In this document: positions 1-64,000 of the stretch, piece by piece
How the letters are laid out: the number at the start of each line of letters is the position of its first letter
Position numbering within the stretch: position 1 is the first letter of the stretch
DNA from: Ignavibacteriota bacterium
GTDB lineage: Bacteria > Bacteroidota > Ignavibacteria > UBA10030 > UBA6906
DNA length: 64,000 nt
NCBI GenBank assembly: GCA_003157485.1
Contig: PMJQ01000203.1
Location: 35,415 to 99,414 of the forward strand
Direction: 5' to 3'
Made by a program: the position numbers and the translations under genes
Notes under the pieces: generated by a model
The model's database searches: none
What the model saw: only the letters and a program-made list of their open reading frames with translations
Told to the model about the DNA's origin: nothing

Positions 1-1
1 C

Positions 2-241
2 TATCCCAATCCATTCAACCCGGCGACGACTATCCGGTACGCGCTTTCGGTTCGCTCCCACGTGGTTGTCGCGATATTCAACGGGCTCGGCCAGCGCGTT
101 GCGACCCTTGTAAACGGAGACGTCGAAGCGGGCAATCACTCCGTCAGGTTCGACGGTTCGAACCTGGCGAGCGGGGTCTATTACTATCGCATCCAGGCGG
201 GAAACTTTGTTCAAACGAAAAAACTGATATTGATTCGATGA
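2..241 (+). CDS. 3' end of a secreted protein with a T9SS (Por) C-terminal sorting domain; the 5' part lies outside the window
   Basis: Frame 2 reads YPNPFNPATTIRYALS...SGVYYYRIQAGNFVQTKKLILIR*, stop TGA 239-241. Four other genes in the window carry the same CTD signature. Confidence 0.8.
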   Translation, partial: YPNPFNPATTIRYALSVRSHVVVAIFNGLGQRVATLVNGDVEAGNHSVRFDGSNLASGVYYYRIQAGNFVQTKKLILIR

Positions 242-267
242 CTCCTGCACAACTGAGCTTGTCACGA

Positions 268-299
268 GCCCCGGCATCACCTGTCGGGGCTTTCTTTTG
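268..299 (+). terminator. Rho-independent terminator after the T9SS gene
   Basis: GCCCCG(268-273)...CGGGGC(285-290) hairpin followed by TTTCTTTTG. Confidence 0.6.
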
Positions 300-308
300 T
301 CAAATCTG

Positions 309-370
309 CATCTCACCTCGCACCCACGTCCATTGTCCCGGGAGGGGCCGGAAGGACTTGAGGACGTGCA
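309..370 (+). repeat. A element copy 1 (imperfect palindrome, core 321-368)
   Basis: Core is CACCCACGTCCATTGTCCCGGGAGGGGCCGGAAGGACTTGAGGACGTG. It is 38/48 identical to copy 4 by hand alignment. It abuts the stop codon of the minus gene 372-656. Confidence 0.7.
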
Positions 371-371
371 C

Positions 372-656
372 TCAATACTCCCTGGTCTCCAATACTTCGA
401 CGATCCGCGTCTGTGGATTCATCATGACTTTGCCTTGGACGCGACCCCACACGCCGCGCATTGCGGTGAGCACGGCTTCTGCCTGCTGTAATGTGTCAAA
501 CTCGAGGTCGATCATTGCGTAGTTTGGCTCATCTATTGGTCGCAAGACGCGGTACCGGCGGACGCCTGATTTCGCCCGGCCAATAGGGTCGCTGTCGAAC
601 GCCTTTTTCCAGCCGTCAAAGTCGGGAACTTGGTGCTCGATCCTCAAGATGTACAT
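372..656 (-). CDS. small conserved hypothetical protein (94 aa), probably a dimeric alpha/beta-barrel fold
   Basis: ORF 372-686. The internal ATG at 656 is preceded by AAAGGAGCTCAA. The product begins MYILRIEHQVPDFDGWKKAFDSDPIGR. I recall this as a widespread small uncharacterised protein type. Confidence 0.7.
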   Translation of the reverse strand: MYILRIEHQVPDFDGWKKAFDSDPIGRAKSGVRRYRVLRPIDEPNYAMIDLEFDTLQQAEAVLTAMRGVWGRVQGKVMMNPQTRIVEVLETREY

Positions 657-706
657 TTGAGCTCCTTTGCGCATCAGTAAACCCATGACTGCTATCTACG
701 ACACGG

Positions 707-842
707 CTCATACAGGCGCATGATGCCAGTCCCGGGGATGGGGTAACGAGAGAAAAGCAAACCTCTACGTAGGACAGAAAGCGGAAGGACGGAATCGGAC
801 GCGGGCTATCTTCAACATAACCAACAACTAACCCAATAGCAA
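707..842 (-). promoter_or_regulatory. B element copy 1: conserved promoter plus 5' leader upstream of 372-656
   Basis: About 114/138 identical to 8613-8750 by hand alignment, including a 28/28 identical core (763-790). On the minus strand it starts TTGCTA-N17-TATGTT and ends about 50 nt before the ATG at 656. Confidence 0.6.
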
Positions 843-966
843 TCGGTCGAATCCAGTCACACGAAGGTAGATCTCAACGCCCTCAGACGACGGATGACTC
901 GTCTCACCGCAAACGCGGGGCAGATTCGGTTGCCCGGCGGCTCGAATACCCTAACACTTGCGCACT

Positions 967-1070
967 CGGAACGCTGTCTCGAATGATTTGCTGCTGTGTC
1001 TCTCGGGGTTCGTTTATCTACCTCACACCCGCGTCCCTTGTCCCAGGAGGGGCGGAAGGGTTTGAGGAAG
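967..1070 (+). repeat. A element copy 2 (core 1026-1070) with an extended left arm shared with copy 3
   Basis: Core is CACCCGCGTCCCTTGTCCCAGGAGGGGCGGAAGGGTTTGAGGAAG. The 51 nt to its left (967-1017) match 2241-2291 at 34/51 without gaps. Confidence 0.65.
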
Positions 1071-1400
1071 CCCCTCCGAGAGAGGAATATCATTTCAGCG
1101 AACACGCGCCTTTGCTGGTCATGGTTCCCAACGGGTGTCATCGGCAGACACTTACGACGAATTGATCAGGAGACTCTCACACGGAGGGAACGAATCAAGC
1201 AAGACCCTCTGTAGGCGAGTCTTTTCCGTCAGATCATCAAGGACGAGATCAAAAGAGGTTAATGAGCGAGAGAACACTCCCTTGCAGCGGGGCGAACGAA
1301 GAGAATTCGTGCACTAATATTGCGGGACACGCATGGTTTGAGTACTTTGAAGCTGTCTCATTGGGCTTTGCCTGCATCAACACCAAAGGAGTAACGAACC

Positions 1401-2087
1401 ATGAAGATCCTTCTGCCGCTGTTACTCCTCACCGGCCTGGCGACAAGCGCACACGGACAAGATGAAGGCGATGTTCCCCAGAAGCAAGGGAGGATCGGGA
1501 TTTCGGTGAAGGCAGGACCGGCGTTTCCGCTCGTTGATTTTTCGGATCTCTTCACGACGGGATTCACAGGATTTGTTGACGTGCCCTATAACCTTACGGA
1601 AGATTTACAGGTCTATCTGGGCCTGGGGTTTTCTCACTTCACTCTTGACAACGCGAAGTTGACCAACCATCTCAAAGAGCTGGGCGAGAACACAACCGCA
1701 AACATCGATGCTCCGTACCAGTTGATTCCGCTGGTCCTGGGCTTGAACTACTCGTACCGGTACCCGCATTTCTGGCCGTATTTCACCATGTCTCTCGGCA
1801 TGTACTTCCAGAAGCTGGAGACCTCGGGTTCATTGACCACCGCCGGTGTCACGACACCCGTTGTGTCCAATACCCAGACTTGGTCTCAAGACGCATTTGC
1901 CGTCGGCATTGGAAGTTTGATCCCGCTGGGGAACGAGGGGTGGGCCATCGATGTGAACGCGAAGTATAATACCGTCGTGGACTATAAAGGAAGAGTATTG
2001 GTTACCACGACCGGCGGTGGCAACATCGGCTCACGAGCAATTCGCTATGTGAATCTTCTGGGAGGCCTCAGTTACACTTTCCGGTAA
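1401..2087 (+). CDS. outer-membrane beta-barrel protein (OmpA-like beta-barrel / porin_4-type)
   Basis: Signal peptide MKILLPLLLLTGLATSAHGQ, alternating beta-strand pattern, aromatic C-terminus (SYTFR), RBS AAAGGAG upstream. Confidence 0.7.
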   Translation: MKILLPLLLLTGLATSAHGQDEGDVPQKQGRIGISVKAGPAFPLVDFSDLFTTGFTGFVDVPYNLTEDLQVYLGLGFSHFTLDNAKLTNHLKELGENTTANIDAPYQLIPLVLGLNYSYRYPHFWPYFTMSLGMYFQKLETSGSLTTAGVTTPVVSNTQTWSQDAFAVGIGSLIPLGNEGWAIDVNAKYNTVVDYKGRVLVTTTGGGNIGSRAIRYVNLLGGLSYTFR

Positions 2088-2111
2088 GATGGTTCGATTT
2101 CTAATGACCTT

Positions 2112-2291
2112 TCAAATTCGACTGTGGAGCGCCTTCTTTATCAGGTCTTCATTGAATACCCGGAGTGAATGACAAGTTTTCGCGTAGAAGCGTGGCAGAC
2201 ACACCGCTCCTTCGCCGGAGTCCGACTGCACACTGATCTCCGGAAAGTCCTCCCGAATGAACTGTTCCTGTTGCCCGCCCAATTCGTTCAT
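2112..2291 (-). CDS. candidate small ORF (59 aa) immediately downstream of A copy 3 on the minus strand
   Basis: MNELGGQQEQFIREDFPEISVQSD... A degenerate paralogous reading (ATA instead of ATG, INEPRETQQQIIRDSVPS...) follows A copy 2. The SD-like GGGGAG sits only 1-2 nt from the ATG, so translation is uncertain. Confidence 0.3.
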   Translation of the reverse strand: MNELGGQQEQFIREDFPEISVQSDSGEGAVCLPRFYAKTCHSLRVFNEDLIKKALHSRI

Positions 2292-2347
2292 CTCCCCTTG
2301 CACCCGCGTCCATTGGACCGAGTGGGGGCGGAAGAGGTTTGAGGACG
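2241..2347 (+). repeat. A element copy 3 (core 2301-2347) with the extended left arm
   Basis: Core is CACCCGCGTCCATTGGACCGAGTGGGGGCGGAAGAGGTTTGAGGACG. The left arm is homologous to 967-1017. Confidence 0.65.
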
Positions 2348-2523
2348 GACAGTCCTTCACTTGTGGCAACAATTGATTCTCGCCCTCCCCTTCCGTATTA
2401 TTCCGCCGTATTGTTGGCTCTTCGTGCCGTTGGGATCATACACGCCAGTGTAGACTTCCCACGGGTGTCGCGGGCGGATCTCACATCAAGAGCAATCTTA
2501 CCTCAACCGGTACCTCAAGACGC

Positions 2524-3645
2524 TTGCCGTTTGCGCTGACTGTTCTATGCCTCTCGGCTTCCCTTCACTTCTCCGATCTCACCCTTTTCGCTCAAGACCA
2601 GTTACTCTCCGTTTTTTACTTCCAGCAGGTAAAGGGTCTCACAACAGGTGAGATTCGCTCATATGTCGTTCGGGATCCGAAGGGGCTCGTCTGGGTCGGC
2701 ACGGTTAATTGCCTAAACAGGTATGATGGGTATGGCGTGAAGGAATATTGGAAAAACCCAAGCGATCTCCACGCAATCTCGTCGAGCACCGTCCATTGCA
2801 TGTACGTGGACAGAAAGAACCGTCTCTGGCTGGGCACCCACGAATCAGGTCTCAGTCTATATGATCCTCTTCGTGACAGATTTGTCAATTTTATCCCCCG
2901 TCCCGGGGATTCATCATGGTATCAATCACAATTTATCGCAACTCTTTTGGAAGACCGGTCGGGCAACATCTGGATGACAACATCCTACGGTGGTGTTGCT
3001 CGTGTTGAGTTACCGTCCGGGAATATCGCTGACTCTGATAGCTTGTTCCACAAGGTCCATTTCACAACGTATCCGTTAGGCACGCCGAGGAACATCGCAT
3101 CCAGCATGCTCGAGCGTGAAGACGGCAGGATACTGATCGCTTCTGACGGCGGGATGATCGTTCTCGATCCCCGCACATCTGAGATGTCGCGACTTCACTT
3201 CTCAGACCCTACAGGTCGTCGGCTCGATTCACTCAATATCCTAAGCCTCATTCAGGATAGTCACGGGAACCTCTGGGTGGGGACGCATGACGAAGGTTTG
3301 TATTGGCTGAGCCAAAAGTCTCAGCGGTTTCCCCTTTATGGCCTCCGCGATAAGGACGGATCATCTCCGATCTTCTTTACGAGCGTTGACCGCGACAAGG
3401 GTGGCGCGTGCTGGTTTATGTCTTCAAGGGGAGTTCTTCACCAGATCAACATCATGACGCACAAAGTCGTGAAGCGCATTGATATCCTGCACGGGCAGCT
3501 GCTATCATATCAGCTTATCCCTACTTTCATCGACAGGCGAGGGATCTACTGGGATGGCACATGGGGACTCGGTTTGTTCTGGGTTGATTTGAAAAACGGC
3601 CACATCAGAAACTACAGCGTTTGCGTCGAAAGGAGGACAAGATGA
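2524..3645 (+). CDS. two-component-regulator propeller (Reg_prop) repeat protein with no kinase or output domains
   Basis: Repeated LWVGT/LWLGTHESGLSLYD/IWMTTSYGGVARV/LWVGTHDEGLYW motifs. TTG start with no clear RBS. The stop overlaps the next ATG (ATGA at 3642-3645). Confidence 0.6.
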   Translation: MPFALTVLCLSASLHFSDLTLFAQDQLLSVFYFQQVKGLTTGEIRSYVVRDPKGLVWVGTVNCLNRYDGYGVKEYWKNPSDLHAISSSTVHCMYVDRKNRLWLGTHESGLSLYDPLRDRFVNFIPRPGDSSWYQSQFIATLLEDRSGNIWMTTSYGGVARVELPSGNIADSDSLFHKVHFTTYPLGTPRNIASSMLEREDGRILIASDGGMIVLDPRTSEMSRLHFSDPTGRRLDSLNILSLIQDSHGNLWVGTHDEGLYWLSQKSQRFPLYGLRDKDGSSPIFFTSVDRDKGGACWFMSSRGVLHQINIMTHKVVKRIDILHGQLLSYQLIPTFIDRRGIYWDGTWGLGLFWVDLKNGHIRNYSVCVERRTR

Positions 3646-4256
3646 GAACCCAATCCATCTGTATTACGCTAGCCATCGCTCTGCTATGTCCTTTTGCGTC
3701 TGCGCAATGGGTCCATACAACTCTACCCGATAGTCTTGCAGTTAGTTGCTTTGCCGTGAGCGGTACGGATGTCTTTGCCGGAAACGGGAATGCCATGTCT
3801 GGAAGCGGCGGCGTATTTCGTTCCAGCAACAATGGCACGAGCTGGGCAGCTACCAGCTTGACAAATGGTGTTAGTTGTTTCGTAGTAGGTGGCACGAATC
3901 TCTTTGCCGGGACCGATGGCCACGGCATCTGGAGGCGACCGCTGTCGGAGATGGACCCGACCTCAGCGGGCACCACAGCAGATAACTTACCGTCCACCTT
4001 CATCCTTTACCAGAACTTCCCCAACCCCTTCAATCCTAGCACAACAATCAAGTTTGAATTGCCGAGAGCATCAGTCGTGAATCTGGCGGTGTATGACGTT
4101 CTGGGACGGGAAGTATCCGTCCTAATCAATGACAGAAGGAGCGCGGGAGTCTACGAGGTGAAATTCGATGGATCAGCACTGGCAAGTGGAGTCTATTTCT
4201 ACAGGCTGCAGGCCGGGAGCTACGTGAACAGGAAAAAGCTATTGCTTTTGCGTTGA
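3642..4256 (+). CDS. T9SS C-terminal-domain secreted protein
   Basis: AGGAGG RBS, signal peptide MRTQSICITLAIALLCPFASAQ, CTD YQNFPNPFNPSTTIKFELP...GVYFYRLQAGSYVNRKKLLLLR. Confidence 0.85.
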   Translation: MRTQSICITLAIALLCPFASAQWVHTTLPDSLAVSCFAVSGTDVFAGNGNAMSGSGGVFRSSNNGTSWAATSLTNGVSCFVVGGTNLFAGTDGHGIWRRPLSEMDPTSAGTTADNLPSTFILYQNFPNPFNPSTTIKFELPRASVVNLAVYDVLGREVSVLINDRRSAGVYEVKFDGSALASGVYFYRLQAGSYVNRKKLLLLR

Positions 4257-4296
4257 TCTTCATTCAACGTCCTTCTCCTCAAGCCGCGCCCCCGGC

Positions 4297-4315
4297 TTCT
4301 CCCCTCCGGGGAGAA
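4297..4315 (+). terminator. hairpin after the T9SS gene
   Basis: TTCTCCCC-tcc-GGGGAGAA, an 8-bp stem with a weak U tail. Confidence 0.4.
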
Positions 4316-4318
4316 TGC

Positions 4319-4347
4319 TTGACATTGAACGCGAAGACAAGTAGACT
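4319..4347 (+). promoter_or_regulatory. sigma70-type promoter of the HK-activator-hydrolase operon
   Basis: TTGACA(4319-4324)-N17-TAGACT(4342-4347), about 30 nt upstream of the ATG at 4379. Confidence 0.55.
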
Positions 4348-4378
4348 ATCCGCACGGTTTACTTGTCTGTGACGGATC

Positions 4379-5668
4379 ATGAAATCTGACGAAGACGTGG
4401 GTAGGGGCGCGGCGGGGAAGCGCCGAAGGAGGGATCTCCAGGCGTCTGCCGTCGAGCTCCTGAAATCCCTCAACCTCATCGTCGGCCTTGACCAGCTTCT
4501 GGAAATCCTGTGTGCCCGGCTGAAGGAAATATTCGGCGCCGGGACCGTGACGATCTCTCTCTTCGATCCCATCACTCGTCGCTATGCCGGGATGATGGCC
4601 CGCGGGTCCGACGCCCCGAATGCCGCGTTGTTCGGTTTCTTCGAGTTTAATCCCCTCGTCAAATGGCTGAACGTCAACCAGTCCCTCCTGAACGTGCGGA
4701 CAGACAGGGGTGTCTTTGACTACCTCTCGCCCGAAGAGAAGCTTGTACTTGAGTCCCACCGGGTTGCGCTGGTTGTCCCTCTTATCGCGCTGAACAGGCT
4801 TACCGGCATCCTCTTCTTATCCGACAGGGAAGACGGAACCGCGTACTCGCGCGCCGAAATCGAGAACCTTCTCATGGTTGCCGGCCAGGCTTCACTTGCC
4901 GTGGAAAACGCGGTGATGACGCAGTTTCAGGAGGAGAGGCTCAAGAAACTCTTCCACGCGGACAAGCTGGCCACCGTCGGCGAGCTCGCGGCGGGCGCCG
5001 CCCACGAAATCCGCAATCCCCTCACGTCAATCCGCAGCACAGTTCAGTTCCTGAAGAAGGACCTCCCGGCTGAGAAGCACGGCTACGTGGATGGCGTCAT
5101 CGAGGAGGTGGACAGGATCGACGGGATCATCAAGGGGCTCCTCTCTCTCAGCAAGTCGTCGGAATTACAGCTGAGCAGGGTCGACCTCCGCGAGGCGCTC
5201 CAGCAGACGCTCCTGCTTCTGGACCCCGAGATGAAAAGGAACGGGGTTGCCGTCAAACAGGAGATAACGATCGTCGATCCGACTGTGGAAGCGGACCAGG
5301 CCCAGGTCAAACAGGTATTCCTCAACGTGCTTCTGAACAGCATACAGGCGATGCCTCAGGGGGGCGCTATTACCGTCCATATGGCCGACCGCCCCGACGG
5401 CAAGAGAGAAGAGTCTCTCGATTCCGTCCGCGTCACGCTTTCCGACACGGGCCCCGGGATTCCGGAGGAAGCGATGCGAAGAGTGTTTGACCCGTTTTAC
5501 ACGACAAAAGAGAACGGAACGGGGCTCGGGCTTTCGATCACGTACGGCATCGTCCAGGGGCACGGGGGTGAAATTGACATCGTGAGCAAGACTGACCCCT
5601 CTTCACACGGGACCAGCGTGACAATCCGTATGCCGAGGAAAGCTAAAAAGCTGACGATTGGCCATTAG
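4379..5668 (+). CDS. cytoplasmic GAF-domain sensor histidine kinase
   Basis: H-box AAHEIRNPLTSIRS, N/G boxes (LNSIQAM, DTGPGI, GTGLGLSI), no TM segment, GAF-like N-terminal half. Confidence 0.85.
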   Translation: MKSDEDVGRGAAGKRRRRDLQASAVELLKSLNLIVGLDQLLEILCARLKEIFGAGTVTISLFDPITRRYAGMMARGSDAPNAALFGFFEFNPLVKWLNVNQSLLNVRTDRGVFDYLSPEEKLVLESHRVALVVPLIALNRLTGILFLSDREDGTAYSRAEIENLLMVAGQASLAVENAVMTQFQEERLKKLFHADKLATVGELAAGAAHEIRNPLTSIRSTVQFLKKDLPAEKHGYVDGVIEEVDRIDGIIKGLLSLSKSSELQLSRVDLREALQQTLLLLDPEMKRNGVAVKQEITIVDPTVEADQAQVKQVFLNVLLNSIQAMPQGGAITVHMADRPDGKREESLDSVRVTLSDTGPGIPEEAMRRVFDPFYTTKENGTGLGLSITYGIVQGHGGEIDIVSKTDPSSHGTSVTIRMPRKAKKLTIGH

Positions 5669-5707
5669 GGTCCGTTGCACGGCTCCTGGATCCATTCAGA
5701 TATCATA

Positions 5708-7105
5708 ATGACGCGAACCGCGGCATCGAAAATACTTGTTGTCGACGACGAGGAGCGAATCCGGACGATACTTGCCGCGATACTCCGCGGCGAGGGGTAT
5801 CTGGTCGAAACCGCGGCCGACGGGATTGAAGCCCTTGATCGGGGAACGGCGTTCCGCCCGGACGTACTCGTCGTCGATCTTCAGATGCCCCGCATGGATG
5901 GGATAGAGACGATAAGCCGGTTCAAGGAGAGGGTCCCGCACGCCGCCGCAATCATACTGACTGCCCACGGGTCGATTCAATCTGCAGTCGAAGCCATCAA
6001 AAAGGGAGCGTATGACTACCTGACCAAGCCGTTCGACAACGACCAGCTTCTGATGGTAGTCCGGCGTGCGTGTGACCTCGTGAGGATCTCAAGTGAGCTG
6101 GAACGGCTCAGGGCCAGACTGGAGCCGCAGGGGGGTCTTCGAGCACTCCTCGGCGAAAGCGATCTCATGCGGGATCTGCGCGCACGGATCCAGAAAATCG
6201 CGGAGGCCGACGCGACGGTTCTCATTTGCGGGGAAAGCGGCACCGGGAAGGAGCTTGCCGCCCGCGCGATACACATGGAGAGCAGAAGGAAGGAAGAGCC
6301 GCTCGTTGTCGTGGATTGCGCCGCCATTCCGGAACAGCTCATGGAGAGCTCGTTCTTCGGTCACGAGAAAGGGGCGTTTACCGATGCCCACGAGCAGAAA
6401 ACCGGCGCCTTCGAAGAAGCGAACGGCGGGACCGTGTTCCTTGACGAAATCGGGGAATTGCCCACGGGTGCACAGTCGAAGCTCCTGAGAGTCCTGCAGG
6501 AGAAAGAGTTCTCCCGTGTCGGGTCAGCAAGTCCGATACGCGTGGACGTGCGTGTAATTGCCGCGACGAACAAGGATCTCGCCGCGCGCGTCAGAAAAGG
6601 GAAGTTCCGCGAGGACCTCTATTACAGGCTCGACGTCCTCAACCTGAAAATGCCGTCACTGAGAGAACACATCGGGGACGTGCCCCTCTACGCGGCGCAT
6701 TTTATCGAAAGATACAGGAGTGTGTTCGGGAAACGGGTCTCGGGGATATCGCCGGAAGCTCTCCAAATTCTCACGTCGCTCCCCTGGAACGGCAACGTGC
6801 GCGAGCTCGAAAACGTCATCCAGCGGGGCCTCTTAAACGCCTCGGGGGAAACCTTGCAGGAGGCCGACGTCAGATTCGCCGGAGAAACAGGTGGCCGGAG
6901 CGCGGTGCCGTGGGACCCCTCCGTGGGGCTTGAGTTGTATGTTAAGTCCCTCTCCGAAGAAGCGGAAAAGAGGATCATACTTGAATCTCTTGGCCGGACC
7001 GGCTGGAACAGAACAGCGACCGCCCAGAACCTGGGGATCAGCAGAAAGACCCTCTTCAACAAGATGCAGCAGTACGGAATAGAGGAAAGGCCTGTGGAGC
7101 CCTGA
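5708..7105 (+). CDS. sigma54-dependent response regulator (NtrC family: REC-AAA+-Fis HTH)
   Basis: ILVVDDEE...DLQMP receiver, Walker A GESGTGKE, GAFTDA loop, RVIAATN, C-terminal HTH AQNLGISRKTLFNKM. The ORF opens at 5675 (TTG) and the ATG at 5708 was chosen. Confidence 0.9.
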   Translation: MTRTAASKILVVDDEERIRTILAAILRGEGYLVETAADGIEALDRGTAFRPDVLVVDLQMPRMDGIETISRFKERVPHAAAIILTAHGSIQSAVEAIKKGAYDYLTKPFDNDQLLMVVRRACDLVRISSELERLRARLEPQGGLRALLGESDLMRDLRARIQKIAEADATVLICGESGTGKELAARAIHMESRRKEEPLVVVDCAAIPEQLMESSFFGHEKGAFTDAHEQKTGAFEEANGGTVFLDEIGELPTGAQSKLLRVLQEKEFSRVGSASPIRVDVRVIAATNKDLAARVRKGKFREDLYYRLDVLNLKMPSLREHIGDVPLYAAHFIERYRSVFGKRVSGISPEALQILTSLPWNGNVRELENVIQRGLLNASGETLQEADVRFAGETGGRSAVPWDPSVGLELYVKSLSEEAEKRIILESLGRTGWNRTATAQNLGISRKTLFNKMQQYGIEERPVEP

Positions 7106-8050
7106 ATGAGAAAGACATTCCGCGTTCTTCTTGTCGTCATTCCCCTCCTGGTTGTGGCTCTGAGCCTGGGTTTGCTCTACGCAATCGAGAACGTCCTTCC
7201 CTATTCCGCAATCCGGCCGCACAGGTGCACCGTCGGGGAGATGGCCCTCTCCTCTCCCAATTTTCTGAGCCCGGCGGCGTTCACTCCCCACTGGGAGAAC
7301 TTCGATATCACAGTCGAGGATACAATCCGGTTGAAAGGCTGGTTCATATTCGCATCAGGCGGGGAAAACAGGGGGACGATATTACTGCTCCACGGGATCG
7401 GGAGCTGCAAAATTACAATGCTCTCACTGGCAAAGCTGTTCGTCCAGAACGGGTTTAACTGCATTCTTTACGACTCGCGCGCAAATGGCGAGAGCGGGGG
7501 TATCAATTGTACGTTTGGGTACTACGAAAAGCGGGATCTTTCGGCATACATCGATTCAGCCCTCGTACGATATCCCGGTTCCGCGCCGTTCGGTGTCCTC
7601 GGTGATTCATTCGGCGCTGCCACGGCAGTACAGGCGCTGGCCTGGGACAAACGTCTCGTGTGCGGTATCGCCGAGAGCCCGTTTGCCACACTGCGCGGCG
7701 TGATACATGATTATTTCCGGCAGATGTATTTCGTCCCTTTGTACTTCATTCCGGACGCCGCCCTCGTCAATTCCGAGCGAATTGCACGGTTTCAGGTGGA
7801 CAGCGTGAGTCCCGAACAGGATGCCCGGAGGATCACTCAGCCCACGATGATCGTCCACGGTTCAGCCGATCGCAAAATCTCTTCGCAGTACGGGAGGCTG
7901 GTCTTCGACAACCTGGCTTCGACACATAAGGAATGGTATCTGGTCGAAGGTGCGGGACACTCGGATATCGGGAATGTCGGTGGCGCTGAATATGAAGCCC
8001 GGATCGTCGGATTCTTTAGGACATATCTGAACGTGAACACTGCTCGATGA
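7106..8050 (+). CDS. membrane-anchored alpha/beta hydrolase
   Basis: The ATG directly abuts the activator stop (TGAATG). N-terminal TM, HGIGSCK, nucleophile elbow GDSFGA, C-terminal GAGHSD. Confidence 0.8.
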   Translation: MRKTFRVLLVVIPLLVVALSLGLLYAIENVLPYSAIRPHRCTVGEMALSSPNFLSPAAFTPHWENFDITVEDTIRLKGWFIFASGGENRGTILLLHGIGSCKITMLSLAKLFVQNGFNCILYDSRANGESGGINCTFGYYEKRDLSAYIDSALVRYPGSAPFGVLGDSFGAATAVQALAWDKRLVCGIAESPFATLRGVIHDYFRQMYFVPLYFIPDAALVNSERIARFQVDSVSPEQDARRITQPTMIVHGSADRKISSQYGRLVFDNLASTHKEWYLVEGAGHSDIGNVGGAEYEARIVGFFRTYLNVNTAR

Positions 8051-8394
8051 AAGGACGCCGGAGAGGATTCTGTCGCGAACCGATGTCTTCTCTGAATTCG
8101 TTCGGTTGAAGCAGCCGAAATGTCTGAGAAATCATCCCTTCGTTTCTGCACCCCCCGCGTGACGTCTGACACACACACTCTCCTAAAATTTCACCACTCT
8201 GCAACAACCTCATACGACCTTCAAATGCTGAAATACTTCATTTCCGCAAACGCGATTCTGTTCTTTGCTGGTAGGTCTTCGGTTATAGAAACAATTCGCG
8301 AGCGCTTCAAGCGAATGCTCGGTTGGTCCACGTTTACCGTGCACAGGGACGTCTAAGGGCGCATGATTCGGACTGGAACCCGGGGGAATCTCAC

Positions 8395-8571
8395 ATGAAT
8401 ACTGTGACGATAGTCTGTCCGCATTGTTACAATGAAGGCGACCACCCGTTTTACCTGAGGCCGACCCCTTTCAAGCTCAGCGGGTCAAATCGGGTTCTCT
8501 GCGAAAACTGTTTCAAGAAGTTCAGGGTTTACTTCCAGGAGGGGAGAATCAGCAACGTGGCGAGAGTGTAA
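8395..8571 (+). CDS. small zinc-ribbon protein (58 aa)
   Basis: MNTVTIVCPHCYNEG...VLCENCFKKF has two CxxC pairs. GGGGGA lies 8 nt upstream of the ATG. The gene sits in lower-GC sequence. Confidence 0.5.
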   Translation: MNTVTIVCPHCYNEGDHPFYLRPTPFKLSGSNRVLCENCFKKFRVYFQEGRISNVARV

Positions 8572-8612
8572 GTCTTCACTGCCTGATCAGGAAAAACTCT
8601 TTCGATTGTTTC

Positions 8613-8750
8613 TTGCTATTGGGTCATTTGTTCGTTAGCTTGAACACAGCCCCCCGTCTGACACTGTCCTTCCGCTTTCTGTCCTACGTAGAGCTTTGCA
8701 TTTCTCCTGTTGCCCCATCCTCGGGAAATTGCATCACGCGCCTGAATGAG
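8613..8750 (+). promoter_or_regulatory. B element copy 2: conserved promoter plus 5' leader upstream of 8786-9127
   Basis: TTGCTA(8613-8618)-N17-TAGCTT(8636-8641), identical 28-nt core at 8666-8693, conserved hairpin 8697-8733 (UGCA-UUUCUC / GGGAAA-U-UGCA) with the loop GUUGCCCCAUCC conserved in copy 1. Confidence 0.6.
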
Positions 8751-8785
8751 GACAAATCGCTTTCCAGGAAGTGGAGAATGTGCGC

Positions 8786-9127
8786 ATGGAAAACCCTCCC
8801 AATATCCAGCCAGCAACAGACTTGCTCGACGGCCTAAAACGCTCGATTCATACGACGTATTGGTCATACTGTGCCGAATTGGAACGGCTCAAATTGTTCA
8901 AAATAGGGCACGACGAAGACACCAAATCATGGTCTGATCGCGCCCAGAGCAACCCGACCGACCAGAATCTGCAGCGATTGGCAGAATACGGTTCGCAGGG
9001 AACTGGCTTCTTGGACCTGCTTCTGACCGAACTCGAAGGCTATTCACTTAAGTACCGGAGTTTCGCACGGTTCGTGGACGATGTCGAGTTGCAGCTGGGG
9101 ATACTGGGAACCGGAACTTCAGTTTGA
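8786..9127 (+). CDS. hypothetical protein (113 aa), no recognisable domain
   Basis: ATG 8786 with GGAG 9 nt upstream (alternative GTG at 8771). Lower GC than its neighbours. Followed 27 nt later by A copy 4. Confidence 0.55.
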   Translation: MENPPNIQPATDLLDGLKRSIHTTYWSYCAELERLKLFKIGHDEDTKSWSDRAQSNPTDQNLQRLAEYGSQGTGFLDLLLTELEGYSLKYRSFARFVDDVELQLGILGTGTSV

Positions 9128-9153
9128 TGCAGATGTCGAAGAACGTGAGATGT

Positions 9154-9200
9154 GCGTCCTCAACCAGTTCCGGCCCCTCCTGGGACCATCGACGCGGGTG
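9154..9200 (-). repeat. A element copy 4 (inverted relative to copies 1-3)
   Basis: The reverse complement reads CACCCGCGTCGATGGTCCCAGGAGGGGCCGGAACTGGTTGAGGACGC. Confidence 0.7.
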
Positions 9201-9306
9201 CCCGGGGGCTGTTGTGTGTAAGGCTCTACCCACCCCCGTGTAACGGGTTACCCGACTTTCCTCCCTCACCCCTTTCATTTCTATAATTTCCGCAATTATC
9301 CCCAAA

Positions 9307-9320
9307 GGCACGGCGCTTGC
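9307..9320 (+). promoter_or_regulatory. sigma54 (-24/-12) promoter of the ABC operon
   Basis: aGGCACGgcgcTTGCA with GG(9307-9308)-N10-GC(9319-9320). About 57 nt upstream of the ATG at 9377, with an AGGAG RBS in between. Confidence 0.7.
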
Positions 9321-9376
9321 ACGCCCATGCCCATTGACCCGCGGCAACACACAAACACCCAGGAGCACCCAACGCC

Positions 9377-10087
9377 ATGATACAAGCCATCGATCTCACG
9401 AAGCGCTACGAGGACGGGCTCCTCGCTCTCGACCACCTCAACATTTCGATCCTGCCCGGCCAGATATACTGCCTCCTGGGGGCGAACGGGGCCGGCAAAA
9501 CGACGACAATCAATCTGTTTTTCAATTTCATAGAGCCGACGAGCGGGACGGCCCTGCTGAACGGAAAAGACTGCACGAAGGAGCCCCTTCTCGCGAAGCA
9601 GTTCGCGGCGTATGTGTCGGAGAATGTCATGCTGTACGGCAACTTCACTGCGCGCCAGAACCTGGACTTCTTCACGAAGCTTTCGGGAAGGAAGAACCTG
9701 AGCAAGGATGAGTATTACATGGTGATGCGCCAGGTCGGCCTTCCGGAACGTGCTTTCGAACAGAGAGTGAAGACGTTTTCCAAGGGGATGAGACAAAAAC
9801 TCGGGATCGCCATCGCAATCCTCAAGCAGGCCCCGGCGCTCCTTCTTGACGAACCGACATCCGGGCTCGATCCGAAGGCCGGAGCGGAGTTCGTGGAGCT
9901 GCTTCTCAAGCTGCGCGGCGAGGGGAAAGCCATACTCATGTCCACCCACGACGTGTTTCGTGCGAAGGAAATCGCGGACGTCGTCGGGATCATGAAGGAG
10001 GGAGTCCTGATCATGGAGAAGACGAAGGATGATCTGAAGTACGAGGACCTGGAGAAGCTCTATCTGAAGTACATGGAAGTAAGCTGA
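9377..10087 (+). CDS. ABC transporter ATP-binding protein (ABC-2 type)
   Basis: Walker A GANGAGKTT, signature FSKGMRQKL, Walker B LLLDEPTSGLD, H-loop STHD. Confidence 0.9.
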   Translation: MIQAIDLTKRYEDGLLALDHLNISILPGQIYCLLGANGAGKTTTINLFFNFIEPTSGTALLNGKDCTKEPLLAKQFAAYVSENVMLYGNFTARQNLDFFTKLSGRKNLSKDEYYMVMRQVGLPERAFEQRVKTFSKGMRQKLGIAIAILKQAPALLLDEPTSGLDPKAGAEFVELLLKLRGEGKAILMSTHDVFRAKEIADVVGIMKEGVLIMEKTKDDLKYEDLEKLYLKYMEVS

Positions 10088-10156
10088 CGACCCCGGGGCC
10101 CAGTCCGTTCTTATTACGGGGTCCCGGAACCCCGCATACAGAATGACGGTGCAGCA

Positions 10157-11719
10157 ATGATCGGTCATATCGTTCGGAAGGAACTGCTTGTTAACCTCCA
10201 GAGTATGAGGTTCCTCGTCGGGCTTGTTGTCAGCGCACTCATGATGGGGATCGTGGGCTATGTCCTCGTCGAGGATTATGCGACAAGGATGCAGAAGTAC
10301 ATTGCAGATGTGGCGGAACACCGTGCAGCGCTTGCGGAGACGAAAGTGTATTCGATGGTTGCAGTCGATGTTGACATCCCTCCTTCGCCGCTCTCGGTCT
10401 TCAGCAGGGGCTCGCAGAACCTGCCGACTACCCTGCATGTCTCCCCTTTCCATGTCCCATCGCTCATCGATGAAGGAGGGGCGAGCGCTTCCATAGGACT
10501 CAACGGGACGAGCAGTCATGCGGACAATCCGCTCCTGAGGATGTTCAGCTCCATTGATCTTGGATTCGTCATCAGCACAATCCTGAGCCTGTTCGCCGTG
10601 CTGCTGGTGTTCGATAGTTTCAGCGGGGAACGGGAGCAGGGGACGTTGAAGCTGCTCCTGACTTCATCCGCGGGCAGGGTTCACCTCCTGGCCGGAAAGT
10701 ATGTTGGCGCACTCGTGACGCTGGCGATACCGCTGACTGTCGGGTTCCTCGAGGTGATGATCCTCTGGGCCCTTCACCCCTCCCTCTCGTTTGACGCGCA
10801 AGTGTGGGCGGGTGTGGGACTCGTGTATTGTGCTTCCCTTCTTTTTCTCTCCAGCTTTCTTGCGATGGCTCTTTTCCTCTCCCTGTATGCGACGGAGTCC
10901 TCATCCTGTCTTATGTACCTGCTCCTGGCCTGGGTGACAGTATCCGTTGTCATCCCGGCAGGAGGCGGATACGTAGCGGAGTATTTCCGTCCGAAGGGGC
11001 TCCGTGAGATCATGTTGAGCGAAGCGAAACAGGCGAGTGCCCACCTCAGCAACGAGCTGGAGCGTCTGAATTACCGGCAAAAAGGCGGCTGGAACAACGC
11101 ATGGACGGACTGGTTCGGAGCGGAATCCATTTTGGGTTTGACTCAGCAAGAAGCCAATAACAGGCTCGCATACAACCAGAAGGTTGTCCCGATGAAGTTG
11201 CAGTACGCTGAAGACCGGTATCGCGTCGTCGAATCGTATGCGCAGGGACTCCTGAGCTGGAGCCGGACCAGGGAGGACCTGATCCGGCCATCCCTCTGCG
11301 TCGACTACGGCAATGTGGTGCAGGCCCTGGCGGGAACGGACCTCAATACCTTTGACGATCTTGTTCAAAAGTCAAGACTCTACCGTGACGCGATGATGGC
11401 GTACCTCCGACCGAAGTCAGAAACGAGCCTGTGGTTCACCCGGATATTTGAATACCCTGACATGGAGCCCACGGAGAAGAATCAACAGTACTGGCAGAGT
11501 CTTATCGAGAAAGAGGGTCAACGGGCCGTCGAGAAGATCATGAGCTGGGACAGGGTGTCGTCTCTCGACCTGACGTCCATGCCCCCACCTTCGGTGAATA
11601 TGCGCGGCGTGACCGAGCGGGCGCTCCATGCGCTCCCGGATGGGATCCTGCTCTTCGCGGCCAGCGTTGTCTTCATCGGGCTCTCGATGATCCGGGTGCG
11701 TCACTATCCCTTGAACTAG
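10157..11719 (+). CDS. ABC-2 family permease paralog 1 (520 aa, large extra domains)
   Basis: N-terminus MIGHIVRKELLVNLQSMRF, FSGEREQGTLKLLL, multiple TMs, VVIPAGG, long helical insert, terminal TM. Confidence 0.8.
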   Translation: MIGHIVRKELLVNLQSMRFLVGLVVSALMMGIVGYVLVEDYATRMQKYIADVAEHRAALAETKVYSMVAVDVDIPPSPLSVFSRGSQNLPTTLHVSPFHVPSLIDEGGASASIGLNGTSSHADNPLLRMFSSIDLGFVISTILSLFAVLLVFDSFSGEREQGTLKLLLTSSAGRVHLLAGKYVGALVTLAIPLTVGFLEVMILWALHPSLSFDAQVWAGVGLVYCASLLFLSSFLAMALFLSLYATESSSCLMYLLLAWVTVSVVIPAGGGYVAEYFRPKGLREIMLSEAKQASAHLSNELERLNYRQKGGWNNAWTDWFGAESILGLTQQEANNRLAYNQKVVPMKLQYAEDRYRVVESYAQGLLSWSRTREDLIRPSLCVDYGNVVQALAGTDLNTFDDLVQKSRLYRDAMMAYLRPKSETSLWFTRIFEYPDMEPTEKNQQYWQSLIEKEGQRAVEKIMSWDRVSSLDLTSMPPPSVNMRGVTERALHALPDGILLFAASVVFIGLSMIRVRHYPLN

Positions 11720-11769
11720 AACTGCGGCACAACGATACTGAGCCGGACAATCCCCAAACGGAGCGAGTC

Positions 11770-13140
11770 ATGTTGTGGACAGTCGTCAAAAGAGAACTTC
11801 TCGATCACCTTTTCAGTTTGCGCTTTTCCGCGATCTTTGTGCTGACGCTTATTCTGATGCTGACGTCAGTTCTTGTCTTCTCAGCACGCTACGCCCGGCA
11901 ACAAAGGGAATATCCGAAACGGGTGGAGGCCTTCGTAGATGAACAGGGGACTGTCAACCTGTACTCGATCGCATGCAATAGTGGCGCCACGGTTCGCGAA
12001 GTTCCTTCCCCGCTCGGGTTCCTGTTTGCAGCGGGGGAACGTGAGCTTCCTGACCAATCCGTGATGGCGCTCCACGGGTTGAACACGCTGTGGAGAAGCA
12101 CTGAACCGGGGGACATCATGGATTCCTCCTCCGGGACTGACTGGACGTACGTGGTCACCGTTCTCCTGAGTTTTGGGGCCGGTCTACTGACATACAAGAG
12201 TATATCAGGCGAACGCCGCGACGGCACGCTCACGCTCGTGCTTGCCAACCCTGTGTCCAGAGCCACTATTCTTCTGGGAAAATACCTGGCCGCCCTTCTT
12301 GCGCTTGGCACCGTGTTCATCGCCTCCGTGCTTGCAGGCGTGATTCTGCTGGAGGTGCTGGGGACCGCGCAGCTCGGCGGGGACGATTGGATAAAACTGG
12401 GGTTGTTCGTCCTGTTGAGCATGATTTTCCTCTCCGCGTTCGTATTCGCGGGCCTTCTCTGTTCAGTCTTTACACGGGGTCCCGTGCTTTCCGCGGTTGC
12501 GTTCCTCTTTGCATGGATGACGCTTGTCTTCGTTATCCCTAACCTGGGAGGCATTCTTGCCGGACTCAATGGAAAAGCGCAGACACCGCTTCAGGTACGC
12601 ATGGCCGCGAAGGAAATTCCCGACAGGTACACGCTGACCCCCGCTATGAGCGGCGAGAAGGTCGCATCCACTATGCTGGAGAGGGAGTCGGCGAGGGAAC
12701 AATTGCTCCTGTCGTATTTCCGGTCGCTTGTGGCCCAGGTTGACCTCGGTCGCAACCTCACGAGGGTATCTCCCGCTTCGGCATTCTCCTTTGCCGCGGA
12801 GCGGATTGTGGGAGGAGGAACGTTCCGGCTTACACGTTTTGTGGACAATGCGGTTCGATACAGACAGGGGATGTTCCAGGCTGTCATCGAAGCGGACAAA
12901 CGCGACCCGAAAAGCCAGCACAGGTACGTCCCGTATTGGTGCGGCGGCGACCACTTCTCGGCGTTGACAGTCGACCTGGGACCGGCAAAGGAGTTTCATG
13001 ATACGCTCCCGTCGGCGAAGGAAGGGTTTGCCGCTGCATTCTGGGATCTCTTCCTGCTGCTCATGTACACGATCATCGCGTTCGCAGTCGCCTTCTGGCG
13101 GTTCGCCCGGCAGGACGTAGCGCCTGCGCCGGGGACCTGA
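11770..13140 (+). CDS. ABC-2 family permease paralog 2
   Basis: MLWTVVKRELLDHLFSLRF, SGERRDGTLTLVL, VFVIPNLGG, SPASAFSF, terminal TM. Confidence 0.8.
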   Translation: MLWTVVKRELLDHLFSLRFSAIFVLTLILMLTSVLVFSARYARQQREYPKRVEAFVDEQGTVNLYSIACNSGATVREVPSPLGFLFAAGERELPDQSVMALHGLNTLWRSTEPGDIMDSSSGTDWTYVVTVLLSFGAGLLTYKSISGERRDGTLTLVLANPVSRATILLGKYLAALLALGTVFIASVLAGVILLEVLGTAQLGGDDWIKLGLFVLLSMIFLSAFVFAGLLCSVFTRGPVLSAVAFLFAWMTLVFVIPNLGGILAGLNGKAQTPLQVRMAAKEIPDRYTLTPAMSGEKVASTMLERESAREQLLLSYFRSLVAQVDLGRNLTRVSPASAFSFAAERIVGGGTFRLTRFVDNAVRYRQGMFQAVIEADKRDPKSQHRYVPYWCGGDHFSALTVDLGPAKEFHDTLPSAKEGFAAAFWDLFLLLMYTIIAFAVAFWRFARQDVAPAPGT

Positions 13141-13175
13141 GCGTGCCCATCGATCCTCATCAGGAGTTCACGTCG

Positions 13176-14426
13176 ATGAGAGACATCGCAAGGAAAGAAT
13201 TACTCGAGAATCTGACAACGTACAGGTTCTCTATACTCACGGGGCTGATCTTCTCGATGATGCTCATAAGCATCATCGTCTCGTACGGGGATTACCATCT
13301 CCGCGTGGAGAATTACAACATACTCCGCCCGGGGCCGAAAGAAAGGGAGAAAGTCATACTCCCGCCGGAACCGCTCTCCATATTTGCCAGGGGGCTTGAT
13401 GCCAACGCGGGACGGCTCTACCAGCTCTCGTTCCGCGGGATCGATGTGCAGCCCAGTCAGCAGTCGATCAACCGGGTCTCGTCGCTCTTCAGCCTGCCGG
13501 ACATGCTCTTTGTCACGCGGGTCATACTCGCGCTCGCCGCACTCCTCTTTTCATTTGATGCGATTTGCGGCGAAAAGGAGCAGGGGACGTTGAAGCTCAT
13601 GCTTGCCGGCAGAACAAGGAGGGCGTCCGTCGTCCTCGGCAAGCTGGCCGGGAGATATCTGCTTGTGATCGTCCCTTTTGCGGTTCTCTTCATCCTCTCT
13701 GCGATCGTTGTGTCGCTCCTTCCGGATGTGCATGCCGGAACGGAATACTGGATCAGGCTCGCAATGATCCTCGCCGGGTCCGCTCTCTACGTTGCCTCGT
13801 TTATAGCGCTCGGGACGTTGATTTCTTCGGTCGTTCACAGAAGCGCGACCTCGATGATGGTCGCGCTCGCCTCCTGGGTCCTCCTTGTGTTTGTCGTCCC
13901 GAACATGGGGGCAACGGTGGCGCAGGCGATCGGGGACGTCCCTCCCGCCGACCGGGTCGAGATGAAGACGCGCCTGGCCGTCATTCAATCGATATTCGAA
14001 ACGCAGCAGTCGATGAAGAACGCGAAGCAGAGGGACTACAGCCGGATCATGAAGCAGATCCGGGAGGCCAACACCGGGATGTTCCAGACGTACAGGCCGG
14101 AGCTGAACCGGCTCATTTCGCTCACGAGGTCGATCGCCCGCTGCTCTCCCGCCGGAGCGCTTGAATTTCTCTCAACGGAGCTCTCCAACACCGGGCTCAG
14201 CAGGGATCTCGGGATCAAGGATGCGATCTGGATGTTCGTGGAAAGGAATACCAACAGGTTCGCCGGGCTTGAAAAAGGGGAGGTGGAGCAGTTCGAATAC
14301 CGCGCGGCCACTCCGGGAGAGCAGATCGCCGGCGTCGCGCTCCCGGATGCTCTTCTGTTGCTTATCATGCCGGCGGTGCTCGTTGCGCTGGCCGTGGGAT
14401 CATTCCTGCGCTACGATCCCCGGTAA
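13176..14426 (+). CDS. ABC-2 family permease paralog 3
   Basis: The ORF opens at GTG 13143. The ATG at 13176 gives MRDIARKELLENLTTYRF, colinear with its paralogs. Also CGEKEQGTLKLML, VFVVPNMGA, ending FLRYDPR. Confidence 0.8.
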   Translation: MRDIARKELLENLTTYRFSILTGLIFSMMLISIIVSYGDYHLRVENYNILRPGPKEREKVILPPEPLSIFARGLDANAGRLYQLSFRGIDVQPSQQSINRVSSLFSLPDMLFVTRVILALAALLFSFDAICGEKEQGTLKLMLAGRTRRASVVLGKLAGRYLLVIVPFAVLFILSAIVVSLLPDVHAGTEYWIRLAMILAGSALYVASFIALGTLISSVVHRSATSMMVALASWVLLVFVVPNMGATVAQAIGDVPPADRVEMKTRLAVIQSIFETQQSMKNAKQRDYSRIMKQIREANTGMFQTYRPELNRLISLTRSIARCSPAGALEFLSTELSNTGLSRDLGIKDAIWMFVERNTNRFAGLEKGEVEQFEYRAATPGEQIAGVALPDALLLLIMPAVLVALAVGSFLRYDPR

Positions 14427-14475
14427 CGGACGCTGCCCCCGGTAGGCCGGCAACCGGAATGAAGGAGGAAACCAC

Positions 14476-15897
14476 ATGCTTTCGCATCTGATACGCAAAG
14501 AGCTCCGCGAGAATTTCCTGAACATCCGGTTCATTGCGGCCTGCGGCGTCTCCCTCGTGCTCATGATCTCCTCGATCGCCGTCCTCACGCGGAGCCATGA
14601 AGAGCAGGTGCGGGATTACCAGGACAGGGTGCGCCAGCAGGACGAGTTCATCGATAGGTACGGGCACCTCAACCGGCTGGGGTGGATGTCCGCGCTGACA
14701 CGGGGCCCGTCTCAGCTCCAGGCCCTCGTTCTGGGTGTCGACAGGGAGGCCCATCAGGACAATTTCGTAAGCAACCCCGTCCCCGTGCTTCTCTCCCGGT
14801 TGGACTTTGCCGCAATTGTTACGATCATCATGAGCCTTGTCGCCATTCTCTTTTCGTACAATGCGGTAAGCGGCGAACGCGAGGCGGGGCTCCTGAGGCA
14901 GATACTCGCATCGGGGATTTCCCGGAATGCGCTCCTGGCCGGCAAATTCGCGGGGGGTCTCGTCAGCCTTCTCATCCCTTTCACGGTGAGCGTCCTTGCC
15001 GGCATGCTGTTCCTTGCGCTCAATTCCTCGCTCCAGCTCCAGACGGCGGATTTCTCCGTGTTCGCGCTCCTTCTCGCCGCCTCCTGGCTCTACGTCTCCG
15101 TGTTCCACTCCATCGGGATATTCTTCTCCACCCGTTCACAGACCTCCGGTGAGGCGATACTGAAGTCCCTGTTCGCCTGGGTGATTCTCGTCCTCGTGAT
15201 TCCGAACGCCGCCCCCTTCCTGGCGGCCCAGTTCTACCCGATTCCCTCTGCGACAAGGCTGGCTCAGGACAGATACATGATCACGGACAGGGAACGTGAC
15301 GCCATCGTTATGCAGCGCAGGAACGCCATGCTGGAAGGGAGCTTTGCCGACCTCAAGGGGATCGTCGATCTTTCCCCGAACGAGATCCAGGAACGGCTGA
15401 AATCGGACCCCCGGATCGGTGAACGATACAGGCAGTACGCGAAAGAGTATGACCAGATCATTAACATCACGAACAAAGAGCAGGGGGAGAAGTACGGGAA
15501 GATCGAAGAGGTCTTCCTGCAGCGCTCGCGCGTTCAGGAGAAGCTCGCGGCCATCCTGACGTCCGCCTCCCCGCTCTCGAACTTCGTGTTTGTCGCGACT
15601 GACCTGACAGAGACGGGGCTCGCGGCGGATGATCACTGGGAGCGGGTGTCGGGCGAATACAGTAATGCGCTCTCCGGCTATGCGGACGTGCAATACCGGA
15701 AGGCGGTGGAGAAGGACCCGACGTTCGATTACAACGACTACCTGGACCTCCGGGCGCGTCCCCGGTTCCAGTACCGGCCCGCGGGGCTGATGGAAAGGGC
15801 GGCCCCCGACCTGCTTCAGTGGGGCGTGCTGATCATGTTCAATCTTATATTCTTCGCGGCGGCATTCGTGAGTTTTCAACGCTATGACGTCCGTTAA
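14476..15897 (+). CDS. ABC-2 family permease paralog 4
   Basis: GGAGGAAACCAC-ATG, MLSHLIRKELRENFLNIRF, SGEREAGLLRQIL, VLVIPNAAP, ending FQRYDVR. Confidence 0.8.
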   Translation: MLSHLIRKELRENFLNIRFIAACGVSLVLMISSIAVLTRSHEEQVRDYQDRVRQQDEFIDRYGHLNRLGWMSALTRGPSQLQALVLGVDREAHQDNFVSNPVPVLLSRLDFAAIVTIIMSLVAILFSYNAVSGEREAGLLRQILASGISRNALLAGKFAGGLVSLLIPFTVSVLAGMLFLALNSSLQLQTADFSVFALLLAASWLYVSVFHSIGIFFSTRSQTSGEAILKSLFAWVILVLVIPNAAPFLAAQFYPIPSATRLAQDRYMITDRERDAIVMQRRNAMLEGSFADLKGIVDLSPNEIQERLKSDPRIGERYRQYAKEYDQIINITNKEQGEKYGKIEEVFLQRSRVQEKLAAILTSASPLSNFVFVATDLTETGLAADDHWERVSGEYSNALSGYADVQYRKAVEKDPTFDYNDYLDLRARPRFQYRPAGLMERAAPDLLQWGVLIMFNLIFFAAAFVSFQRYDVR

Positions 15898-15909
15898 CGG
15901 GGAGGTGTG

Positions 15910-17379
15910 ATGGGAAGACTTGTTGGCCTTGCGCTTGCTCTTGTGGTTGCCCACTTCGCGGCCGCTCAGATGCTCTATAACCCGAACGATGAGAGGTTCA
16001 AATCCCTGTACCTGGAGAAAACGCAGAGCGACTACAGGATGCAGAAACAGGACTTCCAGCGGCAGAAGCTCCTGCATGACAAGGGGTTGATCTCGGAACG
16101 GGATTACAGCCAGTCGGAAGCGTCATTCAAGGCGGCGCAGATCACGTACCAGCAGGCCATACTCTCCCTGGCGTTCGAGCAGCCGCACATCACTATCGAC
16201 AACGGCGTAAAATACCAGGGAAAAGACGGGAAGAAGCGGGTCCGGCTTACCCTGCGGAACACAACGGGGGGACTCATCGAGGGGAAGAAGATCGAGCTCG
16301 AGGATTTCGAGGGGATAAAGACGGACCGGATAGCGAACGTATACGTATCGCTCCTGAACGACACGAAAGCGATCGTCAGCAAGCCGTATGAGGCGAAGAT
16401 CGAAACGATGCCGTTTAACAGGCCCGTTGCGCTGGATTTCTTTCTCCTCCAGGACCTGGACAACGTGACGGTGAAATGCGTGTACGGCGATAAGACCGAC
16501 GAAAAGAAGATATTCCTCCAGAAGGACGAATCCGCGAACCGGGTGCTGATAAGTTCCGACCAGTTCTCCCAGGAAGCCGACCTCGGCGCAAGGGCGAACT
16601 ACAACCTCACGCTCGAGCTCTTTTCGAGCTCCGACAACGTCTACAAGCTGGACGTGTTTAACCTCCCCCGGCAGATTGCCTGCGACTTTCTGGAGGACCC
16701 GACAAACGCCCGGCTTTCCCAGGTCAAGTTCTCCCAGGACGTCAATTCACGGAAGATCGCGCTTGCGATCTACCTCCCCGACAGGTACGACAGCGCGTCG
16801 TTCATGATCGACGCGCCCATCGCATTTTACGCTGCGGCGATTCCGCGCGCCCAGGCGGAGAACGTGGCCGACAAGGAGAAGAAGTACACCGTGGCCGAGC
16901 TGGACCGGTTGAACATAAGCTACATCCGGCTCGAGCTCGTTCCGCGCGGCGTGGGGAGAATAGAGGTGAGGGCGGCGAATTTCTACCAGGAGCTGAAGCC
17001 CGGCGAGCGTGTGCAGATGAATCTGACGGTCTATAACGACGGCACAAGGCGGCTCGACAACATCAAGGTCCAGGCGGAATCGCCCCTCAACTGGACCTCA
17101 ACGATTCTCCCTGACCTCGTCCCGTCGCTTCTTCCCGGCAAGGAGGAGACCGTCTCAGTCACGATAATTCCGCCCGGTGACGTGAGCGTGGGGGATTACG
17201 AGACGACGATAAAAACTGAAGCGTTTGCGAGCAGCAGGAAAGTCGACTCGGAGGATAAGAAAATCCGGATCCACATTTACTCGAGCGCAAACGTATTCGG
17301 GACCGTGGCCCTGATCCTGCTTCTCGTGGGGATACTCGTGGGGGTCGTCGTCTTCGGCGTCCGGCTCAGCCGGAGATGA
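15910..17379 (+). CDS. membrane-anchored accessory protein: MFP/HlyD-like coiled-coil N-terminus plus NEW3/CARDB-like beta domain plus C-terminal TM
   Basis: Signal or anchor LVGLALALVVAHFAAAQ, coiled coil LISERDYSQSEASFKAAQITYQQAIL, NEW3-like VQMNLTVYNDGTRRLDNIKVQAESPLNWT...VSVGDYETTIK, C-terminal TM VALILLLVGILVGVVVFGV. Confidence 0.65.
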   Translation: MGRLVGLALALVVAHFAAAQMLYNPNDERFKSLYLEKTQSDYRMQKQDFQRQKLLHDKGLISERDYSQSEASFKAAQITYQQAILSLAFEQPHITIDNGVKYQGKDGKKRVRLTLRNTTGGLIEGKKIELEDFEGIKTDRIANVYVSLLNDTKAIVSKPYEAKIETMPFNRPVALDFFLLQDLDNVTVKCVYGDKTDEKKIFLQKDESANRVLISSDQFSQEADLGARANYNLTLELFSSSDNVYKLDVFNLPRQIACDFLEDPTNARLSQVKFSQDVNSRKIALAIYLPDRYDSASFMIDAPIAFYAAAIPRAQAENVADKEKKYTVAELDRLNISYIRLELVPRGVGRIEVRAANFYQELKPGERVQMNLTVYNDGTRRLDNIKVQAESPLNWTSTILPDLVPSLLPGKEETVSVTIIPPGDVSVGDYETTIKTEAFASSRKVDSEDKKIRIHIYSSANVFGTVALILLLVGILVGVVVFGVRLSRR

Positions 17380-17481
17380 AGAATTTCATGTTGTGCATCT
17401 AATCAGTTCATTGTTAGTAATCGAGGGCTTCCTGCCGGCTTCGGAATACCCTGTGGTTCGATCTCCCGCTCCGCGGGATGT

Positions 17482-20448
17482 CTACCATTCCGCTCTCAGC
17501 CACACGAATCCCATCGCCGGCACTGTCACCCGGCTTCCTACTTCGGTCTTCCCGCGCTCTTCGCCCATGTCACATATGGTGACGGACATCGGCTGCCTGG
17601 CAGGCCACAACAGAGTCGCGGTTTCGCTCTTCTCTGAAAGGGAGCGCAGGTGAACAATGAGCGCCTTTCCGTCTTCCGTCGACTTGAGCATTGTGACTGC
17701 GACGTGGCCGCTCGCGAGGGCAATAAGCGGCTCCGGGATGGGATTCCGGTCGGCCGCAAACGCAATGAGCGGCTGAGATTGCTCCATGCCGAATCTGCCT
17801 GCCGCTCCGGAATCATACCTTCCGTGCAGCAGGATCCTGTAACGGAATTCGACCGGTCCATCCTGCGTAAGGGGCGTATTTGTGAACCAGTGGTTGTTCA
17901 TCACCCAGGAATAGATCGTGGAGCTTGGTGTGAGTGTGGCGGGCCACACGTCCCCTTTCCCGTCCCAGCCCGCCGTATTGTTCGCGCTGATGCTCCCGTA
18001 CTCGAAAAGGGGAGCGTCGAGTGAACACCATGTCACCCCCATCGTATCGTTGGAGATGTCCACAAAATGCTGTGCCGTTATCCACGCGCGGTTTGCGGCG
18101 TCCCATTGATCGACATCGGGTTGAATTATCCCCCACGGGATATCGACATGTGTCTTCCCATCCGGAATGGCGAATCCAAATCCGAAGTGAACGCCGTCCT
18201 TTGCCGGCAGGGGGAGCTTGTCGACGACATCGGTGATCTCGACCTGCGGCTGGCCGCACATCAATCTGACCGATCGGGTAACCGAGCGGCATCCCGGGGC
18301 TTTGGATGTCACCTGTATCTCTCCCGCGATCGGCCCGGATTCCTTCAGCACGATTGATGTGACTGTGTCGGGTCTGGCTTCACCCGTGCCCCTGGCTGGC
18401 TGCCATCGGAATGCATTGAGTCCGCCGTTGACGCTTGTGTCGGCAAAATCCCTCCAGGATGCGTCATTCACAAGCCGGACGATATTGCCCGTCCTCCGGT
18501 CCAGCGAAATCTGAACGACCCCGTTATCCAGCAGTGTATCGGTACACGCGCAGTGCCCGCCGATCGTACGCGTGCCGGGCACAACCCTGAAATGCCGCGA
18601 GCCAAATGCGGGCACAATCGGAGACATAAAGATCAATTCTCCTGTCGAGAGCCTCTGGGAGAGCATCTCGTTCCCCTCGTCATCGACAACGCGATCGCCT
18701 GTCTGGCTTTCCTGTGGCATCAGCGTTACGACTCCACCCTGTGGCCAGTGATTCGTGTTGAGCACCGCCACTCCCCCGCGTGACGGGCCCTCGGCGGGTC
18801 CCAGCGCGCCGTTGGACTTGTCTGTTGCGGGGGCGAGCGCGTCGTCAAGTAGCGCCTGACTCCGGTCATCGGCCTCCTGGAAATAACGCTGCTTGGCCTT
18901 CCATATGGCGTTCTGGAAGTAGGGCTCGCCGGGGTTTTCGGCGGCGAATGTGTGCTCCGTGCACATCACGATATTGCGCCAGGCCTCGTCGAAATCTGCC
19001 CGCGGCGCCGGCTCTCCCGGGTGAAGCATGGACCATGCGGTTTCCGCCTGCACGAGCCGCTCCCGTGAGTTCAGGCACACGCGGGTTTGCCTGGCGAACG
19101 TGCCGAAGCTGTCCGTCCAGTAATCGCTGAAGTCCCCTTTCACCAGGGGGAGCATGTCGCCGTACCGCTTTTCGAACGTCTCCATGATTGTGTGCGCGCT
19201 GGAGATCACGAGATGCGGGTAGGCGTACTCGTCGTTCCATGATCTCACCGCCTCCGGCAGATCTGCATCCAGAAGCGCGTTGTCCCACATCGCCCATGTG
19301 ACAACGAAAATATCATAAGGATAGTGTGAGTTCTCCAGCTCAGGCAGCTCGCGGAACAGATGGTGGTCCAGGAAATCAGCCCGCGGGTTGCCGGTCCTGA
19401 TGACTTCAGGGATCTTTGAACGGTCCCTCTGGCCAAACCACGGGCGGCCGGTTTTTCCACCTTTCTCCATCCCCGCGCCATACGTGCCGGCATTCAGGAA
19501 GAGGACCTTTGATTTGCCGTCCTGTCCCGTCCACCAGAACGGCCTGTAGCGAAACCGGGAAACCATGCTGTCGTTTCCGCGCCCGCCGTTCGGCATCATC
19601 ATGACATAGCGGATTCCTTCGTGTGCCATCACCTGCACGAGTCCCCACGCCATTCCCGGCACGTCCACCTGCACGTACGTATCGATCGGTTTACCGGTAA
19701 GCCTGGCTGCTTCTCTTCCCGCTCTCAGGCTTTGAATCATCTCCTCGTCGCTCATGGCGGTCGTGAGTTCGTTCACGTATGCCGCGTCGAGGCACAGCTC
19801 GCCCCTTTGGACCGCTTCGATGAGCCGCTTTTTCTGATCGGGTGCTGCAGAAGCGTAGTACCGCTCGAACGGCCACATCACCTCTGTGTTCCAGAGGTAC
19901 CGGGACCCTTCCGGGTAATTCCGCGTGGCTTCCGCCAGTTTGATCCCCTGATCGATATTCCGTTTGTGTATGAATTCGACGTTCGCCTGCGTGTTGGAGT
20001 AGCCGATGTCCACGTGGGAGTGGGGATAGACGTACACTGTCCAGTGGCGCATGGGAGGGACCTGTATCGTCTGCGCGAGTGAGTCCCTTTCCTGTCGCAG
20101 CGTCAGTCTTACAGTTGACGCTTCTTTGACGCCTGCGTCCGGCGGGAGGAGAATCGACGCGGAATCCAATCCGGAGGCGGCCGCTGTGAAATGTATTGTT
20201 TCGGAACCTCTGTCGGTGAGGATTTCAATACTGGCCGCGCCGCGTAGCTGTGAGTGCATAAACCTCAACAGGACAACCCTTCCGGGCTTTCCGTCCGCAC
20301 GGTATTTGTAATAAGGTTTTACGGCGCACACAATGCTGTCCGGGAACGTTCGGGGCTGTGGACTTCCGGGCCGGGATGATGCCGGTGCGGTACAGAAGAT
20401 GCAGAGTCCGATCGCGGCAATCAGCCGCCGGTGAGATTGTTGTTTCAT
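17482..20448 (-). CDS. glycoside hydrolase family 38-like (alpha-mannosidase-type), secreted
   Basis: GH38 N-terminal metal motif YVYPHSHVDIGY, about 990 aa. The ATG at 20448 (MKQQSHRRLIAAIGLCIF...) follows GAGGGAA. Confidence 0.6.
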   Translation of the reverse strand: MKQQSHRRLIAAIGLCIFCTAPASSRPGSPQPRTFPDSIVCAVKPYYKYRADGKPGRVVLLRFMHSQLRGAASIEILTDRGSETIHFTAAASGLDSASILLPPDAGVKEASTVRLTLRQERDSLAQTIQVPPMRHWTVYVYPHSHVDIGYSNTQANVEFIHKRNIDQGIKLAEATRNYPEGSRYLWNTEVMWPFERYYASAAPDQKKRLIEAVQRGELCLDAAYVNELTTAMSDEEMIQSLRAGREAARLTGKPIDTYVQVDVPGMAWGLVQVMAHEGIRYVMMMPNGGRGNDSMVSRFRYRPFWWTGQDGKSKVLFLNAGTYGAGMEKGGKTGRPWFGQRDRSKIPEVIRTGNPRADFLDHHLFRELPELENSHYPYDIFVVTWAMWDNALLDADLPEAVRSWNDEYAYPHLVISSAHTIMETFEKRYGDMLPLVKGDFSDYWTDSFGTFARQTRVCLNSRERLVQAETAWSMLHPGEPAPRADFDEAWRNIVMCTEHTFAAENPGEPYFQNAIWKAKQRYFQEADDRSQALLDDALAPATDKSNGALGPAEGPSRGGVAVLNTNHWPQGGVVTLMPQESQTGDRVVDDEGNEMLSQRLSTGELIFMSPIVPAFGSRHFRVVPGTRTIGGHCACTDTLLDNGVVQISLDRRTGNIVRLVNDASWRDFADTSVNGGLNAFRWQPARGTGEARPDTVTSIVLKESGPIAGEIQVTSKAPGCRSVTRSVRLMCGQPQVEITDVVDKLPLPAKDGVHFGFGFAIPDGKTHVDIPWGIIQPDVDQWDAANRAWITAQHFVDISNDTMGVTWCSLDAPLFEYGSISANNTAGWDGKGDVWPATLTPSSTIYSWVMNNHWFTNTPLTQDGPVEFRYRILLHGRYDSGAAGRFGMEQSQPLIAFAADRNPIPEPLIALASGHVAVTMLKSTEDGKALIVHLRSLSEKSETATLLWPARQPMSVTICDMGEERGKTEVGSRVTVPAMGFVWLRAEW

Positions 20449-20563
20449 TTGAGTTCCCTCGATGCGAGTGCCATCGCATTGCACCCCATCATACTGCCCG
20501 GCAGTCTCGGACGTCTCATCGTTCTTCTCTCTCCCTTCATTGGATGCCGGAAGTCATTGAGTC

Positions 20564-23500
20564 CTATTTCAACAGAACGAGCTTCTTCGACGCGTGATAG
20601 TCTCCCGCGGTGATTGTATAGAAATATGCCCCGCTGGCCAGTCCCGAGGCGTTGAACGGCGCTTCATGGTACCCCGCATCTTCCTGCTCACTGACAAGCG
20701 TCGCCACTCGCTGGCCAAGCGTCGTGAAAACCTCCAGCGTGACGAATGCCTTCTGGGGGAGACCGTACTTTATCGTCGTAGAAGGATTGAATGGATTGGG
20801 ATAGCTCTGACTCAGCGAAAACTCGGTGGGGAATCCCTCCCCGGCGAGGCCGGAGGCGACGTCGACGGCAATGCCGTCGGAATACAGGAATGTCCCGTCG
20901 AGATTGAGCTGCTTGAGCCGGTAATAGACAGTTCCGGATCCCGGTGCCGCGTCGGTGTAACTGTAACGCTGCGACACCGTCGTTGTGCCGTGAGCGCCCA
21001 CGAAGCTTCCCTGGATCGACTGATATCCTCCGGCCTGCACTGCTGACTTCTGGATCTCGAAGCCGTATGCGTTTGTCTCGCTGAGTGTCGACCACTGAAT
21101 CAGCACGCCCCGTCCGCTGACATCCGTCCCCGTGAGCGAGGCAAGCTGTATCGGCAGCGGGGGCCCGGAGTTCTCCCACAAACCTCGTCCGTGCGTCGCG
21201 ATCCGCAGAACTCGCGTGCTCTGCTGAAATGCCATGTCAAAGACCGCCACGATGGGAAGACCCGATCCGAAAACATTCCAGGTCGCTCCTCCGTCCGTCG
21301 AGTTATACACCCCGATATCGGTTCCTGCATAGAGATTGCTTGAATTCGCAGGATCAACGACGAATGCGTTCACGGGGACATCGGGGAGGCCGCTGTTGAT
21401 CGATGCGATCAAAGGCGTTGTGCCGAGGTTCGTGACTTTCCAGACGTGTGATTGGGAAGTCGACGTCCCTCCCATGTACCCGCCGAGTGCGACGTATGCC
21501 GTGTTCTTGTTCTCCGGATCAAACGCGACGCGGCCGATGTATTTGTCCGGAATCACGCCCCCGCTCCCCGTGGGGTCCAGTGCCGTCATCGTTGAGGATC
21601 CGGATGTCGTGTAGAAGAGAGCCCCGTTCTCCAGTCCGACTACCCTGAAGTTGTCGTCCTGCGGCGACACGGCAATTGACGAGATGGGGATGTTCGTGGC
21701 AAGGGGCGCCTGGCTGACAACGGTTGTGTTTGTCCCTTTGTTCGTTGATCGGTACAGACGGTCCGTCCCGAAATACAACGTATTCGGGTTTCCCGGTCCG
21801 AGCGCCATGGGCGCGTAAAAGAGGACCGCGTCGGTGCAACCGATCCCGTTTGAGGCTCCGCCGCATCCGAGCACTGTCCAGAGCCCGTCTGAGGCCGAAG
21901 AAACGCTCGTGACCCGTGCGAATCCGACCAGACTCCCCGTCGCGTTGAAATAGGTATGGTACATCGTGACGTTGACAAGGTCAGTCCCCGCGTTCTGGTC
22001 GATCGCCGTGTACCCGCCGTCGCCGAAATCGATGCGGTTCCATGTTCCCAGGGGCGTGTACATGTTCGTCCCGTTGTCCTGCGTCCCGCCAATCGAGAAG
22101 TTGGGATCTGTCGGGTGAAGCGCGATGCTCTGGAACTGCGTGGCGTTGAACCCGGCAACGTTCTGGCTTGTCCAGGAATGTCCGCCGTCGGTCGATTTGA
22201 ATATGCCGCCGTCATTGCCGTGGTAGACGATCTGAGAGTTTGAGGGAGCCAGCATTATCGCGTGCGTGTCTGCATGAAGTCCGGAATCGAAATTCGTAAA
22301 TGAGTTTCCGCCGTTGACGGAAATCGCGTGCAACCTCGAGCAGGTCGAGGAGCTTGTCTGTCCGCCGATGTGAATCGTGTCGTTTGCAGTCGATGTTCCG
22401 GGAACGACCGCGATGGCGGTATTGTAAAAGCACTGCCCGCCGCAGAACCCGCCGCCTCCGGCGAGCTTGCCCGACCATGTGACCCCTGCGTCAGTCGAGA
22501 CTCTCAGTGCGCCCTCCTGTGTCGCATCGGAGCACCCGGTGCCTGATGATGCCTCGCCGGTCGCGGCATAGACGACTGTTGCCGCGCCCCGCGTGTAGAT
22601 TCCGAACGCGACACGTACTCCGGTCGTCGTTGTCCCGAGGACCTGGGTCTGCGTGAATGTCGGAGTCGCGGCGAGTGCATTGGTGGTGCGGTAGATTCCC
22701 CCGTCGACGCCCGTGCTCAGCCCGAATACGGCACAGACGATCGTGTCGGGATTTCCCGGTCCGAACACCATGTCGGTGACGTTCCTGTTCCCCGTATTGT
22801 CCGTCTCGCTTCCCGCGGTCGTGACCGTGAGCTTCGAGAACGTCACCGATGATGCGGCCGACGTTCCGTTTGTCGAGCGCCAGATCCCTCTCGGTCCCAG
22901 CGGCGGAAACGTTCCGCCCCCCGCGGCGTCGCAGCCCAGACCGATGGCGCCGGAGCCTGTGGCGACGAATATCGTAGCAGGGTCCACCGGGTGGACGAGG
23001 ATCTTGCTGATCGTTCGTCCGCCGAACGGGGTCGTTCCCGGGACGCCGCTGTACGGGGGGTTTATGGGTCCGACGAGGTTGGGCGAGGTGTCTGCGTTAT
23101 CGATGCGGTAGAGTCCCACTCCAGCGTAGCTGTCGCACGAAAAGTTCGCCTCCCCCGTCCCGATGTACAGGATTGTCGGGTTCGACGGGGCGAGAGCCAG
23201 TGCGCCGATCGCGAGAGATTGCGCCCCGTCGAATATCGGCGTCCAGTGGGCTCCCCCGTCTACTGTCCGGTACACTCCCCCCTGGGCTGTTCCGACGTAA
23301 ACGATATTTGGATTGGTGGGATGGATCGCAACGGCGGTCACTCTCCCGCTCACCGACAGCACGGATGTTTGCGTCTGTCCGTTCGGTATCGGGGCCGGCC
23401 CGAGCGGCGTCCACGCCGTGCTCGTCACCTTGGCGAGCGAACGGGCCGCGCTCCGTTGCATCTCGGTTATCGCTCTTACCCGGGGGTCGTACGGAAGATC

Positions 23501-23695
23501 ATGGGGGAGTCCGCGGAGCCTGGCGACATACTCATCGCGCATTCTCATGAAATCCTGCTTGTTTGTCCGCCCGGTGATGAATTTTGGCAGATCGGGATCA
23601 TCCGACTGTGCGCGAAGCCCTGGAGACAACCCCGGGAGAATCAACAGCGCAAGCGCCAGCAGCTGAATTCCAATCCGGACATGAAATTTCCGCAT
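20564..23695 (-). CDS. large BNR/Asp-box repeat (sortilin/Ycf48/GH74-like beta-propeller) protein with T9SS CTD
   Basis: Repeated SxDxGxTW boxes (TVDGGAHWT, STDAGVTWS, STDGGHSWT, STDGGATWN), signal peptide MRKFHVRIGIQLLALALLILPG after AGGAGG, C-terminal YPNPFNPSTTIKYGLP...KKLVLLK. Confidence 0.8.
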   Translation of the reverse strand: MRKFHVRIGIQLLALALLILPGLSPGLRAQSDDPDLPKFITGRTNKQDFMRMRDEYVARLRGLPHDLPYDPRVRAITEMQRSAARSLAKVTSTAWTPLGPAPIPNGQTQTSVLSVSGRVTAVAIHPTNPNIVYVGTAQGGVYRTVDGGAHWTPIFDGAQSLAIGALALAPSNPTILYIGTGEANFSCDSYAGVGLYRIDNADTSPNLVGPINPPYSGVPGTTPFGGRTISKILVHPVDPATIFVATGSGAIGLGCDAAGGGTFPPLGPRGIWRSTNGTSAASSVTFSKLTVTTAGSETDNTGNRNVTDMVFGPGNPDTIVCAVFGLSTGVDGGIYRTTNALAATPTFTQTQVLGTTTTGVRVAFGIYTRGAATVVYAATGEASSGTGCSDATQEGALRVSTDAGVTWSGKLAGGGGFCGGQCFYNTAIAVVPGTSTANDTIHIGGQTSSSTCSRLHAISVNGGNSFTNFDSGLHADTHAIMLAPSNSQIVYHGNDGGIFKSTDGGHSWTSQNVAGFNATQFQSIALHPTDPNFSIGGTQDNGTNMYTPLGTWNRIDFGDGGYTAIDQNAGTDLVNVTMYHTYFNATGSLVGFARVTSVSSASDGLWTVLGCGGASNGIGCTDAVLFYAPMALGPGNPNTLYFGTDRLYRSTNKGTNTTVVSQAPLATNIPISSIAVSPQDDNFRVVGLENGALFYTTSGSSTMTALDPTGSGGVIPDKYIGRVAFDPENKNTAYVALGGYMGGTSTSQSHVWKVTNLGTTPLIASINSGLPDVPVNAFVVDPANSSNLYAGTDIGVYNSTDGGATWNVFGSGLPIVAVFDMAFQQSTRVLRIATHGRGLWENSGPPLPIQLASLTGTDVSGRGVLIQWSTLSETNAYGFEIQKSAVQAGGYQSIQGSFVGAHGTTTVSQRYSYTDAAPGSGTVYYRLKQLNLDGTFLYSDGIAVDVASGLAGEGFPTEFSLSQSYPNPFNPSTTIKYGLPQKAFVTLEVFTTLGQRVATLVSEQEDAGYHEAPFNASGLASGAYFYTITAGDYHASKKLVLLK

Positions 23696-23937
23696 CTCGT
23701 TCCTCCTGATTCCTGTATGGATGTGAATTCCTCCGAGTTTCAGTGTGCGCACCTGTGAGTTGGTTCGACAGGGGGTGGTACCGCATGCTCGGACGGCGTT
23801 TGGTGCCAAAGAAAGAAGGGGACGATCGGGCATAGTGACGGAGCAATCGGGGGAGGTAGTGGGTTGAAACCGCCGGTCTGGAATGTCATGGAATCACTCC
23901 GGCATCGTGAGGATACAAAAAAACAACGGAACGGAAA

Positions 23938-23966
23938 AATATAGCCTCCCGGCCGCATATTGTCAA
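23938..23966 (-). promoter_or_regulatory. sigma70-type promoter for the BNR/T9SS gene
   Basis: The minus strand reads TTGACA-N17-TATATT. This implies a leader of about 235 nt. Confidence 0.55.
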
Positions 23967-24409
23967 CGGGCCGGAAGCCTCCGAAGTTCCGTGTGGATAT
24001 CCCGGCGCGGGGCAGAGGGCGTGGGATCAGGCTGCGGATATTCGCCGGGAACGTCCGGGAGTATCTCACCGCTTCCTGCAACGTACACAGGGGCCGCCGT
24101 TGTGCCGCATCTTGATGATATGCCCGGAAATCGCTACTATCATATTGTTGCGTGCCTGGTCCCCGGTCTTTGATAGAAGCCTCCTCGTCATCCGGCGATG
24201 GAGGCTTTGTCATTAGGAAAACGGTTTTTTCAGTTCATCCTGTGGCCGCGCGTAAAGAAGTACATCTGATAGGTGAATTGCTCTCTGTTGATGATCTTTC
24301 TCTGGTAATCTGTTGTGCATTGTTCATCTGCTTTACCCACTCCGGCGCCGGTGTCCGGTTCGGACGCCCGACGGCCGGCATATCCTGACACATCACACGA
24401 GGTCGAACG

Positions 24410-24820
24410 ATGAAATCACTACGCTGTTTGCTTGTCGTCCTGATGGCGATGGCGCTCATGGGAGGGGATGCAATTGCGCAGGAGAAGCGTCAGATAAAAC
24501 CGAAGATGGGACATGTGACAAAGGTTGTGACTGTCGTGAATCCGAAGTCATGGAACGGCCGCGCGCCCGCGCACCTGAGGTTCACGGGGACCATTTTTGT
24601 TGCCAATCCCCCGGTTGACGTGGAATACACGTGGATCAGGAGCGACGGCGCGCAGGGTGGTGTGCAGCATGCGACGATCCGGAGCGCGGGACAGGGATTT
24701 GATGATACGTGGGACGTCGGGGCCGCAAAGCAGAAGATGAGAGTATGGGAACGGCTCCAGGTGATCTCGCCGAACAAGGCGTCTTCCAATCCGGCGATAG
24801 CGACTGTCAACTGCAAGTGA
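24410..24820 (+). CDS. small secreted hypothetical protein
   Basis: Signal peptide MKSLRCLLVVLMAMALMGGDAIAQ. No recognisable domain. Confidence 0.6.
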   Translation: MKSLRCLLVVLMAMALMGGDAIAQEKRQIKPKMGHVTKVVTVVNPKSWNGRAPAHLRFTGTIFVANPPVDVEYTWIRSDGAQGGVQHATIRSAGQGFDDTWDVGAAKQKMRVWERLQVISPNKASSNPAIATVNCK

Positions 24821-24845
24821 TGTGAGAATTGTACGTATGGATCAT

Positions 24846-24887
24846 GTGAACGCGTGAATGTGCTGTACCATGCATTCACGCGTTCAC
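24846..24887. terminator. perfect 15-bp inverted repeat between convergent genes (bidirectional terminator candidate)
   Basis: GTGAACGCGTGAATG-12 nt-CATTCACGCGTTCAC. No U tract on either side. Confidence 0.5.
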
Positions 24888-24895
24888 TGCAGCCC

Positions 24896-26080
24896 CTATT
24901 TCAGCAAGAGAAGCCGCCTTGTCGCACTGTAATCCCCCGTGTTCATAGCACAGAAGTAGACTCCGCTGGGAAGCCCGCTCCCGTCGAATCGGACGTCGTG
25001 GGATCCCGCCTCCTCGTACCCGTTTACCGGTGTGGCCACCGCCTGGCCGAGCGCGTTGAACACGACGAGGGTCATTTTCGTGCGGCGGGCAACGGCATAC
25101 CTGATCGTTGTCGAAGGGTTGAACGGGTTCGGAAAATTCTGATACAGGCCAAATCCGGCGGGGACGTTTTCCCCCTTCTCCCGGACGCCGGTCGTCGCTC
25201 CCAGCCGGATTCTGTATACGCTGTTGCCGGACGTGATATAGAGCGTGCGCCGGTCGGAATCCCCCCAGTTGCAGTTTGATGTCTGCCCCGGGACGAGTAT
25301 CGTGTCAAGCACGGTCCCCTCCGGCGAGAACACCCAGATCCCCAGCGGTCCCGCGCTGAAGAGATTCCCCGAAGAATCCACTTTCATCCCGTCAGCGTAG
25401 CCCGCCGGGGTCATGGAGGCGAAAATCCTCCTGTTTGCAATCGTCGTGTCATGGAGGACGTCCCATACGTATATCACCCGCGCGGCCGAGTTGTTGACGT
25501 AGAGCCGCGTTTCATCCGGCGAAAAGCAGATGCCGTTCGGCAGGCTGAGCGAGCTGTCCATGAGCTGGAGCGCCCCGGACGTGCTTATTCTGAATATCCC
25601 GGAGAAACTCAGCTCTTGTGTCTGGCCTGTTGGAATATTGAAGGGGGGGTCGGTAAACCAGATCGAGCCGTCGGATTTTACAACGACGTCGTTGGGACTG
25701 TTTAGTTTCTTCCCGTCGAATCCTGAGGCCAGCGGGGTTATGTCCCCGTTCGTCTCCTGTCTTGCCACCCTGCGGAGCCCCATCTGCGTGAGGATCAGCC
25801 TCCCCCCGGCATCAAAAGCCAGCCCGTTGGAATTGCTGGATTGGCTCAGGTAGGTCCCTGTGCCTGTTGACGCGTTCCAGGAATATATCTTGCTCGCGTT
25901 AATATCAGAGAAGAGAAGTCCGGTGCCGTCTTTCCAGACCGGTCCCTCCACAAATTGAAAGTTCGTTGCGATTCTCTCCACTGCCGCTCCCGGGGGAACG
26001 GGGGACTGGCTCAGGGCAGGGGAGACTGCCGCGAAGAGGAGAATCGCTGATGCGCGGATCGACTGTCTTGTGATGGGCAT
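24896..26080 (-). CDS. SMP-30/gluconolactonase/LRE-like beta-propeller protein with T9SS CTD
   Basis: NGLAFDAGGRLILTQ, NSPNDVVVKSDGSIWFTDP, PNGICFSPDETRLYV, CTD YQNFPNPFNPSTTIRYAV...RRLLLLK. Start chosen at MPITRQSIRASAILLFAAV (26080). Confidence 0.8.
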   Translation of the reverse strand: MPITRQSIRASAILLFAAVSPALSQSPVPPGAAVERIATNFQFVEGPVWKDGTGLLFSDINASKIYSWNASTGTGTYLSQSSNSNGLAFDAGGRLILTQMGLRRVARQETNGDITPLASGFDGKKLNSPNDVVVKSDGSIWFTDPPFNIPTGQTQELSFSGIFRISTSGALQLMDSSLSLPNGICFSPDETRLYVNNSAARVIYVWDVLHDTTIANRRIFASMTPAGYADGMKVDSSGNLFSAGPLGIWVFSPEGTVLDTILVPGQTSNCNWGDSDRRTLYITSGNSVYRIRLGATTGVREKGENVPAGFGLYQNFPNPFNPSTTIRYAVARRTKMTLVVFNALGQAVATPVNGYEEAGSHDVRFDGSGLPSGVYFCAMNTGDYSATRRLLLLK

Positions 26081-26235
26081 GCGATTCACGTAGTGTCGGA
26101 GGATACGCCGGTGCGTGCGGGACCTGACCTCCGGACAGTGATGATCTTCGAATGGTCTCCGGACCGGAGTGTTCTTCAATCTACCGAATCCGCTTCTCGC
26201 GTGCAATGGACCGGCCGCGGCCCGTGCGGAGATCG

Positions 26236-26264
26236 TTGCACTTTCGGCAATTGAATCGTATCTT
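26236..26264 (+). promoter_or_regulatory. candidate sigma70-type promoter for the M1 peptidase gene
   Basis: TTGCAC-N17-TATCTT, about 200 nt upstream of the ATG at 26466. Confidence 0.35.
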
Positions 26265-26465
26265 GGACCCGGCCTATCCCGGAGTTCATTCACGCGCGCC
26301 CCTGAGTCGATCGGATCCGGGGCTTTCCTTTCTCCTGCCTGTCCCGCAATGTCACATTCGGAGGAACGCACAATCACGCACGCTCGAAGCCGGAAGGCTG
26401 CACGCGGGGGATGCAGTTCATATTCGCTGTACTTATGAAGAATTAACGACGGGACAAGACTTCAA

Positions 26466-27797
26466 ATGAAACCGACATTGACTGGAGTGCTCCTTGTAGC
26501 AGCGGCGTTTGCGGCGATCAACACGGCGGACGCTCAGGGGAAAAGCCCGGCGCCCGCCTACACGCTTTCCGTCAGGATAGACCCTGCGGCCGGGCGCGTT
26601 GAGGGAAAAACGGAGGTTCGCGGCCTGCAGGACACGGCGGTGATGCTGAATGCGGCGATGGAGATCAGCCGCTTCGAATCGGCCGGGCGCGCGGTACCGT
26701 TCACGAGGAAGCCCTCGGGTTTCATGCCGGGTACCACGGAAGTGTTGATCCCTGCCGGATTCCGGGACAGTCTCCTGATCGAATACGCGGGAGAGATGAA
26801 CCAGGATTCATACCCGCCAATCCTGAGCGCAGCGAACATGATCAGGCCGGGACTCGTAGAACTCGCGATGTATCTTACCTGGTATCCGAGGCCTGCGAGC
26901 GGCGCGGTGTTCACGTTCGATCTGAACGCCGACCTCCCGTCGGACTACGTTACGGTGACGAACGGCACGCCGGCGGGAAAGAAAGAGGAGAACGGCCGGA
27001 ACATCACGCAGTGGAAGTCGTACGCTCCCGGGAACGACATCGCCCTCCTTGCCGCGCCGAACCTCCGCCGCGCCGATACGAGTCTGGGAAGCGTGGCGGT
27101 GGAGATTTATTACGACAAACTTCCATTGACCTACGTCGATTCCATGAAGACGAATCTCCTCAGGTCCATGGACCGGCTCACAACACTCCTGGGGAAACCG
27201 GCAGCGGCGGGATTGATCCGGGTCGCCTATTCTCCGCGGCAGGCCTGGGGCTACGTGCGCATGCCGTTCATCGTCGTTTCGGAAGGGAACGCCCTCTCGT
27301 GGCGGTCGAAGGAGTTCGGGACGGCGAGGGATTTCAGGTATCTCACGCACGAGATAGCCCACTACTGGTGGAAGTACGCGAACATGGCAACACCGGATGA
27401 CTGGATCAACGAGGGGCTGGCCGAGTATTCGGCGTTCATGGTCTCCCGGGAGATCGTAGGAAAAGAGTTCGCGGACAGGCTTCTTGTCGAATGCAGGGAG
27501 CGCGCCTCGCAGAGCAAGACCGCCGACCCGGTTGCGGAGACGCAGGCGACTTCTCGCGATCGTGAGATCAACAGGTACGACAAGCCCGTCCTTCTCTTGA
27601 ACGCGCTCCGGGTGAAATACGGAGATGCGAAATTCGACGCATTTCTACGGGCACTGTATTCCCGCTTTTCCTCGGCGAACGATGCGACGACGGCAATGTT
27701 TCTTGAAGTAACCCGGAAGGAGCTCGGAGCCGAAGCGCGGGCGATGGTTCAGAAGGCAGTCTACGGCAAGGTGTGGGTTGAACCCGGCGTGCAATAG
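26466..27797 (+). CDS. M1-family (gluzincin) metallopeptidase, secreted
   Basis: HEIAHYWW...(18 aa)...NEGLAEY zinc motif. Signal peptide MKPTLTGVLLVAAAFAAINTADAQ. Confidence 0.75.
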   Translation: MKPTLTGVLLVAAAFAAINTADAQGKSPAPAYTLSVRIDPAAGRVEGKTEVRGLQDTAVMLNAAMEISRFESAGRAVPFTRKPSGFMPGTTEVLIPAGFRDSLLIEYAGEMNQDSYPPILSAANMIRPGLVELAMYLTWYPRPASGAVFTFDLNADLPSDYVTVTNGTPAGKKEENGRNITQWKSYAPGNDIALLAAPNLRRADTSLGSVAVEIYYDKLPLTYVDSMKTNLLRSMDRLTTLLGKPAAAGLIRVAYSPRQAWGYVRMPFIVVSEGNALSWRSKEFGTARDFRYLTHEIAHYWWKYANMATPDDWINEGLAEYSAFMVSREIVGKEFADRLLVECRERASQSKTADPVAETQATSRDREINRYDKPVLLLNALRVKYGDAKFDAFLRALYSRFSSANDATTAMFLEVTRKELGAEARAMVQKAVYGKVWVEPGVQ

Positions 27798-27916
27798 ACG
27801 GCCGGTCTGCTCTATCTCCTTGGGCGATCATGTGGCTCGTGCCCGAACGCAGAATCGAGAAAATCCTCAGCTGACATCCGCGGAAGTCCTGTTCACCTGG
27901 AAGACGACACGGACAC

Positions 27917-28381
27917 TCAGAACACGTAGCGCGCTCCGATTCCCGGGTCGAGCGGTATGCCCGATGGGGTGATGAGCTGGAGTGACGGCCCGAAATCCAG
28001 AAGTCTGTCGATCGGCGTCCTGTACACCCGCCAGTCGATGTCGGGCATGTCTCCCCTGAACTCAAAATCGCTGTACCCGGCTTCGGTCGACGATCGTTCG
28101 GTCGGGTTGCCGGATTCGAACGACTCCCATGGATGATCCACGCGGAAATGAACCCTGTCTGTCACGTCGTAGGTTCCCATGTAATCCCGGTTCCGCTCCG
28201 TACCGGCAAGCCAGCCGAGACCGAAATCGAACTCACGCTCAGTCGCCGTCCAACGTCTTCCGCTCGCGCCTGATTTGGGAACGGTGGAAACGCCGGGTTT
28301 GGCCGGCAATTCCTGAGCGAGGCTCGCCTGCACTGCAAAAATCGACAAGATCGCAACTGCGGCAAAATACAAATGCTTCAT
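27917..28381 (-). CDS. small secreted or outer-membrane hypothetical protein
   Basis: Signal peptide MKHLYFAAVAILSIFAVQASLAQ. C-terminal ...GIGARYVF resembles an OMP terminus. Confidence 0.55.
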   Translation of the reverse strand: MKHLYFAAVAILSIFAVQASLAQELPAKPGVSTVPKSGASGRRWTATEREFDFGLGWLAGTERNRDYMGTYDVTDRVHFRVDHPWESFESGNPTERSSTEAGYSDFEFRGDMPDIDWRVYRTPIDRLLDFGPSLQLITPSGIPLDPGIGARYVF

Positions 28382-28657
28382 GGTTGCACCCTTCGCACTT
28401 ACTCCTGCGTCCCCACGCCCGCGTCACGGAGAACCCGTGACCGTGCATGAATGACACTCCGAATCCTCTCCAGCTTACGGGGAACCTGCTCGGAATGAAT
28501 CGGCTCAAAGGATGAATAAGTAGTTAGTCCCCGCTGGCAAGGGACAATTTCGAGCAGATATTCCGGGACTTCTCTATATTGGGGCACCGTTTTTCGCCGG
28601 TTTGCGGTCCAAACGTGGTCTTTTCAACAGGAATTGAGAAAAGCGTACTGAATTCCC

Positions 28658-29542
28658 ATGGTCCTCACCCCCGAGAAAGGCTTGCGATCCACGATCCTGG
28701 GGATACTTGCCAACGCCGTTCTGGCGGTGATCAAGGGGATCGCGGGAGTCCTGGGAAACTCCTACGCCCTCATTGCCGACGCGATTGAATCCACGACCGA
28801 CATCGCAAGCTCGCTGATTGTGTGGGGGGGGCTCAAGATCTCCGGGATCCCCCCGGACATCGACCATCCGTACGGCCACGGCAAGGCCGAGCCGCTGGCG
28901 GCGACCGTCGTCTCCCTCTTCCTGTTTGCCGTTGCAATCGCCATCGCAATCCAGAGCGCCCGGGAGATCGTGACGCCGCACCATGCGCCCGCCCCTTTCA
29001 CGCTCATCGTGCTTGTCGTTGTCGTCATTACGAAGGAGTCCCTCTTCCGGTTTGTCTTTAATGTGGGGAAGAGCATTGACAGCACGGCGGTGAAGAGCGA
29101 CGCGTGGCACCACAGGAGCGACGCGATCACGTCCGCCTCCGCCGCGATTGGGATTTCCATCGCGATTATCGGCGGCCCCGGATATGAAAGCGCCGACGAC
29201 TGGGCGGCCATGTTCGCCTCCGTCATCATCGCGTTCAATGCGTACCGGATACTGCGTCCCGCCATCAACGAGGTGATGGACGCCGCTCCGACCTCGGAGG
29301 TCGAGAAGGCGGTCAGGGAGACGGCGCGGCGCGTTGACGGTGTGCTCGGTCTCGAGAAATGCCGTATCAGGAAGATGGGATTGTGGTATTACGTGGATCT
29401 GCACGTCACTGTCGAGGGGAGCATGGCCGTGCGCGAGGGGCATGAAATCGCCCGGAACGTCAGGGCGAAGATCCTGGAAATCCATGCGAACATCGCCGAT
29501 GTCCTTATCCACATTGAGCCGTCCGACTTGCTGGAGGAATAA
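28658..29542 (+). CDS. cation diffusion facilitator (CDF) family metal efflux transporter
   Basis: Six predicted TMs, ALIADAIESTTD and HHRSDAITS metal-site motifs, cytoplasmic C-terminal domain. Confidence 0.85.
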   Translation: MVLTPEKGLRSTILGILANAVLAVIKGIAGVLGNSYALIADAIESTTDIASSLIVWGGLKISGIPPDIDHPYGHGKAEPLAATVVSLFLFAVAIAIAIQSAREIVTPHHAPAPFTLIVLVVVVITKESLFRFVFNVGKSIDSTAVKSDAWHHRSDAITSASAAIGISIAIIGGPGYESADDWAAMFASVIIAFNAYRILRPAINEVMDAAPTSEVEKAVRETARRVDGVLGLEKCRIRKMGLWYYVDLHVTVEGSMAVREGHEIARNVRAKILEIHANIADVLIHIEPSDLLEE

Positions 29543-29543
29543 C

Positions 29544-30221
29544 ATGAAGATCAAGACGATTGTCTACGGTGCGACCGGAATGGTGGGGGAGGGTGTGCTT
29601 CACGTTTGTCTGAACGATCCGGACGTGGAATCGGTCCTTGTGGTGGGACGGAGAACCTGCGGGGTGAGCCACCCGAAGTTGTTGGAGGTCCTTCACGATG
29701 ATTTCTTCAACTACACCCCGATCGAATCGCGGCTTGCGGGATGCAATGCCTGCTATTTCTGTCTTGGCGTCTCATCCATCGGCATGAGCGAGAAGGAGTA
29801 CCGGCGGACGACGTATGATCTCACAATGGCCGCCGCAAAGATCCTTGCGAGGCTCAACCCGGACATGACGTTTTGTTACGTCTCGGGGATGGGAACCGAT
29901 TCATCCGAGAAAGGGCGGAGCATGTGGGCCCGCGTGAAAGGGAAGACGGAGAACGATTTGCAGAAGCTCCCGTTCAAAGATGTGTTCTGTTTCAGGCCGG
30001 GTTTCATAAAGCCGATCAAAGGGCTGAAGAACGCGTTCACACTTGCAAAGATCATGGGCGCCGTCTATCCCCTTTGGAAGGCGCTCGTTCCAAAATATGT
30101 CTGCACGCTGGATGACCTGGGACATGCAATGATCAGCGTGACCCGGAATCCCCCGCGCGAGCGGGTGATTGAGTGCCTTGAGATCGCGCGGCTCGGTGCC
30201 TCCCGTCCTGCCACCTCTTGA
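29544..30221 (+). CDS. NAD(P)H-binding Rossmann protein (atypical SDR/epimerase-like)
   Basis: GGAGGAATAAC-ATG, then MKIKTIVYGATGMVGEGVL (GxxGxxG). Confidence 0.7.
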   Translation: MKIKTIVYGATGMVGEGVLHVCLNDPDVESVLVVGRRTCGVSHPKLLEVLHDDFFNYTPIESRLAGCNACYFCLGVSSIGMSEKEYRRTTYDLTMAAAKILARLNPDMTFCYVSGMGTDSSEKGRSMWARVKGKTENDLQKLPFKDVFCFRPGFIKPIKGLKNAFTLAKIMGAVYPLWKALVPKYVCTLDDLGHAMISVTRNPPRERVIECLEIARLGASRPATS

Positions 30222-30290
30222 CTGCTCCGCCCGGCGCAGCCGGTCCTCCCGCCGCATGACCCTGAGTCGCCGCAGGCGGGGTGAGGAGGA

Positions 30291-30626
30291 CTAGAAGAGG
30301 CTCGAGAGGAACCCGCCGAACTGTATGATGCATCCCCCGCAGACGATCACCGCAAGTCCTATCCATGTCGAGGGGGGGACGCTCTCCCTGAACACGAGGA
30401 ATCCCGTCATCACGCTGACAACCGCGAACACTGCCACGTACACACCGAGCAGCTTCGAGAAATCCCACCGCACGAGATTGACAGCCACTCCGTAACAGCT
30501 CAGGACGAGACATCCGAGGAGGATCGGGAAAATGCCTTCCCCTCTCATCCCTTTCCGGATAAACGCGTCTCCTCCGACTTCGAACGCTGCCGCTGCGAGT
30601 AACGCCAGCCACGCGAACTGCTTCAT
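30291..30626 (-). CDS. small 4-TM membrane protein (YnfA/SMR-like, DMT superfamily)
   Basis: 111 aa from MKQFAWLALLAAAAFEVGGDAF, four hydrophobic segments. Confidence 0.6.
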   Translation of the reverse strand: MKQFAWLALLAAAAFEVGGDAFIRKGMRGEGIFPILLGCLVLSCYGVAVNLVRWDFSKLLGVYVAVFAVVSVMTGFLVFRESVPPSTWIGLAVIVCGGCIIQFGGFLSSLF

Positions 30627-30680
30627 TTTGTCATCCTTCCGTGTGATGTAAATAAATCTCATAAAACTATAAAAAAGTAC

Positions 30681-30709
30681 TTGACATTTCCTAAAAGTTC
30701 CTTATAATA
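30681..30709 (+). promoter_or_regulatory. perfect-consensus sigma70 promoter in an AT-rich patch
   Basis: TTGACA(30681-30686)-N17-TATAAT(30704-30709), about 165 nt upstream of the porin ATG at 30873. Confidence 0.65.
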
Positions 30710-30872
30710 TAACGTGTAAGCTTAAATATGCCTTACTTAATAAGGTATACGGCATTTTGAACCTCATAATAGTAATGAACGTCCCCCCGCGCGGGGGAAC
30801 CCCGGGGGACATTCACCCTGCGCAGGAATCTGACCCGTCAATCCACAATCATTCACTATCACGAGGTGCCTC

Positions 30873-32009
30873 ATGTTATTGAGGAATGTTGCCACTGTGT
30901 GTCGGTCAACGGCCGCGCTGTTAAGCGCGGTCGCCGTCATAGGCCAGAGCGCGTACTGCCAGGCAAAAGACACTGCCGCTGCTCCGGCAAAAGACACTGC
31001 TGCCGCTCCTGCCGCAGCCCCGGCCCCCCCGGCGGTGACGATAACGGGGTTCGTGGACACGTATTTTGAGTACAATCTCGACCGTCCGACGACCCACGTC
31101 AACGAGCTGCGCAATTTTGACGTTACGGACGAACAATTTACCGTGGCAATGGCCGAAATCCAGATTCAGAGGGCGGCCGCGCCTGTCGGGTTTACCGTCG
31201 ATCTCGATTTCGGGCAGGCGAACGATATCGCGCAGAGCGGCGAGCCCGGCTCGCTTGCGAACGTGCGGCAGGCATATGCCACCCTGATTATCCCCGTCGG
31301 GTCCGGACTGACCGTCGACATGGGGAAATTCGTTACGCATTGCTGCTTCGAGACGATTCCTGCAAAGGACAACTTCAACTACAGCCGTTCGCTCCTTTTC
31401 GCCTGGTCCGTCCCCTATTATCACCTGGGCGCCAGGGCTGCATACACGCTTTCGAGCACGATCACGCTCAACGGGTATCTGTATGACGGCTGGAACGGGA
31501 TCCCCGTCAACAGCGGGAAGACGCTGGGATTTGAAGGGGTATATGCCCCGACAAGTGCGCTCTCGTTCACGCTCAACTGGCTCGGCGGGCCGGCGCTCCC
31601 CGATTCGGTGACGAAGAAGTACCGGAACGTCTATGAAGTCATCGCAAGTTATGCGGCGACTGACAAACTCACGCTGGCGCTCAACTGGGTGTACGGCGAA
31701 GACCATCCCCCGGCCATGACGGCAGTGTGGCGCGGGCTTGCCGGCTACGTGAAATACGCGCTGAACGATGTCTCGAGCTTTGCCGTTCGGTGCGAAGAGT
31801 TCGACGACCCGGAAGGGTTCATGACGGGCGCCATTCAGACTCTCAGCGAAGGCACTCTGACATACGAATACAAGCCGTTCCCGACGATCATCCTTCGCGG
31901 GGAGTACCGTTATGACTGGTCCGACGTGCCGGCATTCGACGGGACCGCGGGGAAATTCTCAAGGAGGAACCAGTCCACGCTCGCCATGGGTGCGATCGTG
32001 ACGTTCTGA
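30873..32009 (+). CDS. outer-membrane beta-barrel porin (OmpL-like / bbp2-type)
   Basis: Signal peptide, Ala/Pro linker, then ITGFVDTYFEYNLDRP...FTVDLDFGQAN. Ends ...AMGAIVTF. Confidence 0.65.
   Translation: MLLRNVATVCRSTAALLSAVAVIGQSAYCQAKDTAAAPAKDTAAAPAAAPAPPAVTITGFVDTYFEYNLDRPTTHVNELRNFDVTDEQFTVAMAEIQIQRAAAPVGFTVDLDFGQANDIAQSGEPGSLANVRQAYATLIIPVGSGLTVDMGKFVTHCCFETIPAKDNFNYSRSLLFAWSVPYYHLGARAAYTLSSTITLNGYLYDGWNGIPVNSGKTLGFEGVYAPTSALSFTLNWLGGPALPDSVTKKYRNVYEVIASYAATDKLTLALNWVYGEDHPPAMTAVWRGLAGYVKYALNDVSSFAVRCEEFDDPEGFMTGAIQTLSEGTLTYEYKPFPTIILRGEYRYDWSDVPAFDGTAGKFSRRNQSTLAMGAIVTF
30963..31010 (+). repeat. 2 x 24-nt tandem duplication inside the porin linker
   Basis: GCAAAAGACACTGCCGCTGCTCCG / GCAAAAGACACTGCTGCCGCTCCT, encoding AKDTAAAP twice. 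Confidence 0.7.
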
Positions 32010-32076
32010 GTTCGTGAAACGTCGTCCCTCTTGATGATTATTTAACCAGAAGATACACATCAGAAAGGAATTTCGT

Positions 32077-33636
32077 ATGGCAGCCGAAACGACAAATCCG
32101 ACGGGAGGCATGAAGAAAACGCTCGGCCTCACCGGTGTCACGGTGAACGCTATGGCGCTCATTGCCCCCGGTGCGTTTCTGTGGATCACGTTCCAGATAC
32201 AGGCGGCGAACAACGGGGGAGCCACAGACATGTGGACCGGAATTGTCGCCGCTCTTATCGTCGCATTTCTGACGGCAGTCGCATTCTCCGAGATGGCCCG
32301 CCGCTATCCTGAGGCGGGTGCCGGAGGGTCGTACTACTTTGCCGAGAAAGCGTTTCTTGACAGGGACAAAGCCTCGCATCAGCGGTTCGCGCGTATTGCA
32401 AAATTCCTCACCGGCTGGGCCGCACATCTCTTTTACTGGGTCTATCCGGGCGTCATGGTTGCGTTCATGGCGACGCTGGTGGCGTACATTCTGGGTCAGT
32501 TCGGCATCGACGTGCCGATCCCCTACCAGATCGGGGTCGCCATTCTGTTCTCAATTGCCGTAGGATTCATCGCGGTGCGCGGCATCACCGGCTCGACGAA
32601 CGTGGCGATCGCGATCAACGTCATTCAGCTCGTTTCGCTTGTCGGCTTCAGCGTGCTCGCGATCATGTTCAGGATGCAGAATCCGCTTCACGCGACCACG
32701 TGGGCTCACCCGAACGCCTTTTCGATCACGTTTCCGCACAGCCTATCGGCGATGCTCTTCCAGTCCACGATTGCGATACTCATACTCGTCGGGTTCGAGT
32801 CCTCGACGTCCCTGGCAGGGGAGGCGATTAACGCGAAACGGGACATCCCGCGCGGCGTCCTCCTCTCCCTCGTGATCCAGGGGCTGTTCGCGTACCTTTT
32901 TGAGTACTTTGCGGCCAACTACGCCGTGAGCGAGAAGCTTGTCAATGTCGCGGCGGACGGCACCAAGACGTTCGGGATGGACGCCGCCGCGGCATCCGGC
33001 GCGCCTATCGGCGACCTGACGCGGCTGATCGGCGACTCCATGCTCGGCGGGAATGGGTTCATCCTTATGATCATTATCGCCATCACCGTCGGCCTCGCTG
33101 TCCTTGGGACGACACTCGCGGCGATGAATACCGCCGTCAGGATAAGCTTCGCGATGGCGCAGGACAAGGAGATGCCCGCCTTGATGGGTGCCCTTCACGG
33201 GAAGCACGCCACGCCGCATATGGGCGTCTGGTTCCTTGTCGCGGTATCGGCGATCATCGGATCGGTGGGTGTCCTGAATGTCACGGCGCTCACGGGGATC
33301 ACGCTTGCCTCGAATATCGGGACGTTTATTCTCTATGCGCTCATCTGCGGCCTGACGTTTGTGACGTTCGTCGGCAGGTCCGAGTTCCACAGCGTGAAGC
33401 ATGCGGTGATCCCGCTCGTCGGCCTCCTGGGGAACATCGGACTCCTCGTCGGGGTTGTTGTGATAGGGCTGACGACGCCCGGTGTCTCTGCCGACGCGAC
33501 GCAGATGGCAATATGGATGACTGTCGGATGGGGAGTCATAAGCGCGGTGTATCTTGTGATGAACAGCCGGAAGCACGCGAAACACATCGTCCCTCCGGCG
33601 CATATGATGGGCGGGCAGGCTGCGCCGAACAAGTAG
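32077..33636 (+). CDS. APC-superfamily amino acid/polyamine permease
   Basis: 519 aa with about 12-13 TMs and an N-terminal GLTGVTVNAMALIAPGAFLW motif typical of amino-acid permeases. Confidence 0.8.
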   Translation: MAAETTNPTGGMKKTLGLTGVTVNAMALIAPGAFLWITFQIQAANNGGATDMWTGIVAALIVAFLTAVAFSEMARRYPEAGAGGSYYFAEKAFLDRDKASHQRFARIAKFLTGWAAHLFYWVYPGVMVAFMATLVAYILGQFGIDVPIPYQIGVAILFSIAVGFIAVRGITGSTNVAIAINVIQLVSLVGFSVLAIMFRMQNPLHATTWAHPNAFSITFPHSLSAMLFQSTIAILILVGFESSTSLAGEAINAKRDIPRGVLLSLVIQGLFAYLFEYFAANYAVSEKLVNVAADGTKTFGMDAAAASGAPIGDLTRLIGDSMLGGNGFILMIIIAITVGLAVLGTTLAAMNTAVRISFAMAQDKEMPALMGALHGKHATPHMGVWFLVAVSAIIGSVGVLNVTALTGITLASNIGTFILYALICGLTFVTFVGRSEFHSVKHAVIPLVGLLGNIGLLVGVVVIGLTTPGVSADATQMAIWMTVGWGVISAVYLVMNSRKHAKHIVPPAHMMGGQAAPNK

Positions 33637-33680
33637 TTTCGTTAAATATCAGCAACGCTGAGAAAAATCGCCTTCGCAGC

Positions 33681-33714
33681 AAAGGGAGGGGACTGGTGGG
33701 GTCCTCCTCCCTTT
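33681..33714 (+). terminator. terminator after the porin-permease unit
   Basis: AAAGGGAGGGGAC...GTCCTCCTCCCTTT hairpin followed by CTGCGTATTT. Confidence 0.55.
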
Positions 33715-33736
33715 CTGCGTATTTACATTGAAGTTC

Positions 33737-34579
33737 ATGACATCAGACGAATTGCCGGAAATAGACTCGCACGGTATCAGCCGCCCTGGGAAAGTGCGTG
33801 AGGACAACCAGGATGCCATCAGGTTTTGCCGTCCTGACGACCTCACGGTGAAGTACGGACCTCTCTACGGCATTGCTGACGGGATGGGGGGGTACTCCCA
33901 CGGAGGCGTCGCAAGTTCACTGGCGCTTGAGACGTTCTTCGATACGTTTTACAAGAGCAACGGAGTATCCCTCCCCCAGAAGCTCCGCCTCGGAGTGCAG
34001 AACGCCAATCTGGGGATATTTCAAACCGCGCAGCGGCTCGGCGTGGCGAAGATGGGGACGACGCTCACCGCGGTGAACCTGGTCGGAAAAACTCTCAACC
34101 TGGTGCACGTCGGGGACAGCCGGGCGTATCTCATACGTGACAATGTCGCAAGGTGTCTCACGAACGATCACACGCGCGTCGGGGAGATGGTCCGCATGAA
34201 GATGCTCTCCCCCGAGAAGGTCCGCACACACGCCCAGCGGTCCGTCCTCAGCAAATGCCTTGGCGTGGGGCTCTTTGTTCAGCCCGACATATTTCAGGTC
34301 CAGGTCCAGGAAGGAGACATCATCGTTCTCTGCACTGACGGCGTATGGTCAGTCGTCGAAGATGCGGAATTCTCTCTCCTCGCAACCGCCTGCAGCGGCC
34401 CTGAGGACCTGAGCCGACAGATTTATGAGCTCGCAATGAACCGGGACAGCGACGACAATCTCTCAATCGTTTCGCTCTATATTCGCCGCCTCCCGACGGG
34501 GGACCCGGCTGACGATTCCGAGCCCGCTTGGCCCATGCGGCTCCTCAGGAGGCTCATCAACCGGCGCGGGGAGCCGTGA
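33737..34579 (+). CDS. PP2C-family Ser/Thr protein phosphatase
   Basis: GIADGMGGYSHG, VGDSRAYL, LCTDGVW, DDNLSIV motifs. Alternative TTG start at 33728. Confidence 0.85.
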   Translation: MTSDELPEIDSHGISRPGKVREDNQDAIRFCRPDDLTVKYGPLYGIADGMGGYSHGGVASSLALETFFDTFYKSNGVSLPQKLRLGVQNANLGIFQTAQRLGVAKMGTTLTAVNLVGKTLNLVHVGDSRAYLIRDNVARCLTNDHTRVGEMVRMKMLSPEKVRTHAQRSVLSKCLGVGLFVQPDIFQVQVQEGDIIVLCTDGVWSVVEDAEFSLLATACSGPEDLSRQIYELAMNRDSDDNLSIVSLYIRRLPTGDPADDSEPAWPMRLLRRLINRRGEP

Positions 34580-34694
34580 CCCGATCCGTGCCCGATTCTG
34601 CAATTCTGGCCGATTGGCTGCTCCGGGCTGCATTTCCGGGTCGGCCATAATATCGCATTTGAAGGGAATTCTCAATATAATGAGGGGTTGAACG

Positions 34695-35702
34695 ATGTCG
34701 AATGGATCCGGAACAACTTACTCCGCCTCGATGCTCCAGATAAGTGACCAGTTTGACCACTTCCAGATCAAGGGGCATATCGCACAGGGGGGGATGAGCG
34801 ATATCTACCGGGCGGTCGATCTCCTGAACGGCAGGGAAGTTGCGCTCAAGATTCCGGACAAGTCGATCATCGGTGACCCGGCGCAGTATGAGCGCTTCCA
34901 GCGCGAGCTGGAGGTAATGCGGACGCTGAGTCATCCTGCGATCCAGAAGGGCCTCGGGTCGGGGCGGTTCAACAACACCCCGTATCTTGTGACGGAGCTT
35001 GTCACTGGCGAATCGATGCGGGAGCTTGTGAAGCGCGCGGCGCCGATGGAGCCCGGGGCGGCGGTAGCCCTCATACGGAAGATCGCCGACGGACTGGCGC
35101 ACTGCCATGAGCACGATATCATCCACCGCGACGTCAAGCCCGAGAACATACTCATCGGTGCCGACGGTCAGCCCGTGATACTCGATTTCGGTCTGGCGCT
35201 CACGAAAGGGGCGCACCGCGTCACGTATGCCAATCTGAGCAACGCCGCCGGGACGCCGGACTACATGTCGCCCGAACAGATCGAGGGACACCGCGGCGAC
35301 AGACGGACCGACCTCTATGCCGTCGGCGTCATGTTTTTCGAGCTTCTCACGGGGCATCCGCCTTTCACCGGCGACAACCCGCTTGCCGTGATGTCCCAGC
35401 ACCTTCAGGGGGGAATCCCGAGGCTTGACAAAGTTCAGCCCGGCGTCTCTCCCCAGCTCGCCGCGGTCGTGCTGAAGTGTCTCCGGCGCGAGCCCGATGA
35501 CCGCTACGCGGACATGCGCGCGCTGATGTACGATCTCGACAACCTCGATCAGGTAAACACAGCGATACTCGAGGAATCCTCCAAACAACGAAGCTCCGCC
35601 CGATGGTGGCGCTCCCCGAAACTGGTACCCGCAGGCATCGCGATTGTCCTGATGCTTGCGATAATCGCGCTTGCATTCGGACTCCAGGCTCTGCATAAAT
35701 GA
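34695..35702 (+). CDS. Hanks-type Ser/Thr protein kinase, C-terminally tail-anchored, no extracytoplasmic domain
   Basis: VALKIP, HRDVKPENILI, DFGLA, GTPDYMSPEQ. A single C-terminal TM (LVPAGIAIVLMLAIIALAFGL) lies 5 residues before the stop. Confidence 0.9.
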   Translation: MSNGSGTTYSASMLQISDQFDHFQIKGHIAQGGMSDIYRAVDLLNGREVALKIPDKSIIGDPAQYERFQRELEVMRTLSHPAIQKGLGSGRFNNTPYLVTELVTGESMRELVKRAAPMEPGAAVALIRKIADGLAHCHEHDIIHRDVKPENILIGADGQPVILDFGLALTKGAHRVTYANLSNAAGTPDYMSPEQIEGHRGDRRTDLYAVGVMFFELLTGHPPFTGDNPLAVMSQHLQGGIPRLDKVQPGVSPQLAAVVLKCLRREPDDRYADMRALMYDLDNLDQVNTAILEESSKQRSSARWWRSPKLVPAGIAIVLMLAIIALAFGLQALHK

Positions 35703-37048
35703 AAACCAAAAACCCTCCTCCTACTGCAAACGACCTCCTTGCGCTGGTCGAGACACACCGTGTAAAGTTCATCGACCTCCAGTTCACCGACGTCGGCGGC
35801 GCCGTCAAGAACGTCACGATACCGACAAAGGAGCTCGCCGGGACGCTTAACCACGGGATATGGTTCGACGGCTCGTCCATTGAGGGGTTCGCGCGGATCG
35901 CAGAGAACGACATGTACCTTTTCCCCGATGCCTCCACGTTCGCCATACTCCCGTGGCTCGTGGAGAACGAAATCACGGCGCGTCTGATCTGCAACATCTA
36001 CACGCCGGACGGCCAGCCCTTCGTGGGAGATCCCCGGGCGGTCCTTACGCGCATGCTCGGCGTGGCGGAATCCATGGGATACGTGTACAACACAGGTCCG
36101 GAGATGGAGTTCTTCCTCCTGAAGCCGGGTGAGGGAGGTGAGCTTGACCCTCCAAGACCGCAGGACAGCGCAAGCTATTTCGACCAGCCGACCGACCTGG
36201 TCGCCACGGGTCTCTGGCGTCTCGTCGCCAATGCGCTTGCCGCGATCGGCATTGAGGCCGAGGCGATGCACCACGAGGTCGCCACCGGCCAGCACGAATT
36301 CGATCTCCGCTATGCGGACGCGCTGAAGACGGCGGACAGCACTGTTGCATTCAGAGTCGTCATGAAGATCCTGGCGCAGCAAAAGGGATTGTATGCCACG
36401 TTCATGCCGAAACCCATCAGGGGGATCAGCGGGAGCGGCATGCACGTCCATCAGGGACTGAGCTACAAGGCGAACGGGTCAAATGCGTTCAGCGACCCCG
36501 GTGATCCTCACGGTCTCTCGAAAATCGCAAAGCACTTCATCGCGGGACAACTTGCGCATGCGCGGGGGATGTGCGCGGTCCTCGCGCCGCTTGTGAATTC
36601 CTACAAGCGCCTGGGGGCGTACGAAGCGCCCGTCCACATAACGTGGGGGAGGATCAACCGCTCCGCGCTGATACGGATCCCGCGCGCACACACGGCGGAA
36701 TCGACGCGCATCGAGCTAAGATGTCCCGATCCAAGCTGTAACCCGTACCTGGCGTTTGCCGTCATGCTCGGCGCGGGGCTCGACGGGATCAGCCGTGAGC
36801 TCCAGGTGCCGGAAGCGATGGAAGAGAACGTCTATGCTGCCGCGGACACAAGGGGGAAGCCGCCTCTGAACGTCCTTCCGGGGTCCCTTTCCGAGGCGAT
36901 CGAGGAACTCGAGCAGGACGCCGTGATCCGTGAATCTCTTGGCGCGCACATCTGTGAACGATTCATAAGCGCAAAACGCCTCGAGTGGGACGACTACCGC
37001 CTTGAAGTAACCCCGTGGGAGCTGTCGAAGTACCTGACAAACTACTGA
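35699..37048 (+). CDS. glnA: glutamine synthetase, type I (GSI-alpha-like, about 449 aa)
   Basis: FDGSSIEGF, GSGMHVHQ, NSYKRL, ALIRIP, ELRCPDPSCNPYLAF motifs. The ATG overlaps the kinase stop (ATGA at 35699-35702). Confidence 0.85.
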   Translation: MKTKNPPPTANDLLALVETHRVKFIDLQFTDVGGAVKNVTIPTKELAGTLNHGIWFDGSSIEGFARIAENDMYLFPDASTFAILPWLVENEITARLICNIYTPDGQPFVGDPRAVLTRMLGVAESMGYVYNTGPEMEFFLLKPGEGGELDPPRPQDSASYFDQPTDLVATGLWRLVANALAAIGIEAEAMHHEVATGQHEFDLRYADALKTADSTVAFRVVMKILAQQKGLYATFMPKPIRGISGSGMHVHQGLSYKANGSNAFSDPGDPHGLSKIAKHFIAGQLAHARGMCAVLAPLVNSYKRLGAYEAPVHITWGRINRSALIRIPRAHTAESTRIELRCPDPSCNPYLAFAVMLGAGLDGISRELQVPEAMEENVYAAADTRGKPPLNVLPGSLSEAIEELEQDAVIRESLGAHICERFISAKRLEWDDYRLEVTPWELSKYLTNY

Positions 37049-37065
37049 ACGGCATTCCCTGTCTC

Positions 37066-39444
37066 TCACTCGTAGCGGAGCGACTCGACCGGATTGGCCC
37101 TTGCGGCCTTCACGGCCTGGAAACTCACAGTCACCAGCGCTACAATCATCGCCGCGCCCCCTGCCAGAACGTAGACCCATACGCTCATCGGGGCTCTGTA
37201 TGCAAACCCGTTCAGCCATGCGCTCGTGCCGAGGTAAGCGGCCGGCCAGGCGATCAGGTTCGCAATGAGGACCCAGCCGGCAAGGTCTCCGGATATCAGA
37301 TAGATGATCTCCGGGATGGACGCGCCGAGTACCTTCCGTATGCCAATCTCCTTCACTCTTCGCTCTGCGGAGAATGCGGCAAGACCAAAAAGTCCCAGGC
37401 AGGAGATGATGATTGCAAGCCCCGCGAAGTACCGTGAAAGCTCGGCGACCCGGGCCTCGGAGGCATACAGCGCCTGGTAGTCCTGATCGAGGAATTTGTA
37501 GTCGAATGAAAAGCCGGGGTTATAGGCGCGGTAGAATTCCTGCAGATCGTCGATGGTTTCTTTTTCCATTCCGGCCCTGACCCTCGCCATCACGATCATG
37601 GTCTTCTGCGGCTCCAGGACGAAGAAGAGGGGCTTCACATGTTCGTGGAGCGATTCAAAGTTGAAATCTCTGGTGACGCCGATGATCTGTCTGTTCTTTC
37701 CCCAGAGGTTGACGGATTTGCCGACCGGGTCTTTCAGCCCCATGACGGCCAATGCCGCCTCATTGAATATGATCGCCGAACTGTCCGTTCCGTAGTCCCG
37801 CGAGAAGCTCCTCCCTTCGGCAATTGTGATGCCGAGTGTTTCCAGCAGGCCGTAGTCGACGCTTGCCGCGGCAAAGAGGATCAAGTCTCCCTGTTTCTTC
37901 CCTTCCCAGTAGAGGCCGTATGTCGAGCTGTTGACCCCGATGATGCTCTGCATCATGACTGACGCATTCACGATCCCCGGCATTCGCCTGACTTCAGTGA
38001 GAAACGCCTCGTGATTCTGCGCCACGCGCCCTTCCTTGTCAAAATAGATGACGTTGTCCCTGTGAAAGCCGATATCCCGCGTGTTGATGAAGTCCATTTG
38101 TCTGCGCACGACGAGAACGGCGATAATGAGGACGATGGACAGGGTGAACTGGAACACAACAAGGCCCTTCCGGGCCAGCAGCGCGCCTGCGGACCGGGCG
38201 AGTTTTCCCTTCAAAATGACGACCGGGTTGAGCGCGGACAGGTAAATTGCCGGATAACTCCCCGCGATGAGACCGGTGAGAACCGTCAGGCCCAGCATGA
38301 ACTCGACAAGACCGGCGTCAAATGTGATGGAGAGATGCTTTCCGGTGATCTCGCTGAACCGGGGGAGAAAGATCTCGACGATCGCAACGGCGATGATGAG
38401 TGATGCGAGCGTCATGACAAGCGATTCTCCGAGGAACTGCAGGACGAGAGATTTGCGGGGTGCGCCTATGGCCTTCCGGATCCCGACTTCTTTCATCCTT
38501 ACCGAGGCTTTCGCCGTGGAAAGGTTCATGAAATTGATGCAGGCGATAAGGACGATGAAGAGGGCGATGAGTGAGAGAAGCCGCACGTACTCAATCCTCC
38601 CTCCGGTCAGGACGCCGTTCTCATATGCATTATACAGATAGCTGTCTGCATAAGGCCTCATGAAAAGCGTGACATTGGAGTACGAGGCTCTGGCCTTGAT
38701 GAACCCTGCGATCTTTCCGTTGACGTCGGATGCGTTCGTCCCCTTTTTGAGAAGGACGTACGTGCCCGGTCCGTGGTTACCCCAGTTCATCTCCCTGTGG
38801 ATGCTGTTGCAGAAATCAACCCACCCGTCGAATGCCAGTACGAAGTCAAACCGTTCCGTGGAATTTGAAGGCACGCCCTTGAATACTCCGGAGACGACGA
38901 CCTGTCTCTTGAAACCGAGGAGCTGCCACTCGAGAGGTTTGCCGACAACATTGTCTGTCGTGTTGAATATCTTGAGCGCGAGCTGTTCTGAGATGACAAC
39001 GGAACCCGCGGGGGTCAGCACCCCGTCCGGAGTCCCCTGAAGAAGCTCATAGGGGAACACGTTGAAGAAATCCTTTCCGGCAAACTGCCCCGTTGACTTG
39101 ACCGTCCTGTCGCCGGTGGTGAGTGTGAAATTCCCGAACCACGAAGAGGGCGTCACCGCGGTGGCGTATTCGATTTCAGGAACCTCAGGCACGAGGGATT
39201 GCGCCAGCAGGTCCGGCGTGGCGGGTTGTGTGGTTATGCCGTTGGCGTTCTTCGAATTCTCCATCACCTGGAATCGCAGGTCGTCACCCGTGCCGAACGT
39301 ATTCACGTGCAATTCATCGTTCACCCAGATGTAGATAAGCAGTGCACATGCCAGTCCGGTCGACAATCCGATCAGGTTTATGAGGAACGTGCTCTTGAAT
39401 TTCCGGAAGTTCCTGTAAATGACGAGGAGGTTATGTCGTAGCAT
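37066..39444 (-). CDS. duplicated FtsX/MacB-type ABC permease (ADOP-like), no adjacent ATPase
   Basis: About 790 aa starting MLRHNLLVIYRNFRKFKSTFLINLIGLS. Two FtsX 4-TM modules with large periplasmic domains. Confidence 0.8.
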   Translation of the reverse strand: MLRHNLLVIYRNFRKFKSTFLINLIGLSTGLACALLIYIWVNDELHVNTFGTGDDLRFQVMENSKNANGITTQPATPDLLAQSLVPEVPEIEYATAVTPSSWFGNFTLTTGDRTVKSTGQFAGKDFFNVFPYELLQGTPDGVLTPAGSVVISEQLALKIFNTTDNVVGKPLEWQLLGFKRQVVVSGVFKGVPSNSTERFDFVLAFDGWVDFCNSIHREMNWGNHGPGTYVLLKKGTNASDVNGKIAGFIKARASYSNVTLFMRPYADSYLYNAYENGVLTGGRIEYVRLLSLIALFIVLIACINFMNLSTAKASVRMKEVGIRKAIGAPRKSLVLQFLGESLVMTLASLIIAVAIVEIFLPRFSEITGKHLSITFDAGLVEFMLGLTVLTGLIAGSYPAIYLSALNPVVILKGKLARSAGALLARKGLVVFQFTLSIVLIIAVLVVRRQMDFINTRDIGFHRDNVIYFDKEGRVAQNHEAFLTEVRRMPGIVNASVMMQSIIGVNSSTYGLYWEGKKQGDLILFAAASVDYGLLETLGITIAEGRSFSRDYGTDSSAIIFNEAALAVMGLKDPVGKSVNLWGKNRQIIGVTRDFNFESLHEHVKPLFFVLEPQKTMIVMARVRAGMEKETIDDLQEFYRAYNPGFSFDYKFLDQDYQALYASEARVAELSRYFAGLAIIISCLGLFGLAAFSAERRVKEIGIRKVLGASIPEIIYLISGDLAGWVLIANLIAWPAAYLGTSAWLNGFAYRAPMSVWVYVLAGGAAMIVALVTVSFQAVKAARANPVESLRYE

Positions 39445-39861
39445 TGGGTCCTGATCCCCGGAGATGTCTTTATGAGCAGCGCGGAATGGCAATCCGATTG
39501 CAATATTCAGGCCATCGAATATCGCTGCAATTGCCGGTGAAATGCAGCCGCATATGCCTGGTCGCGTCCGGTTTTGTTACAGTAGATGTCCGGAAATGGA
39601 CAACCTCATGACGTAAAACGATGCATGCCTTGACGCGGGGATGCAGAAGAGGGGGCTGTAAATATTGAGACTGAATATCTTTGGTCAGACATGACAGGAT
39701 GAGTCATATTTGAAGTGTCCAAGAATATCAGATTTTGCGGCCATATTTGTCACAAACAGACGCCTTTCCATGCCCGAACATGGAACGGTTCGCACATCGG
39801 CACTGTTTGCACTGTGACCGGGGAGTAATGTCTTCTCCGCACACTCAAACAGGGAGTTCGA

Positions 39862-40812
39862 ATGGCAGAAAAGAAGATCATCGCTGTGGTTGGTGCAACC
39901 GGCGCGCAGGGCGGCGGGCTGGTCCGGGCAATACTGAAAGACCCGACCGGGGGCTTCAGCGCGCGTGCACTGACGAGAGATGTCAATTCAAGCGGAGCGA
40001 AGGCGCTCGCGGCTCTTGGGGCCGAAGTTGTAGCCGCGGACGTCGATGACGTGGAGAGTCTCAAGAGAGCATTCAAGGGCGCGTATGGCGCATACTGCGT
40101 CACGTTTTTCTGGGCGCATATGTCCCCGGAGAAAGAGATAGCGAACGCAAAATCGATGGCCGAGGCGGCGAAATACGCAGGGGTACAGCATACGATCTGG
40201 TCCACGCTGGAAGACACGCGAAAGTGGGTTCCGCTCGGCGACGAACGCATGCCGACGCTCCAGGGGAAGTACAAGGTCCCTCATTTTGACGCCAAGGGGG
40301 AATCGAACCACCTGTTCACCGATCTCGGGGTCCCCGTCACGTTCCTTCAGACGTCGTTCTACTGGGACAACCTGATATTCTTCGGCATGGGCCCGAAGAA
40401 AGGTCCCGACGGAAAACTGGGAATCACTTTCCCGATGGGCGGCCGGAAGCTCCCGGGCATCGCGGCGGAAGACATCGGCAAGTGCGCGTACGGGATATTC
40501 AAAGGCGGGAAGAAGTTCATCGGTAAGACCGTCAGCATCGCGGGAGAGCACCTCACGGGAGCGCAGATGGCGGCCGGGCTCTCGAAATCTCTCGGACGCG
40601 AGATTCGATACAACGAAATTGCTCCGGAGGTCTACAGGAGTTTCGGGTTTCCCGGAGCGGACGATCTGGGGAACATGTTCCAGTTCAACAGGGACTTTGA
40701 GAAGGAGTTTTGCGGGGTGAGGGACCTTCAGTCGACGCGTGCCCTCAATCCGGAACTCAAGACGTTCGAACAATGGCTTGCACAAAACGCCGGTCGGATT
40801 CCGGTCGAATAG
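39862..40812 (+). CDS. NmrA-family NAD(P)-binding protein
   Basis: IAVVGATGAQGGGLVRAIL Rossmann motif. Length and layout are typical of NmrA/HSCARG-like proteins. Confidence 0.75.
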   Translation: MAEKKIIAVVGATGAQGGGLVRAILKDPTGGFSARALTRDVNSSGAKALAALGAEVVAADVDDVESLKRAFKGAYGAYCVTFFWAHMSPEKEIANAKSMAEAAKYAGVQHTIWSTLEDTRKWVPLGDERMPTLQGKYKVPHFDAKGESNHLFTDLGVPVTFLQTSFYWDNLIFFGMGPKKGPDGKLGITFPMGGRKLPGIAAEDIGKCAYGIFKGGKKFIGKTVSIAGEHLTGAQMAAGLSKSLGREIRYNEIAPEVYRSFGFPGADDLGNMFQFNRDFEKEFCGVRDLQSTRALNPELKTFEQWLAQNAGRIPVE

Positions 40813-40884
40813 CGTTGAGATCCTCGCTCTGATAACGCGCCCCGCTCCCCCCGGAGAAGGCCCGGCTCTTCATCAGAGAGTGAT

Positions 40885-42123
40885 TCAGGAGTCCATGTCA
40901 GAGACCGGGGCGCTGTTTGTTCCGGCGCGGACCAGTGTCAGGACCGTGATCTCCGAGCGGGCGGCGAGCCTGACAGGAGGCCCCCAGTATCCGGTCCCCT
41001 TGCTGACGTAAATCCAGGTCTCTCCGTATTTGTGGAATCCCTTGATAAATGGCTGGCCGATCGTGGCCAGCAGATTCCAGGGAAAGAACTGCCCTCCGTG
41101 CGTGTGCCCTGATATCTGGACGTCGAATCCCGCCTTCGCTCCTTCGTACAGGCTTTTTGGCTGGTGCGCCAGGAGTATCTTGACGTCGGCTGCGGGCGCC
41201 CCGGCGATCGCGCGGTGGGGGTCCGAGCGATGCCCCGGTATAAATCCCCCCGCGGAGGAATCCGTGACACCGGCCAGCACGATCGTCCCTCCCCCCTGAC
41301 GTATCACCCTGTGCTCGTTGAGAAGCACGTCGAACCCGAGCCTCCGTGCCTCTTCGATCCAGGGCAGCGCACCGGAATAATATTCGTGATTCCCCGTAAT
41401 GAAATACCGCCCGAACCGCCCCTGCAGGTTCTTGAGCGGCTCGACGTGTTCTCTGAGGCGCTCCACGGACCCGTCCACCATGTCCCCGGTGAATGCCACG
41501 ATGTCCCCCATCTGCGCATTTGCCATCTCGACGATCGTCTCGACGAACGGGCGCGTCACGGTGAGGCCCGCGTGAATGTCCGAGATCTGGACGATCCTGA
41601 ATCCCTGGAGCGAGCCGGGGAGATCACGGAGAGGGACGTCGACCCGCACGATCGCGGGACGCCTTCGTGCCTCGTAGATCCCGTATGCCGTCAGCCCGCC
41701 CGCCGCGGCGATGACCCCGAGGTTCATCGACTGGACGAGGACTTCCCGCCGGTGCGGGTCGGCCGGAGCCGCGCTGGCGCTCGTTCCCGCGGAGAGCCAC
41801 GGCACTATCGCGAAGAGCTTTTGCGCTGCGATCACGAGCATCCATGCGGCGTCCCGGAGGAGGAGAATGGTGATGACGAGTGAGAAGAACCCGAGGCTTA
41901 CGTACGCTCCCCACTCGAGCTCCGTCTTCCACGGGATGTCGATCCTGTTGAATTCGATGGACATCGTCGCGATCGGGAGGAGTATAAGAACCGCGAGCGC
42001 TCCCCAGGCAACCCAGTTCCACGGTGCCGGGAAATGGAGCGGTATGATCAGGCGCCAGCCGGCGTACCCGTACCCCGCGCCGACAATGCTGAAAGCGATG
42101 ATAAACCAGAGGACGTACGACAC
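40885..42123 (-). CDS. membrane-anchored metallophosphoesterase (YkuE/LpxH-like calcineurin fold)
   Basis: Four N-terminal TMs, then SDIHAG, GDMVDG, GNHEY, GHTHGGQ. Confidence 0.85.
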   Translation of the reverse strand: MSYVLWFIIAFSIVGAGYGYAGWRLIIPLHFPAPWNWVAWGALAVLILLPIATMSIEFNRIDIPWKTELEWGAYVSLGFFSLVITILLLRDAAWMLVIAAQKLFAIVPWLSAGTSASAAPADPHRREVLVQSMNLGVIAAAGGLTAYGIYEARRRPAIVRVDVPLRDLPGSLQGFRIVQISDIHAGLTVTRPFVETIVEMANAQMGDIVAFTGDMVDGSVERLREHVEPLKNLQGRFGRYFITGNHEYYSGALPWIEEARRLGFDVLLNEHRVIRQGGGTIVLAGVTDSSAGGFIPGHRSDPHRAIAGAPAADVKILLAHQPKSLYEGAKAGFDVQISGHTHGGQFFPWNLLATIGQPFIKGFHKYGETWIYVSKGTGYWGPPVRLAARSEITVLTLVRAGTNSAPVSDMDS

Positions 42124-42324
42124 TGTGATGCTCCCTTTCTTCTCTGAAGGCCTCTTTTACGATACGAAAGACCTTCCCGGCTTACAAGGGAATGTCCGTC
42201 GGCCTGCTTTGCGTTTCTTCCCCTGAATCTGTATGTTAATAAGCTCCTATCTCCTTCATTGTGAAGGTGATACGAAGATAAGGCCTGCATTTCAGCACGA
42301 TACTCAAGGGGGGGTGGCGGGGGA

Positions 42325-43506
42325 ATGGAACTTGAAGAACGATATGCGAACCTGATTGATTACCTTACGGACTATATCTATACGGTAAGGATTCAGGATG
42401 GTGTCGCGGTGGAGACCTACCATGGACCGGGCTGCGTCGCCATAACGGGGTACACGTCGGAGGACTACCGGGCGAATCCCGATCTCTGGTCCAGCATGGT
42501 GCCCCGCGCCGACCGGGAGAAGGTCCTCGAGCAGGCGCGGCGGGCGCTTGCGGGTGAACGGATGCAACCGCTGGAACACAGGATCATACACAGGGACGGT
42601 TCGACCCGTTGGATCCGGAATACTATCGTCGTGACGAAGGACGCCGCAGGCGTCCCCATCGCGTATGACGGCCTGATCAACGACATTACACGACTAAAGA
42701 AGTCGGAGGCGGAGGAGGCGATTCGCCATCAACAGCTCGTGCAGGCGGACAAGATGGCCTCCCTGGGGGTGCTGATCTCGGGGATCGCCCACGAGATCAA
42801 CAACCCGAACAACTTCATACTCCTCAACGCGCGCCTCTTCCAGAGGATCTGGGCCGACATACTCCCCGTTCTCGATCATTACAGGGAGCAGAGCGGTGAT
42901 TTCAGCGTGGCGGGGCTCCCGTACAGCTCCTCGCGCGACAAACTGTCGCAGTCCCTTGACGCAATCCTTCAGGGCTCGGACCGGATTCAGGGGATCACGA
43001 AGAGCCTGACGGAATACGCGAAACACGACGGCGGAAAGCTCGGGGAGCCGGTCGATATCAACAGGGTTGTCGCGCTGGCGGTCACACTGACGGAGAATCT
43101 CATAAACCGCTCGACGGCGAATTTCAGAACCGACTACGGCGCCGGCATCCCACCGATACGGGGAAATGCGCAGCAGCTCGAGCAGGTGATTGTGAACCTG
43201 ATTACAAACGCATGCCAGTCGCTCACGGGCAATACTGCGGAAGTGCGCATCATAACGTATTATGCCAGGGAGACAAACGAAGTGGGGGTCATGGTCAAGG
43301 ATGCCGGGAGCGGCATCCGTGAATCGGACCTGAAATACATCATGGATCCGTTCTTTACGACGAAGAGAGACCGCGGGGGGACAGGCCTCGGACTCTCCGT
43401 CTCGAACAACATCGTCAAAAGCCACGGCGGGTCGCTTGTCCTTACAAGTGAACCGGGTCGGGGGACGAGGGCGATCGTGACGCTCCCCGTTCTCCAGCCC
43501 GCGTAA
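42325..43506 (+). CDS. PAS-domain sensor histidine kinase (cytoplasmic)
   Basis: PAS (HRIIHRDGSTRWIRN), H-box GIAHEINNPNN, N box LITNACQS, G boxes DAGSGI / GTGLGLSV. Confidence 0.85.
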   Translation: MELEERYANLIDYLTDYIYTVRIQDGVAVETYHGPGCVAITGYTSEDYRANPDLWSSMVPRADREKVLEQARRALAGERMQPLEHRIIHRDGSTRWIRNTIVVTKDAAGVPIAYDGLINDITRLKKSEAEEAIRHQQLVQADKMASLGVLISGIAHEINNPNNFILLNARLFQRIWADILPVLDHYREQSGDFSVAGLPYSSSRDKLSQSLDAILQGSDRIQGITKSLTEYAKHDGGKLGEPVDINRVVALAVTLTENLINRSTANFRTDYGAGIPPIRGNAQQLEQVIVNLITNACQSLTGNTAEVRIITYYARETNEVGVMVKDAGSGIRESDLKYIMDPFFTTKRDRGGTGLGLSVSNNIVKSHGGSLVLTSEPGRGTRAIVTLPVLQPA

Positions 43507-43530
43507 CGTGGAGCCGGCGGACGCATTCAG

Positions 43531-44958
43531 ATGAAATCCAACCTCACACCGGTGCACCCGGTACTGTTTGTCGACGACGAGGAGAACTATCTCCTCAGCC
43601 TCGAGCTCACGATGTCGTCGAACGGGATCACCAACATCGAAACGTGCAACGACAGCCGCAAAGTGATGTCGCTGTTGGCCGCGCGCCAGTACTCCCTCGT
43701 CGTCCTCGACATCAACATGCCGCATATTTCCGGCGTGGAGCTCCTTCCGCAGATCGTCGGCGCGTACCCGGGCACGCACGTCATCATCGTCAGCGCCGTC
43801 GACGACGTCGAGAACGCCGTGCTCTGCATGAAGAAGGGGGCGTTTGACTACGTCCTGAAGCCTGCGGACGACACGCGGCTCGTTGCCGCGATCCGCCACG
43901 GACTCGAGCTGGACGAGATCCGGAGCGAAAACGAAATGCTGAAGCAATCGCTCCTCCGGGACCAGATTCAGAACCCGGAGGCGTTTGAGGGGATCATCAC
44001 GCATGCGCACGCGATCCGCTCCCTGTTCAGATACATCGAGGCTGTCGGGGGAACGAACCTTCCGATACTCATCACGGGTGAGACCGGGACCGGGAAGGAG
44101 CTTTTTGCCGCCGCGGTCCACAGGGTGAGCGGCCGGAGCGGGGAGCTCGTGACGGTGAATGTCGCAGGCGTCGACGATAATTTCTTCTCCGACACGCTCT
44201 TCGGCCACAGGAAAGGGGCATTTACCGGGGCGGAGTCCGAACGGAAAGGGCTTATCGAGAGGGCGGAGAACGGGACTCTCTTTCTTGATGAAATCGGCGA
44301 CCTGAGCATCGAATCGCAGGTCAAGCTTCTGCGGCTGCTGCAGGACGGCCAGTACTACCCTCTTGGATCAGACATCGCGAAACTCTCGAACGCAAGGATC
44401 ATCGTGGCGACGCACCGCGACATACGCTCGATGCAGGAGGGGAACACGTTCCGGCAGGACCTGTACTACCGCCTGAAGGCTCATCAGATCAACATTCCCC
44501 CGCTCAGGGAGAGGCAGCCTGACATACCGTATCTTGTGGATCATTTCGCGACCGAGGCGGCTTCCGAGCTCGGCAAGAAGAGGCCATCGCTTCCCAAGGA
44601 GCTTTTCACGCTCCTGAAGAACTATCCGTTTCCCGGCAACGTGAGGGAACTCCGGGGGATGGTATTTGACGCCGTGAGCCTTCACACCTCCGGCATACTT
44701 TCCCTTGACTCGATCAGGAAGCAGATCGCCTCCTCCAACAGTCCAGGCGAACGGCCCGGCGGGGGCCGTCCATCGGATGACGAAGTTCTTCAGATCCCCG
44801 GAAGATTTCCGACTCTGAAGGAAGCGGAAGATGCGGTCATCGAAGAGGCACTCAGGAGAGCGGAGGGGAACCAGACGATTGCCGCCGAACTCCTCGGCGT
44901 TTCACGGCGGGCGCTCAACAACCGCCTCCGGCGAAAGGAGGGGGACGACCCGGAATGA
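43531..44958 (+). CDS. sigma54-dependent response regulator (REC-AAA+-HTH)
   Basis: LFVDDEE...DINMP, GETGTGKE, GAFTGA, RIIVATH, C-terminal AAELLGVSRRALNNRL. Confidence 0.9.
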   Translation: MKSNLTPVHPVLFVDDEENYLLSLELTMSSNGITNIETCNDSRKVMSLLAARQYSLVVLDINMPHISGVELLPQIVGAYPGTHVIIVSAVDDVENAVLCMKKGAFDYVLKPADDTRLVAAIRHGLELDEIRSENEMLKQSLLRDQIQNPEAFEGIITHAHAIRSLFRYIEAVGGTNLPILITGETGTGKELFAAAVHRVSGRSGELVTVNVAGVDDNFFSDTLFGHRKGAFTGAESERKGLIERAENGTLFLDEIGDLSIESQVKLLRLLQDGQYYPLGSDIAKLSNARIIVATHRDIRSMQEGNTFRQDLYYRLKAHQINIPPLRERQPDIPYLVDHFATEAASELGKKRPSLPKELFTLLKNYPFPGNVRELRGMVFDAVSLHTSGILSLDSIRKQIASSNSPGERPGGGRPSDDEVLQIPGRFPTLKEAEDAVIEEALRRAEGNQTIAAELLGVSRRALNNRLRRKEGDDPE

Positions 44959-45102
44959 GTTTGGTAAAATTACACACATAGGGAAAAAATACCTGCCCTA
45001 AACCCGGGTTCCCCATGAATCCGGCCTGGATTTCCGGTGCGGCCTGTGGCATGGTTCGTGAGCCTCATAGACCCTGATAGTTGCCGGAATGAAAGGGTCC
45101 AG

Positions 45103-45501
45103 ATGAAATACCTCCTCCTCGTCGCGCTTGCAGCATCCCTCTTCATGGGATGCGGCGACAACCTTGACGGACGCTATCCCATCGATACAATGAGGATGAG
45201 GACGGGAGGGACGGGACATGCGGAGCCCGTCAGTGAGACGTTTCCTCTCAACGCCTGGTTTGAAATCGAGTCGGGGAACGCAATACGGATTCACGAAGGG
45301 GGTGTGACCTCCGTCTACCGGAATCCGAAGTTCCTCAGGACAGCGGGAGGATTTGAAGCGATGACGGAGAACCCGCGCGGGGAGGGGGAATCCTCCTGGT
45401 CGTTCGACAAAGGCGAGCCCGGCGGATTCTGCAGCCTGACGTTCACGTATGACCGTGTTCATTTTCTGACGATGCTGTCAAAAGGACGGGAGATTCACTA
45501 A
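45103..45501 (+). CDS. small lipoprotein, hypothetical
   Basis: MKYLLLVALAASLFMGCGD lipobox. Confidence 0.6.
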   Translation: MKYLLLVALAASLFMGCGDNLDGRYPIDTMRMRTGGTGHAEPVSETFPLNAWFEIESGNAIRIHEGGVTSVYRNPKFLRTAGGFEAMTENPRGEGESSWSFDKGEPGGFCSLTFTYDRVHFLTMLSKGREIH

Positions 45502-45834
45502 GAAGCAGACAGACTTCTGATCAACCCTCGTTTCCCATCCTTGCTGCGAAAAAGAGAGTATCGCTCCCCCCGTGTGTCATTGATCCCGGGCCTCCCCTTT
45601 GCCCTCTCAAGCCCTACCGTCCCATCGTCCTCGACGATCCGGCTCCTCTTCGCATGCCACAAACATGCAATGTGCCACTTCACGGTTCAGTCTATAAGCC
45701 TTTGTAAAATAAAAGATTACGGCCGGGATGCCTTCTGCTCATGTCATGATGTGGCACCCCCTTTTGCCGGGCCGGTCCCGGCCTATTCGCCGTTTCCCCT
45801 TGTGCGGTAAACGTTTACAGTATCCGGGAGAATC

Positions 45835-45849
45835 TGGCATTGATTTCGC
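45835..45849 (+). promoter_or_regulatory. candidate sigma54 promoter
   Basis: TGGCATtgattTCGC with GG(45836-45837)-N10-GC(45848-45849), about 50 nt upstream of the ATG at 45900. Confidence 0.45.
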
Positions 45850-45899
45850 TATAAGCTTGTGCGACAGAAAGAAGATCACACAACCAAAGAGGGGGAAAC

Positions 45900-46331
45900 A
45901 TGAAATCACGCACAATCCTGGCAGCCGCCGCACTTGCCGCAGCACTCTCGGTCACGGCGACCGTGAGCGCTCAGCCCGATGAAACGCGCTACGCAAGGTA
46001 CGATTTCCAGAAGCTGATGAAGTCGTTCGATTCGTCTCTTCGCAGCGACGTCCCGGGTATCGTCGAATCGACGATATACAACCTGGTGGAATACAAGAGC
46101 TTCTTCCCGGAACGTGAATACGCCCGGCTTGTCCGGTCTCTTGACGACGTTGCGAGGACAACCTCGGACTCCACGATTGCCTACAAGGCCTCCCTGGCAG
46201 GGATGTATCTCTCGTATGGATCGAGGATCGATGACACGTCGGTGTTCACGCCGTACGACCACGAAACCGCATTCAAGGTTGCGGCCGAACAGCTCGAGAA
46301 GAAATTCCTTCTCTCTCGTGCCTCCGAGTAA
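45900..46331 (+). CDS. small secreted hypothetical protein
   Basis: Signal peptide MKSRTILAAAALAAALSVTATVSAQ. Helical, no recognised domain. Confidence 0.6.
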   Translation: MKSRTILAAAALAAALSVTATVSAQPDETRYARYDFQKLMKSFDSSLRSDVPGIVESTIYNLVEYKSFFPEREYARLVRSLDDVARTTSDSTIAYKASLAGMYLSYGSRIDDTSVFTPYDHETAFKVAAEQLEKKFLLSRASE

Positions 46332-46443
46332 GGTGGGGGGACGATCCCTGAAGGGGTGAGCTTCTTTCTGTGGGCTCTTACCCCTTCGGGTTCTCCCTTT
46401 TTTCGTCGAACCACCTCCTCTCTGTATCCCCGCTGTCCGGCAT

Positions 46444-46472
46444 TTGACAGTCACCTTCCCATCTCTTATTTT
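46444..46472 (+). promoter_or_regulatory. sigma70-type promoter for the FHA-SLT gene
   Basis: TTGACA-N17-TATTTT. Confidence 0.5.
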
Positions 46473-46509
46473 CTCTGCATCGTACGCTCGTTGACATTTC
46501 ATCTTGGGA

Positions 46510-48033
46510 ATGCGTCAGATGACCCCTGCCCCGGAGTCAAAATCCATCGGCTACAAACGCGTCCGTCTCAGGGTCACGAAGGGGAATCTCCTGAGCGGCC
46601 AGGTCACGTTTGACTCGGGGTTCACGCTGGGACGTGCTGACGGAGCCGGCGTTCAGTTTGCCGATGAGAACGTCAGCTCCCGTCACGCTGCTGTGGAGCG
46701 GGACGGGGTCTCCTGGACACTGGAAGATCTCGGAAGCACGAACGGCACCTGGGTCAAAAAGAAACGGATTACGGGGAAGATTCCACTTCCTCTCGGGAAA
46801 GAGGTCCGGCTGGGACTCAAGGGGCCTGCCCTTGTCTTCCAGGCGGACGCGATCGCCGCGGAACTCTCTCCCGGCGGTCCGGAGCCCCGGATCGGGCGGA
46901 CGCAGGTCATCAGAAGGTACTTCGAAGGCGCGGGAGGGGGGAGGGCGGGTGACCGGACGATTCTCATCCGCGAGGCGTTCAGGACCGTCCGCCGCAGGTA
47001 CCGGACCCGGTACTGGGTTGCGCTGGGGGCGGTGACTGCCCTTCTCATCCTCGCTGTTGCCGCGATCGTGCAGTACCGGAGCCGTATCGAACAGTTGCAG
47101 AAGCTTCACGCAACGGCCGCGGAGGTCTTTTACACGACAAAGTCGCTCGAGCTCCACCTGGCGAAACTCCGAGCCGAGATCGAACAGACGAAAGACGAGA
47201 AGTACCGGGAGGAGCTGAGCGAAAAGCAGAAGGAACAGGAGGAGCTGAAGGCGAAGTACGTCGACTTCCTCGACGAGCTCGGCATTTCACGGGAAAAACT
47301 CTCCCCCGAGGACTGGCTGATCTACAGGGTGGCGCGCGTCTTCGGGGAATGCGATGTCAGCATGCCCGCCGAATTCATCGCAAAGGTGAAGGAGTACATC
47401 AGTCTCTGGCAGAGGGGGCACCGGCTTGCCAGAGCAGTGGAACGTTCGCGGCGCGGGAACCTCGCGCCGCTGATCTCCGGCACGCTCCTTTCACACGACC
47501 TCCCGCCGCAGTTCTTTTACGTCGCCGTCCAGGAGAGCGGGCTCGACACGCTTGAATGCGGCCCCGAGACGCGTTCCGGCATCGCCAAGGGGATGTGGCA
47601 GTTCATTCCTATGACCGCGTGGAAGTACGGACTCCAGACTGGTCCGCTCATCGATCTGAAGAGAGCCGATCCCCACGATGAGAGGCACAATCTGAGGAAG
47701 TCAACGGAAGCGGCGGCCGAGTACCTGAGGGACCTGTACGACAACCAGGCGCAGGCCTCGGGTCTCCTCGTCATGGCATGCTACAACTGGAATGAGAACA
47801 GAATACGGGAGATGCTGAGCACGATGCCTGAGAATCCTCGTCAGAGGAATTTCTGGAACCTCCTCGCGAGGCATACGCTGCCGGACGAGACATACAACTA
47901 CGTCTTTTACATCGTCTCCGCCGCGGTCATTGGTGAAAATCCCCGGCTTTTCGGTTTCGATTTTGATAACCCGCTTGGCACCGCTTCCCCCGACTCGACG
48001 AGCCCCCGGGCCGCGGACGTCGTTCATCCATAG
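46510..48033 (+). CDS. FHA domain - TM - coiled coil - SLT lytic transglycosylase fusion protein
   Basis: FHA (FTLGRADGAGVQFADENVSSRHAAV...LGSTNGTWV), TM YWVALGAVTALLILAVAAIVQY, KE-rich coiled coil, SLT (AVQESGLD, GIAKGMWQFIPMTA, MACYNWNE). Confidence 0.8.
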   Translation: MRQMTPAPESKSIGYKRVRLRVTKGNLLSGQVTFDSGFTLGRADGAGVQFADENVSSRHAAVERDGVSWTLEDLGSTNGTWVKKKRITGKIPLPLGKEVRLGLKGPALVFQADAIAAELSPGGPEPRIGRTQVIRRYFEGAGGGRAGDRTILIREAFRTVRRRYRTRYWVALGAVTALLILAVAAIVQYRSRIEQLQKLHATAAEVFYTTKSLELHLAKLRAEIEQTKDEKYREELSEKQKEQEELKAKYVDFLDELGISREKLSPEDWLIYRVARVFGECDVSMPAEFIAKVKEYISLWQRGHRLARAVERSRRGNLAPLISGTLLSHDLPPQFFYVAVQESGLDTLECGPETRSGIAKGMWQFIPMTAWKYGLQTGPLIDLKRADPHDERHNLRKSTEAAAEYLRDLYDNQAQASGLLVMACYNWNENRIREMLSTMPENPRQRNFWNLLARHTLPDETYNYVFYIVSAAVIGENPRLFGFDFDNPLGTASPDSTSPRAADVVHP

Positions 48034-48041
48034 GAAGCGCG

Positions 48042-48078
48042 CGGTCCCGGCCGGCTCCGCCGACGCACACCGGGACCG
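48042..48078 (+). terminator. hairpin after the FHA-SLT gene
   Basis: CGGTCCCGG...CCGGGACCG, a 9-bp stem with a weak U tail. Confidence 0.4.
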
Positions 48079-48205
48079 TGAGTGTGATTCCCTTTCCGGT
48101 GGTTTGACGAAGTGGAATTCAAGTAAAATGACAGAAAAAAAGCGTGATTCTCCTCTGCCGCCCGGCAGGGGTATCTGTTCCCAGGCCGGAAATCCCGTAC
48201 TCCGC

Positions 48206-48274
48206 CTCGTTGCCTCAGTTAAGTTTCTCTTCGTGCTCCATGCCGTTGACATGTCCGCAGGTTTGGCGTAGATT
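48206..48274 (+). promoter_or_regulatory. promoter with a conserved 28-nt upstream motif (C motif copy 1)
   Basis: CTCGTTGCCTCAGTTAAGTTTCTCTTCG (48206-48233), 12 nt, TTGACA(48246-48251)-N17-TAGATT(48269-48274). Confidence 0.6.
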
Positions 48275-48433
48275 ACGCTTAGCATTATGAGGTCGAATGC
48301 GGAGGAGCTGCTCCCCGCACTTTGAGACCTGGAAGCGCACCGGATTGAACCCCCTCTCTGCACTCCCTCCTCTTCCGCACTCGATCCATCCGCACCGCGA
48401 CCGGCTTCGAACCCAAATTATCGGGGGGATGCT

Positions 48434-50965
48434 ATGAATGCTCCGCGTCTTTCCTTCTCTTTCGCGCTTCTGATCGCACTGCTCTCCGAATGCGCATTCG
48501 CGCAGAACAATCTGCCTTTCGACCTCCAGGCATATGAGGCTTTTCTGGCAGGCCACAGGGACATGAGTTCGACGCAATTGCTGGCGCTGCACCCCTCCGG
48601 GGCATTCGTCGCGAAATCGCAGGTCGCGCCTGAAGCAATCAATGGTCTCCGGACCATCGACTCCAGCTTTTCGTTCACCCCCTTTGAACGGTCGCTCGTC
48701 GCGGACCACGGATTCATGGTGTCCGATCGCATCCGGTATAATTCGGTCGGAGACGCGGTCCTCGACATCTACCACCGCGACCTTCCCATCTTTGTTTCCT
48801 CCGACGCGATCCTTCACGCCGTTCATGCCTCGTACGATGCGATTCTCCGGGGGGCTGAAACAGGCCTCCTCGCGCCGAACCTTGATACGCTTCTGTCAGG
48901 ACTCAGGGCGCAATTGCCTGCCATGAACGTGGAATACGCCGCCGTTCCGGCCATGGCGCCAATGCTGCATGACATCGACATCTACCTCACGGTCGCATGC
49001 GCGCTGCTGGATGGTTCCGCGGCGCCGTATTTCCCCGAGGACGCGGCGGATGTGAGTACGCTGGAGAACCTTATTGCCGCTCAGCAGGCCGTGTCGTATC
49101 CCCTCTTTTCGTCGACCCCCCGGATTATCGATTTCAGCCAGTTCACGATCCGCGGCCACTACACCCTGTCAGTGAAGCTGGGCCAATACTTCCAGTCGAT
49201 GATGTGGCTCGGGAGGACGGAGCTTTACCTCCTGGGTCCGGCGGGCGTGTATCCGGCTCAGCAGCCCGCGGACATACAGCGGCAAACGGTCGACGCCGCC
49301 CTCCTTGTGGAGGCGATGGACCGCGCAGCCGCGTATTCCCGCCTGGGGGAGATTGATACGATAATATCCGCGTGCGTCGGGGAGTCGGACAACGTCACGA
49401 TTCCAAACATGAAATCCCTCCTGCAGGGTGTCAATATCGGAACTGCGAGTCAACTTCTCGATACGACCGTGCTCGCGGCGTTTCAGAACAACCTCAGGAA
49501 TCAGCCGTTCGCGTTCCAGCGGATCAATTCGCAGATTCTGCAAAGCTCCGATCCACTGACCCCCGGTCTGATACAGCCGGCCGCTTCCCTCCTGCTTCTG
49601 GGCCAGCGGTTCGTCGTCGACTCGTATGTCACCGGCAATGTCGTGTACGACAAGATAAACTATCAGGGGCACGCCGTGTGGAGGGCCCTCCCCTCGACGC
49701 TGGATGTGTTGTTCGCGCTTGGCAACGACGCCGCCGCCCAGTTGCTGGTCTCGGAGCTTGACAGGTACAACTACGCCTCGAACCTTGCCGCGGTCAGGTA
49801 CCTCATAGACGGGTACGATGCTTCATTCTGGCAGAGTTCGATTTTCAACGCGTGGCTCGGCATGATACGCGCATGCAACCCGCCGGCCGATCGATCCGCA
49901 CTCCCCGGGTTCATGACGACGGCTGCCTGGTGGCAGGAGAAGATGAACACGCAGCTTGCGTCGTGGGCGGAGCTCCGCCATGATAATCTCCTCTATGCGA
50001 AGCAGTCCTACACCGGCGTCGCAGGGTGTTCGTTCCCCGCGGGGTACGTCGAACCGATCCCGGCGCTCTATGACGCCGTGCGTGCTTTGGCGCAGGTCGG
50101 CAAAACCCGTCTCGTTCCGCTCCTGTCCGGCACCGGGGGGAATTGGTCGCTGGCATCGTATTTCTCTGGGCTTGACGGCGTCGCCGATACGCTTGGCACG
50201 ATCGCGCGTGAGGAGCTCGGCGGTACCTGTTTGACGACGGACCAGGTTGCGTTCCTGAAGCATATGATCTATATGGCAGACGGTGGCTGCATGCAGGCCC
50301 CCAACGGCTGGTACGTCAGGCTTTTCTACTTCGGGGCGGACCCTCTGAAAAAGGACTATCTCGTTGCCGACGTTCACACGTGCCCGGCCGACGCGTTCGG
50401 GAACCCTGTTGGCTGGGTCCTGCATGTCGGCACGGGTCCCGTCAATCTTGCGGTCGTGACGGCGCCATCCACCGATGGCGGACCGGCGGCATACGTCGGG
50501 CCCGTGATGAGCTACGGAGAACACGTGACGGACAACTTTCTCCGCTTGACGGACGCTCAGTGGAGCACGTCGTACGCGCTCTATGGGTCGTCCCGCCCTT
50601 CGTTAGTGAACCTGTATCTTGCCGACAGCATCGGCGGCTCGAGGGGAGCAGGGGCATCGCTCACCACAGGAATATCGGTAATAGACCCGGTTTCTCTCCC
50701 GCAGGAGACCGTCTTGTACCAGAATTATCCCAATCCGTTCAATCCCGCGACGCTCATCAAGTACGTCCTCCCCGGCCGCTCTGACGTCACGCTGACCGTC
50801 TATAATACGCTCGGTCAGCGGGTCGCCGTACTCGTCCATGAGACTCAGGAACGGGGATATCATCAGGCGTCGTTCGACGGGGGAGGCCTCTCGAGCGGTG
50901 TCTATTTCTACCGGCTCCAGGCAGGGAGCTCCGTCACGACGAAGCGCATGATTCTTTTGAAGTGA
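48434..50965 (+). CDS. large secreted protein (DUF3160-like) with T9SS CTD
   Basis: Signal peptide. FTIRGHYT...YFQSMMWLGR resembles what I recall of DUF3160. C-terminal YQNYPNPFNPATLIKYVLP...GVYFYRLQAGSSVTTKRMILLK. Confidence 0.65.
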   Translation: MNAPRLSFSFALLIALLSECAFAQNNLPFDLQAYEAFLAGHRDMSSTQLLALHPSGAFVAKSQVAPEAINGLRTIDSSFSFTPFERSLVADHGFMVSDRIRYNSVGDAVLDIYHRDLPIFVSSDAILHAVHASYDAILRGAETGLLAPNLDTLLSGLRAQLPAMNVEYAAVPAMAPMLHDIDIYLTVACALLDGSAAPYFPEDAADVSTLENLIAAQQAVSYPLFSSTPRIIDFSQFTIRGHYTLSVKLGQYFQSMMWLGRTELYLLGPAGVYPAQQPADIQRQTVDAALLVEAMDRAAAYSRLGEIDTIISACVGESDNVTIPNMKSLLQGVNIGTASQLLDTTVLAAFQNNLRNQPFAFQRINSQILQSSDPLTPGLIQPAASLLLLGQRFVVDSYVTGNVVYDKINYQGHAVWRALPSTLDVLFALGNDAAAQLLVSELDRYNYASNLAAVRYLIDGYDASFWQSSIFNAWLGMIRACNPPADRSALPGFMTTAAWWQEKMNTQLASWAELRHDNLLYAKQSYTGVAGCSFPAGYVEPIPALYDAVRALAQVGKTRLVPLLSGTGGNWSLASYFSGLDGVADTLGTIAREELGGTCLTTDQVAFLKHMIYMADGGCMQAPNGWYVRLFYFGADPLKKDYLVADVHTCPADAFGNPVGWVLHVGTGPVNLAVVTAPSTDGGPAAYVGPVMSYGEHVTDNFLRLTDAQWSTSYALYGSSRPSLVNLYLADSIGGSRGAGASLTTGISVIDPVSLPQETVLYQNYPNPFNPATLIKYVLPGRSDVTLTVYNTLGQRVAVLVHETQERGYHQASFDGGGLSSGVYFYRLQAGSSVTTKRMILLK

Positions 50966-51285
50966 CCGTCTTTTGTGAGCGTTGTTTGCTCACCCCGCGG
51001 GCGTTTTGCGCCGCGAAGGTCATCCCGTTCCCTGCAATCATCGCAATCGCCCTTGTTTCCATCGTGTCATCTGGTTGAGGTTTCGTCTGAGTCATGACCG
51101 GTTCTGGACCCGGTCAGTGGATGTTTGTCACCGACCCCCGCCCGCCTGTGTATCTGAGCAACCTGAAGTAAGAACACATGGAGGCCGGAAGGCTTCCACA
51201 CCACCGGCCCGGACAGCGCGGCGGCATCAATGTAGCCAGTGACTGCTTCGGACCAACCCACAATCATACCCAGGAGAGGTAAGAT

Positions 51286-52749
51286 ATGAACAAGCGCATA
51301 TCGATAGCTATGGTATTCCTGGTCGCACTGGCAATGTACGGATATTCAAATCCGGGTGATGACGGGAAAGTTCCGGTGACGACAAAATCCGAGGAGGCGA
51401 AAAGAGATTTTCTTCTCGGGCGGAGTCAGCTGGACCATAATGATGTCCATGAAGCGCGCGCAAACTTTGACAAGGCAATCGCCGCGGATACCGGGTTCGC
51501 GCTGGCGTACTTATACCGTTCGACGTGTGCAGCGACAATTACCGAAATGGAACGGTTTGCTGCAAAAGCAGGGCTTCATGCTGAACAAGTGTCCGAGGGT
51601 GAACGCCTTATCATACGCGCCACCGAAGCTCAGTTAACGGGTGATCAAGGAAAGGCGAAAGAACTGTATGACAAATTGCTGGCAGCGTATCCCCGGGACG
51701 AACGCGTCCATGAGTATTTGGCAGTTTTCTGCGCGAACCAGCTGGATCATGCGGGCGCCGTCGAACACTTCAAAGCCGCGGGTGTGCTCAACCCGGATTA
51801 CGCGCCGGTGTACAACTCCCTGGGCTATGAGTACCGTTCGCTGGGAAAGTACCCGGAGGCCGAACAGGCGTTCAAGAAGTATGTCGCTCTGGTGCCGGGC
51901 GACGCCAATCCGTACGACTCATATGCAGAGCTCCTGATGAAAGAAGGGAAATTCGATCAATCGATTGAGAATTACAATCTGGCGCTGTCGAAGGATCCGA
52001 ATTTCTTCTCGTCGAAACTGGGTATCGCATTTGACCACCTGTACATGGGGAAGGCGGATCAAGCGGCGGGCGAACTCCGTGCGATGATTGCATCCGCCCG
52101 GGATGAATCTGAACGGAGACAGGCGCGTTCGGGTCTGGTCATCCTGTATATTGACGGCGGCAATACCGTGATGGCACTTCAGCTCATTGACAGCGGGGTG
52201 GCGGAATCGAAGAAGCGTAACGAGCTCCGAGACGAGGTCCAGCAGCTCGACATGAAAGGATCTGTGCTGGAGGAGGCCGGCAGATATGCTGAAGCGAAGG
52301 AGATGTACGACCGGGAAATGGCGATGATCGCCTCGTCCAGTCTCTCTCCGGAGATCAAGGAGCAGTATGACGACGGGAAGGAAAACAGCGCAGCCATCTT
52401 CGCGCTGGAGACAAATGATCTGACCGGTGCGAGATCTCACGCCGCCGCGTACGAAAAACTGGTCACGAACAAACCGGATGCCTGGCGTCTCAGGAGCCTG
52501 CACCAGCTCTATGGGAGAATTGCGTTGGAGGCAAAGGAGTACGAAAAGGCGATCGAGGAGCTTCAGAAATCAAATCTGGAAAATGCGTACAACCTGTACC
52601 GGATTGCCCTGGCGTACAGGGGGAAGGGGGACACTGCAAAAGCAAAGGAATATTGTGCCAGGGCAGCTCATTTCTACTCATTGCCGGACCTTGGATACTC
52701 CCTCATTCGACTGAAGGCGGAAAAACTTCTCTCCATGATGAACGGCTAG
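51286..52749 (+). CDS. TPR-repeat protein, secreted or periplasmic
   Basis: Signal peptide MNKRISIAMVFLVALAMYGYS. Multiple 34-aa TPR-like repeats (ALAYLYRS, NSLGYEYRSLGKYPEAEQAFKKYVAL, etc.). Confidence 0.75.
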   Translation: MNKRISIAMVFLVALAMYGYSNPGDDGKVPVTTKSEEAKRDFLLGRSQLDHNDVHEARANFDKAIAADTGFALAYLYRSTCAATITEMERFAAKAGLHAEQVSEGERLIIRATEAQLTGDQGKAKELYDKLLAAYPRDERVHEYLAVFCANQLDHAGAVEHFKAAGVLNPDYAPVYNSLGYEYRSLGKYPEAEQAFKKYVALVPGDANPYDSYAELLMKEGKFDQSIENYNLALSKDPNFFSSKLGIAFDHLYMGKADQAAGELRAMIASARDESERRQARSGLVILYIDGGNTVMALQLIDSGVAESKKRNELRDEVQQLDMKGSVLEEAGRYAEAKEMYDREMAMIASSSLSPEIKEQYDDGKENSAAIFALETNDLTGARSHAAAYEKLVTNKPDAWRLRSLHQLYGRIALEAKEYEKAIEELQKSNLENAYNLYRIALAYRGKGDTAKAKEYCARAAHFYSLPDLGYSLIRLKAEKLLSMMNG

Positions 52750-52829
52750 CAGCACTTCGAATAACCGGCCCGGCTGGCAATTTGCGCCGGCCTGAAACTT
52801 CACCGGAGGGTGAAGTAGTGTGTTCTGGT

Positions 52830-52863
52830 AACACCGGAGGGCAAATGCCCTCCGGTGTTTTTG
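52830..52863 (+). terminator. strong Rho-independent terminator
   Basis: AACACCGGAGGGC-aaat-GCCCTCCGGTGTT followed by TTTTG. Preceded by a second hairpin, CTTCACC-ggag-GGTGAAG. Confidence 0.75.
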
Positions 52864-53028
52864 AACCCGCAATAACCCTCCCGGACACCGCGGCCTGGTG
52901 GAGACACCCATCGCACCCGGTTTGGTCGATTGGAGTGAGTCCCTTATTTTATCATTACATCTTTCACCGGGGCAAATCGAATGGGTACGGGTCATACAGT
53001 CTTCTTTTCTAGCCCGGGGGACGGAGAA

Positions 53029-56000
53029 TCACCTCCTCTCCATGAGAAGACTCACAGGTCCGAGGAGCCCGGAAGGAAGGAGGGGCGAGTCCTTCGAGTA
53101 ATGACGCCAGGTGGCAAACGTGTGCCGTCCCGCGGGGAGCGTGGGGTTTTTCTGGAGAATCCAGTCGGGCCATCGGACGAGGTTCCCGTTTTTCCCGTAC
53201 TCTCCTGCCGGCGGGAGCTTTTCGTCGCCGATCAGCCGGTTGGGCCAGAGATTGGCGATCTTGACCTCAAGTTCATTCCCTTTCTCTTTCAGCGCTCCTG
53301 TGACGTCGACGTTCCATGGAGAACACCAGACGACACCGGCGTCTTTGCCGTTGAGCGTGACGCGGGCGATATTCTTCACGCGTCCGAGGTCGATCCTCAC
53401 GGCCCCGCGCGAACCCTTCCCCTTTTCCGCACCCCCTGAGACGGCCGCAGGGAGGTCAAACGCGATCTTGTACACGGCGGTCCCGGAATAGTATCTGATT
53501 CCTTCCTCCGGCCTTTGCGTCCAATCTTCCAGACGGTCGAACATCGCGCTCTCAGGTCCGCCCCGGCGCGGGTCAAATGAGACCCTCCACGGTCCGGCGG
53601 GAATTGCCACCGTGTCCCATGAAGGGAAGTTTCGCGTTCCCATGCCTGTCCGGTCGATCTCTCCGGTGAAGACGACAAAGTACGACTGGTAAGGCTCAAA
53701 CTGCAGCCTCACGTTTGTTCGGCCGTCCGCGCTCCTGAGTTCGGGGAGAGTACGGATCGTTCCCTCGACCGGGTCCCACAGTTCGGGCTGCTTCCCTTCG
53801 ATGCGGAATGTGCACTCGGTGTTGACTCCCTCGGGTGTGGGGTTTGAAACGAAATAGATCTCCGTCCTGGCGGCTCGCCTGTGCGTGTACCGGAGAGGCG
53901 CCGCAGACTCAAAATCCTGCGGCTCACCTGATTTTGCCAGGACGTCCATGACCTCGGAGAACTCTCCGTATTGTTCCGGTTCCTTTGCGCCGGTCCCGCT
54001 CAGAAGCGAGTCCGTCTCTTTCCACGAGTTCCTGTGCCAGATTATGCGCCCTTTTCCGAATGCGCGCTCTGTCATGCTCGTTCCGTCGCATTCGCCCCAG
54101 GTTTCTCCCGCAATGCGCTTCACCTCCGTGTCGCACCCGGGGTATCCCGAGAGTCCCGGTGACTTGAGTGGGCGGGGCCCGATCACCGTGGCGCCGTCCC
54201 TTACGAGCTGACTCACTTTTCCGAGGAGTGCCGGCGTCATCGTCTCCTGTTCCGGCAGGACGAGAACCCTGTAGCTCATCCCGTCCGGAAGCGTCAGCCG
54301 CCCGTCCTTGACTGACATGTGCGCTATCAAAACCTCGGGCGCGCAGCCGTCGAAATTGTATCCTCTCCTCTCCGGCGGATTTCCGCGGAGGGCCGACGAC
54401 GGCGGCTTAAAGACATGCGGCGATCCTTCCTCCACAAGATAGCAGACGTCCGCGACCGGGAGTCCCCGTCTCAGCATGAACTGGCAGCGTGAGAGATACC
54501 TGTGGTACGCGGGGACCATGCCCCACCATGTCTGCGTCCTCTCCCAGTGGACGCCGTACGGTCCCATTGTCATGCCGGGTTGTATGTCGGTCCACGGCTG
54601 GTGCTGGTACCTGTGGAAGACGAACCTGTTCACCCCCGCGCTGAATGCCCAGTCGCCGAGCGCTTTCATTGAGCCCGGATACGCCTGCCACTTCTCTTCG
54701 TCGCCTGAGGTGAATGCTTCGGCTGCGATTTCCTCCTTCCCGCAGGTATGCCCGATGGATGTCGCCTCGAACACGCTGAAGCTCGTGTTGAAACCGTACA
54801 GCCAGAACTCGCACATGGGAACGTCCGCCAGGGATCCGAGGCTCATGTCCGAGCACGGCGTCATGTCGTAAGGCTCGATGGAAAGTCCGAACCCGTCACG
54901 GCGCCCGAGCTCCTTCAGCCGTCCGGCGTGGTTTTCAAGGAGAAGTTCCTGAGCGGTCTCCCTGAGATCCCAGAGGAACCTCTCGGAGATCTCGCGGCTC
55001 TCCACGACGCGCCCGGTGAGTACGGGGAGATAGGGAAGGAGATCGTATCCCCTCCGCCTGCGGAATTCTTCACGAAACGCACCCGTCCAGTTCTGCGAGC
55101 CCATCTCCCAGCTGTCGATATGGAGCATCGTCCAGCCGCCTTCTCCGGTGCCCTTCCTCCGTCCCGTGTCCCGGAGGAGCGTTCCGATGAATGCGTCGTA
55201 GTGCGCGTCAAGTGCGGCGCTGTCAAGCTTGTCGCATTCGAGACCCAGTCCCGGGACGGGAGCAGGGCGCGTATTCGCGCCGGTGCTTGTCTTTCCGAAC
55301 CGCACGATTGTCCACTTCCCGTCCGGCACGTCCCAGGCAAATCTCCCTTCGGGAGAAAGATGTCCGGTCAGGTCCATCACTTGCGCCGGGCGGATTGCCG
55401 TCCCCGGGCGCGATTCAGGATACGACGAAAGGGAGGGGAGGAACGATCGTACCCCGCGCTGCGAGGAATACGGCGCCCGGACGTACAACGCCTTCTCATC
55501 GATGTCGGGGATCGAGTCCTTTCCTTCAGGTGTCGGGAATGCGACAACCGCCACGTCGCGGTAGAACTCATCCTTCGCCTTTTCCATCGCTGGGGGGAGG
55601 TGTCCCTCGCCGAAAAATGACGGACGGCGTTCCGGCCGGGGAAGAGCGCCTTCGAAGTGGAGAGGCCCGGTGACCGTGGTGGAAGATCCCACGATATACT
55701 GCATGGATTCCTCCGGCTTCACCCACGGTCCGCCGCTTCCTGTCCACCCGGGGCCGGACATCAGCGTCACCTGGATGCCGCTCCGCTCCGCCTCTTCAAC
55801 GACGTGTTTAAAGAGTTGTCTCCAGGCGGGACTCATGAATTTCACAGGTCCGGCAGGGACCCCCACGTCCACCTCCATGATCATGACTCCGCCAATGCCG
55901 GCCGTCTTCATCGCCTCGATGTCCGCCGTAATCCCCTCGCGGTTCAGGTTCCCGTCCGTCCAGACCCAGTAGACCCAGGGACGGACGGAATCGGGAGGCG

Positions 56001-56145
56001 TGCGGAACGCCGCAGCGAGTCGTTCGACTTCTCCGGTGTGCGTTCTGTTGAATTGTCCTTCATGGGGGGAAGCGGCGTTCGAAGCGGTCGGGGCGCCTGC
56101 CAGGGCGGCAGCCATCACGGCTGCAGTGAACAATGGCTGTTTCAT
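53029..56145 (-). CDS. large secreted glycoside hydrolase (GH106-like / glycosyl-hydrolase jelly-roll family)
   Basis: N-terminal PWVYWVWTDGNLNREGITADIEAMKTAGIGGVMIMEV and C-terminal VTLNGKDAGVVWCSPWNVDVT...NLWPNRLIGD are typical of this family as I recall it. ATG at 56145 (MKQPLFTAAVMAAALAG). Confidence 0.55.
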   Translation of the reverse strand: MKQPLFTAAVMAAALAGAPTASNAASPHEGQFNRTHTGEVERLAAAFRTPPDSVRPWVYWVWTDGNLNREGITADIEAMKTAGIGGVMIMEVDVGVPAGPVKFMSPAWRQLFKHVVEEAERSGIQVTLMSGPGWTGSGGPWVKPEESMQYIVGSSTTVTGPLHFEGALPRPERRPSFFGEGHLPPAMEKAKDEFYRDVAVVAFPTPEGKDSIPDIDEKALYVRAPYSSQRGVRSFLPSLSSYPESRPGTAIRPAQVMDLTGHLSPEGRFAWDVPDGKWTIVRFGKTSTGANTRPAPVPGLGLECDKLDSAALDAHYDAFIGTLLRDTGRRKGTGEGGWTMLHIDSWEMGSQNWTGAFREEFRRRRGYDLLPYLPVLTGRVVESREISERFLWDLRETAQELLLENHAGRLKELGRRDGFGLSIEPYDMTPCSDMSLGSLADVPMCEFWLYGFNTSFSVFEATSIGHTCGKEEIAAEAFTSGDEEKWQAYPGSMKALGDWAFSAGVNRFVFHRYQHQPWTDIQPGMTMGPYGVHWERTQTWWGMVPAYHRYLSRCQFMLRRGLPVADVCYLVEEGSPHVFKPPSSALRGNPPERRGYNFDGCAPEVLIAHMSVKDGRLTLPDGMSYRVLVLPEQETMTPALLGKVSQLVRDGATVIGPRPLKSPGLSGYPGCDTEVKRIAGETWGECDGTSMTERAFGKGRIIWHRNSWKETDSLLSGTGAKEPEQYGEFSEVMDVLAKSGEPQDFESAAPLRYTHRRAARTEIYFVSNPTPEGVNTECTFRIEGKQPELWDPVEGTIRTLPELRSADGRTNVRLQFEPYQSYFVVFTGEIDRTGMGTRNFPSWDTVAIPAGPWRVSFDPRRGGPESAMFDRLEDWTQRPEEGIRYYSGTAVYKIAFDLPAAVSGGAEKGKGSRGAVRIDLGRVKNIARVTLNGKDAGVVWCSPWNVDVTGALKEKGNELEVKIANLWPNRLIGDEKLPPAGEYGKNGNLVRWPDWILQKNPTLPAGRHTFATWRHYSKDSPLLPSGLLGPVSLLMERR

Positions 56146-56306
56146 GGCGGGCAATGTACGGCAATCGAATCAGAACCTCAATAAACCGATTCTTCCGGCC
56201 ATCCGGCCCGAATGAACTCAAGGCGTCCGGGGAACTATCTCCCTCAGGCTGCGGTTCTCCCCGAAGGCAAGTCACTGATAAATCCACACAGCAGAGGGAG
56301 GTCTCC

Positions 56307-56603
56307 ATGTACATGTCGCGGGAAATCATGCACTGCAAGCCGGGGAAGGTCAAAGAGCTCGTCGAAAAGTTCAAGGCGCTCTCCGAAGCGCTCAGAGGTC
56401 TGGGCTATGCCCCTTTCCGGGTCTATACCGACTTGTGCGGTGAGAATTACTGGACTGTCGTATCCGAGCAGGATGTGGAGAGCATCGATGGGATGGGCGA
56501 AATGGCGAGGAAATCCATGTCCGATCCGAAGGTAGCCGCGATCATGAAAGGTTACCATGACCTCGTCGTCGACGGACGCCGTGAGCTCTACAGGGTGGAA
56601 TAG
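56307..56603 (+). CDS. small hypothetical protein (98 aa), possible alpha+beta barrel
   Basis: GAGGGAGG RBS. Product MYMSREIMHCKPGKVKELVEKFKAL... Confidence 0.55.
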   Translation: MYMSREIMHCKPGKVKELVEKFKALSEALRGLGYAPFRVYTDLCGENYWTVVSEQDVESIDGMGEMARKSMSDPKVAAIMKGYHDLVVDGRRELYRVE

Positions 56604-56676
56604 CCAGCTCCGCTCTCCTCCCCGTCCGCAATCTGGTTCTGACGCGGCGTTCCGGTTCAATTCTATCGACTTATTG

Positions 56677-56722
56677 AATGCCCCTTTTGCCTCCCGTCTC
56701 CTGAGGGTGCGGAAGGGGCATT
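56677..56722 (+). terminator. hairpin terminator after 56307-56603
   Basis: AATGCCCCTT...AAGGGGCATT, a perfect 10-bp stem, then TTCCTCCC. Confidence 0.5.
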
Positions 56723-56770
56723 TCCTCCCGGGCTGCCGATGCTCTGCATTCGCGGTTCCTCGCTCGTCCT

Positions 56771-56836
56771 CTCGTTGCCTCAGTGAAGTTTCTATTCGAG
56801 CGCACCTTTGACATTACCCCGGAATTACCGTAAAAT
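56771..56836 (+). promoter_or_regulatory. promoter with a conserved 28-nt upstream motif (C motif copy 2)
   Basis: CTCGTTGCCTCAGTGAAGTTTCTATTCG (56771-56798), 9 nt, TTGACA(56808-56813)-N17-TAAAAT(56831-56836). Confidence 0.6.
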
Positions 56837-56886
56837 TAACCGGCCCGCCGCGTTTCCTCCGGATCCTTCATAGAACAGGTCTTCCG

Positions 56887-58119
56887 ATGATCTCATGCCG
56901 CTCGATTCCGGTGTCTCTCCTTCTGTCTGCATTCGCCGCTCTTCTTGTTTCGGCAAACTGTTACGCGCAGAAATTCGACAGCCTCGCACTGACTCCTCCG
57001 ATGGGCTGGAATACGTATAACACGTTTGCCGGCAGATTCAATGAGAAAATCATCCATGACATGGTGGATCTCATCGTTTCGTCGGGTATGAAGGACGCGG
57101 GCTACCGCTACATTATTATCGATGACAACTGGACCGGCGCCCGCGACAGCCTCGGTTTTCTCACCGTGGACAGGGAAAGGTTCCCCTCGGGGTTGCGCGC
57201 ACTCTCCGACTACATCCACGCCAGCGGGTTGAAGCTGGGCCTCTATTCGGATGTAGGCTACAAAACCTGCGGCGGCTTTACGGCGAGCCGCGGGCACGAA
57301 TTCCAGGATGCTCTGATGTTTGCCCGGTGGGGATGCGACTATCTGAAGTACGACTGGTGTAATGCCGGGGGGATAAACGCTGTAGGCGCCTATACGACGA
57401 TGAGGGATGCTATCCGCGCGGCTGGGAGGCCTATGGTATTCAGCATGTGCGAATGGGGGAACAACAAACCGTGGGAGTGGGGTGCATCGGTCGGCCATCT
57501 CTGGAGAACGACGGGAGACATCACCGCATGCTGGGACTGCATCGACACGCACGGCGGAGCCTACAACTCCTGGGGGGTCATGAAGATTCTGGACATGCAG
57601 CACCCCCTCCGTGCGTACGCGGGACCGGGCCATTGGAACGATCCGGACATGCTCGAAGTTGGAAACGGGTCGCTCACGCTGGGCGAGGACCGGGCTCATT
57701 TTACGATGTGGGCGATGCTGGCCGCACCCCTCATCGCGGGGAATGACCTGAGAACGATGTCGAAGGACGTCCTCGGCATTCTTACGAACAGAGAGGTCAT
57801 CGCCGTTGACCAGGATTCCCTGGGGGTCGAGGGATTCCGGGAGAGCACGGCCGACAGTCTGGAAACCTGGTATAAGCCCCTCGCGCACGGCGACTGGGTG
57901 GTCTGTTTCTTCAACCGCGGATCGGGACCCGTCGATCTCGCGCATGACTGGAACAGTCATGTGATCCGCGATGACCTCACGAAATCGGAATTGCGGTGTG
58001 ACACGCACGCCTACCGGCTGCGCGATCTCTGGGCCGGGAAGAATACAGGGACAACAGGGCGGACCTTTCGAGCCACGGTTCCCCCGCACGATGTCGTGCT
58101 GCTGAGACTGGAAAGGTAA
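56887..58119 (+). CDS. alpha-galactosidase, glycoside hydrolase family 27
   Basis: PPMGWNTYNTF, YIIIDDNW, LKYDWC, CEWG, PGHWNDPDMLEVG motifs, signal peptide. Confidence 0.85.
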   Translation: MISCRSIPVSLLLSAFAALLVSANCYAQKFDSLALTPPMGWNTYNTFAGRFNEKIIHDMVDLIVSSGMKDAGYRYIIIDDNWTGARDSLGFLTVDRERFPSGLRALSDYIHASGLKLGLYSDVGYKTCGGFTASRGHEFQDALMFARWGCDYLKYDWCNAGGINAVGAYTTMRDAIRAAGRPMVFSMCEWGNNKPWEWGASVGHLWRTTGDITACWDCIDTHGGAYNSWGVMKILDMQHPLRAYAGPGHWNDPDMLEVGNGSLTLGEDRAHFTMWAMLAAPLIAGNDLRTMSKDVLGILTNREVIAVDQDSLGVEGFRESTADSLETWYKPLAHGDWVVCFFNRGSGPVDLAHDWNSHVIRDDLTKSELRCDTHAYRLRDLWAGKNTGTTGRTFRATVPPHDVVLLRLER

Positions 58120-58166
58120 GACCCCCTCGTTGATAAATCATTCGTCAGACAAGCAAGGAGCACTGC

Positions 58167-59195
58167 ATGGCAAAGAAACGATCCTCTGCAAAGACAAAAA
58201 CCGCGGGCCAGTATAAAGCATCGGGTGCCCGGTATGATTCAATGCGATACAACCGCTGCGGGAAAAGCGGAGTGATGCTCCCCGCGATTTCTCTCGGGCT
58301 CTGGCATAACTTCGGCGGTGTGGATTCGTTCAGCACGGCGCGTGAGATTCTCTGTTGCGCGTTCGATCTGGGCGTCACCCATTTTGATCTGGCGAACAAT
58401 TACGGCCCCCCGCCCGGGTCGGCGGAAGAGACGTTCGGGAAAATCATGAAGAAGGACCTTGCCCGCCACAGGGACGAGCTCATCATCTCATCGAAGGCCG
58501 GATATCTCATGTGGCCCGGCCCGTACGGCGAGTGGGGCTCGCGCAAATATCTCATTGCCAGCCTCGACCAAAGCCTCCGCCGGATGGGTCTGGACTACGT
58601 CGACATATTCTACAGCCATCGGCCCGATCCGGATACCCCGCTGGAGGAGACGATGGGAGCGCTCGACCAGATCGTCCGGAGCGGCAAAGCGCTCTATGCC
58701 GGGATATCGAACTATCAGCCCGATACCACCCGGCAGGCTGCATCGATCCTGCGCAACCTCGGGACCCCCTGTCTCATTCACCAGCCGAGCTACAACATGT
58801 TCAACCGGTGGATCGAGAAAGGACTGTTGGAAGCGTTAAAGGCAACGCAGATGGGATGTATCGTCTTCTCTCCTCTGCATCAGGGACTTCTCACCGATCG
58901 CTATCTCAAGGGGATCCCGAAGAACTCCCGTGCCGGAAAATCGCACGGATTTCTCAGGCCGGCGCATATTACGGAAGACAAACTGAACAGAGTAAAACGG
59001 TTGAACGAGATGGCGTTGCAGCGGGGCCAGACGCTGGCGCAGATGTCGCTCGCCTGGGTGCTCCGCCACCCGCAGGTCACATCCGCTCTCGTCGGCGCAA
59101 GCAGCACCGCCCAGCTCGCGGATGCCGTGGGGGCGTTGAAGAACCTCCAGATCACTCCCGAAGAGCTGCAGCAGATCGAGAAGATACTCGCATGA
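58167..59195 (+). CDS. yghZ: aldo/keto reductase, YghZ/Gpr (L-glyceraldehyde-3-phosphate reductase) type
   Basis: Long colinear identity to E. coli YghZ as I recall it: CGKSG..LPA.SLGLWHNFG, THFDLANNYGPPPGSAEE.FG, DELIIS.KAGY.MWPGPYG..GSRKYL.ASLDQSL.RMGL.YVDIFYSHR. Confidence 0.85.
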   Translation: MAKKRSSAKTKTAGQYKASGARYDSMRYNRCGKSGVMLPAISLGLWHNFGGVDSFSTAREILCCAFDLGVTHFDLANNYGPPPGSAEETFGKIMKKDLARHRDELIISSKAGYLMWPGPYGEWGSRKYLIASLDQSLRRMGLDYVDIFYSHRPDPDTPLEETMGALDQIVRSGKALYAGISNYQPDTTRQAASILRNLGTPCLIHQPSYNMFNRWIEKGLLEALKATQMGCIVFSPLHQGLLTDRYLKGIPKNSRAGKSHGFLRPAHITEDKLNRVKRLNEMALQRGQTLAQMSLAWVLRHPQVTSALVGASSTAQLADAVGALKNLQITPEELQQIEKILA

Positions 59196-59272
59196 TCATC
59201 GTTCGATCTCTCTGCGCGGGAGTTCATTGCGACCCGGGGGACTCCTCCGGCTCATTGCACGGCTCCCGCACC

Positions 59273-62032
59273 ATGCGCAATAATCGCTCTTCACGCACAA
59301 TCAAATTGGAACCGGCCATGGTCAGGATCATCGCGGCATCCGGATTACTCCTCCTTCTCCTTTTTTCTCCGATCACGAACGCGCAGGATTCTTTCAGCAG
59401 AATCCCCGGAGGATTCGTCTCCGGCAACGCCAGGATCAGGATACTCTCCCCTACGCTTGTGCGGCTTGAATACTCCCCTTCCCGGTCTTTCACGGACTCG
59501 ATGACCGCTGTGGTTGTAAACCGTGACTGGATGCCTCCCGGGGTTTCCGTCACAACAGTCGGGGGGTGGACACTTCTCTCTTCGGGCGGGCTGACCGTCA
59601 GGTATCGTCCCGGGAGCGGACCGTTCACGCGTGACGGTCTTTCTGTCGGATGGAAAGCCGGAGAAGCGGAAGGGACCTGGGCGCCCGGAGATTCCGATGC
59701 CGGAAATCTCGGTGGTATAAGCTCGAGCCTCGACGGTGCGCGGAGGGGAAAGCTGCCGAAGCAGCTCCCCGGCATGCTGAGCCGCTCCGGGTACTTCCTG
59801 CTTGATGACAGCAGGACCCCCCTATGGAACGGCGCGAGCGGATGGATTGCGGCGCGCGGGGATTCCGGGAACCAGGACTGGTACTTCTTTGCGTACGGGA
59901 AAGATTTCCGTCACGTTCTGAAAGAGTACTCGCACCTCTGCGGAGCGATACCGATGATCCCGAAGTACGTTCTCGGCGCATGGGCCACCGACCTCAATTA
60001 TGAGTACCTTCCCGGGACCCCCGTCGTCGACGATTATCATTATACTGCCGACAGCGTTCGGTCGATAATGACGAGGTTCCGTGCCTACGGCATCCCTCTG
60101 GACGTCATGGTCCTTGACTTTGCCTGGCACCTTTACGGCTGGCAGGGGGGATATGACTGGAGCCCCATTTTTCCTCAGCCGGGAGAATTCCTGAACTGGA
60201 CCCGCTCACACGGTTTCAAAGTCACGCTGAACGACCATCCCGGGTATGGAAAGGAGTTTGTCCTTTCGAATAAGGACAGCCGGGCGCCGGCCGTGCGCAG
60301 TGAGCTGAAGATTGAAACTCCCCGGGATCCGTCGATATCAATAAGCCTGCACGGAGCGTGGAAATTCAGCACCGACTCGCTCGTTGCGGGAGACGGCGCG
60401 GGCTGGTTTGCCGCGGCGTTCGATGATTCCCGGTGGGAGTCGATAACCGCCGAACAGCCGTGGGAACAACAGGGACATCCCGATTACGACGGCGTCGCCT
60501 GGTACAGAAAATGGGTCGAGGTTCCCCCCGGAATCCGGGCAGAACACCTCTACGCGGCGTTCAGTTCGGTCGACGACGAATACGACATATTCGTCAACGG
60601 GAAGAAGATCGCCCACCACAGTCCGGCGTGGAACAGCCTCACGTATACCGACATACTACCGTTCGTGAACCAGGGGGCGAAAAATCTCGTTGTGCTCCGT
60701 GTGAACGACTGGGGAGGAGACGGCGGGCTCTCAGGCCTCACCGCAATGCTCACCGACGTGGTCCGCCAGGACGGGCTGCGGTTCAACCTTGCGGAGAAAC
60801 GTCAGGCCGAGGTGTATATGAATGTACTCCACAGGCCCCTTATCGATCAGGGGGTTTCGTTCTGGTGGGTGGACGGCGGGGCCGGATCGTGTGTAATGAA
60901 CGGTCTCAACAGCCAGATGTGGACGAACCGGGTCTTTTATGATTTCACGCAGCAGGAAACCGGGAAGCGGTCGTTCATATTCAGCCGCTACGGTGGATGG
61001 GGGAGTCACAGGTATCCCGCGCTCTTCACGGGGGACACGTATGCGCAGTGGGACGTCCTTGCGTTTGAAGTACCGTACACGGTGCAGGGGGGGAACATAC
61101 TGATGCCGTATATCACGCATGACATCGGCGGGTTCATAGGGAAGGACATCAGTCTCGATCTGTACACGCGGTGGCTGCAGTTCGGGGTCTTCAGCCCCCT
61201 TCTCCGGCTTCATTCAGCACATGAGAACCCGGATGAAGGGAACGTGCGGATGCCCTGGAAATACGGGGACGAGGGGGTACGCATCGCCCGTGACCTCTTC
61301 CGCCTCCGGTACCGCCTCATTCCGTACATTTATACGATGACAAAAACCGCACACGATGAAGCGCTCCCCCTCCTGCGTCCGCTCTATGTCGTCCACCCGG
61401 AAATCGAGGAGGCCTACAATCATCCCGACGAGTATTATTTTGGCGACGAGATGCTGGTGGCGCCGATCGTGGATTCGACCGGAGGGAGGGACGTGTATCT
61501 TCCTCCGGGGATGTGGGTGGATTACTTTTCCGGGGAGGCGCGCAGGGGGCCGGTCACGTTCCATATGAAGTGTTCGCTCGAGACTCTGCCGCTCTTTGTG
61601 CGCTCACAGTCGATCATTCCGCAGCAGCCGGACATGGACTTCACGGATCAGAAGCCGCTTGATTCCCTCATCGTCGACCTCTATCCGCCGTGGCATTCGA
61701 ACTACTCGCTCTACGAAGACGATGGTGTTTCCCTCGACTGCGAAAAAGGGAAGAGCGCGCTTACCCCGTTCGCAGCGTCGACGTCAGGTTCCGCCTACGT
61801 GTTGACGGTCGGTCCCACGACTGGAACGTACGAACGCCAGCCTTCGGCCAGGGCCTATCTGGTTCGTGTTCGTGAGACAAAAAAGCCCTCGACCGTGCTC
61901 GTTAACGGCAAGAAAATTGCTGAAGGGGTATCCGCCGGCGATGGGTGGATCTGGGATGCGGGAAAGGGATGCGTAAGCGTGAATCTCGTCCGGCGGAGTA
62001 TCCGGAAATCAGTGACGATTCGATTCCAATAG
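59273..62032 (+). CDS. glycoside hydrolase family 31 enzyme with an inserted GH2-type sugar-binding jelly-roll domain
   Basis: GH31 features (IPMIPKYVLGAW, GIPLDVMVLDFAW, FWWVDGG, LFTGDTYAQW, HDIGGF). The insert at about 60340-60730 reads WFAAAFDDSRWESI...YDGVAWYRKWVEVP...DIFVNGKKIAHH. Start at 59273 or 59318 (signal peptide MVRIIAASGLLLLLLFSPITNAQ). Confidence 0.75.
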   Translation: MRNNRSSRTIKLEPAMVRIIAASGLLLLLLFSPITNAQDSFSRIPGGFVSGNARIRILSPTLVRLEYSPSRSFTDSMTAVVVNRDWMPPGVSVTTVGGWTLLSSGGLTVRYRPGSGPFTRDGLSVGWKAGEAEGTWAPGDSDAGNLGGISSSLDGARRGKLPKQLPGMLSRSGYFLLDDSRTPLWNGASGWIAARGDSGNQDWYFFAYGKDFRHVLKEYSHLCGAIPMIPKYVLGAWATDLNYEYLPGTPVVDDYHYTADSVRSIMTRFRAYGIPLDVMVLDFAWHLYGWQGGYDWSPIFPQPGEFLNWTRSHGFKVTLNDHPGYGKEFVLSNKDSRAPAVRSELKIETPRDPSISISLHGAWKFSTDSLVAGDGAGWFAAAFDDSRWESITAEQPWEQQGHPDYDGVAWYRKWVEVPPGIRAEHLYAAFSSVDDEYDIFVNGKKIAHHSPAWNSLTYTDILPFVNQGAKNLVVLRVNDWGGDGGLSGLTAMLTDVVRQDGLRFNLAEKRQAEVYMNVLHRPLIDQGVSFWWVDGGAGSCVMNGLNSQMWTNRVFYDFTQQETGKRSFIFSRYGGWGSHRYPALFTGDTYAQWDVLAFEVPYTVQGGNILMPYITHDIGGFIGKDISLDLYTRWLQFGVFSPLLRLHSAHENPDEGNVRMPWKYGDEGVRIARDLFRLRYRLIPYIYTMTKTAHDEALPLLRPLYVVHPEIEEAYNHPDEYYFGDEMLVAPIVDSTGGRDVYLPPGMWVDYFSGEARRGPVTFHMKCSLETLPLFVRSQSIIPQQPDMDFTDQKPLDSLIVDLYPPWHSNYSLYEDDGVSLDCEKGKSALTPFAASTSGSAYVLTVGPTTGTYERQPSARAYLVRVRETKKPSTVLVNGKKIAEGVSAGDGWIWDAGKGCVSVNLVRRSIRKSVTIRFQ

Positions 62033-62109
62033 AAATGGACTCTGTCCAATCTTCTGGACAGCGCGCGCACGGGAACCGCTCTTTTGCGATGATTCGGCCC
62101 GCTTTCGTT

Positions 62110-62124
62110 TGGCATGGGTATTGC
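62110..62124 (+). promoter_or_regulatory. sigma54 (-24/-12) promoter
   Basis: TGGCATgggtaTTGC with GG(62111-62112)-N10-GC(62123-62124), about 315 nt upstream of the ATG at 62439. A second weaker site, TGGCATagagaTTGT, is at 62362-62376. Confidence 0.55.
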
Positions 62125-62438
62125 GTTTAACCCCTCCATTCCCGAACCCGAATGGCGCTTATGTCCTCTGGGTCCGTTTCTCCCCGCAGCCCCGGTTTGC
62201 TTTGATCTGGATTGGTTTCTCCCCTAATCCCGCCGTTTCACTCCCCTCTCCGCCGCATCTCTTGTTTTCCCGCACTTGGAATGAGATTTCAAAAATGAAG
62301 AAAAAAATCTTCCAATCTGGGCGTTTTCATCGAAATCAGCCGAATTACGGGTCCTTTCGCGTGGCATAGAGATTGTACCCACACTGTGAGATTCGCGTGA
62401 CCCATCAGGTGCGGATCGACCCGTGAAAGGAGGAGTGA

Positions 62439-64000
62439 ATGGCGCGCGATAGCTCAGGAAAACTCAATACTGCTCCCCCCCCTGTCCTGCCGCCGGAAGG
62501 CAAGCCGTCCAAGAATCGTCCCGGGATCGCCACGCCCGATCCGTTCGCGAGTGTTGTGAGCTGGGCCCCGATGGGTCTATTCAGGGCCCGAAGAGACGGC
62601 ACGTTCATCGCCGTCAACGAGTACATGGCCGGGATGCTCGGCTATGCGTCGAAGAGCGAACTCCTTGCCCGGAATCTGGAGCATGAGGTCTATTTCGACC
62701 CGTCCCAGCGGTACGTGAACCTCTTTCTTGTGGAATCACGGGGTACCGAACTTAAGCTGGAAACGCGCTGGCGAAAGAAGGATGGATCTCCCATCTGGGT
62801 GGAGCTGACGGGGCACGTCGTCGATCATCCGGGAGAGCCGAAGAAGTGTTATGAAGGGCTTGCCATCGAGATCACCGAGAGAAAAGCGGCGGAGGACGCG
62901 CTCAGGGAGGGGGAACGAAAAAGGTACACGCTCCTCGGCAATCTTCCGGGGATCGCCTACCGGAGCCGCAACGACGGCTGTTGTACGATGGAATTCATAA
63001 GCGAGGGATGCCGGGAATTGACGGGGTACAGCCCGCGCGACCTGATGGTGGGCGGCACGCTCTCGTTTCACGATCTCATACTTCCCGATGACAGGGATAG
63101 GATGCGCGAAATAATCCGCGAATCTCTCCCGTCCGGGGAACCGTACCAGGCCTACTACCGCATCAGGACGGCGGAGGGCGGGATCAGGTGGGTATGGGAG
63201 AGAGGGGAATGGATCCGCGCGGCTGCCGGGGAGGTCGAGGCGCGGGAAGGGTTTATCTCGGATATCACCGAGCGCAAGTTGGCGGAGGAGCAGGTGCGCG
63301 AACAGGCTGCCCTTCTCGACAGGGCGCGGGACGCGATCTATGTGGTGGACCTAGACGGCAGGATCGGGTTCTGGAGTAGAGGAGCCGGTCACATCTTTGG
63401 ATGGGATGCTGAGGAGGCGTCCGGCAGGAAGGCGGACGATCTGCTCAGGAAGGCCGGGCCGGCCCATGAGGAGATCCTCTCCGCCGTTCTGGGGAAGGGG
63501 GAGTGGATCGGAGAGAATATCGATCGCGCGAAGGACGGCCGGTCCATCGTTGTCGAATGCCGGTGTTCCGTTGTGCGCGACGACAGGGGGGTTCCCGTCT
63601 CGATCCTCGTCATCAAAACCGACGTCACGGAGAAAAAGAACATCGAGCGTCAGTTTCTCAGGGCGCAGCGGATGGAAAGCATAGGGACGCTCGCCGCCGG
63701 AATCGCGCATGATCTGAATAACGTACTGGCGCCGATCACAATGTCCATAGCCATGCTCAGGACCAAGATCGTGGACCAATCGGGCCTCAAATGGGTGGAC
63801 ACAATCGATGCCTGTGCGGCGCGCGCCGCGGACATCGTGAGACAGGTCCTCGGATTCGGCAGGGGGATCGAAGGAAACAGGATCCTGTTTCATCCCGGTC
63901 ACGTGATGAAGGAGGTGCTCAAGATCACCCGCGAGACGTTCCCGAAATCCATCGCCGTTCATATGAGCGTCCCGGACGACCTCGCGATGATCGTTGCCGA
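62439..64000 (+). CDS. multi-PAS sensor histidine kinase, 3' end outside the window
   Basis: AAAGGAGGAGTGA-ATG. My own translation shows three PAS modules (RWRKKDGSPIWVEL, YRIRTAEGGIRWVWERG, RAKDGRSIVVECRCS) and then the H-box AAGIAHDLNNVLAPI. It is open to the window end and absent from the ORF track because it has no stop. Confidence 0.85.
   Translation, partial: MARDSSGKLNTAPPPVLPPEGKPSKNRPGIATPDPFASVVSWAPMGLFRARRDGTFIAVNEYMAGMLGYASKSELLARNLEHEVYFDPSQRYVNLFLVESRGTELKLETRWRKKDGSPIWVELTGHVVDHPGEPKKCYEGLAIEITERKAAEDALREGERKRYTLLGNLPGIAYRSRNDGCCTMEFISEGCRELTGYSPRDLMVGGTLSFHDLILPDDRDRMREIIRESLPSGEPYQAYYRIRTAEGGIRWVWERGEWIRAAAGEVEAREGFISDITERKLAEEQVREQAALLDRARDAIYVVDLDGRIGFWSRGAGHIFGWDAEEASGRKADDLLRKAGPAHEEILSAVLGKGEWIGENIDRAKDGRSIVVECRCSVVRDDRGVPVSILVIKTDVTEKKNIERQFLRAQRMESIGTLAAGIAHDLNNVLAPITMSIAMLRTKIVDQSGLKWVDTIDACAARAADIVRQVLGFGRGIEGNRILFHPGHVMKEVLKITRETFPKSIAVHMSVPDDLAMIVA

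Follow-up and report, generated by a model that had tools for sequence, protein, structure and literature searches.

Two inverted promoter–leader modules on an Ignavibacteriota contig as probable trimmed copies of one small operon, accompanied by a dispersed intergenic repeat

Several described systems come close to the locus under study. In integrons, short single-ORF cassettes, which are promoterless and co-oriented, alternate with a repeated element of 60 nt that starts right after the stop codon; this element, attC, is an imperfect palindrome with R″/L″/L′/R′ cores and folds as single-stranded DNA. REP/BIME-type repeats are imperfect palindromes as well, forming a stem-loop, and have a cognate RAYT (Y1) transposase. 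Invertible DNA switches, such as invertons and shufflons, carry inverted repeats around a gene block, and duplicated operons can undergo reciprocal or complementary gene loss. Putative mobile promoters (PMPs) were described by Matus-Garcia, Nijveen and van Passel in 2012 (PMC3575422) as sequences of at least 50 nt that share at least 80% identity and are found upstream of non-homologous genes within one genome.

The window, which is the whole stretch of 64,000 nt that was analyzed, contains two modules, each composed of an element termed B, a small ORF, and a copy of a repeat termed A (Table 1). The reading favored here, with a probability of roughly 0.7 and derived from sequence comparison, is that the two modules would be old, differently trimmed paralogous copies of one small two-gene operon sharing the B promoter-leader, with A as a separate element. 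As trimmed operon copies, each ending at the common repeat A, they would therefore represent neither cassettes with swappable contents nor a switch that can be inverted. The layout of the original prediction agrees with the gene table, in which the modules are divergent around the OMP, Reg_prop, T9SS, HK, sigma54-activator, and hydrolase genes; B1 (842→707, minus strand) and B2 (8613-8750) are indeed inverted copies with 83-86% identity over ~138 nt, and A is located directly after ORF1 and 27 nt past the stop codon of ORF2. The accompanying statement that only the ORFs differ between the modules stands as far as the ORFs are concerned, which are unrelated, but A2′ and a 165-nt spacer are present upstream of B1 only, and the last ~35 nt of the leader differ, too.

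Table 1. Features of the two modules and of the neighboring copies of repeat A (positions refer to the window).
Feature	Position	Strand	Basis or detail
Intrinsic terminator of the convergent T9SS/Sortilin-like gene (gene end 240)	266..292	+	terminator scan; hairpin CCCCGGCATCACCTGTCGGGG
A1, dispersed intergenic repeat copy	309..370	+	nhmmer match 303-383, E=1e-21
ORF1, 94 aa	372..656	-	RBS AAGGAG at 667→662
Remnant of the ORF2–ORF1 intergenic spacer with the ORF1 RBS	657..706	-	L034 alignment
B1, predicted promoter and truncated pyrimidine-rich leader	707..848	-	-35 TTGCTA 842→837, 17-nt spacer, -10 TATGTT 819→814
A2′–B1 spacer (165 nt)	849..1013	-	homologous to spacers upstream of B in L029 and L034
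A2, repeat A copy; unit A′–spacer–B1 on the minus strand	1014..1077	+	repeat pattern and nhmmer
A3, repeat A copy between the OMP and Reg_prop genes; no B nearby	2289..2354	+	repeat pattern and nhmmer
B2, predicted promoter and full leader of ~135 nt up to the ORF2 RBS (GGAG)	8613..8785	+	-35 TTGCTA 8613-8618, -10 TAGCTT 8636-8641
ORF2, 113 aa	8786..9127	+	homologues found
27-nt spacer after ORF2, possible ORF1 3′-end remnant	9128..9154	+	suggestive only
A4, repeat A copy; A′ on the plus strand, after ORF2	9155..9207	-	repeat pattern and nhmmer

Both ORFs are real genes with homologues. The ORF1 protein, which could not be assigned to a family, has an alpha+beta fold of the ferredoxin-like type; its homologues number 1780, with 74-93% identity among those listed and several phyla among the few source names. 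For the ORF2 protein, a helical hairpin is predicted, and only 23 homologues were found.

Element B was compared at nine loci (B1 and B2 of the window, L024, L025, L026, L027, L029, L030, and L034), and additional copies preceding other genes may exist. In the pairwise alignment of B1 and B2, which spans 138 nt, identity is 82.6% overall and complete in a 28-nt core, GTCCTTCCGCTTTCTGTCCTACGTAGAG; the core 19-mer of B occurs exactly twice in the window versus 0.01 occurrences expected by chance. B is built of an invariant TTGCTATTGGGT including the -35 hexamer TTGCTA, a 17-nt spacer, and the -10 hexamer TAnnTT, followed by the pyrimidine-rich leader of ~135 nt. The key positions of TTGCTA–17 nt–TAnnTT are invariant in all nine copies, with the spacing of 17±1 nt that is typical of sigma-70, and the hexamers score only 8/12 against the consensus of E. 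coli; they were not among the entries returned by a sequence scan of the window. No match to a sigma-54 promoter (GG-N10-GC; TGGCAC-N5-TTGC) was found inside A or B at up to three mismatches. B is a conserved promoter of the σ70 type with a pyrimidine-rich 5′ leader, both promoter and transcription start site being predicted from these features. The sole good sigma-54-type match of the region is located at 9306-9321, outside A and B.

The suggestion of a common leader, made in the original prediction, fits B. Seven genomes (those of the window, L024, L025, L026, L029, L030, and L034) have B in front of an ORF2 homologue, a set that comprises every ORF2 homologue that could be fetched, and ORF1-containing operons are likewise preceded by B in three of them. 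The distance from the start of B to the ATG of ORF2 is 168-173 nt in six loci measured, B2 having 173 nt, and comes to 172 nt by coordinates in L034. B identity amounts to 77-90%, compared with 47-82% at the four-fold degenerate sites of ORF2 and ~50%, which is the level of unalignable sequence, in the flanks; since B is more conserved than the degenerate sites, it is considered to be under selection. The element belongs to an operon of a narrow clade, probably Ignavibacteriota of peat and fen metagenomes.

Repeat A had been conceived as a two-copy element with a hairpin, a notion that did not hold. The window contains four copies, where 0.58 would be expected from the pattern, A2 and A3 having been overlooked, and about 17 intergenic copies were counted over the window and related metagenomic genomes (L021, L022, L029, L031, and L034), of which ~11 have no B nearby. 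Six of them are clustered within 12 kb of L029, where copies are found near IS110, IS21, and Mu transposase genes and where A constitutes the 5′ part of a 203-nt repeat in two instances. In L021 and L022, the copies adjoin unrelated genes; L022, a related MAG, has two identical copies of the terminator hairpin CCCCGGCATCACCTGTCGGGG, with an A starting after each. The ORF1–A′ junction of the window is present also in L031/L032 and in L034, in L031/L032 without B. The folding energies of A, calculated both as RNA and as DNA, are like those of shuffled sequence (z from -0.75 to +1.6, with -2.4 for one copy/strand), and neither a consensus structure nor pairing was obtained from 13 copies; the proposal of a common 3′ structure is unsupported, since A does not fold. 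MITE features were also missing from an alignment of 16 copies, the ends of A not being complementary and the flanks being devoid of a duplicated target. These genomes carry A in abundance between their genes, as a repeat in its own right that is not palindromic and belongs to no functional module with B. In the window, the OMP gene lies between A2 and A3, which have the opposite sense.

The evidence on the origin of the modules comes mainly from L034, a related contig of 1.8 kb on which A′–spacer–B–ORF2–ORF1–A′ is arranged as one unit; it is the only contig, and a short one, from which the full ORF2–ORF1 operon is known. Module 1 aligns to L034 697-1038 and 1483-1803, skipping the 444 nt between. 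Identity is 79% for window 1046→707 with the first segment (82% with L029 5654-6005) and 92.5% for window 682→362 with the second, and the junction is located between 707 and 706, at a TGAG microhomology. Window 8613-9128, on the other side, is 82% identical to L034 902-1416. By comparison with L034, copy 1 has lost 444 nt between two TGAG tetranucleotides, and with them ORF2, the final part of the leader, and most of the spacer separating ORF2 from ORF1; B1 now lies directly in front of ORF1. Judged from parsimony and from the microhomology, the direction of change would be a deletion in the window and not an insertion in L034. That two different ORFs lie between B and A′ is explained by this deletion, which affected an operon of the form B–ORF2–ORF1–A′, and not by cargo exchange. 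Copy 2 is an ordinary B–ORF2 unit. ORF2 is normally the first gene after B, and in some genomes the operon runs on into ORF1 to end beside a copy of A. The A′ of copy 2 may be left over after loss of ORF1; the 27-nt spacer matches the last codons of ORF1 at 17 of 23 positions, a score that is equaled by 72 of 2000 shuffles. B1 is 91% identical to the B of L034 and 88% to that of L029, but only 83% to B2, and because of its closer relation to the former two, the duplication is considered old. B would confer the same transcriptional and/or leader-mediated control on ORF1 and ORF2, so that the two genes would still be co-regulated despite being 8 kb apart.

Three other explanations of the paired modules have to be weighed against trimmed operon copies. 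If B, or the larger unit A′–spacer–B, were a mobile promoter copying itself in front of different genes, this would explain why B1 and B2 qualify as PMPs by their identity and length in front of the unrelated ORF1 and ORF2, why three different first genes (ORF2, ORF1, and a ResA-like gene) follow B, and why the gene neighborhoods of the B–ORF2 loci are unrelated and different in every genome. In seven of nine loci, however, the same gene follows B at a fixed distance, which implies that B moves together with ORF2 and not alone, and the B1–ORF1 junction retains a remnant of the ORF2–ORF1 spacer, as is expected from a deletion but not from promoter insertion. With the alignments also showing, as was noted in passing, no terminal repeats or target duplications at the boundaries of B, promoter movement appears unlikely. 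Some turnover of the gene behind B does occur, given that in L027 B is followed by the ResA-like gene and then by ORF1. This arrangement is at the same time one of the points in favor of an exchangeable-cargo cassette, in which B and A′ would be fixed ends, A would resemble an integron attC or recombination site, and the ORFs would be swapped in between; further such points are the direct A repeats that, 705 nt apart, bound A2′–spacer–B1–ORF1–A1′ on the minus strand, the likewise A-bounded A2–OMP–A3, and the proximity of A to transposase genes in L029. The cassette proposed originally is nevertheless not supported, A and B occurring independently, with five of nine B loci having no A nearby and most copies of A having no B. 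It is made very unlikely, moreover, by the lack of a hairpin or consensus structure in A, by the absence of an attC-like R′/R″ core from the aligned copies (no GTTRRRY was seen by inspection), by the ORFs carrying their own promoter, and by the 444-nt deletion, which accounts base by base for the ORF difference of the window. Moreover, the Pfam annotations of all called genes between 10 kb upstream and 11 kb downstream include no recombinase, be it an integrase such as the tyrosine recombinase intI or any other. The same lack of a recombinase argues against a flipping of the 7.8-kb block 843-8612 by the inverted B copies, for which the ~140-nt inverted repeats flanking the block would be suited. 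Both orientations were checked in assemblies, and at each of the two B junctions all 13 fetched loci were colinear with the window and 100% identical to it, none being inverted; these loci represent ~17 different assemblies in all, in which minority variants can be hidden. Considering also that the arms share no more than 83% identity and show no homogenization, and that B is single in six other genomes, inversion is exceedingly improbable.

A different question is what the conservation of the leader reflects. The leader might be a structured cis-regulatory RNA, riboswitch-like or protein-binding, whose structure would explain the conservation. This would agree with a fixed length and with conservation above that of synonymous sites, and for most copies the predictions include a long-range pairing in which CU-rich segments contact the purine-rich SD region. 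The proposal is doubtful, however, as no Rfam match was obtained even at E≤5 and as the covariation and folding tests, which rest on only nine fairly similar sequences, yielded no compensatory pairs in 6-8 sequences, an unfavorable covariation term, and z-scores from -0.9 to +1.5; furthermore, B1 and L027 have no purine-rich partner but retain the CU-rich core. Tentatively, and with somewhat better prospects, the leader may be regarded as a new class of cis-regulatory element, that is, a 5′ UTR of ~135 nt with an invariant GTCCTTCC…GTCC…ACGTAGAGG core, to which a protein or a small RNA would bind and which would co-regulate a small regulon, possibly for envelope or redox stress, in this Ignavibacteriota clade, comprising ORF2, ORF1, and the ResA-like thiol-disulfide oxidoreductase. 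For a new cis-regulatory leader, B offers a modest lead; the remainder of the locus is ordinary.

Summarizing the comparison with known systems, B is similar to PMPs in being conserved across genomes, in having no Rfam match, and in preceding non-homologous genes within one genome, but its reuse is explained by deletion of an intervening gene and not by promoter movement. The likeness to integron cassettes in the placement of A ends with a repeat that folds no better than its shuffles and is found genome-wide, away from any array, and with two ORFs that are divergent and each provided with a B promoter-leader. A shares with REP/BIME-type repeats the length of 50-65 nt, the strictly intergenic location, the many copies, and the occurrence in both orientations, and it is often found beside terminators or gene ends, locally clustered, and, in one genome, near insertion sequences; yet it is neither palindromic nor folding, and no RAYT transposase was seen in the accessible part of the genome. 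Compared with invertons and shufflons, the arms are long and diverged, no invertase is annotated within ~10 kb on either side, and no assembly has the alternative orientation. From duplicated operons with reciprocal gene loss, the locus differs in that the copies are inverted, 8 kb apart, and 83% identical, and in that only the deletion of ORF2 is demonstrated, loss of ORF1 from copy 2 being suggested. With these it has in common that each copy keeps the promoter-leader and one of the two genes, and the microhomology junction is visible.

The inverted copies of B are real, B1 (842→707, minus strand) and B2 (8613-8750, plus strand) being 83-86% identical and having a 28-nt identical core in common. 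A 19-mer of this core occurs exactly twice in the 64 kb, while 0.01 occurrences would be expected. As stated in the original prediction, the small genes behind the two copies, ORF1 (656→372, minus strand, ribosome binding site AAGGAG) and ORF2 (8786-9127), are unrelated, and A', that is, A read on the opposite strand, follows directly after ORF1 and 27 nt after ORF2. The gene content between the modules likewise agrees with the OMP, Reg_prop, T9SS, HK, sigma-54 activator and hydrolase genes listed there. Genes of the window recur at 100% identity on metagenome contigs from Stordalen Mire peat and fen and in the MAG GCA_003158685.1. T9SS sorting domains and Reg_prop genes, as encoded in the window, are in keeping with a member of the Ignavibacteriae. 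Directly upstream of B2, an ORF encoding a 58-amino acid CxxC…CxxC zinc ribbon (8395-8571, plus strand) is called in all assemblies; it gives weak matches to zinc-ribbon and PHROG families of unknown function.

The composition of the modules can be read from the contig L034, which is 1.8 kb long and carries an ORF1 homologue 93% identical to that of the window; there, both genes are found behind a single B. Window 1046→707 aligns to L034 697-1038 with 79% identity and window 682→362 to L034 1483-1803 with 92.5% identity, and 444 nt of L034 (1039-1482) are skipped in this alignment. The window junction is CTGTATGAG followed by CCGTGTC; its counterparts in L034 are CTGAATGAG followed by GAGAAG at the end of B, and GGTGAG followed by CCGTGTC in the ORF2–ORF1 spacer. 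As judged from these sequences, the stretch between two TGAG tetranucleotides was deleted at the junction of module 1. The segment composed of A2', spacer and B1 is, in addition, homologous to positions 5654-6005 of L029 (82% over 352 nt), another fetched locus, in which it precedes an ORF2 homologue. Taken together, the L034 alignment, the TGAG junction and the L029 homology argue that module 1 would be a B–ORF2–ORF1–A' operon minus ORF2.

Arrangement of features on the contig L034
Feature	Position in L034 (nt)	Remark
Partial A'	697-735	
B	896-1046	after a spacer downstream of the partial A'
ORF2 homologue	1074-1409	
ORF2–ORF1 intergenic gap		105 nt
ORF1 homologue	1515-1793	
Start of A' (GTGCACGTCC)	contig end	after the ORF1 homologue

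Module 2 (8613-9128) is 82% identical to L034 902-1416 and, by the same type of comparison, corresponds to the common B–ORF2 unit. There are hints, short of proof, that ORF1 might have been lost from this module; the 27-nt spacer preceding A4' matches the last codons of ORF1 at 17 of 23 positions, a score that is reached by 72 of 2000 shuffles. B1 is 91% identical to the B of L034 and 88% to that of L029, but only 83% to B2, which indicates that the two copies in the window would be old paralogues and not the products of a recent inverted duplication. The likeness of the two modules would thus be a matter of common descent plus a deletion.

B was located with an nhmmer profile of B1 and B2 upstream of every fetched ORF2 homologue (L024, L025, L026, L029, L030 and L034), in otherwise unrelated neighbourhoods containing TamB/Omp85, a TonB-dependent receptor, transposases or a kinase. 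Counted from the first base of B, the ATG is reached after 168-173 nt in six measured loci; the coordinates of L034 give 172 nt. Across all pairs of six ORF2-bearing loci, B is 77-90% identical, compared with 47-82% at the four-fold degenerate sites of ORF2 in the same pairs and about 50%, the level of unalignable sequence, within 150 nt on either side of the B–ORF2 unit. The identity of B above that of four-fold sites and flanks argues for purifying selection on the element. Invariant in an alignment of nine copies are TTGCTATTGGGT and a TTGCTA, 17 nt, TAnnTT hexamer arrangement, followed by a pyrimidine-rich leader with the invariant blocks GTCCTTCC, GTCC, CG-AGAG, TTCTC and CCCCAT. The core of the leader can be written as GTCCTTCC…ACGTAGAGG, and in the ORF2-type copies the leader continues with purine-rich stretches up to the ribosome binding site. 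B would most likely comprise a σ70-type promoter and a 5' untranslated region of about 135 nt, and it is, on these comparative grounds, a real, selected and uncharacterised candidate promoter-leader.

Several other readings of B were considered. A structured RNA or DNA appears unlikely, there being no folding signal (z-scores of the leader from -0.9 to +1.5); consensus folding yielded no compensatory pairs in B, and Rfam searches of the window at gathering and E≤5 thresholds and of L029 at E≤5 returned nothing relevant, neither A nor B being matched. The reading as a leader peptide is rejected, since none of the nine copies contains a conserved forward ORF. On the reverse strand an ORF of about 17 amino acids (MPFPGDGATREMQTST) is present in eight of the nine copies, for instance at about 8700-8750 of the window; its start varies, non-synonymous changes are numerous and the B1 copy is frameshifted, all of which speaks against a gene, and conservation at the nucleotide level probably accounts for the ORF. 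The sigma-54 activator gene between the modules had suggested a sigma-54 promoter or enhancer in A and B, which was dismissed on account of unfit spacing and lack of a match. Pairing of B with A' was likewise discarded upon inspection, the 9-nt complementarity of copy 1 not being conserved in copy 2.

While the common leader stands, the common 3' structure does not. Single copies of A, originally described as a hairpin, fold no better than shuffles, either as RNA or as DNA, and 13 aligned copies are without consensus structure; a coding fragment is ruled out by indels between copies. The window contains four copies within its first 9.2 kb (at 309, 1014 and 2289 on the plus strand and at 9155 on the minus strand) and none in the remaining 55 kb. 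In L031 and L032, two loci with an ORF1 homologue of 87% identity, A' abuts the ORF1 stop codon and a second A' lies 63 nt further on, with no B; six copies, in the neighbourhood of transposase genes (IS110, IS21 and Mu), are spread over 12 kb of L029; and in L021 and L022, both of MAG fen_1276, A is situated between genes for secreted, T9SS and Reg_prop proteins. No A lies beside the unit in the ORF2 loci L024, L025, L026 and L030, nor in the L027 locus. No A occurs in the vicinity of five of the nine B loci, and about 11 of the 17 A copies are without a neighbouring B. A is independent of B, an unrelated dispersed repeat. These tallies cover the window and the fetched loci; the collections scanned are without this organism's locus. 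An exact 23-mer of the B core had no match in the genome contig collection, which lacks that locus, and the patterns of B and A had none in the viral contig collection. The single match of a 20-mer in metagenome contigs (L023) is inside a GntR-type gene and was set aside as chance.

The best-conserved stretch of A is GCACCCGCRTCCATTGTCCCGGGAGGGG. In L029, a 203-nt repeat (4490-4692 and 11540-11742, copies 81% identical) begins inside A'; one copy ends near a terminator-like hairpin (AAAACCCCTACCGGCATTGCCGATAGGGGTTT), and one follows a split IS110-family transposase at a distance of 250 nt. Possibly A forms the end of some longer element or serves as a target for IS110. The terminator hairpin CCCCGGCATCACCTGTCGGGG (window 266-292, ahead of A1; L022 at about 575-600 and about 2300-2330) is identical after three different T9SS-cargo genes in two genomes and is followed each time by A or an A stub (GCACCCGC); at these sites, the repeat unit seems to be terminator plus A. 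Most copies have a motif resembling a Shine-Dalgarno sequence plus ATG at the 3' end of A'. At A3', a putative ORF of 59 amino acids (2112-2291, minus strand), without NCBIfam match, begins at such an ATG inside the repeat (GAGATGAAC) and is preceded by a Shine-Dalgarno-like GAGG.

Inverted repeats flanking a 7.8-kb block had also suggested inversion of the latter. Exact-protein look-ups gave 20 loci from about 17 different assemblies, and a 901-nt probe across each B junction found 13 loci each at 100% identity, all of them colinear with the window. As originally noted for the window, no recombinase is visible, and the annotation shows none over a range from 10 kb upstream up to 11 kb downstream. 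With colinear junctions, no recombinase gene and arms of a mere 83% identity, the inversion idea is without support. The cassette reading, in which cargo would be exchanged between conserved flanks, finds some footing in a third arrangement, in which B is followed by a gene for a ResA-like thiol-disulfide oxidoreductase and an ORF1 homologue (L027/L028); some turnover of the gene behind B thus does occur. The locus L022 was rejected as an "empty site" for insertions bounded by A, since its flanking genes and their counterparts in the window share only about 46% identity and are thus not orthologous enough for this purpose. Tempting as they are, the cassette and inversion-switch readings are most probably wrong and can be set aside; common descent plus a deletion is the preferred explanation.

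The ORF1 protein (94 amino acids) has 1780 homologues, 74-93% identical among those listed, with the few named sources belonging to several phyla (NC10, Ktedonobacterales, Caldilineaceae, Anaerolineae); judged by these identities, its conservation appears unusually strong for an unnamed protein. Sequence searches of Pfam, NCBIfam and PDB left it without a match. The predicted fold is ferredoxin-like alpha+beta (pLDDT 85), with weak matches to ABM, BLUF and LsrG-type folds. For ORF2 only 23 homologues were found; it is confidently predicted as a helical hairpin (pLDDT 89), for which the structural neighbour search gave generic helical-hairpin matches and none of significance. Searches of Pfam, NCBIfam, PADLOC, PHROGs and PDB sequences for a function of either protein were empty, with no match to a defence or phage family.

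Some further observations concern the surroundings of the modules. About 100 nt from A4, the sequence AGGCACGGCGCTTGCA (9306-9321, plus strand) has one mismatch to the sigma-54 promoter consensus; it lies 55 nt upstream of an ABC-transporter operon (ATG at 9377) and is separated by about 2.2 kb from the sigma-54 activator gene (5675-7105) upstream. Possibly, this operon is under the control of the HK and activator pair. In the assembly ERZ28655265 (L008 1347-4200, compared with L005), the 763-amino acid Sortilin-like T9SS gene beside A1 is cut to its 84-amino acid C-terminal sorting domain, and about 2 kb of different sequence with two small ORFs replaces the rest; a structural variant at the level of strains or, alternatively, a chimeric contig would account for this. 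The repeats at 2-63, 20756-20809 and 50720-50787 are not non-coding elements but coding sequence for the T9SS C-terminal sorting domains (YPNPFNP…) of different secreted proteins.

Summarizing, the locus is a worked case in which a deletion within a duplicated operon gives the impression of conserved flanks with exchangeable cargo. What emerges is a non-coding element of fixed length and without Rfam match, whose conservation exceeds that of the synonymous sites in the gene behind it; it would mark a small co-regulated gene set, ORF1 included, in an uncultured lineage and lends itself to mapping in metatranscriptomes. Of the known systems, integron cassettes, invertons, REP/BIME and MITEs are each at odds with the findings here in at least one of the defining features tested. 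By the operational definition, which asks for an identity of 80% or more across at least 50 nt in front of non-homologous genes (PMC3575422), the B pair of the window does count as a putative mobile promoter; unlike in a mobile promoter, however, the cause here would be deletion of the intervening gene, with no movement of the promoter.

Follow-up and report, generated by a model that had tools for sequence, protein, structure and literature searches.

Why do two small genes with nothing in common in sequence stand behind the same piece of non-coding DNA? The question arises in a stretch of 64,000 nt (the window), where a first-pass annotation had described a repeated element of about 137 nt, here called element B, ahead of two unalike open reading frames and had read it as a cis-regulatory leader RNA or an operator-bearing promoter. 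Comparison with related loci indicates that element B is very probably a conserved promoter-plus-leader inherited by duplication.

Two copies of element B and their promoter

Window positions 707-842 on the minus strand (copy A) and 8613-8750 on the plus strand (copy B) bear out the reported repeat: in MAFFT they align at ~83% identity with two 1-nt gaps and their flanks give no alignment to each other, and BLASTN places the copies at 82.6% identity over 138 columns. They lie in inverted orientation, 7.8 kb apart, and the open reading frames behind them, here P1 and P2, are indeed unalike; both are real genes for which homologues exist, and their sequences are unrelated. The 28-mer GTCCTTCCGCTTTCTGTCCTACGTAGAG is found at two places only, 763-790 (minus strand) and 8666-8693 (plus strand), with 0 matches in 100 shuffles. 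Its description as free of substitutions is true within this genome but not of the family, where about 8 of the 28 positions vary across 13 versions of the element. The palindrome CTACGTAG singled out inside it is likewise not a family trait, being replaced by CAACGTAG, CTTCGAAG, CTTCGTAG, CAACGGAG and CAACGTCG across versions; this variability, together with a lack of conserved DNA dyad symmetry in element B, rules it out as an operator.

Table 1. Coordinates of the two copies of element B, their component parts and the genes behind them
Feature	Position	Strand	Basis
Copy A -35-like hexamer TTGCTA	837..842	-	sequence; first base of the conserved element
Copy A -10-like hexamer TATGTT	814..819	-	17 nt past the -35 hexamer
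Copy A predicted transcription start	near 807	-	inferred
Copy A shared conserved leader, C/U-rich, G-poor, ending ..AUGAG	707..806	-	alignments; C 0.38, G 0.21
Copy A candidate hairpin GCUUUUCUC / 16-nt loop UCGUUACCCCAUCCCC / GGGACUGGC	725..758	-	family pairing compatibility
Copy A P1-proximal leader	657..706	-	homologous to the end of the L132 P2-P1 intergenic spacer
Copy A Shine-Dalgarno (SD) motif of P1, AAGGAG	662-667	-	sequence
Copy A deletion junction TGAG/CCGTGTC	between 707 and 706	-	two-block alignment to L132
P1 gene, 94 aa	372..656	-	homologues, AlphaFold2 model, Foldseek
Copy B -35-like hexamer TTGCTA	8613..8618	+	sequence; homology with other species' P2 loci starts here
Copy B -10-like hexamer TAGCTT	8636..8641	+	alignment of versions
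Copy B predicted transcription start	near 8648	+	inferred
Copy B shared conserved leader	8649..8750	+	GUCC boxes at 10-/15-nt spacing, UCCUUCC, AUUUCUC, CCCCAUCC
Copy B candidate hairpin GCAUUUCUC / 16-nt loop / GGGAAAUUGC	8698..8732	+	folding, family pairing
Copy B P2-specific leader part, purine-rich	8751..8785	+	kept in all P2-linked versions
Copy B SD motif of P2, GGAG	8773-8776	+	sequence
P2 gene, 113 aa	8786..9127	+	homologues, predicted model

Both copies open at a -35-like hexamer, as had been noted, followed after 17 nt by a -10-like hexamer (Table 1). Across the family the -35 position reads TTGCTA or TTGCGA in 12 of the 13 versions (TTGCGA in L046; TAGCTA in L135, the exception), the -10 position reads TAnnTT in all 13, and 12 versions have a spacer of 17 nt, against 18 nt in L043. 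With copy B as the query, homology to the window starts at the T of TTGCTA (position 364) in eight loci and three bases earlier, at 361, in two, and the homology block of the P2 loci extends to the P2 stop codon. Hexamers spaced 17 +/- 1 nt and conserved across orthologues are thus present as in a sigma-70 / sigma-A promoter, and from its sequence element B appears to carry a sigma-70-like promoter of the form TTGCTA-17-TAnnTT. The Bacteroidetes promoter consensus consists of a -33 motif, TTTG, and a -7 motif, TAnnTTTG, with which the TAnnTT of element B is compatible (PMC7366714). An invariant GCTATTGGGTC box overlaps the -35 hexamer, and the 13-nt block TTGCTATTGGGTC is nearly invariant, beyond what a -35 hexamer needs. 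A by-eye reading for a sigma-54 or ECF promoter found no conserved GG-N10-GC or AAC-N16-CGT. In 6 of 12 versions a short TCGAY box precedes the -35 hexamer by 4-8 nt, as in GGATTCGACCGA-TTGCTA and CTTTCGATTGTTTC-TTGCTA (window 843-860 and 8595-8612; L132 ~530-549; equivalents in L035, L044 and L021); it could be residual homology or an upstream site.

Distribution of the element and history of the operon

The 13 distinct versions come from the window and related contigs (designated by L numbers) of a narrow clade. Eight further loci with P2 homologues at 66-86% amino-acid identity bring the P2-linked versions, copy B included, to nine at species level, and element B lies directly upstream of P2 in every locus examined (L035/36, L037/38, L039/40/45, L041/42, L043, L044, L132-134 and L135). 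The gene neighbourhoods of these loci are unlike one another, except in the closely related L039-L042 group. Element B is also found 5' of P1 in three lineages: besides the P1 of the window, it precedes a P1 homologue in L046/47, and in L021/22 it is followed by an AhpC/TSA-type redoxin gene and then, after 28 nt, by a P1 homologue. The L021 version has an intact promoter and the most diverged leader of all (62-72%); in this locus (L021 8477-10285) the redoxin behind the element is a secreted, 449-aa protein of AhpC/TSA type that stands in place of P2. Another close P1 homologue, in L024-26, has no element B in front of it.

The 64-kb window holds two copies, other loci hold one or two per locus set, and in 555 kb of sequence an nhmmer profile of element B detected neither another copy nor a partial one; every copy is in sense orientation and immediately 5' of a gene. 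Among species-representative genomes a 20-nt core of the element gave 0 matches and a two-block pattern gave 8, all of them chance hits in which the 12-mer alone matched. A metagenome scan with a pattern of the invariant skeleton added only L045-L047, a match in L048 being rejected as chance, and viral, phage and plasmid collections contained no true copy. An identity as a dispersed repeat, MITE or REP was set aside on the grounds of two copies in 64 kb, no terminal repeats and a fixed sense position before a gene. Exact matches of window proteins come from Stordalen Mire and other peat and permafrost assemblies, including MAG GCA_003158685.1, and proteins clustering with them at 90% identity or more bear the label 'Bacteroidota bacterium'. 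The element B operon family is lineage-specific and narrowly distributed among uncultured peat and permafrost Bacteroidota; the host lineage is a deep, uncultured branch of this phylum that is abundant in thawing permafrost.

One of the related loci explains why the element precedes different genes. In L132-134 a single element B is followed by a P2 homologue and, 99 nt later, by a P1 homologue on the same strand, which in L132 is 94.7% identical to the P1 of the window. Two collinear blocks of copy A can be aligned with this locus. In the first, window 1046-707 corresponds to L132 345-686 through the upstream repeat, the spacer and element B, ending exactly at ..AATGAG; in the second, window 682-316 corresponds to L132 1131-1488 through the P1 ribosome-binding site, P1 and the downstream repeat. 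Between the blocks lie 24 nt in the window and 444 nt in L132, and the window junction TGAG/CCGTGTC has a counterpart, GGTGAGCCGTGTC, near the end of the L132 spacer. Copy A is thus collinear with a B-P2-P1 locus, interrupted solely where P2 is missing, and by this alignment it is a B-P2-P1 operon minus ~414 nt containing P2, cut at a TGAG microhomology. Copy B is B-P2 at a second site. The ancestral arrangement is B-P2-P1, and the window has two copies of element B because duplication of the operon was followed by the loss of a different gene from each copy. The L132 tandem and the two-block alignment therefore make the window copies paralogues of one operon leader, and P1 and P2, taken earlier for unrelated cargo, are former operon partners. 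In L035 the upstream flank is kept as in copy A, P2 is present and P1 has been lost.

A neighbour-joining tree of element B unites copy A with L046, L132 and L035 in a group that leaves copy B out; the duplication therefore predates these species and is old. The tandem in L132-134 undoes the main argument of the annotation, which had taken one element before different cargo as the signal of a modular regulon: sharing by unrelated genes, which had looked like a regulon signal, has an ordinary evolutionary explanation. The annotation had also named a case that would speak against it, a recent segmental duplication whose coding parts were later replaced. The findings come near that case, in that the copies are paralogues and P2 was deleted from copy A, but the duplication is old and the element is conserved for function. 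The B-P2 locus of L035 is embedded among IS110, IS21 and Mu-type transposase genes (4506-5469, 10618-11034 and 13500-16545), and its element is a mosaic, with an upstream flank like that of copy A and with B and P2 closest to copy B; this suggests that recombination may have taken place between B copies.

Conservation of the leader and how it may be read

Across seven P2-linked species, mean pairwise nucleotide identity is 0.80 in the transcribed leader and 0.74 in the promoter, compared with 0.79, 0.81 and 0.64 at P2 codon positions 1, 2 and 3; for the same species pairs, element B is 73-91% identical in nucleotides, exceeding P2 at 56-86% in amino acids. In P2-linked copies conservation is almost unbroken from about +8 to the start codon, with short variable patches only. 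Near-continuous conservation at the level of non-synonymous positions is strong evidence for function along the whole leader, which, judged from these comparisons, is under purifying selection as strong as at non-synonymous codon positions. The sharp start of homology at the -35 hexamer, this selection and the lack of an Rfam family agree with the earlier view of a functional non-coding unit made up of promoter and leader. A coding explanation was discarded: a 17-codon upstream frame beginning with TTG, a potential leader peptide, is found in 8 of the 13 versions, with CTG or TGG at the start in the other five; it is frameshifted in copy A, and variable columns fall by phase as 21, 25 and 20, with no third-position bias. 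A small open reading frame in element B was ruled out on both strands.

The first ~80 nt of the predicted transcript have a C content of 0.37-0.42 and a G content of 0.18-0.21 in most versions and are 60-70% pyrimidine; the L039 and L041 leaders are less C-rich than the others. A direct repeat of CCGTCC at 10-nt spacing is followed 15 nt further by a third GTCC (CCGTCC-N4-CCGTCC-N9-GTCC), with variable flanks around the GTCC boxes, and the leader also contains the tracts UCCUUCC and AUUUCUC and an invariant CCCCAU. In P2-linked leaders two purine boxes follow, UGAGGAGAAGU and then GWGGAGAAGG, which is the SD motif.

Taken as a whole, element B is best explained, and probably so, as a promoter plus the first ~100 nt of a ~140-nt 5' leader whose sequence is read by a trans-acting factor. 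How it would be read is a more tentative matter. Our favoured mechanism, which we regard as possible but somewhat short of an even chance, is that constraint acts on base order and not on a fold, the leader serving as a single-stranded, pyrimidine-rich RNA platform. A trans-acting RNA-binding protein or small RNA would read the three GUCC boxes, UCCUUCC, AUUUCUC and CCCCAUCC, and would thereby govern translation or transcript elongation for the genes that follow (P2, P2-P1, P1 or AhpC/TSA-P1). Base order constrained without a fold, over the whole leader and not in islands, makes such an RNA platform the most economical reading.

The strongest competitor, though still rather unlikely, is a DNA operator array, in which a repressor or response regulator would bind CCGTCC-N4-CCGTCC-N9-GTCC as duplex past the start site, perhaps along with GCTATTGGGTC. 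The CCGTCC repeat with its 10-bp spacing and the third GTCC 15 bp on would suit such a regulator, as would the near-invariance of TTGCTATTGGGTC and the intact promoter block of L021, whose leader diverged most. Operators, however, would be expected as islands of 15-20 bp, and conservation here is almost continuous over ~93 nt; the GTCC boxes vary in their flanks, dyad symmetry is missing, and neither the GTCC array nor the GCTATTGGGTC box recurs in the 64-kb window.

A structured RNA (riboswitch, thermometer or SD switch) is improbable. On this reading the two GGAGAAG boxes would be base-paired to UCCUUCC and AUUUCUCU, keeping the ribosome-binding site shut in the absence of a signal. RNAalifold predicts exactly these pairings on full P2 leaders, and in the long-range pairing of C/U tracts with purine boxes 93% of cells pair, against 38-63% with the partner slid; one pair switches from A-U to U-A in three sequences, but 49 of 500 shuffles reach the same covariation score. 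The 117-column core has a consensus energy of -6.4 kcal/mol and full P2 leaders one of about -13.6 kcal/mol, with positive covariation terms (+0.46, +1.05 and +0.72) that give no support for a conserved fold in this low-diversity alignment, and folding energies are not clearly lower than those of dinucleotide shuffles (z-scores -0.66, 0.02, -1.70 and -0.03). The hairpin with a 16-nt loop that had been proposed fits most copies (89.8% of cells pair at 8698-8732 and 725-758, against 43-65% with the partner slid), but its stem is conserved and does not differ in a compensatory manner between copies: there are 0 compensatory changes, and uncompensated ones occur in close relatives. L135 and L040 likewise have changes that are not compensated. 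The annotation did not recognise element B as a known RNA, in keeping with 0 matches to Rfam 15 at the gathering threshold in the whole window; at E<=10 both copies give only chance-level scores of 9.8-14.5 bits against thresholds of 40-75 bits. Without covariation, unusual folding stability or an Rfam match, the idea of a cis-regulatory leader in the form of a structured RNA finds no support, although a structure could be missed because 13 narrow-clade versions give too little variation for covariation.

Occlusion of the ribosome-binding site can be judged separately. The SD motif occurs in about 40-50% of the organism's genes, unlike in Bacteroidia, which habitually do without it. Element B resembles SD-occluding thermometers (ROSE, fourU) and anti-SD leaders in its upstream pyrimidine tracts complementary to the SD motif, and in most P2 leaders the ribosome-binding site is predicted to be closed by such pairing. 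Among controls with a dinucleotide-shuffled element B, however, a fraction of 0.19-0.85 (P2 leaders) or 0.84-0.96 (P1 and AhpC leaders) had an SD at least as closed as the native one; where P1 or AhpC follows, the native SD is the more open of the two. Dinucleotide shuffling of element B leaves the SD no more accessible, and occlusion is therefore a by-product of composition; this control rules out specific SD occlusion and speaks against an RNA thermometer. Element B differs from ROSE and fourU in occluding no better than composition-matched shuffles and in having neither a compact hairpin nor an Rfam match, and from thermometers generally in its length, with ~100 nt conserved where a thermometer needs about 30.

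Less probable again is a Rho-dependent attenuator, in which the C-rich, unstructured first ~80 nt would act as a rut site and elongation would need translation or a masking factor. The leader resembles those of mgtA, corA and rho, being C-rich, G-poor and weakly structured over ~80 nt at the 5' end of the transcript, and its skew, (C-G)/78 = 0.18-0.19, falls in the top 2-3% of all 78-nt windows, although such a skew is not extreme and the L039 and L041 leaders are poorer in C. Because a rut site is marked by its composition and shows little sequence conservation, a Rho attenuator does not explain the base-by-base conservation of element B. An even more doubtful proposal makes element B a stand-alone or 5'-UTR-derived trans-acting small RNA whose C-rich seeds would act, like those of RsaE/RoxS, on ribosome-binding sites, and to which the genes behind it would be incidental; retention of the element whatever the next gene (P2, P1 or AhpC/TSA) and several unpaired C-rich motifs would fit, but there is no terminator or conserved 3' end, conservation in P2-linked copies runs on unbroken into the start codon, and the element always sits in sense directly before a gene. 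A non-functional repeat, whether mobile-element remnant or decaying recent segmental duplication, is scarcely credible despite the inverted copies, the IS elements around L035 and a REP-like repeat nearby (element A, below), because conservation of element B extends over at least 11 species-level versions and greatly exceeds that of synonymous sites, with one or two copies per locus set, no terminal repeats, no extra or partial copies in 555 kb and no phage, plasmid or viral matches, and because the tree makes the duplication old.

The preferred reading, a leader recognised by its sequence, has partial parallels. Cold-shock genes of the E. coli cspA family have long conserved 5' UTRs, with a 159-nt leader that contains a 'cold box'; these leaders precede homologous genes, sense temperature via alternative folds and act after transcription initiation. 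Element B is similarly long for a leader, lies before small-protein genes, is common to gene copies in one genome and is conserved in sequence, but it has no supported fold and no sequence similarity to cspA leaders, and the genes after it are mutually unrelated because of the operon history. In Bacteroides thetaiotaomicron, 5' UTRs of more than 100 nt have been proposed as platforms for small RNAs or RNA-binding proteins, and the small RNA GibS has a conserved single-stranded 5' region (PMC7366714). The median Bacteroides 5' UTR is 32 nt, which the predicted ~140-nt leader of element B far exceeds (PMC7366714). The long B. thetaiotaomicron leaders belong to the same phylum and follow the same promoter logic (-33 TTG and a -7 TAnnTT-like motif), but they have no sequence relationship to element B.

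Element B is a new, lineage-restricted conserved promoter with a long 5' leader, whose constraint is unusually strong and comes without a detectable fold. About 140 nt of non-coding DNA held as tightly as protein-coding positions, with no RNA fold to be detected, points to a regulator that reads sequence. The scope is narrow, a single operon family in a small clade.

The encoded proteins and neighbouring features

Element B ties together two proteins of unknown function and gives a handle for studying both; neither P1 nor P2 has a Pfam or NCBIfam family or a sequence match in the PDB. P1 has 1780 homologues and is 74-80% identical in MAGs of Chloroflexota, NC10 and Bacteroidota, a conservation unusual for an uncharacterised small protein. 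Its AlphaFold2 model (pLDDT 82.6) has Foldseek matches to ABM/LsrG-like folds, and the predicted fold of P1 is a dimeric alpha+beta barrel of ABM/LsrG type. P2 is a lineage-restricted orphan, with 23 homologues among 5.8 billion clusters and three to five clusters in a profile search of 1.84 billion representative proteins. Its predicted structure is an antiparallel coiled-coil hairpin of two helices (model pLDDT 89.3), for which PDB structures gave no significant match, and P2 evolves fast while its leader stays conserved.

A more speculative proposal joins the two halves of this locus: element B and P2 might be an autoregulatory pair, in which coiled-coil P2 would bind the unstructured B leader or its DNA and the duplicated element would have put P1 under P2 control in trans. 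We consider this unlikely. It would be compatible with the strict co-occurrence of element B and P2 and their equally narrow phyletic range, and also with retention of element B in the copy that lacks P2 in cis, P2 lying 7.8 kb away. If it were true, the B-P2 pair would represent a small regulator of a new type, working through recognition of a long single-stranded platform and not as a fold-based riboswitch.

A second dispersed intergenic repeat of ~50 nt, element A, with the core CTGGGACAATGGACGCGGGTGCGAGG, occurs in the window at 316-366, 1021-1075 and 2294-2339 on the minus strand and 9155-9207 on the plus strand, and elsewhere in L035 (6 copies in 17.6 kb), L024-26, L046/47 and L132-134. 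It lies right after the P1 and P2 stop codons and ~180 nt upstream of copy A. Most P2 loci in other species lack element A, which is therefore an independent dispersed repeat and was ruled out as a part of element B. Its consensus fold is weak (-5.8 kcal/mol), and it looks like a REP-type repeat.

Upstream of copy B, window 8395-8571 on the plus strand encodes a 58-aa open reading frame with two CxxC pairs and weak zinc-ribbon matches, which ends 41 nt before the element; it is a gene call in all assemblies of the window's species and in other species shows no linkage with P2. Among the window's coding sequences are several type IX secretion C-terminal domains, and the repeats at 1-63, 20756-20809 and 50720-50787 are the coding 3' ends of type IX sorting domains (..NPFNP..), their likeness being one of coding sequence.

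Follow-up and report, generated by a model that had tools for sequence, protein, structure and literature searches.

A locus encoding one ABC ATPase, four large permeases (P1-P4) and one membrane-anchored NEW3 protein belongs to an uncharacterised ABC machine family that is conserved across Ignavibacteriota and neighbouring phyla. Within the window (the whole 64-kb stretch of DNA that was analysed), its permeases form two ancient pairs, P1+P2 and P3+P4. The same kit, in which a single ATPase and a single NEW3 protein accompany the permeases and a GAF kinase and an NtrC-type activator complete the set, is present in approximately 30 loci from Ignavibacteriota- or Bacteroidota-labelled metagenome-assembled genomes (MAGs), Kryptoniota, KSB1 and Cloacimonadota, and a literature search for the system returned no reports. 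The preferred interpretation, to which a probability of about one half is assigned, is that a constant chassis is combined with interchangeable heterodimeric permease cassettes for the inducible export of envelope-active compounds.

Gene content and layout of the locus

The features of the locus are collected in Table 1. The host, a member of the Ignavibacteriota, is uncultured and comes from peat or fen. As described in the first-pass annotation, a single ABC ATPase is followed by four tandem large permeases (416-520 aa), and all of the corresponding reading frames are intact on the + strand. For P3, initiation at the ATG at 13176 matches the length of its orthologs (414-420 aa), with an alternative GTG at 13143. 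Metatranscriptome contigs with exact matches bridge the ATPase/P1, P2/P3, P3/P4 and P4/NEW3 junctions, showing expression without strand information or a 5' end and with contaminating DNA as a possible source. TolC-like proteins, binding proteins and biosynthesis genes, already noted as missing, are also absent from the conserved neighbours of the system loci. A search for anti-phage defence systems with PADLOC produced only generic ATPase matches; neither P1-P4 nor the NEW3 protein matched any model.

Table 1. Features of the ABC locus and its regulatory region in the window
Feature	Position	Strand	Length	Basis or remark
GAF histidine kinase, soluble	4379-5668	+		Pfam GAF, HisKA, HATPase_c; synteny
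NtrC-type sigma54 activator	5675-7105	+		receiver, AAA+ and HTH_8 domains; GAFTDA loop variant
Direct repeats GTGTAA-N5-TACCC (x2)	9216-9253	+		candidate activator binding site (enhancer)
Sigma54-type -24/-12 promoter GGCACG-N4-TTGCA	9307-9321	+		sequence match, conservation
ATPase	9377-10087	+	236 aa	intact ORF
P1 permease	10157-11719	+	520 aa	intact ORF; orthogroup B1, first of pair B
P2 permease	11770-13140	+	456 aa	intact ORF; orthogroup B2, second of pair B
P3 permease	13176-14426	+	416 aa	intact ORF; orthogroup C1, first of pair C
P4 permease	14476-15897	+	473 aa	intact ORF; orthogroup C2, second of pair C
NEW3 partner protein	15907-17379	+	490 aa	intact ORF

The ATPase consists of a nucleotide-binding domain only (Pfam ABC_tran, 2.6e-27), and its nearest solved relatives are the first nucleotide-binding domain (NBD1) of ABCA4/ABCA1 (4e-55) and NosF (7e-32).

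Permeases with a NosY-like core

Pfam places all four permeases in ABC2_membrane_2 (PF12679) well above the gathering threshold of 27.2 bits (P1, 75.8 bits, 4.4e-21; P2, 112.1 bits, 3.8e-32; P3, 88.8 bits, 4.7e-25; P4, 97.6 bits, 1e-27), with an additional weak DUF3526 match in P2. Pairwise identity among P1-P4 is 24-33%. The motifs that had been highlighted (the N-terminal KEL/RF motif, SGERExGTLxLL and V(I/V)P(N/A)xG) are indeed present in all four proteins; however, the first two are not specific to this operon, since NosY has both KELL..RF and SGE.E.GTL, which makes these motifs family-wide. The motifs common to all paralogs are predicted to lie on the cytoplasmic side.

The AlphaFold model of P1 (pLDDT 89.5, pTM 0.86) displays a NosY-like core of six transmembrane (TM) segments preceded by an N-terminal amphipathic helix, and among PDB entries it matches NosY chains best (TM-scores of 0.65-0.69 when normalised to NosY). 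Whether judged by sequence (1.4e-18) or by fold, NosY stands alone among solved structures as a clear relative of the permeases. The helical insertion proposed earlier is borne out by an all-helical region at residues ~282-461 of the P1 model, between TM5 and TM6, which is probably periplasmic and in which an SP motif is nearly invariant across 86 permeases.

All four permeases are under purifying selection, with dN/dS values of 0.10-0.16, and decay of permease copies in relatives, named in the first-pass annotation as a result that would undermine a functional reading, was not observed: the sole apparent frameshifts, in locus L026, fall exactly on NN scaffold gaps. The ATPase (0.01-0.03) and the NEW3 protein (0.03-0.04) show still lower values, which fits hubs constrained by several partners.

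Permease pairs as exchangeable cassettes

Across the approximately 30 loci, the number of permease genes ranges from one to seven, always beside one ATPase gene and one NEW3 gene. The 1:4 ratio of ATPase to permeases, initially regarded as exceptional, does not stand out within this family. A permease tree resolved 13 orthogroups, each with 100% support, and 12 of the 13 occur only next to their adjacent partners, in a fixed order and with zero exceptions seen. For example, B2 is found in exactly the nine genomes that carry B1, always directly after it, and C2 lies directly 3' of C1 in all cases. In pairs B, E, F and G, the first members form one clade and the second members another (95/98 support), which suggests an ancestral pair that predates the split between Ignavibacteriota and Cloacimonadota. 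The conserved unit is the pair, with a varying number of permease genes per locus. Type A permeases occur singly, in loci L001, L003, L025, L030 and L036. The existence of a permease fused to the NEW3 partner (892 aa) is in keeping with a chassis joined by cassettes.

The NEW3 partner protein

From N- to C-terminus, the partner comprises a cleavable-looking signal peptide, the sequence YNPNDERFK, a helical hairpin, about four Ig-like beta-sandwich domains, the last of which is NEW3/CARDB, and a C-terminal TM anchor (model pLDDT 84.7). Pfam returned NPCBM_assoc/NEW3 (3.6e-14) together with a CARDB match, and a fold search retrieved Ig-domain arrays only (integrin, macroglobulin, S-layer). YNPNDERFK sits at the mature N-terminus and is invariant in partners across phyla. 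The protein is present in every locus, its length remaining near 490 aa regardless of permease count, and in some lineages extra Ig domains give rise to spacer-like partners of ~800 aa. This partner family, which has no name, comprises at least 263 clusters when its sequences are grouped at 50% identity.

Of the architecture originally assigned to this protein, the NEW3/CARDB domain and the C-terminal anchor stand, while the HlyD-like coiled coil reduces to the helical hairpin. Assignment as a membrane-fusion protein (HlyD/RND_mfp) was rejected: the TIGR01730 score of 17.5 bits is below the cutoff (94.9 bits) and the match covers residues 27-85 only, and the rest of the model consists of beta-sandwich domains in place of the barrel-sandwich (lipoyl) and beta-barrel domains that flank the hairpin in such adaptors.

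Sigma54-type control

The well-spaced -24/-12 promoter reported upstream of the ATPase is present with canonical spacing. This element, GGCACGGCGCTTGCA, lies 70 nt 5' of the ATPase ATG, matches 10 of 11 consensus positions (aGGCACG-N4-TTGCA, 9306-9321) and is the sole strict sigma54 match on both strands of the whole window. It is kept at an equal distance from the first gene in orthologous loci, and promoter-like matches are located 52-117 nt 5' of the first gene in L001, L005, L007, L008, L011, L017, L025, L026 and L027. Further upstream, at 54-91 nt from the -24 element, are two direct repeats whose starts are 22 bp apart. GTGTAA-N5-TACCC has only these two matches in the window, compared with 0.27 expected by chance; the repeat block is identical in the window, L007, L008 and L026, and the motif also precedes the system in L007, L008, L011, L012, L018, L023, L025, L026 and L027. 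The repeats are candidates for an enhancer to which the activator may bind.

The activator (Sigma54_activat, 1.9e-71) carries GAFTDA at residue 233, a variant common to its orthologs, and its gene is syntenic with the operon in at least 15 loci. In loci of Ignavibacteriota, Kryptoniota and Cloacimonadota, kinase orthologs are neighbours of the ABC genes. Between them, the GAF, HisKA and HATPase_c domains occupy the protein so fully that no TM segment would fit, and the kinase is therefore considered soluble; it is probably the sensor of the ABC system. The conserved promoter, the conserved upstream repeat and the synteny of both regulatory genes across phyla agree with the sigma54-type operon originally suggested. 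Control of FtsX permeases by sigma54 has been described elsewhere (PMC12316311).

Comparison with known systems

NosDFY(L) is a copper-delivery ABC complex for the maturation of nitrous oxide reductase (PDB 7O0Y, 7ZNQ, 7QBA). The present system resembles it in the NosY fold, the N-terminal and SGE.E.GTL-type motifs of NosY, the ABC-2 ATPase and the single extracytoplasmic partner. However, its permeases are 150-250 aa longer owing to the all-helical insertion, occur as unlike pairs in multiple cassettes, and are placed under sigma54 and two-component control. It was not assigned to the NosDFY maturation systems, as its partner is built from a hairpin and Ig-like domains rather than the NosD beta-helix and no nosZ, nosL or nosD lies nearby.

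LanFEG transporters (NisFEG, MutFEG), CprABC of Clostridioides difficile and AlbCD of the subtilosin cluster are ABC-2 immunity exporters with two different permeases, often accompanied by an extra membrane-anchored extracytoplasmic protein and induced by an adjacent two-component system. The combination of one ATPase with two unlike ABC-2 permeases, like the anchored extra protein and the adjacent two-component system, is shared with the present family, and a sactipeptide-type maturase is encoded beside its single-permease relatives. In contrast to these exporters, the present system has permeases of approximately double the length, a diderm host and a soluble kinase, and the window contains no peptide gene; membership of the LanFEG type by curated cutoff was also rejected (ATPase, TIGR03740, 155.9 versus 309.75 bits; permeases, TIGR03733, at most 21.6 versus 117.2 bits).

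The gliding-motility system GldAFG of Bacteroidota, from the same superphylum, likewise combines an ABC-2 ATPase and permease with an auxiliary protein that is hydrophobic at both ends, and GldF is the best NCBIfam match for P1, P2 and P3. Nevertheless, the suggestion of a GldFG-like system did not hold, with scores far below the cutoffs (GldA, 132.7 versus 402.6 bits; GldF, 18-40 versus 288.5 bits) and no ABC_transp_aux domain (PF09822, GldG) in the partner. Group II ECF importers, in which an EcfAA'T module is common to many S components, offer a conceptual parallel of a constant energising module with interchangeable specificity subunits, although fold, transport direction and gene organisation are all unrelated.

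Proposed mechanism and alternative interpretations

In the preferred interpretation, the chassis would consist of the ATPase, acting as a dimer, and the membrane-anchored partner with its hairpin and Ig-stalk, and each cassette would be a fixed pair of unlike NosY-like ABC-2 permeases forming a heterodimer. Gene co-occurrence is what points to heterodimers and to an ATPase shared between them; the partner may be shared and docked in the same manner. With two cassettes in the window, P1+P2 and P3+P4, the cell would possess two alternative transporters that have motor and partner in common but are distinct in the membrane and in the periplasm. Once the soluble GAF kinase is triggered, the activator would engage the GTGTAA-N5-TACCC repeats and the sigma54 promoter would fire. 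The predicted task is to expel amphipathic compounds that act on the envelope (peptide antibiotics or lipid-like toxins, for instance) from the inner membrane, with specificity set by the cassette as in immunity-type ABC-2 exporters.

Several observations favour export: the permeases show weak matches to MutG, SagH and PmtD, the ATPase is closest by type to DrrA, lantibiotic-protection and ABCA proteins, and even close relatives differ through the gain and loss of cassettes. Single-permease relatives are moreover encoded back to back with an StsB-like radical SAM/SPASM maturase and an MsbA-like exporter, but this linkage belongs to one clade (three of approximately 30 loci), which counts against export. 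So do the absence of any substrate, precursor or biosynthetic gene from the window, the matches to immunity-transporter families, all of which are far below curated cutoffs, and the solubility of the kinase, which therefore would not sense an external compound directly. In addition, NosFY, the best structural relative, is not a transmembrane exporter. The main rival, a minority possibility that deserves serious weight, is built on this relationship: in a NosDFY-like mechanotransducer, nothing would cross the membrane, and the ATP cycle would flex the helical insertions to drive the NEW3 stalk, which would carry out a loading, transfer or assembly step in the periplasm or on the cell surface, with the pairs serving different clients. 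NosDF2Y2 acts in this way with one periplasmic partner, and the partner here is obligatory and shows extreme conservation, down to a mature N-terminus that is invariant; in some lineages it has an Ig-domain expansion resembling a spacer, and an outer-membrane duct is not among the conserved neighbours. However, those neighbours likewise include no gene for a client protein, chaperone or enzyme, and the partner has no relationship to NosD. A cell equipped with as many as three or four permease pairs for a single partner is also less readily explained in this way. In a tentative and rather doubtful variant, the family would be a new class of plug-in periplasmic machine and not a pump: a fixed motor, the ATPase dimer, and a fixed Ig-stalk tipped by the invariant YNPNDERFK would be driven in NosDFY style by interchangeable heterodimeric pairs, the tall helical insertions acting as levers and each cassette addressing a distinct envelope client or substrate without inner-membrane crossing.

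The pairing data bear on how the permeases assemble. Four homodimeric transporters with a common ATPase are conceivable given that NosY and many ABC-2 permeases are homodimeric and that type A permeases stand alone, but this arrangement is unlikely, because independent homodimers lack a reason to keep the fixed adjacency and constant order seen in 12 orthogroups, and first and second members are separate ancient clades. Even less probable is the single hetero-oligomer of all four permeases envisaged in the first-pass annotation, whose alternative suggestion of a modular machine agrees better with exchangeable adjacent pairs. Tight packing in one operon and RNA contigs across the junctions are consistent with such a complex; nonetheless, it is very unlikely because the same ATPase and partner accompany 1, 2, 3, 4, 5, 6 or 7 permease genes. 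The partner also stays near 490 aa at any of these counts, and known ABC transporters have two transmembrane domains per ATPase dimer. Finally, differences in copy number between relatives might indicate redundant or decaying tandem duplicates without distinct roles, a reading that is extremely improbable in view of the low identity among the copies and that is contradicted by the old orthogroup to which each belongs, their dN/dS values and the coincidence of the L026 frameshifts with scaffold gaps.

Implications

ABC-2 (type V) systems are usually drawn with one ATPase and one permease or one permease pair. In the family described here, the motor and the extracytoplasmic partner are constant, and permease pairs of the heterodimer type behave as cassettes that are gained, exchanged and lost. 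A conserved sigma54 promoter, a candidate enhancer, confident structure models and a nameless partner family make this a tractable case for studying the use of a single nucleotide-binding domain by several membrane partners, as well as the role of long NosY-like permeases with helical insertions. If the immunity reading is true, such arrays would amount to resistance repertoires so far overlooked in bacteria that are abundant in peat and wetlands.

Operon organization and transcriptional control

The first-pass annotation had described a sigma54-driven ABC-2 operon with one ATPase, four paralogous permeases and an anchored NEW3-like protein, and its six ORFs, protein families, paralogy and promoter were all found when the window was re-examined. 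The ORFs are intact, closely spaced and on one strand (coordinates are tabulated below). All four permeases (P1 to P4, in gene order) match ABC2_membrane_2 in Pfam at 76-112 bits (cutoff, 27), with pairwise identities of 24-33%, and the last protein, hereafter the partner, yields an NPCBM_assoc/NEW3 match with an overlapping CARDB match. P3 would be 427 aa long if its start were the GTG at 13143. The predicted sigma54-type promoter, located 70 nt upstream of the ATPase start, is the sole strict match in the 64-kb window on either strand, and nine other loci carry sigma54-type matches 52-117 nt upstream of the first gene of the system.

Features of the window and of related loci (L handles) discussed in the text
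Feature	Location	Strand	Remarks
Por_Secre_tail domains (type IX secretion C-terminal sorting) ending neighboring genes	3621-4256; 20564-23833; 24896-26377
GAF histidine kinase	4379-5668		soluble; upstream of operon
NtrC-type activator	5675-7105		upstream of operon
Membrane alpha/beta-hydrolase gene and ~1.3 kb of DNA	7106-9300		small ORFs of 82 and 118 aa
GTGTAA-N5-TACCC direct repeats	9216-9231; 9238-9253
Predicted sigma54-type promoter	9307-9321		GGCACGGCGCTTGCA
Six-ORF operon	9377-17379	+
ABC ATPase		+	first ORF; 236 aa
P1, P2, P3, P4		+	520, 456, 416, 473 aa; ABC2_membrane_2
NEW3 partner	15907-17379	+	last ORF; 490 aa
GH38 alpha-mannosidase-like hydrolase	17482-20484	-	next gene downstream, convergent
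Clustered sigma54-like matches (39350-39520)	39353; 39487; 39514	-; +; -
Second GAF-type kinase and NtrC-type activator	42325-44958		activator loop is canonical GAFTGA
Single-permease loci	L001 1586-7357; L003 2310-7220; L025 2180-7255
Interval with Transposase_mut gene	L005 3992-5414		KSB1 MAG
Partner homolog P0131	L037 4963-7119
Permease-partner fusion P0197	L039 370-3048		metagenomic; 892 aa

Alignment of the window with three related loci (L007, L008 and L026) revealed an invariant upstream block containing two GTGTAA-N5-TACCC direct repeats, whose starts are 22 bp apart and which both precede the promoter. The whole window contains no match to the motif beyond these two (chance expectation, 0.27), and nine other loci carry it ahead of the system. 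The repeats are a good candidate for the binding site (enhancer) of the NtrC-type activator, whose loop is a GAFTDA variant also present in orthologs from Ignavibacteriota-type loci. In the window, the regulators and the operon are split by the hydrolase gene and small-ORF DNA. In L008, by comparison, they adjoin the operon and the promoter directly follows the activator gene, so that the intervening DNA of the window looks like an insertion at the regulator-operon junction.

Metatranscriptome contigs from wetland and peat align without a mismatch to P1, P4 and the partner gene and cross the ATPase/P1, P2/P3, P3/P4 and P4/NEW3 junctions. They are consistent with co-transcription of the operon, although the contigs carry no strand information, are of low depth and may include contaminating DNA. 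Elsewhere in the window, several neighboring genes end in Por_Secre_tail domains, which fits an FCB-group host, and the second kinase-activator pair together with the clustered sigma54-like matches may represent another sigma54 regulon. A PADLOC search of the system returned nothing specific.

Permease fold and ancient pairing

In the confidently predicted P1 model (pLDDT 89.5, pTM 0.86), an amphipathic helix at the N terminus leads into a long TM1, which a small loop with beta structure separates from TM2-TM5. An entirely helical insertion (residues ~282-461, including one helix of 47 residues) comes next, before TM6. On the basis of the positive-inside rule and NosY homology, the loop and the insertion are probably periplasmic. 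NosY of the NosDFY complex is the only clear solved relative (profile E-value 1.4e-18; TM-score 0.65-0.69, normalised to NosY), with PmtD a distant second. The motifs listed in the first-pass annotation are indeed common to all four permeases; since NosY also bears the N-terminal 'ArKEL...' and 'GE.E.GTL.LLL' motifs, they are marks of the family rather than of this operon. By analogy with type V architecture, they would be cytoplasmic, where an ABC-2 permease contacts its ATPase. The insertion is otherwise variable but contains a Ser-Pro motif that is nearly invariant across 86 permeases and might, speculatively, serve as a docking point for the shared partner.

Permease trees were built from 93 sequences with a quick method and from 56 sequences with a careful one, and both recovered the same 13 orthogroups with 100% support each. 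Twelve of these occur only next to one particular partner and always in one order, with no exception seen: B1-B2 (P1-P2 in the window; nine genomes), C1-C2 (P3-P4 in the window; the most widespread pair), D1-D2, E1-E2, F1-F2 and G1-G2. The remaining type, A, is a single permease without a partner permease. In the B, E, F and G pairs, the first members cluster together with support of only 86/65, the second members form a separate clade (95/98), and C, D and A constitute a third group (91/88). Because the grouping by first and second members includes the Cloacimonadota pair G, the trees indicate that an ancestral permease pair predates the split of these phyla. With P1-P2 and P3-P4 falling into different groups, the two pairs of the window stem from separate ancient lineages and did not arise by recent tandem duplication. 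An alpha/beta split of all pairs (P1 with P3, P2 with P4), suggested by BLAST, was rejected, as the careful tree retains it for B, E, F and G only and it fails for C and D, which both group with the single type A.

Purifying selection acts on all four permease genes. Comparisons of the window with L007, L008 and L028 yielded dN/dS values of 0.10-0.16 for the four permeases (protein identity 68-90%), 0.01-0.03 for the ATPase (95-99%) and, with L007 and L008 only, 0.03-0.04 for the partner (91-95%). Pseudogenized permeases in close relatives, which the first-pass annotation had named as grounds for abandoning a functional reading, were not encountered: the sole apparent frameshifts in a close relative, those of L026, fall exactly at three NN scaffold gaps, and pseudogenization there was rejected.

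The NEW3 partner protein

The partner model (pLDDT 84.7) begins with a short helix resembling a signal peptide, in which positions -3 and -1 are occupied by small residues, followed by a YNPNDERFK motif, a two-helix hairpin (residues 29-91), approximately four Ig-like beta-sandwiches, the last of which is the NEW3 domain, and a C-terminal TM helix. Its earlier designation as an HlyD-like membrane-fusion protein was rejected, as RND_mfp matched the hairpin alone, scoring 17.5 bits where the cutoff is 94.9. Fold searches against the PDB returned generic Ig arrays only, such as integrin legs, alpha-2-macroglobulin and S-layer proteins (TM-scores 0.15-0.29). Homologs from Ignavibacteriota to Cloacimonadota are only 25-30% identical overall, and the YNPNDERFK motif is invariant among them. 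In some lineages the first Ig domain is repeated, giving proteins of ~560-800 aa and hence stalks that differ in length; two or three extra copies occur in the homologs P0131, P0139, P0141 and P0167. In P0197, an ABC2_membrane_2 permease and a NEW3 partner are fused; the hydrophobic segment at the N terminus of the partner joins them and forms a seventh TM helix. This fusion, a single case in the 150 best representatives, would offer weak Rosetta-stone support for physical coupling of permease and partner; it lies on a single 3-kb contig and may be an assembly or frameshift artefact.

Distribution of a recurrent gene kit

Near relatives of the partner are numerous in Ignavibacteriota- or Bacteroidota-labelled assemblies from peat, fen and wetland (95% identity in L007, 92% in L008), and the window sequence itself is present in many peat and permafrost metagenomes. 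A profile search at E <= 1e-30 collected 263 clusters (50% identity), with mostly full-length matches among the 150 best, and the family is thus sizeable, although known solely as 'NEW3 domain-containing protein'. In 34 related loci, ORFs were called and scored with the permease profile and the proteins of the window. The recurrent kit combines permeases with one ATPase, one NEW3 protein, a GAF kinase and an NtrC-type activator. Its carriers are Ignavibacteriota- or Bacteroidota-labelled MAGs, Kryptoniota and KSB1/Zhuqueibacter, as well as Cloacimonadota, where the gene order differs. Partner length stays at ~490 aa regardless of permease count.

Permease genes per locus
Number	Loci
1	L001, L003, L025, L030, L036
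2	L009, L011, L019, L024, L029, L031-L033
3	L012
4	window, L007, L008, L022, L026, L034
5	L010, L018
6	L016, L017, L021
7	L028 (one truncated by contig end)

Clustering of all ORFs across the loci revealed no conserved neighbors beyond the ABC genes, kinase, activator and shadow ORFs, and among these no outer-membrane duct, binding protein or biosynthetic gene. In L005, a transposase gene separates the NEW3 gene from the permease pair, and the NEW3 gene is preceded, at 77 nt, by a sigma54-type match of its own. At three single-permease loci (L001, L003 and L025), the system stands back to back with an StsB-like radical SAM/SPASM (PqqD-domain) maturase and an MsbA-like ABC exporter, in a neighborhood shared with a large PAS hybrid kinase and a sigma54 activator that lacks a receiver domain; in L025, sigma54-type matches also precede the adjoining radical SAM and exporter genes. 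These three loci yielded no precursor peptide gene, an 82-aa ORF and a 285-aa protein there lack family matches, and the window contains no comparable radical SAM or peptide cluster.

Architecture and possible function

The system is probably (at roughly 75%) built as a constant chassis, an ATPase dimer plus partner, that accepts interchangeable, predicted heterodimeric permease cassettes. No description of a NEW3 plus long-NosY-like permease system was found in the literature. FtsX permeases under sigma54 control were noted in a 2025 paper (PMC12316311); the present family is a parallel case that differs in its fold, its paired permeases and its Ig-stalk partner.

The main rival to a role in export is a NosDFY-like mechanotransducer, which we consider less likely. 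In NosDFY, ATP-driven changes are relayed to a periplasmic partner, and available maps revealed no transported sulfur; a partner that is obligatory and hyper-conserved, in a system without an outer-membrane duct, would agree with such a role. The system falls within the definition of an ABC2_membrane_2, NosY-like ABC-2 system, but in the comparisons made it did not classify as NosDFY, LanFEG or GldAFG, nor did its partner classify as a membrane-fusion protein. Export is favored because the ATPase belongs with the DrrA, lantibiotic-protection and ABCA types, the permeases show weak matches to MutG, SagH and PmtD, the single-permease relatives adjoin the StsB-like maturase and MsbA-like exporter with sigma54-type promoters, and cassette content changes between close relatives, as in defence repertoires. 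Counting against it are the lack of a peptide cluster in the window, the solubility of the kinase and immunity-model matches that all fall far under cutoff. Tentatively, the exporter reading is retained, in which the system, once induced, might export or extrude amphipathic, envelope-active compounds, and specificity would differ from cassette to cassette.
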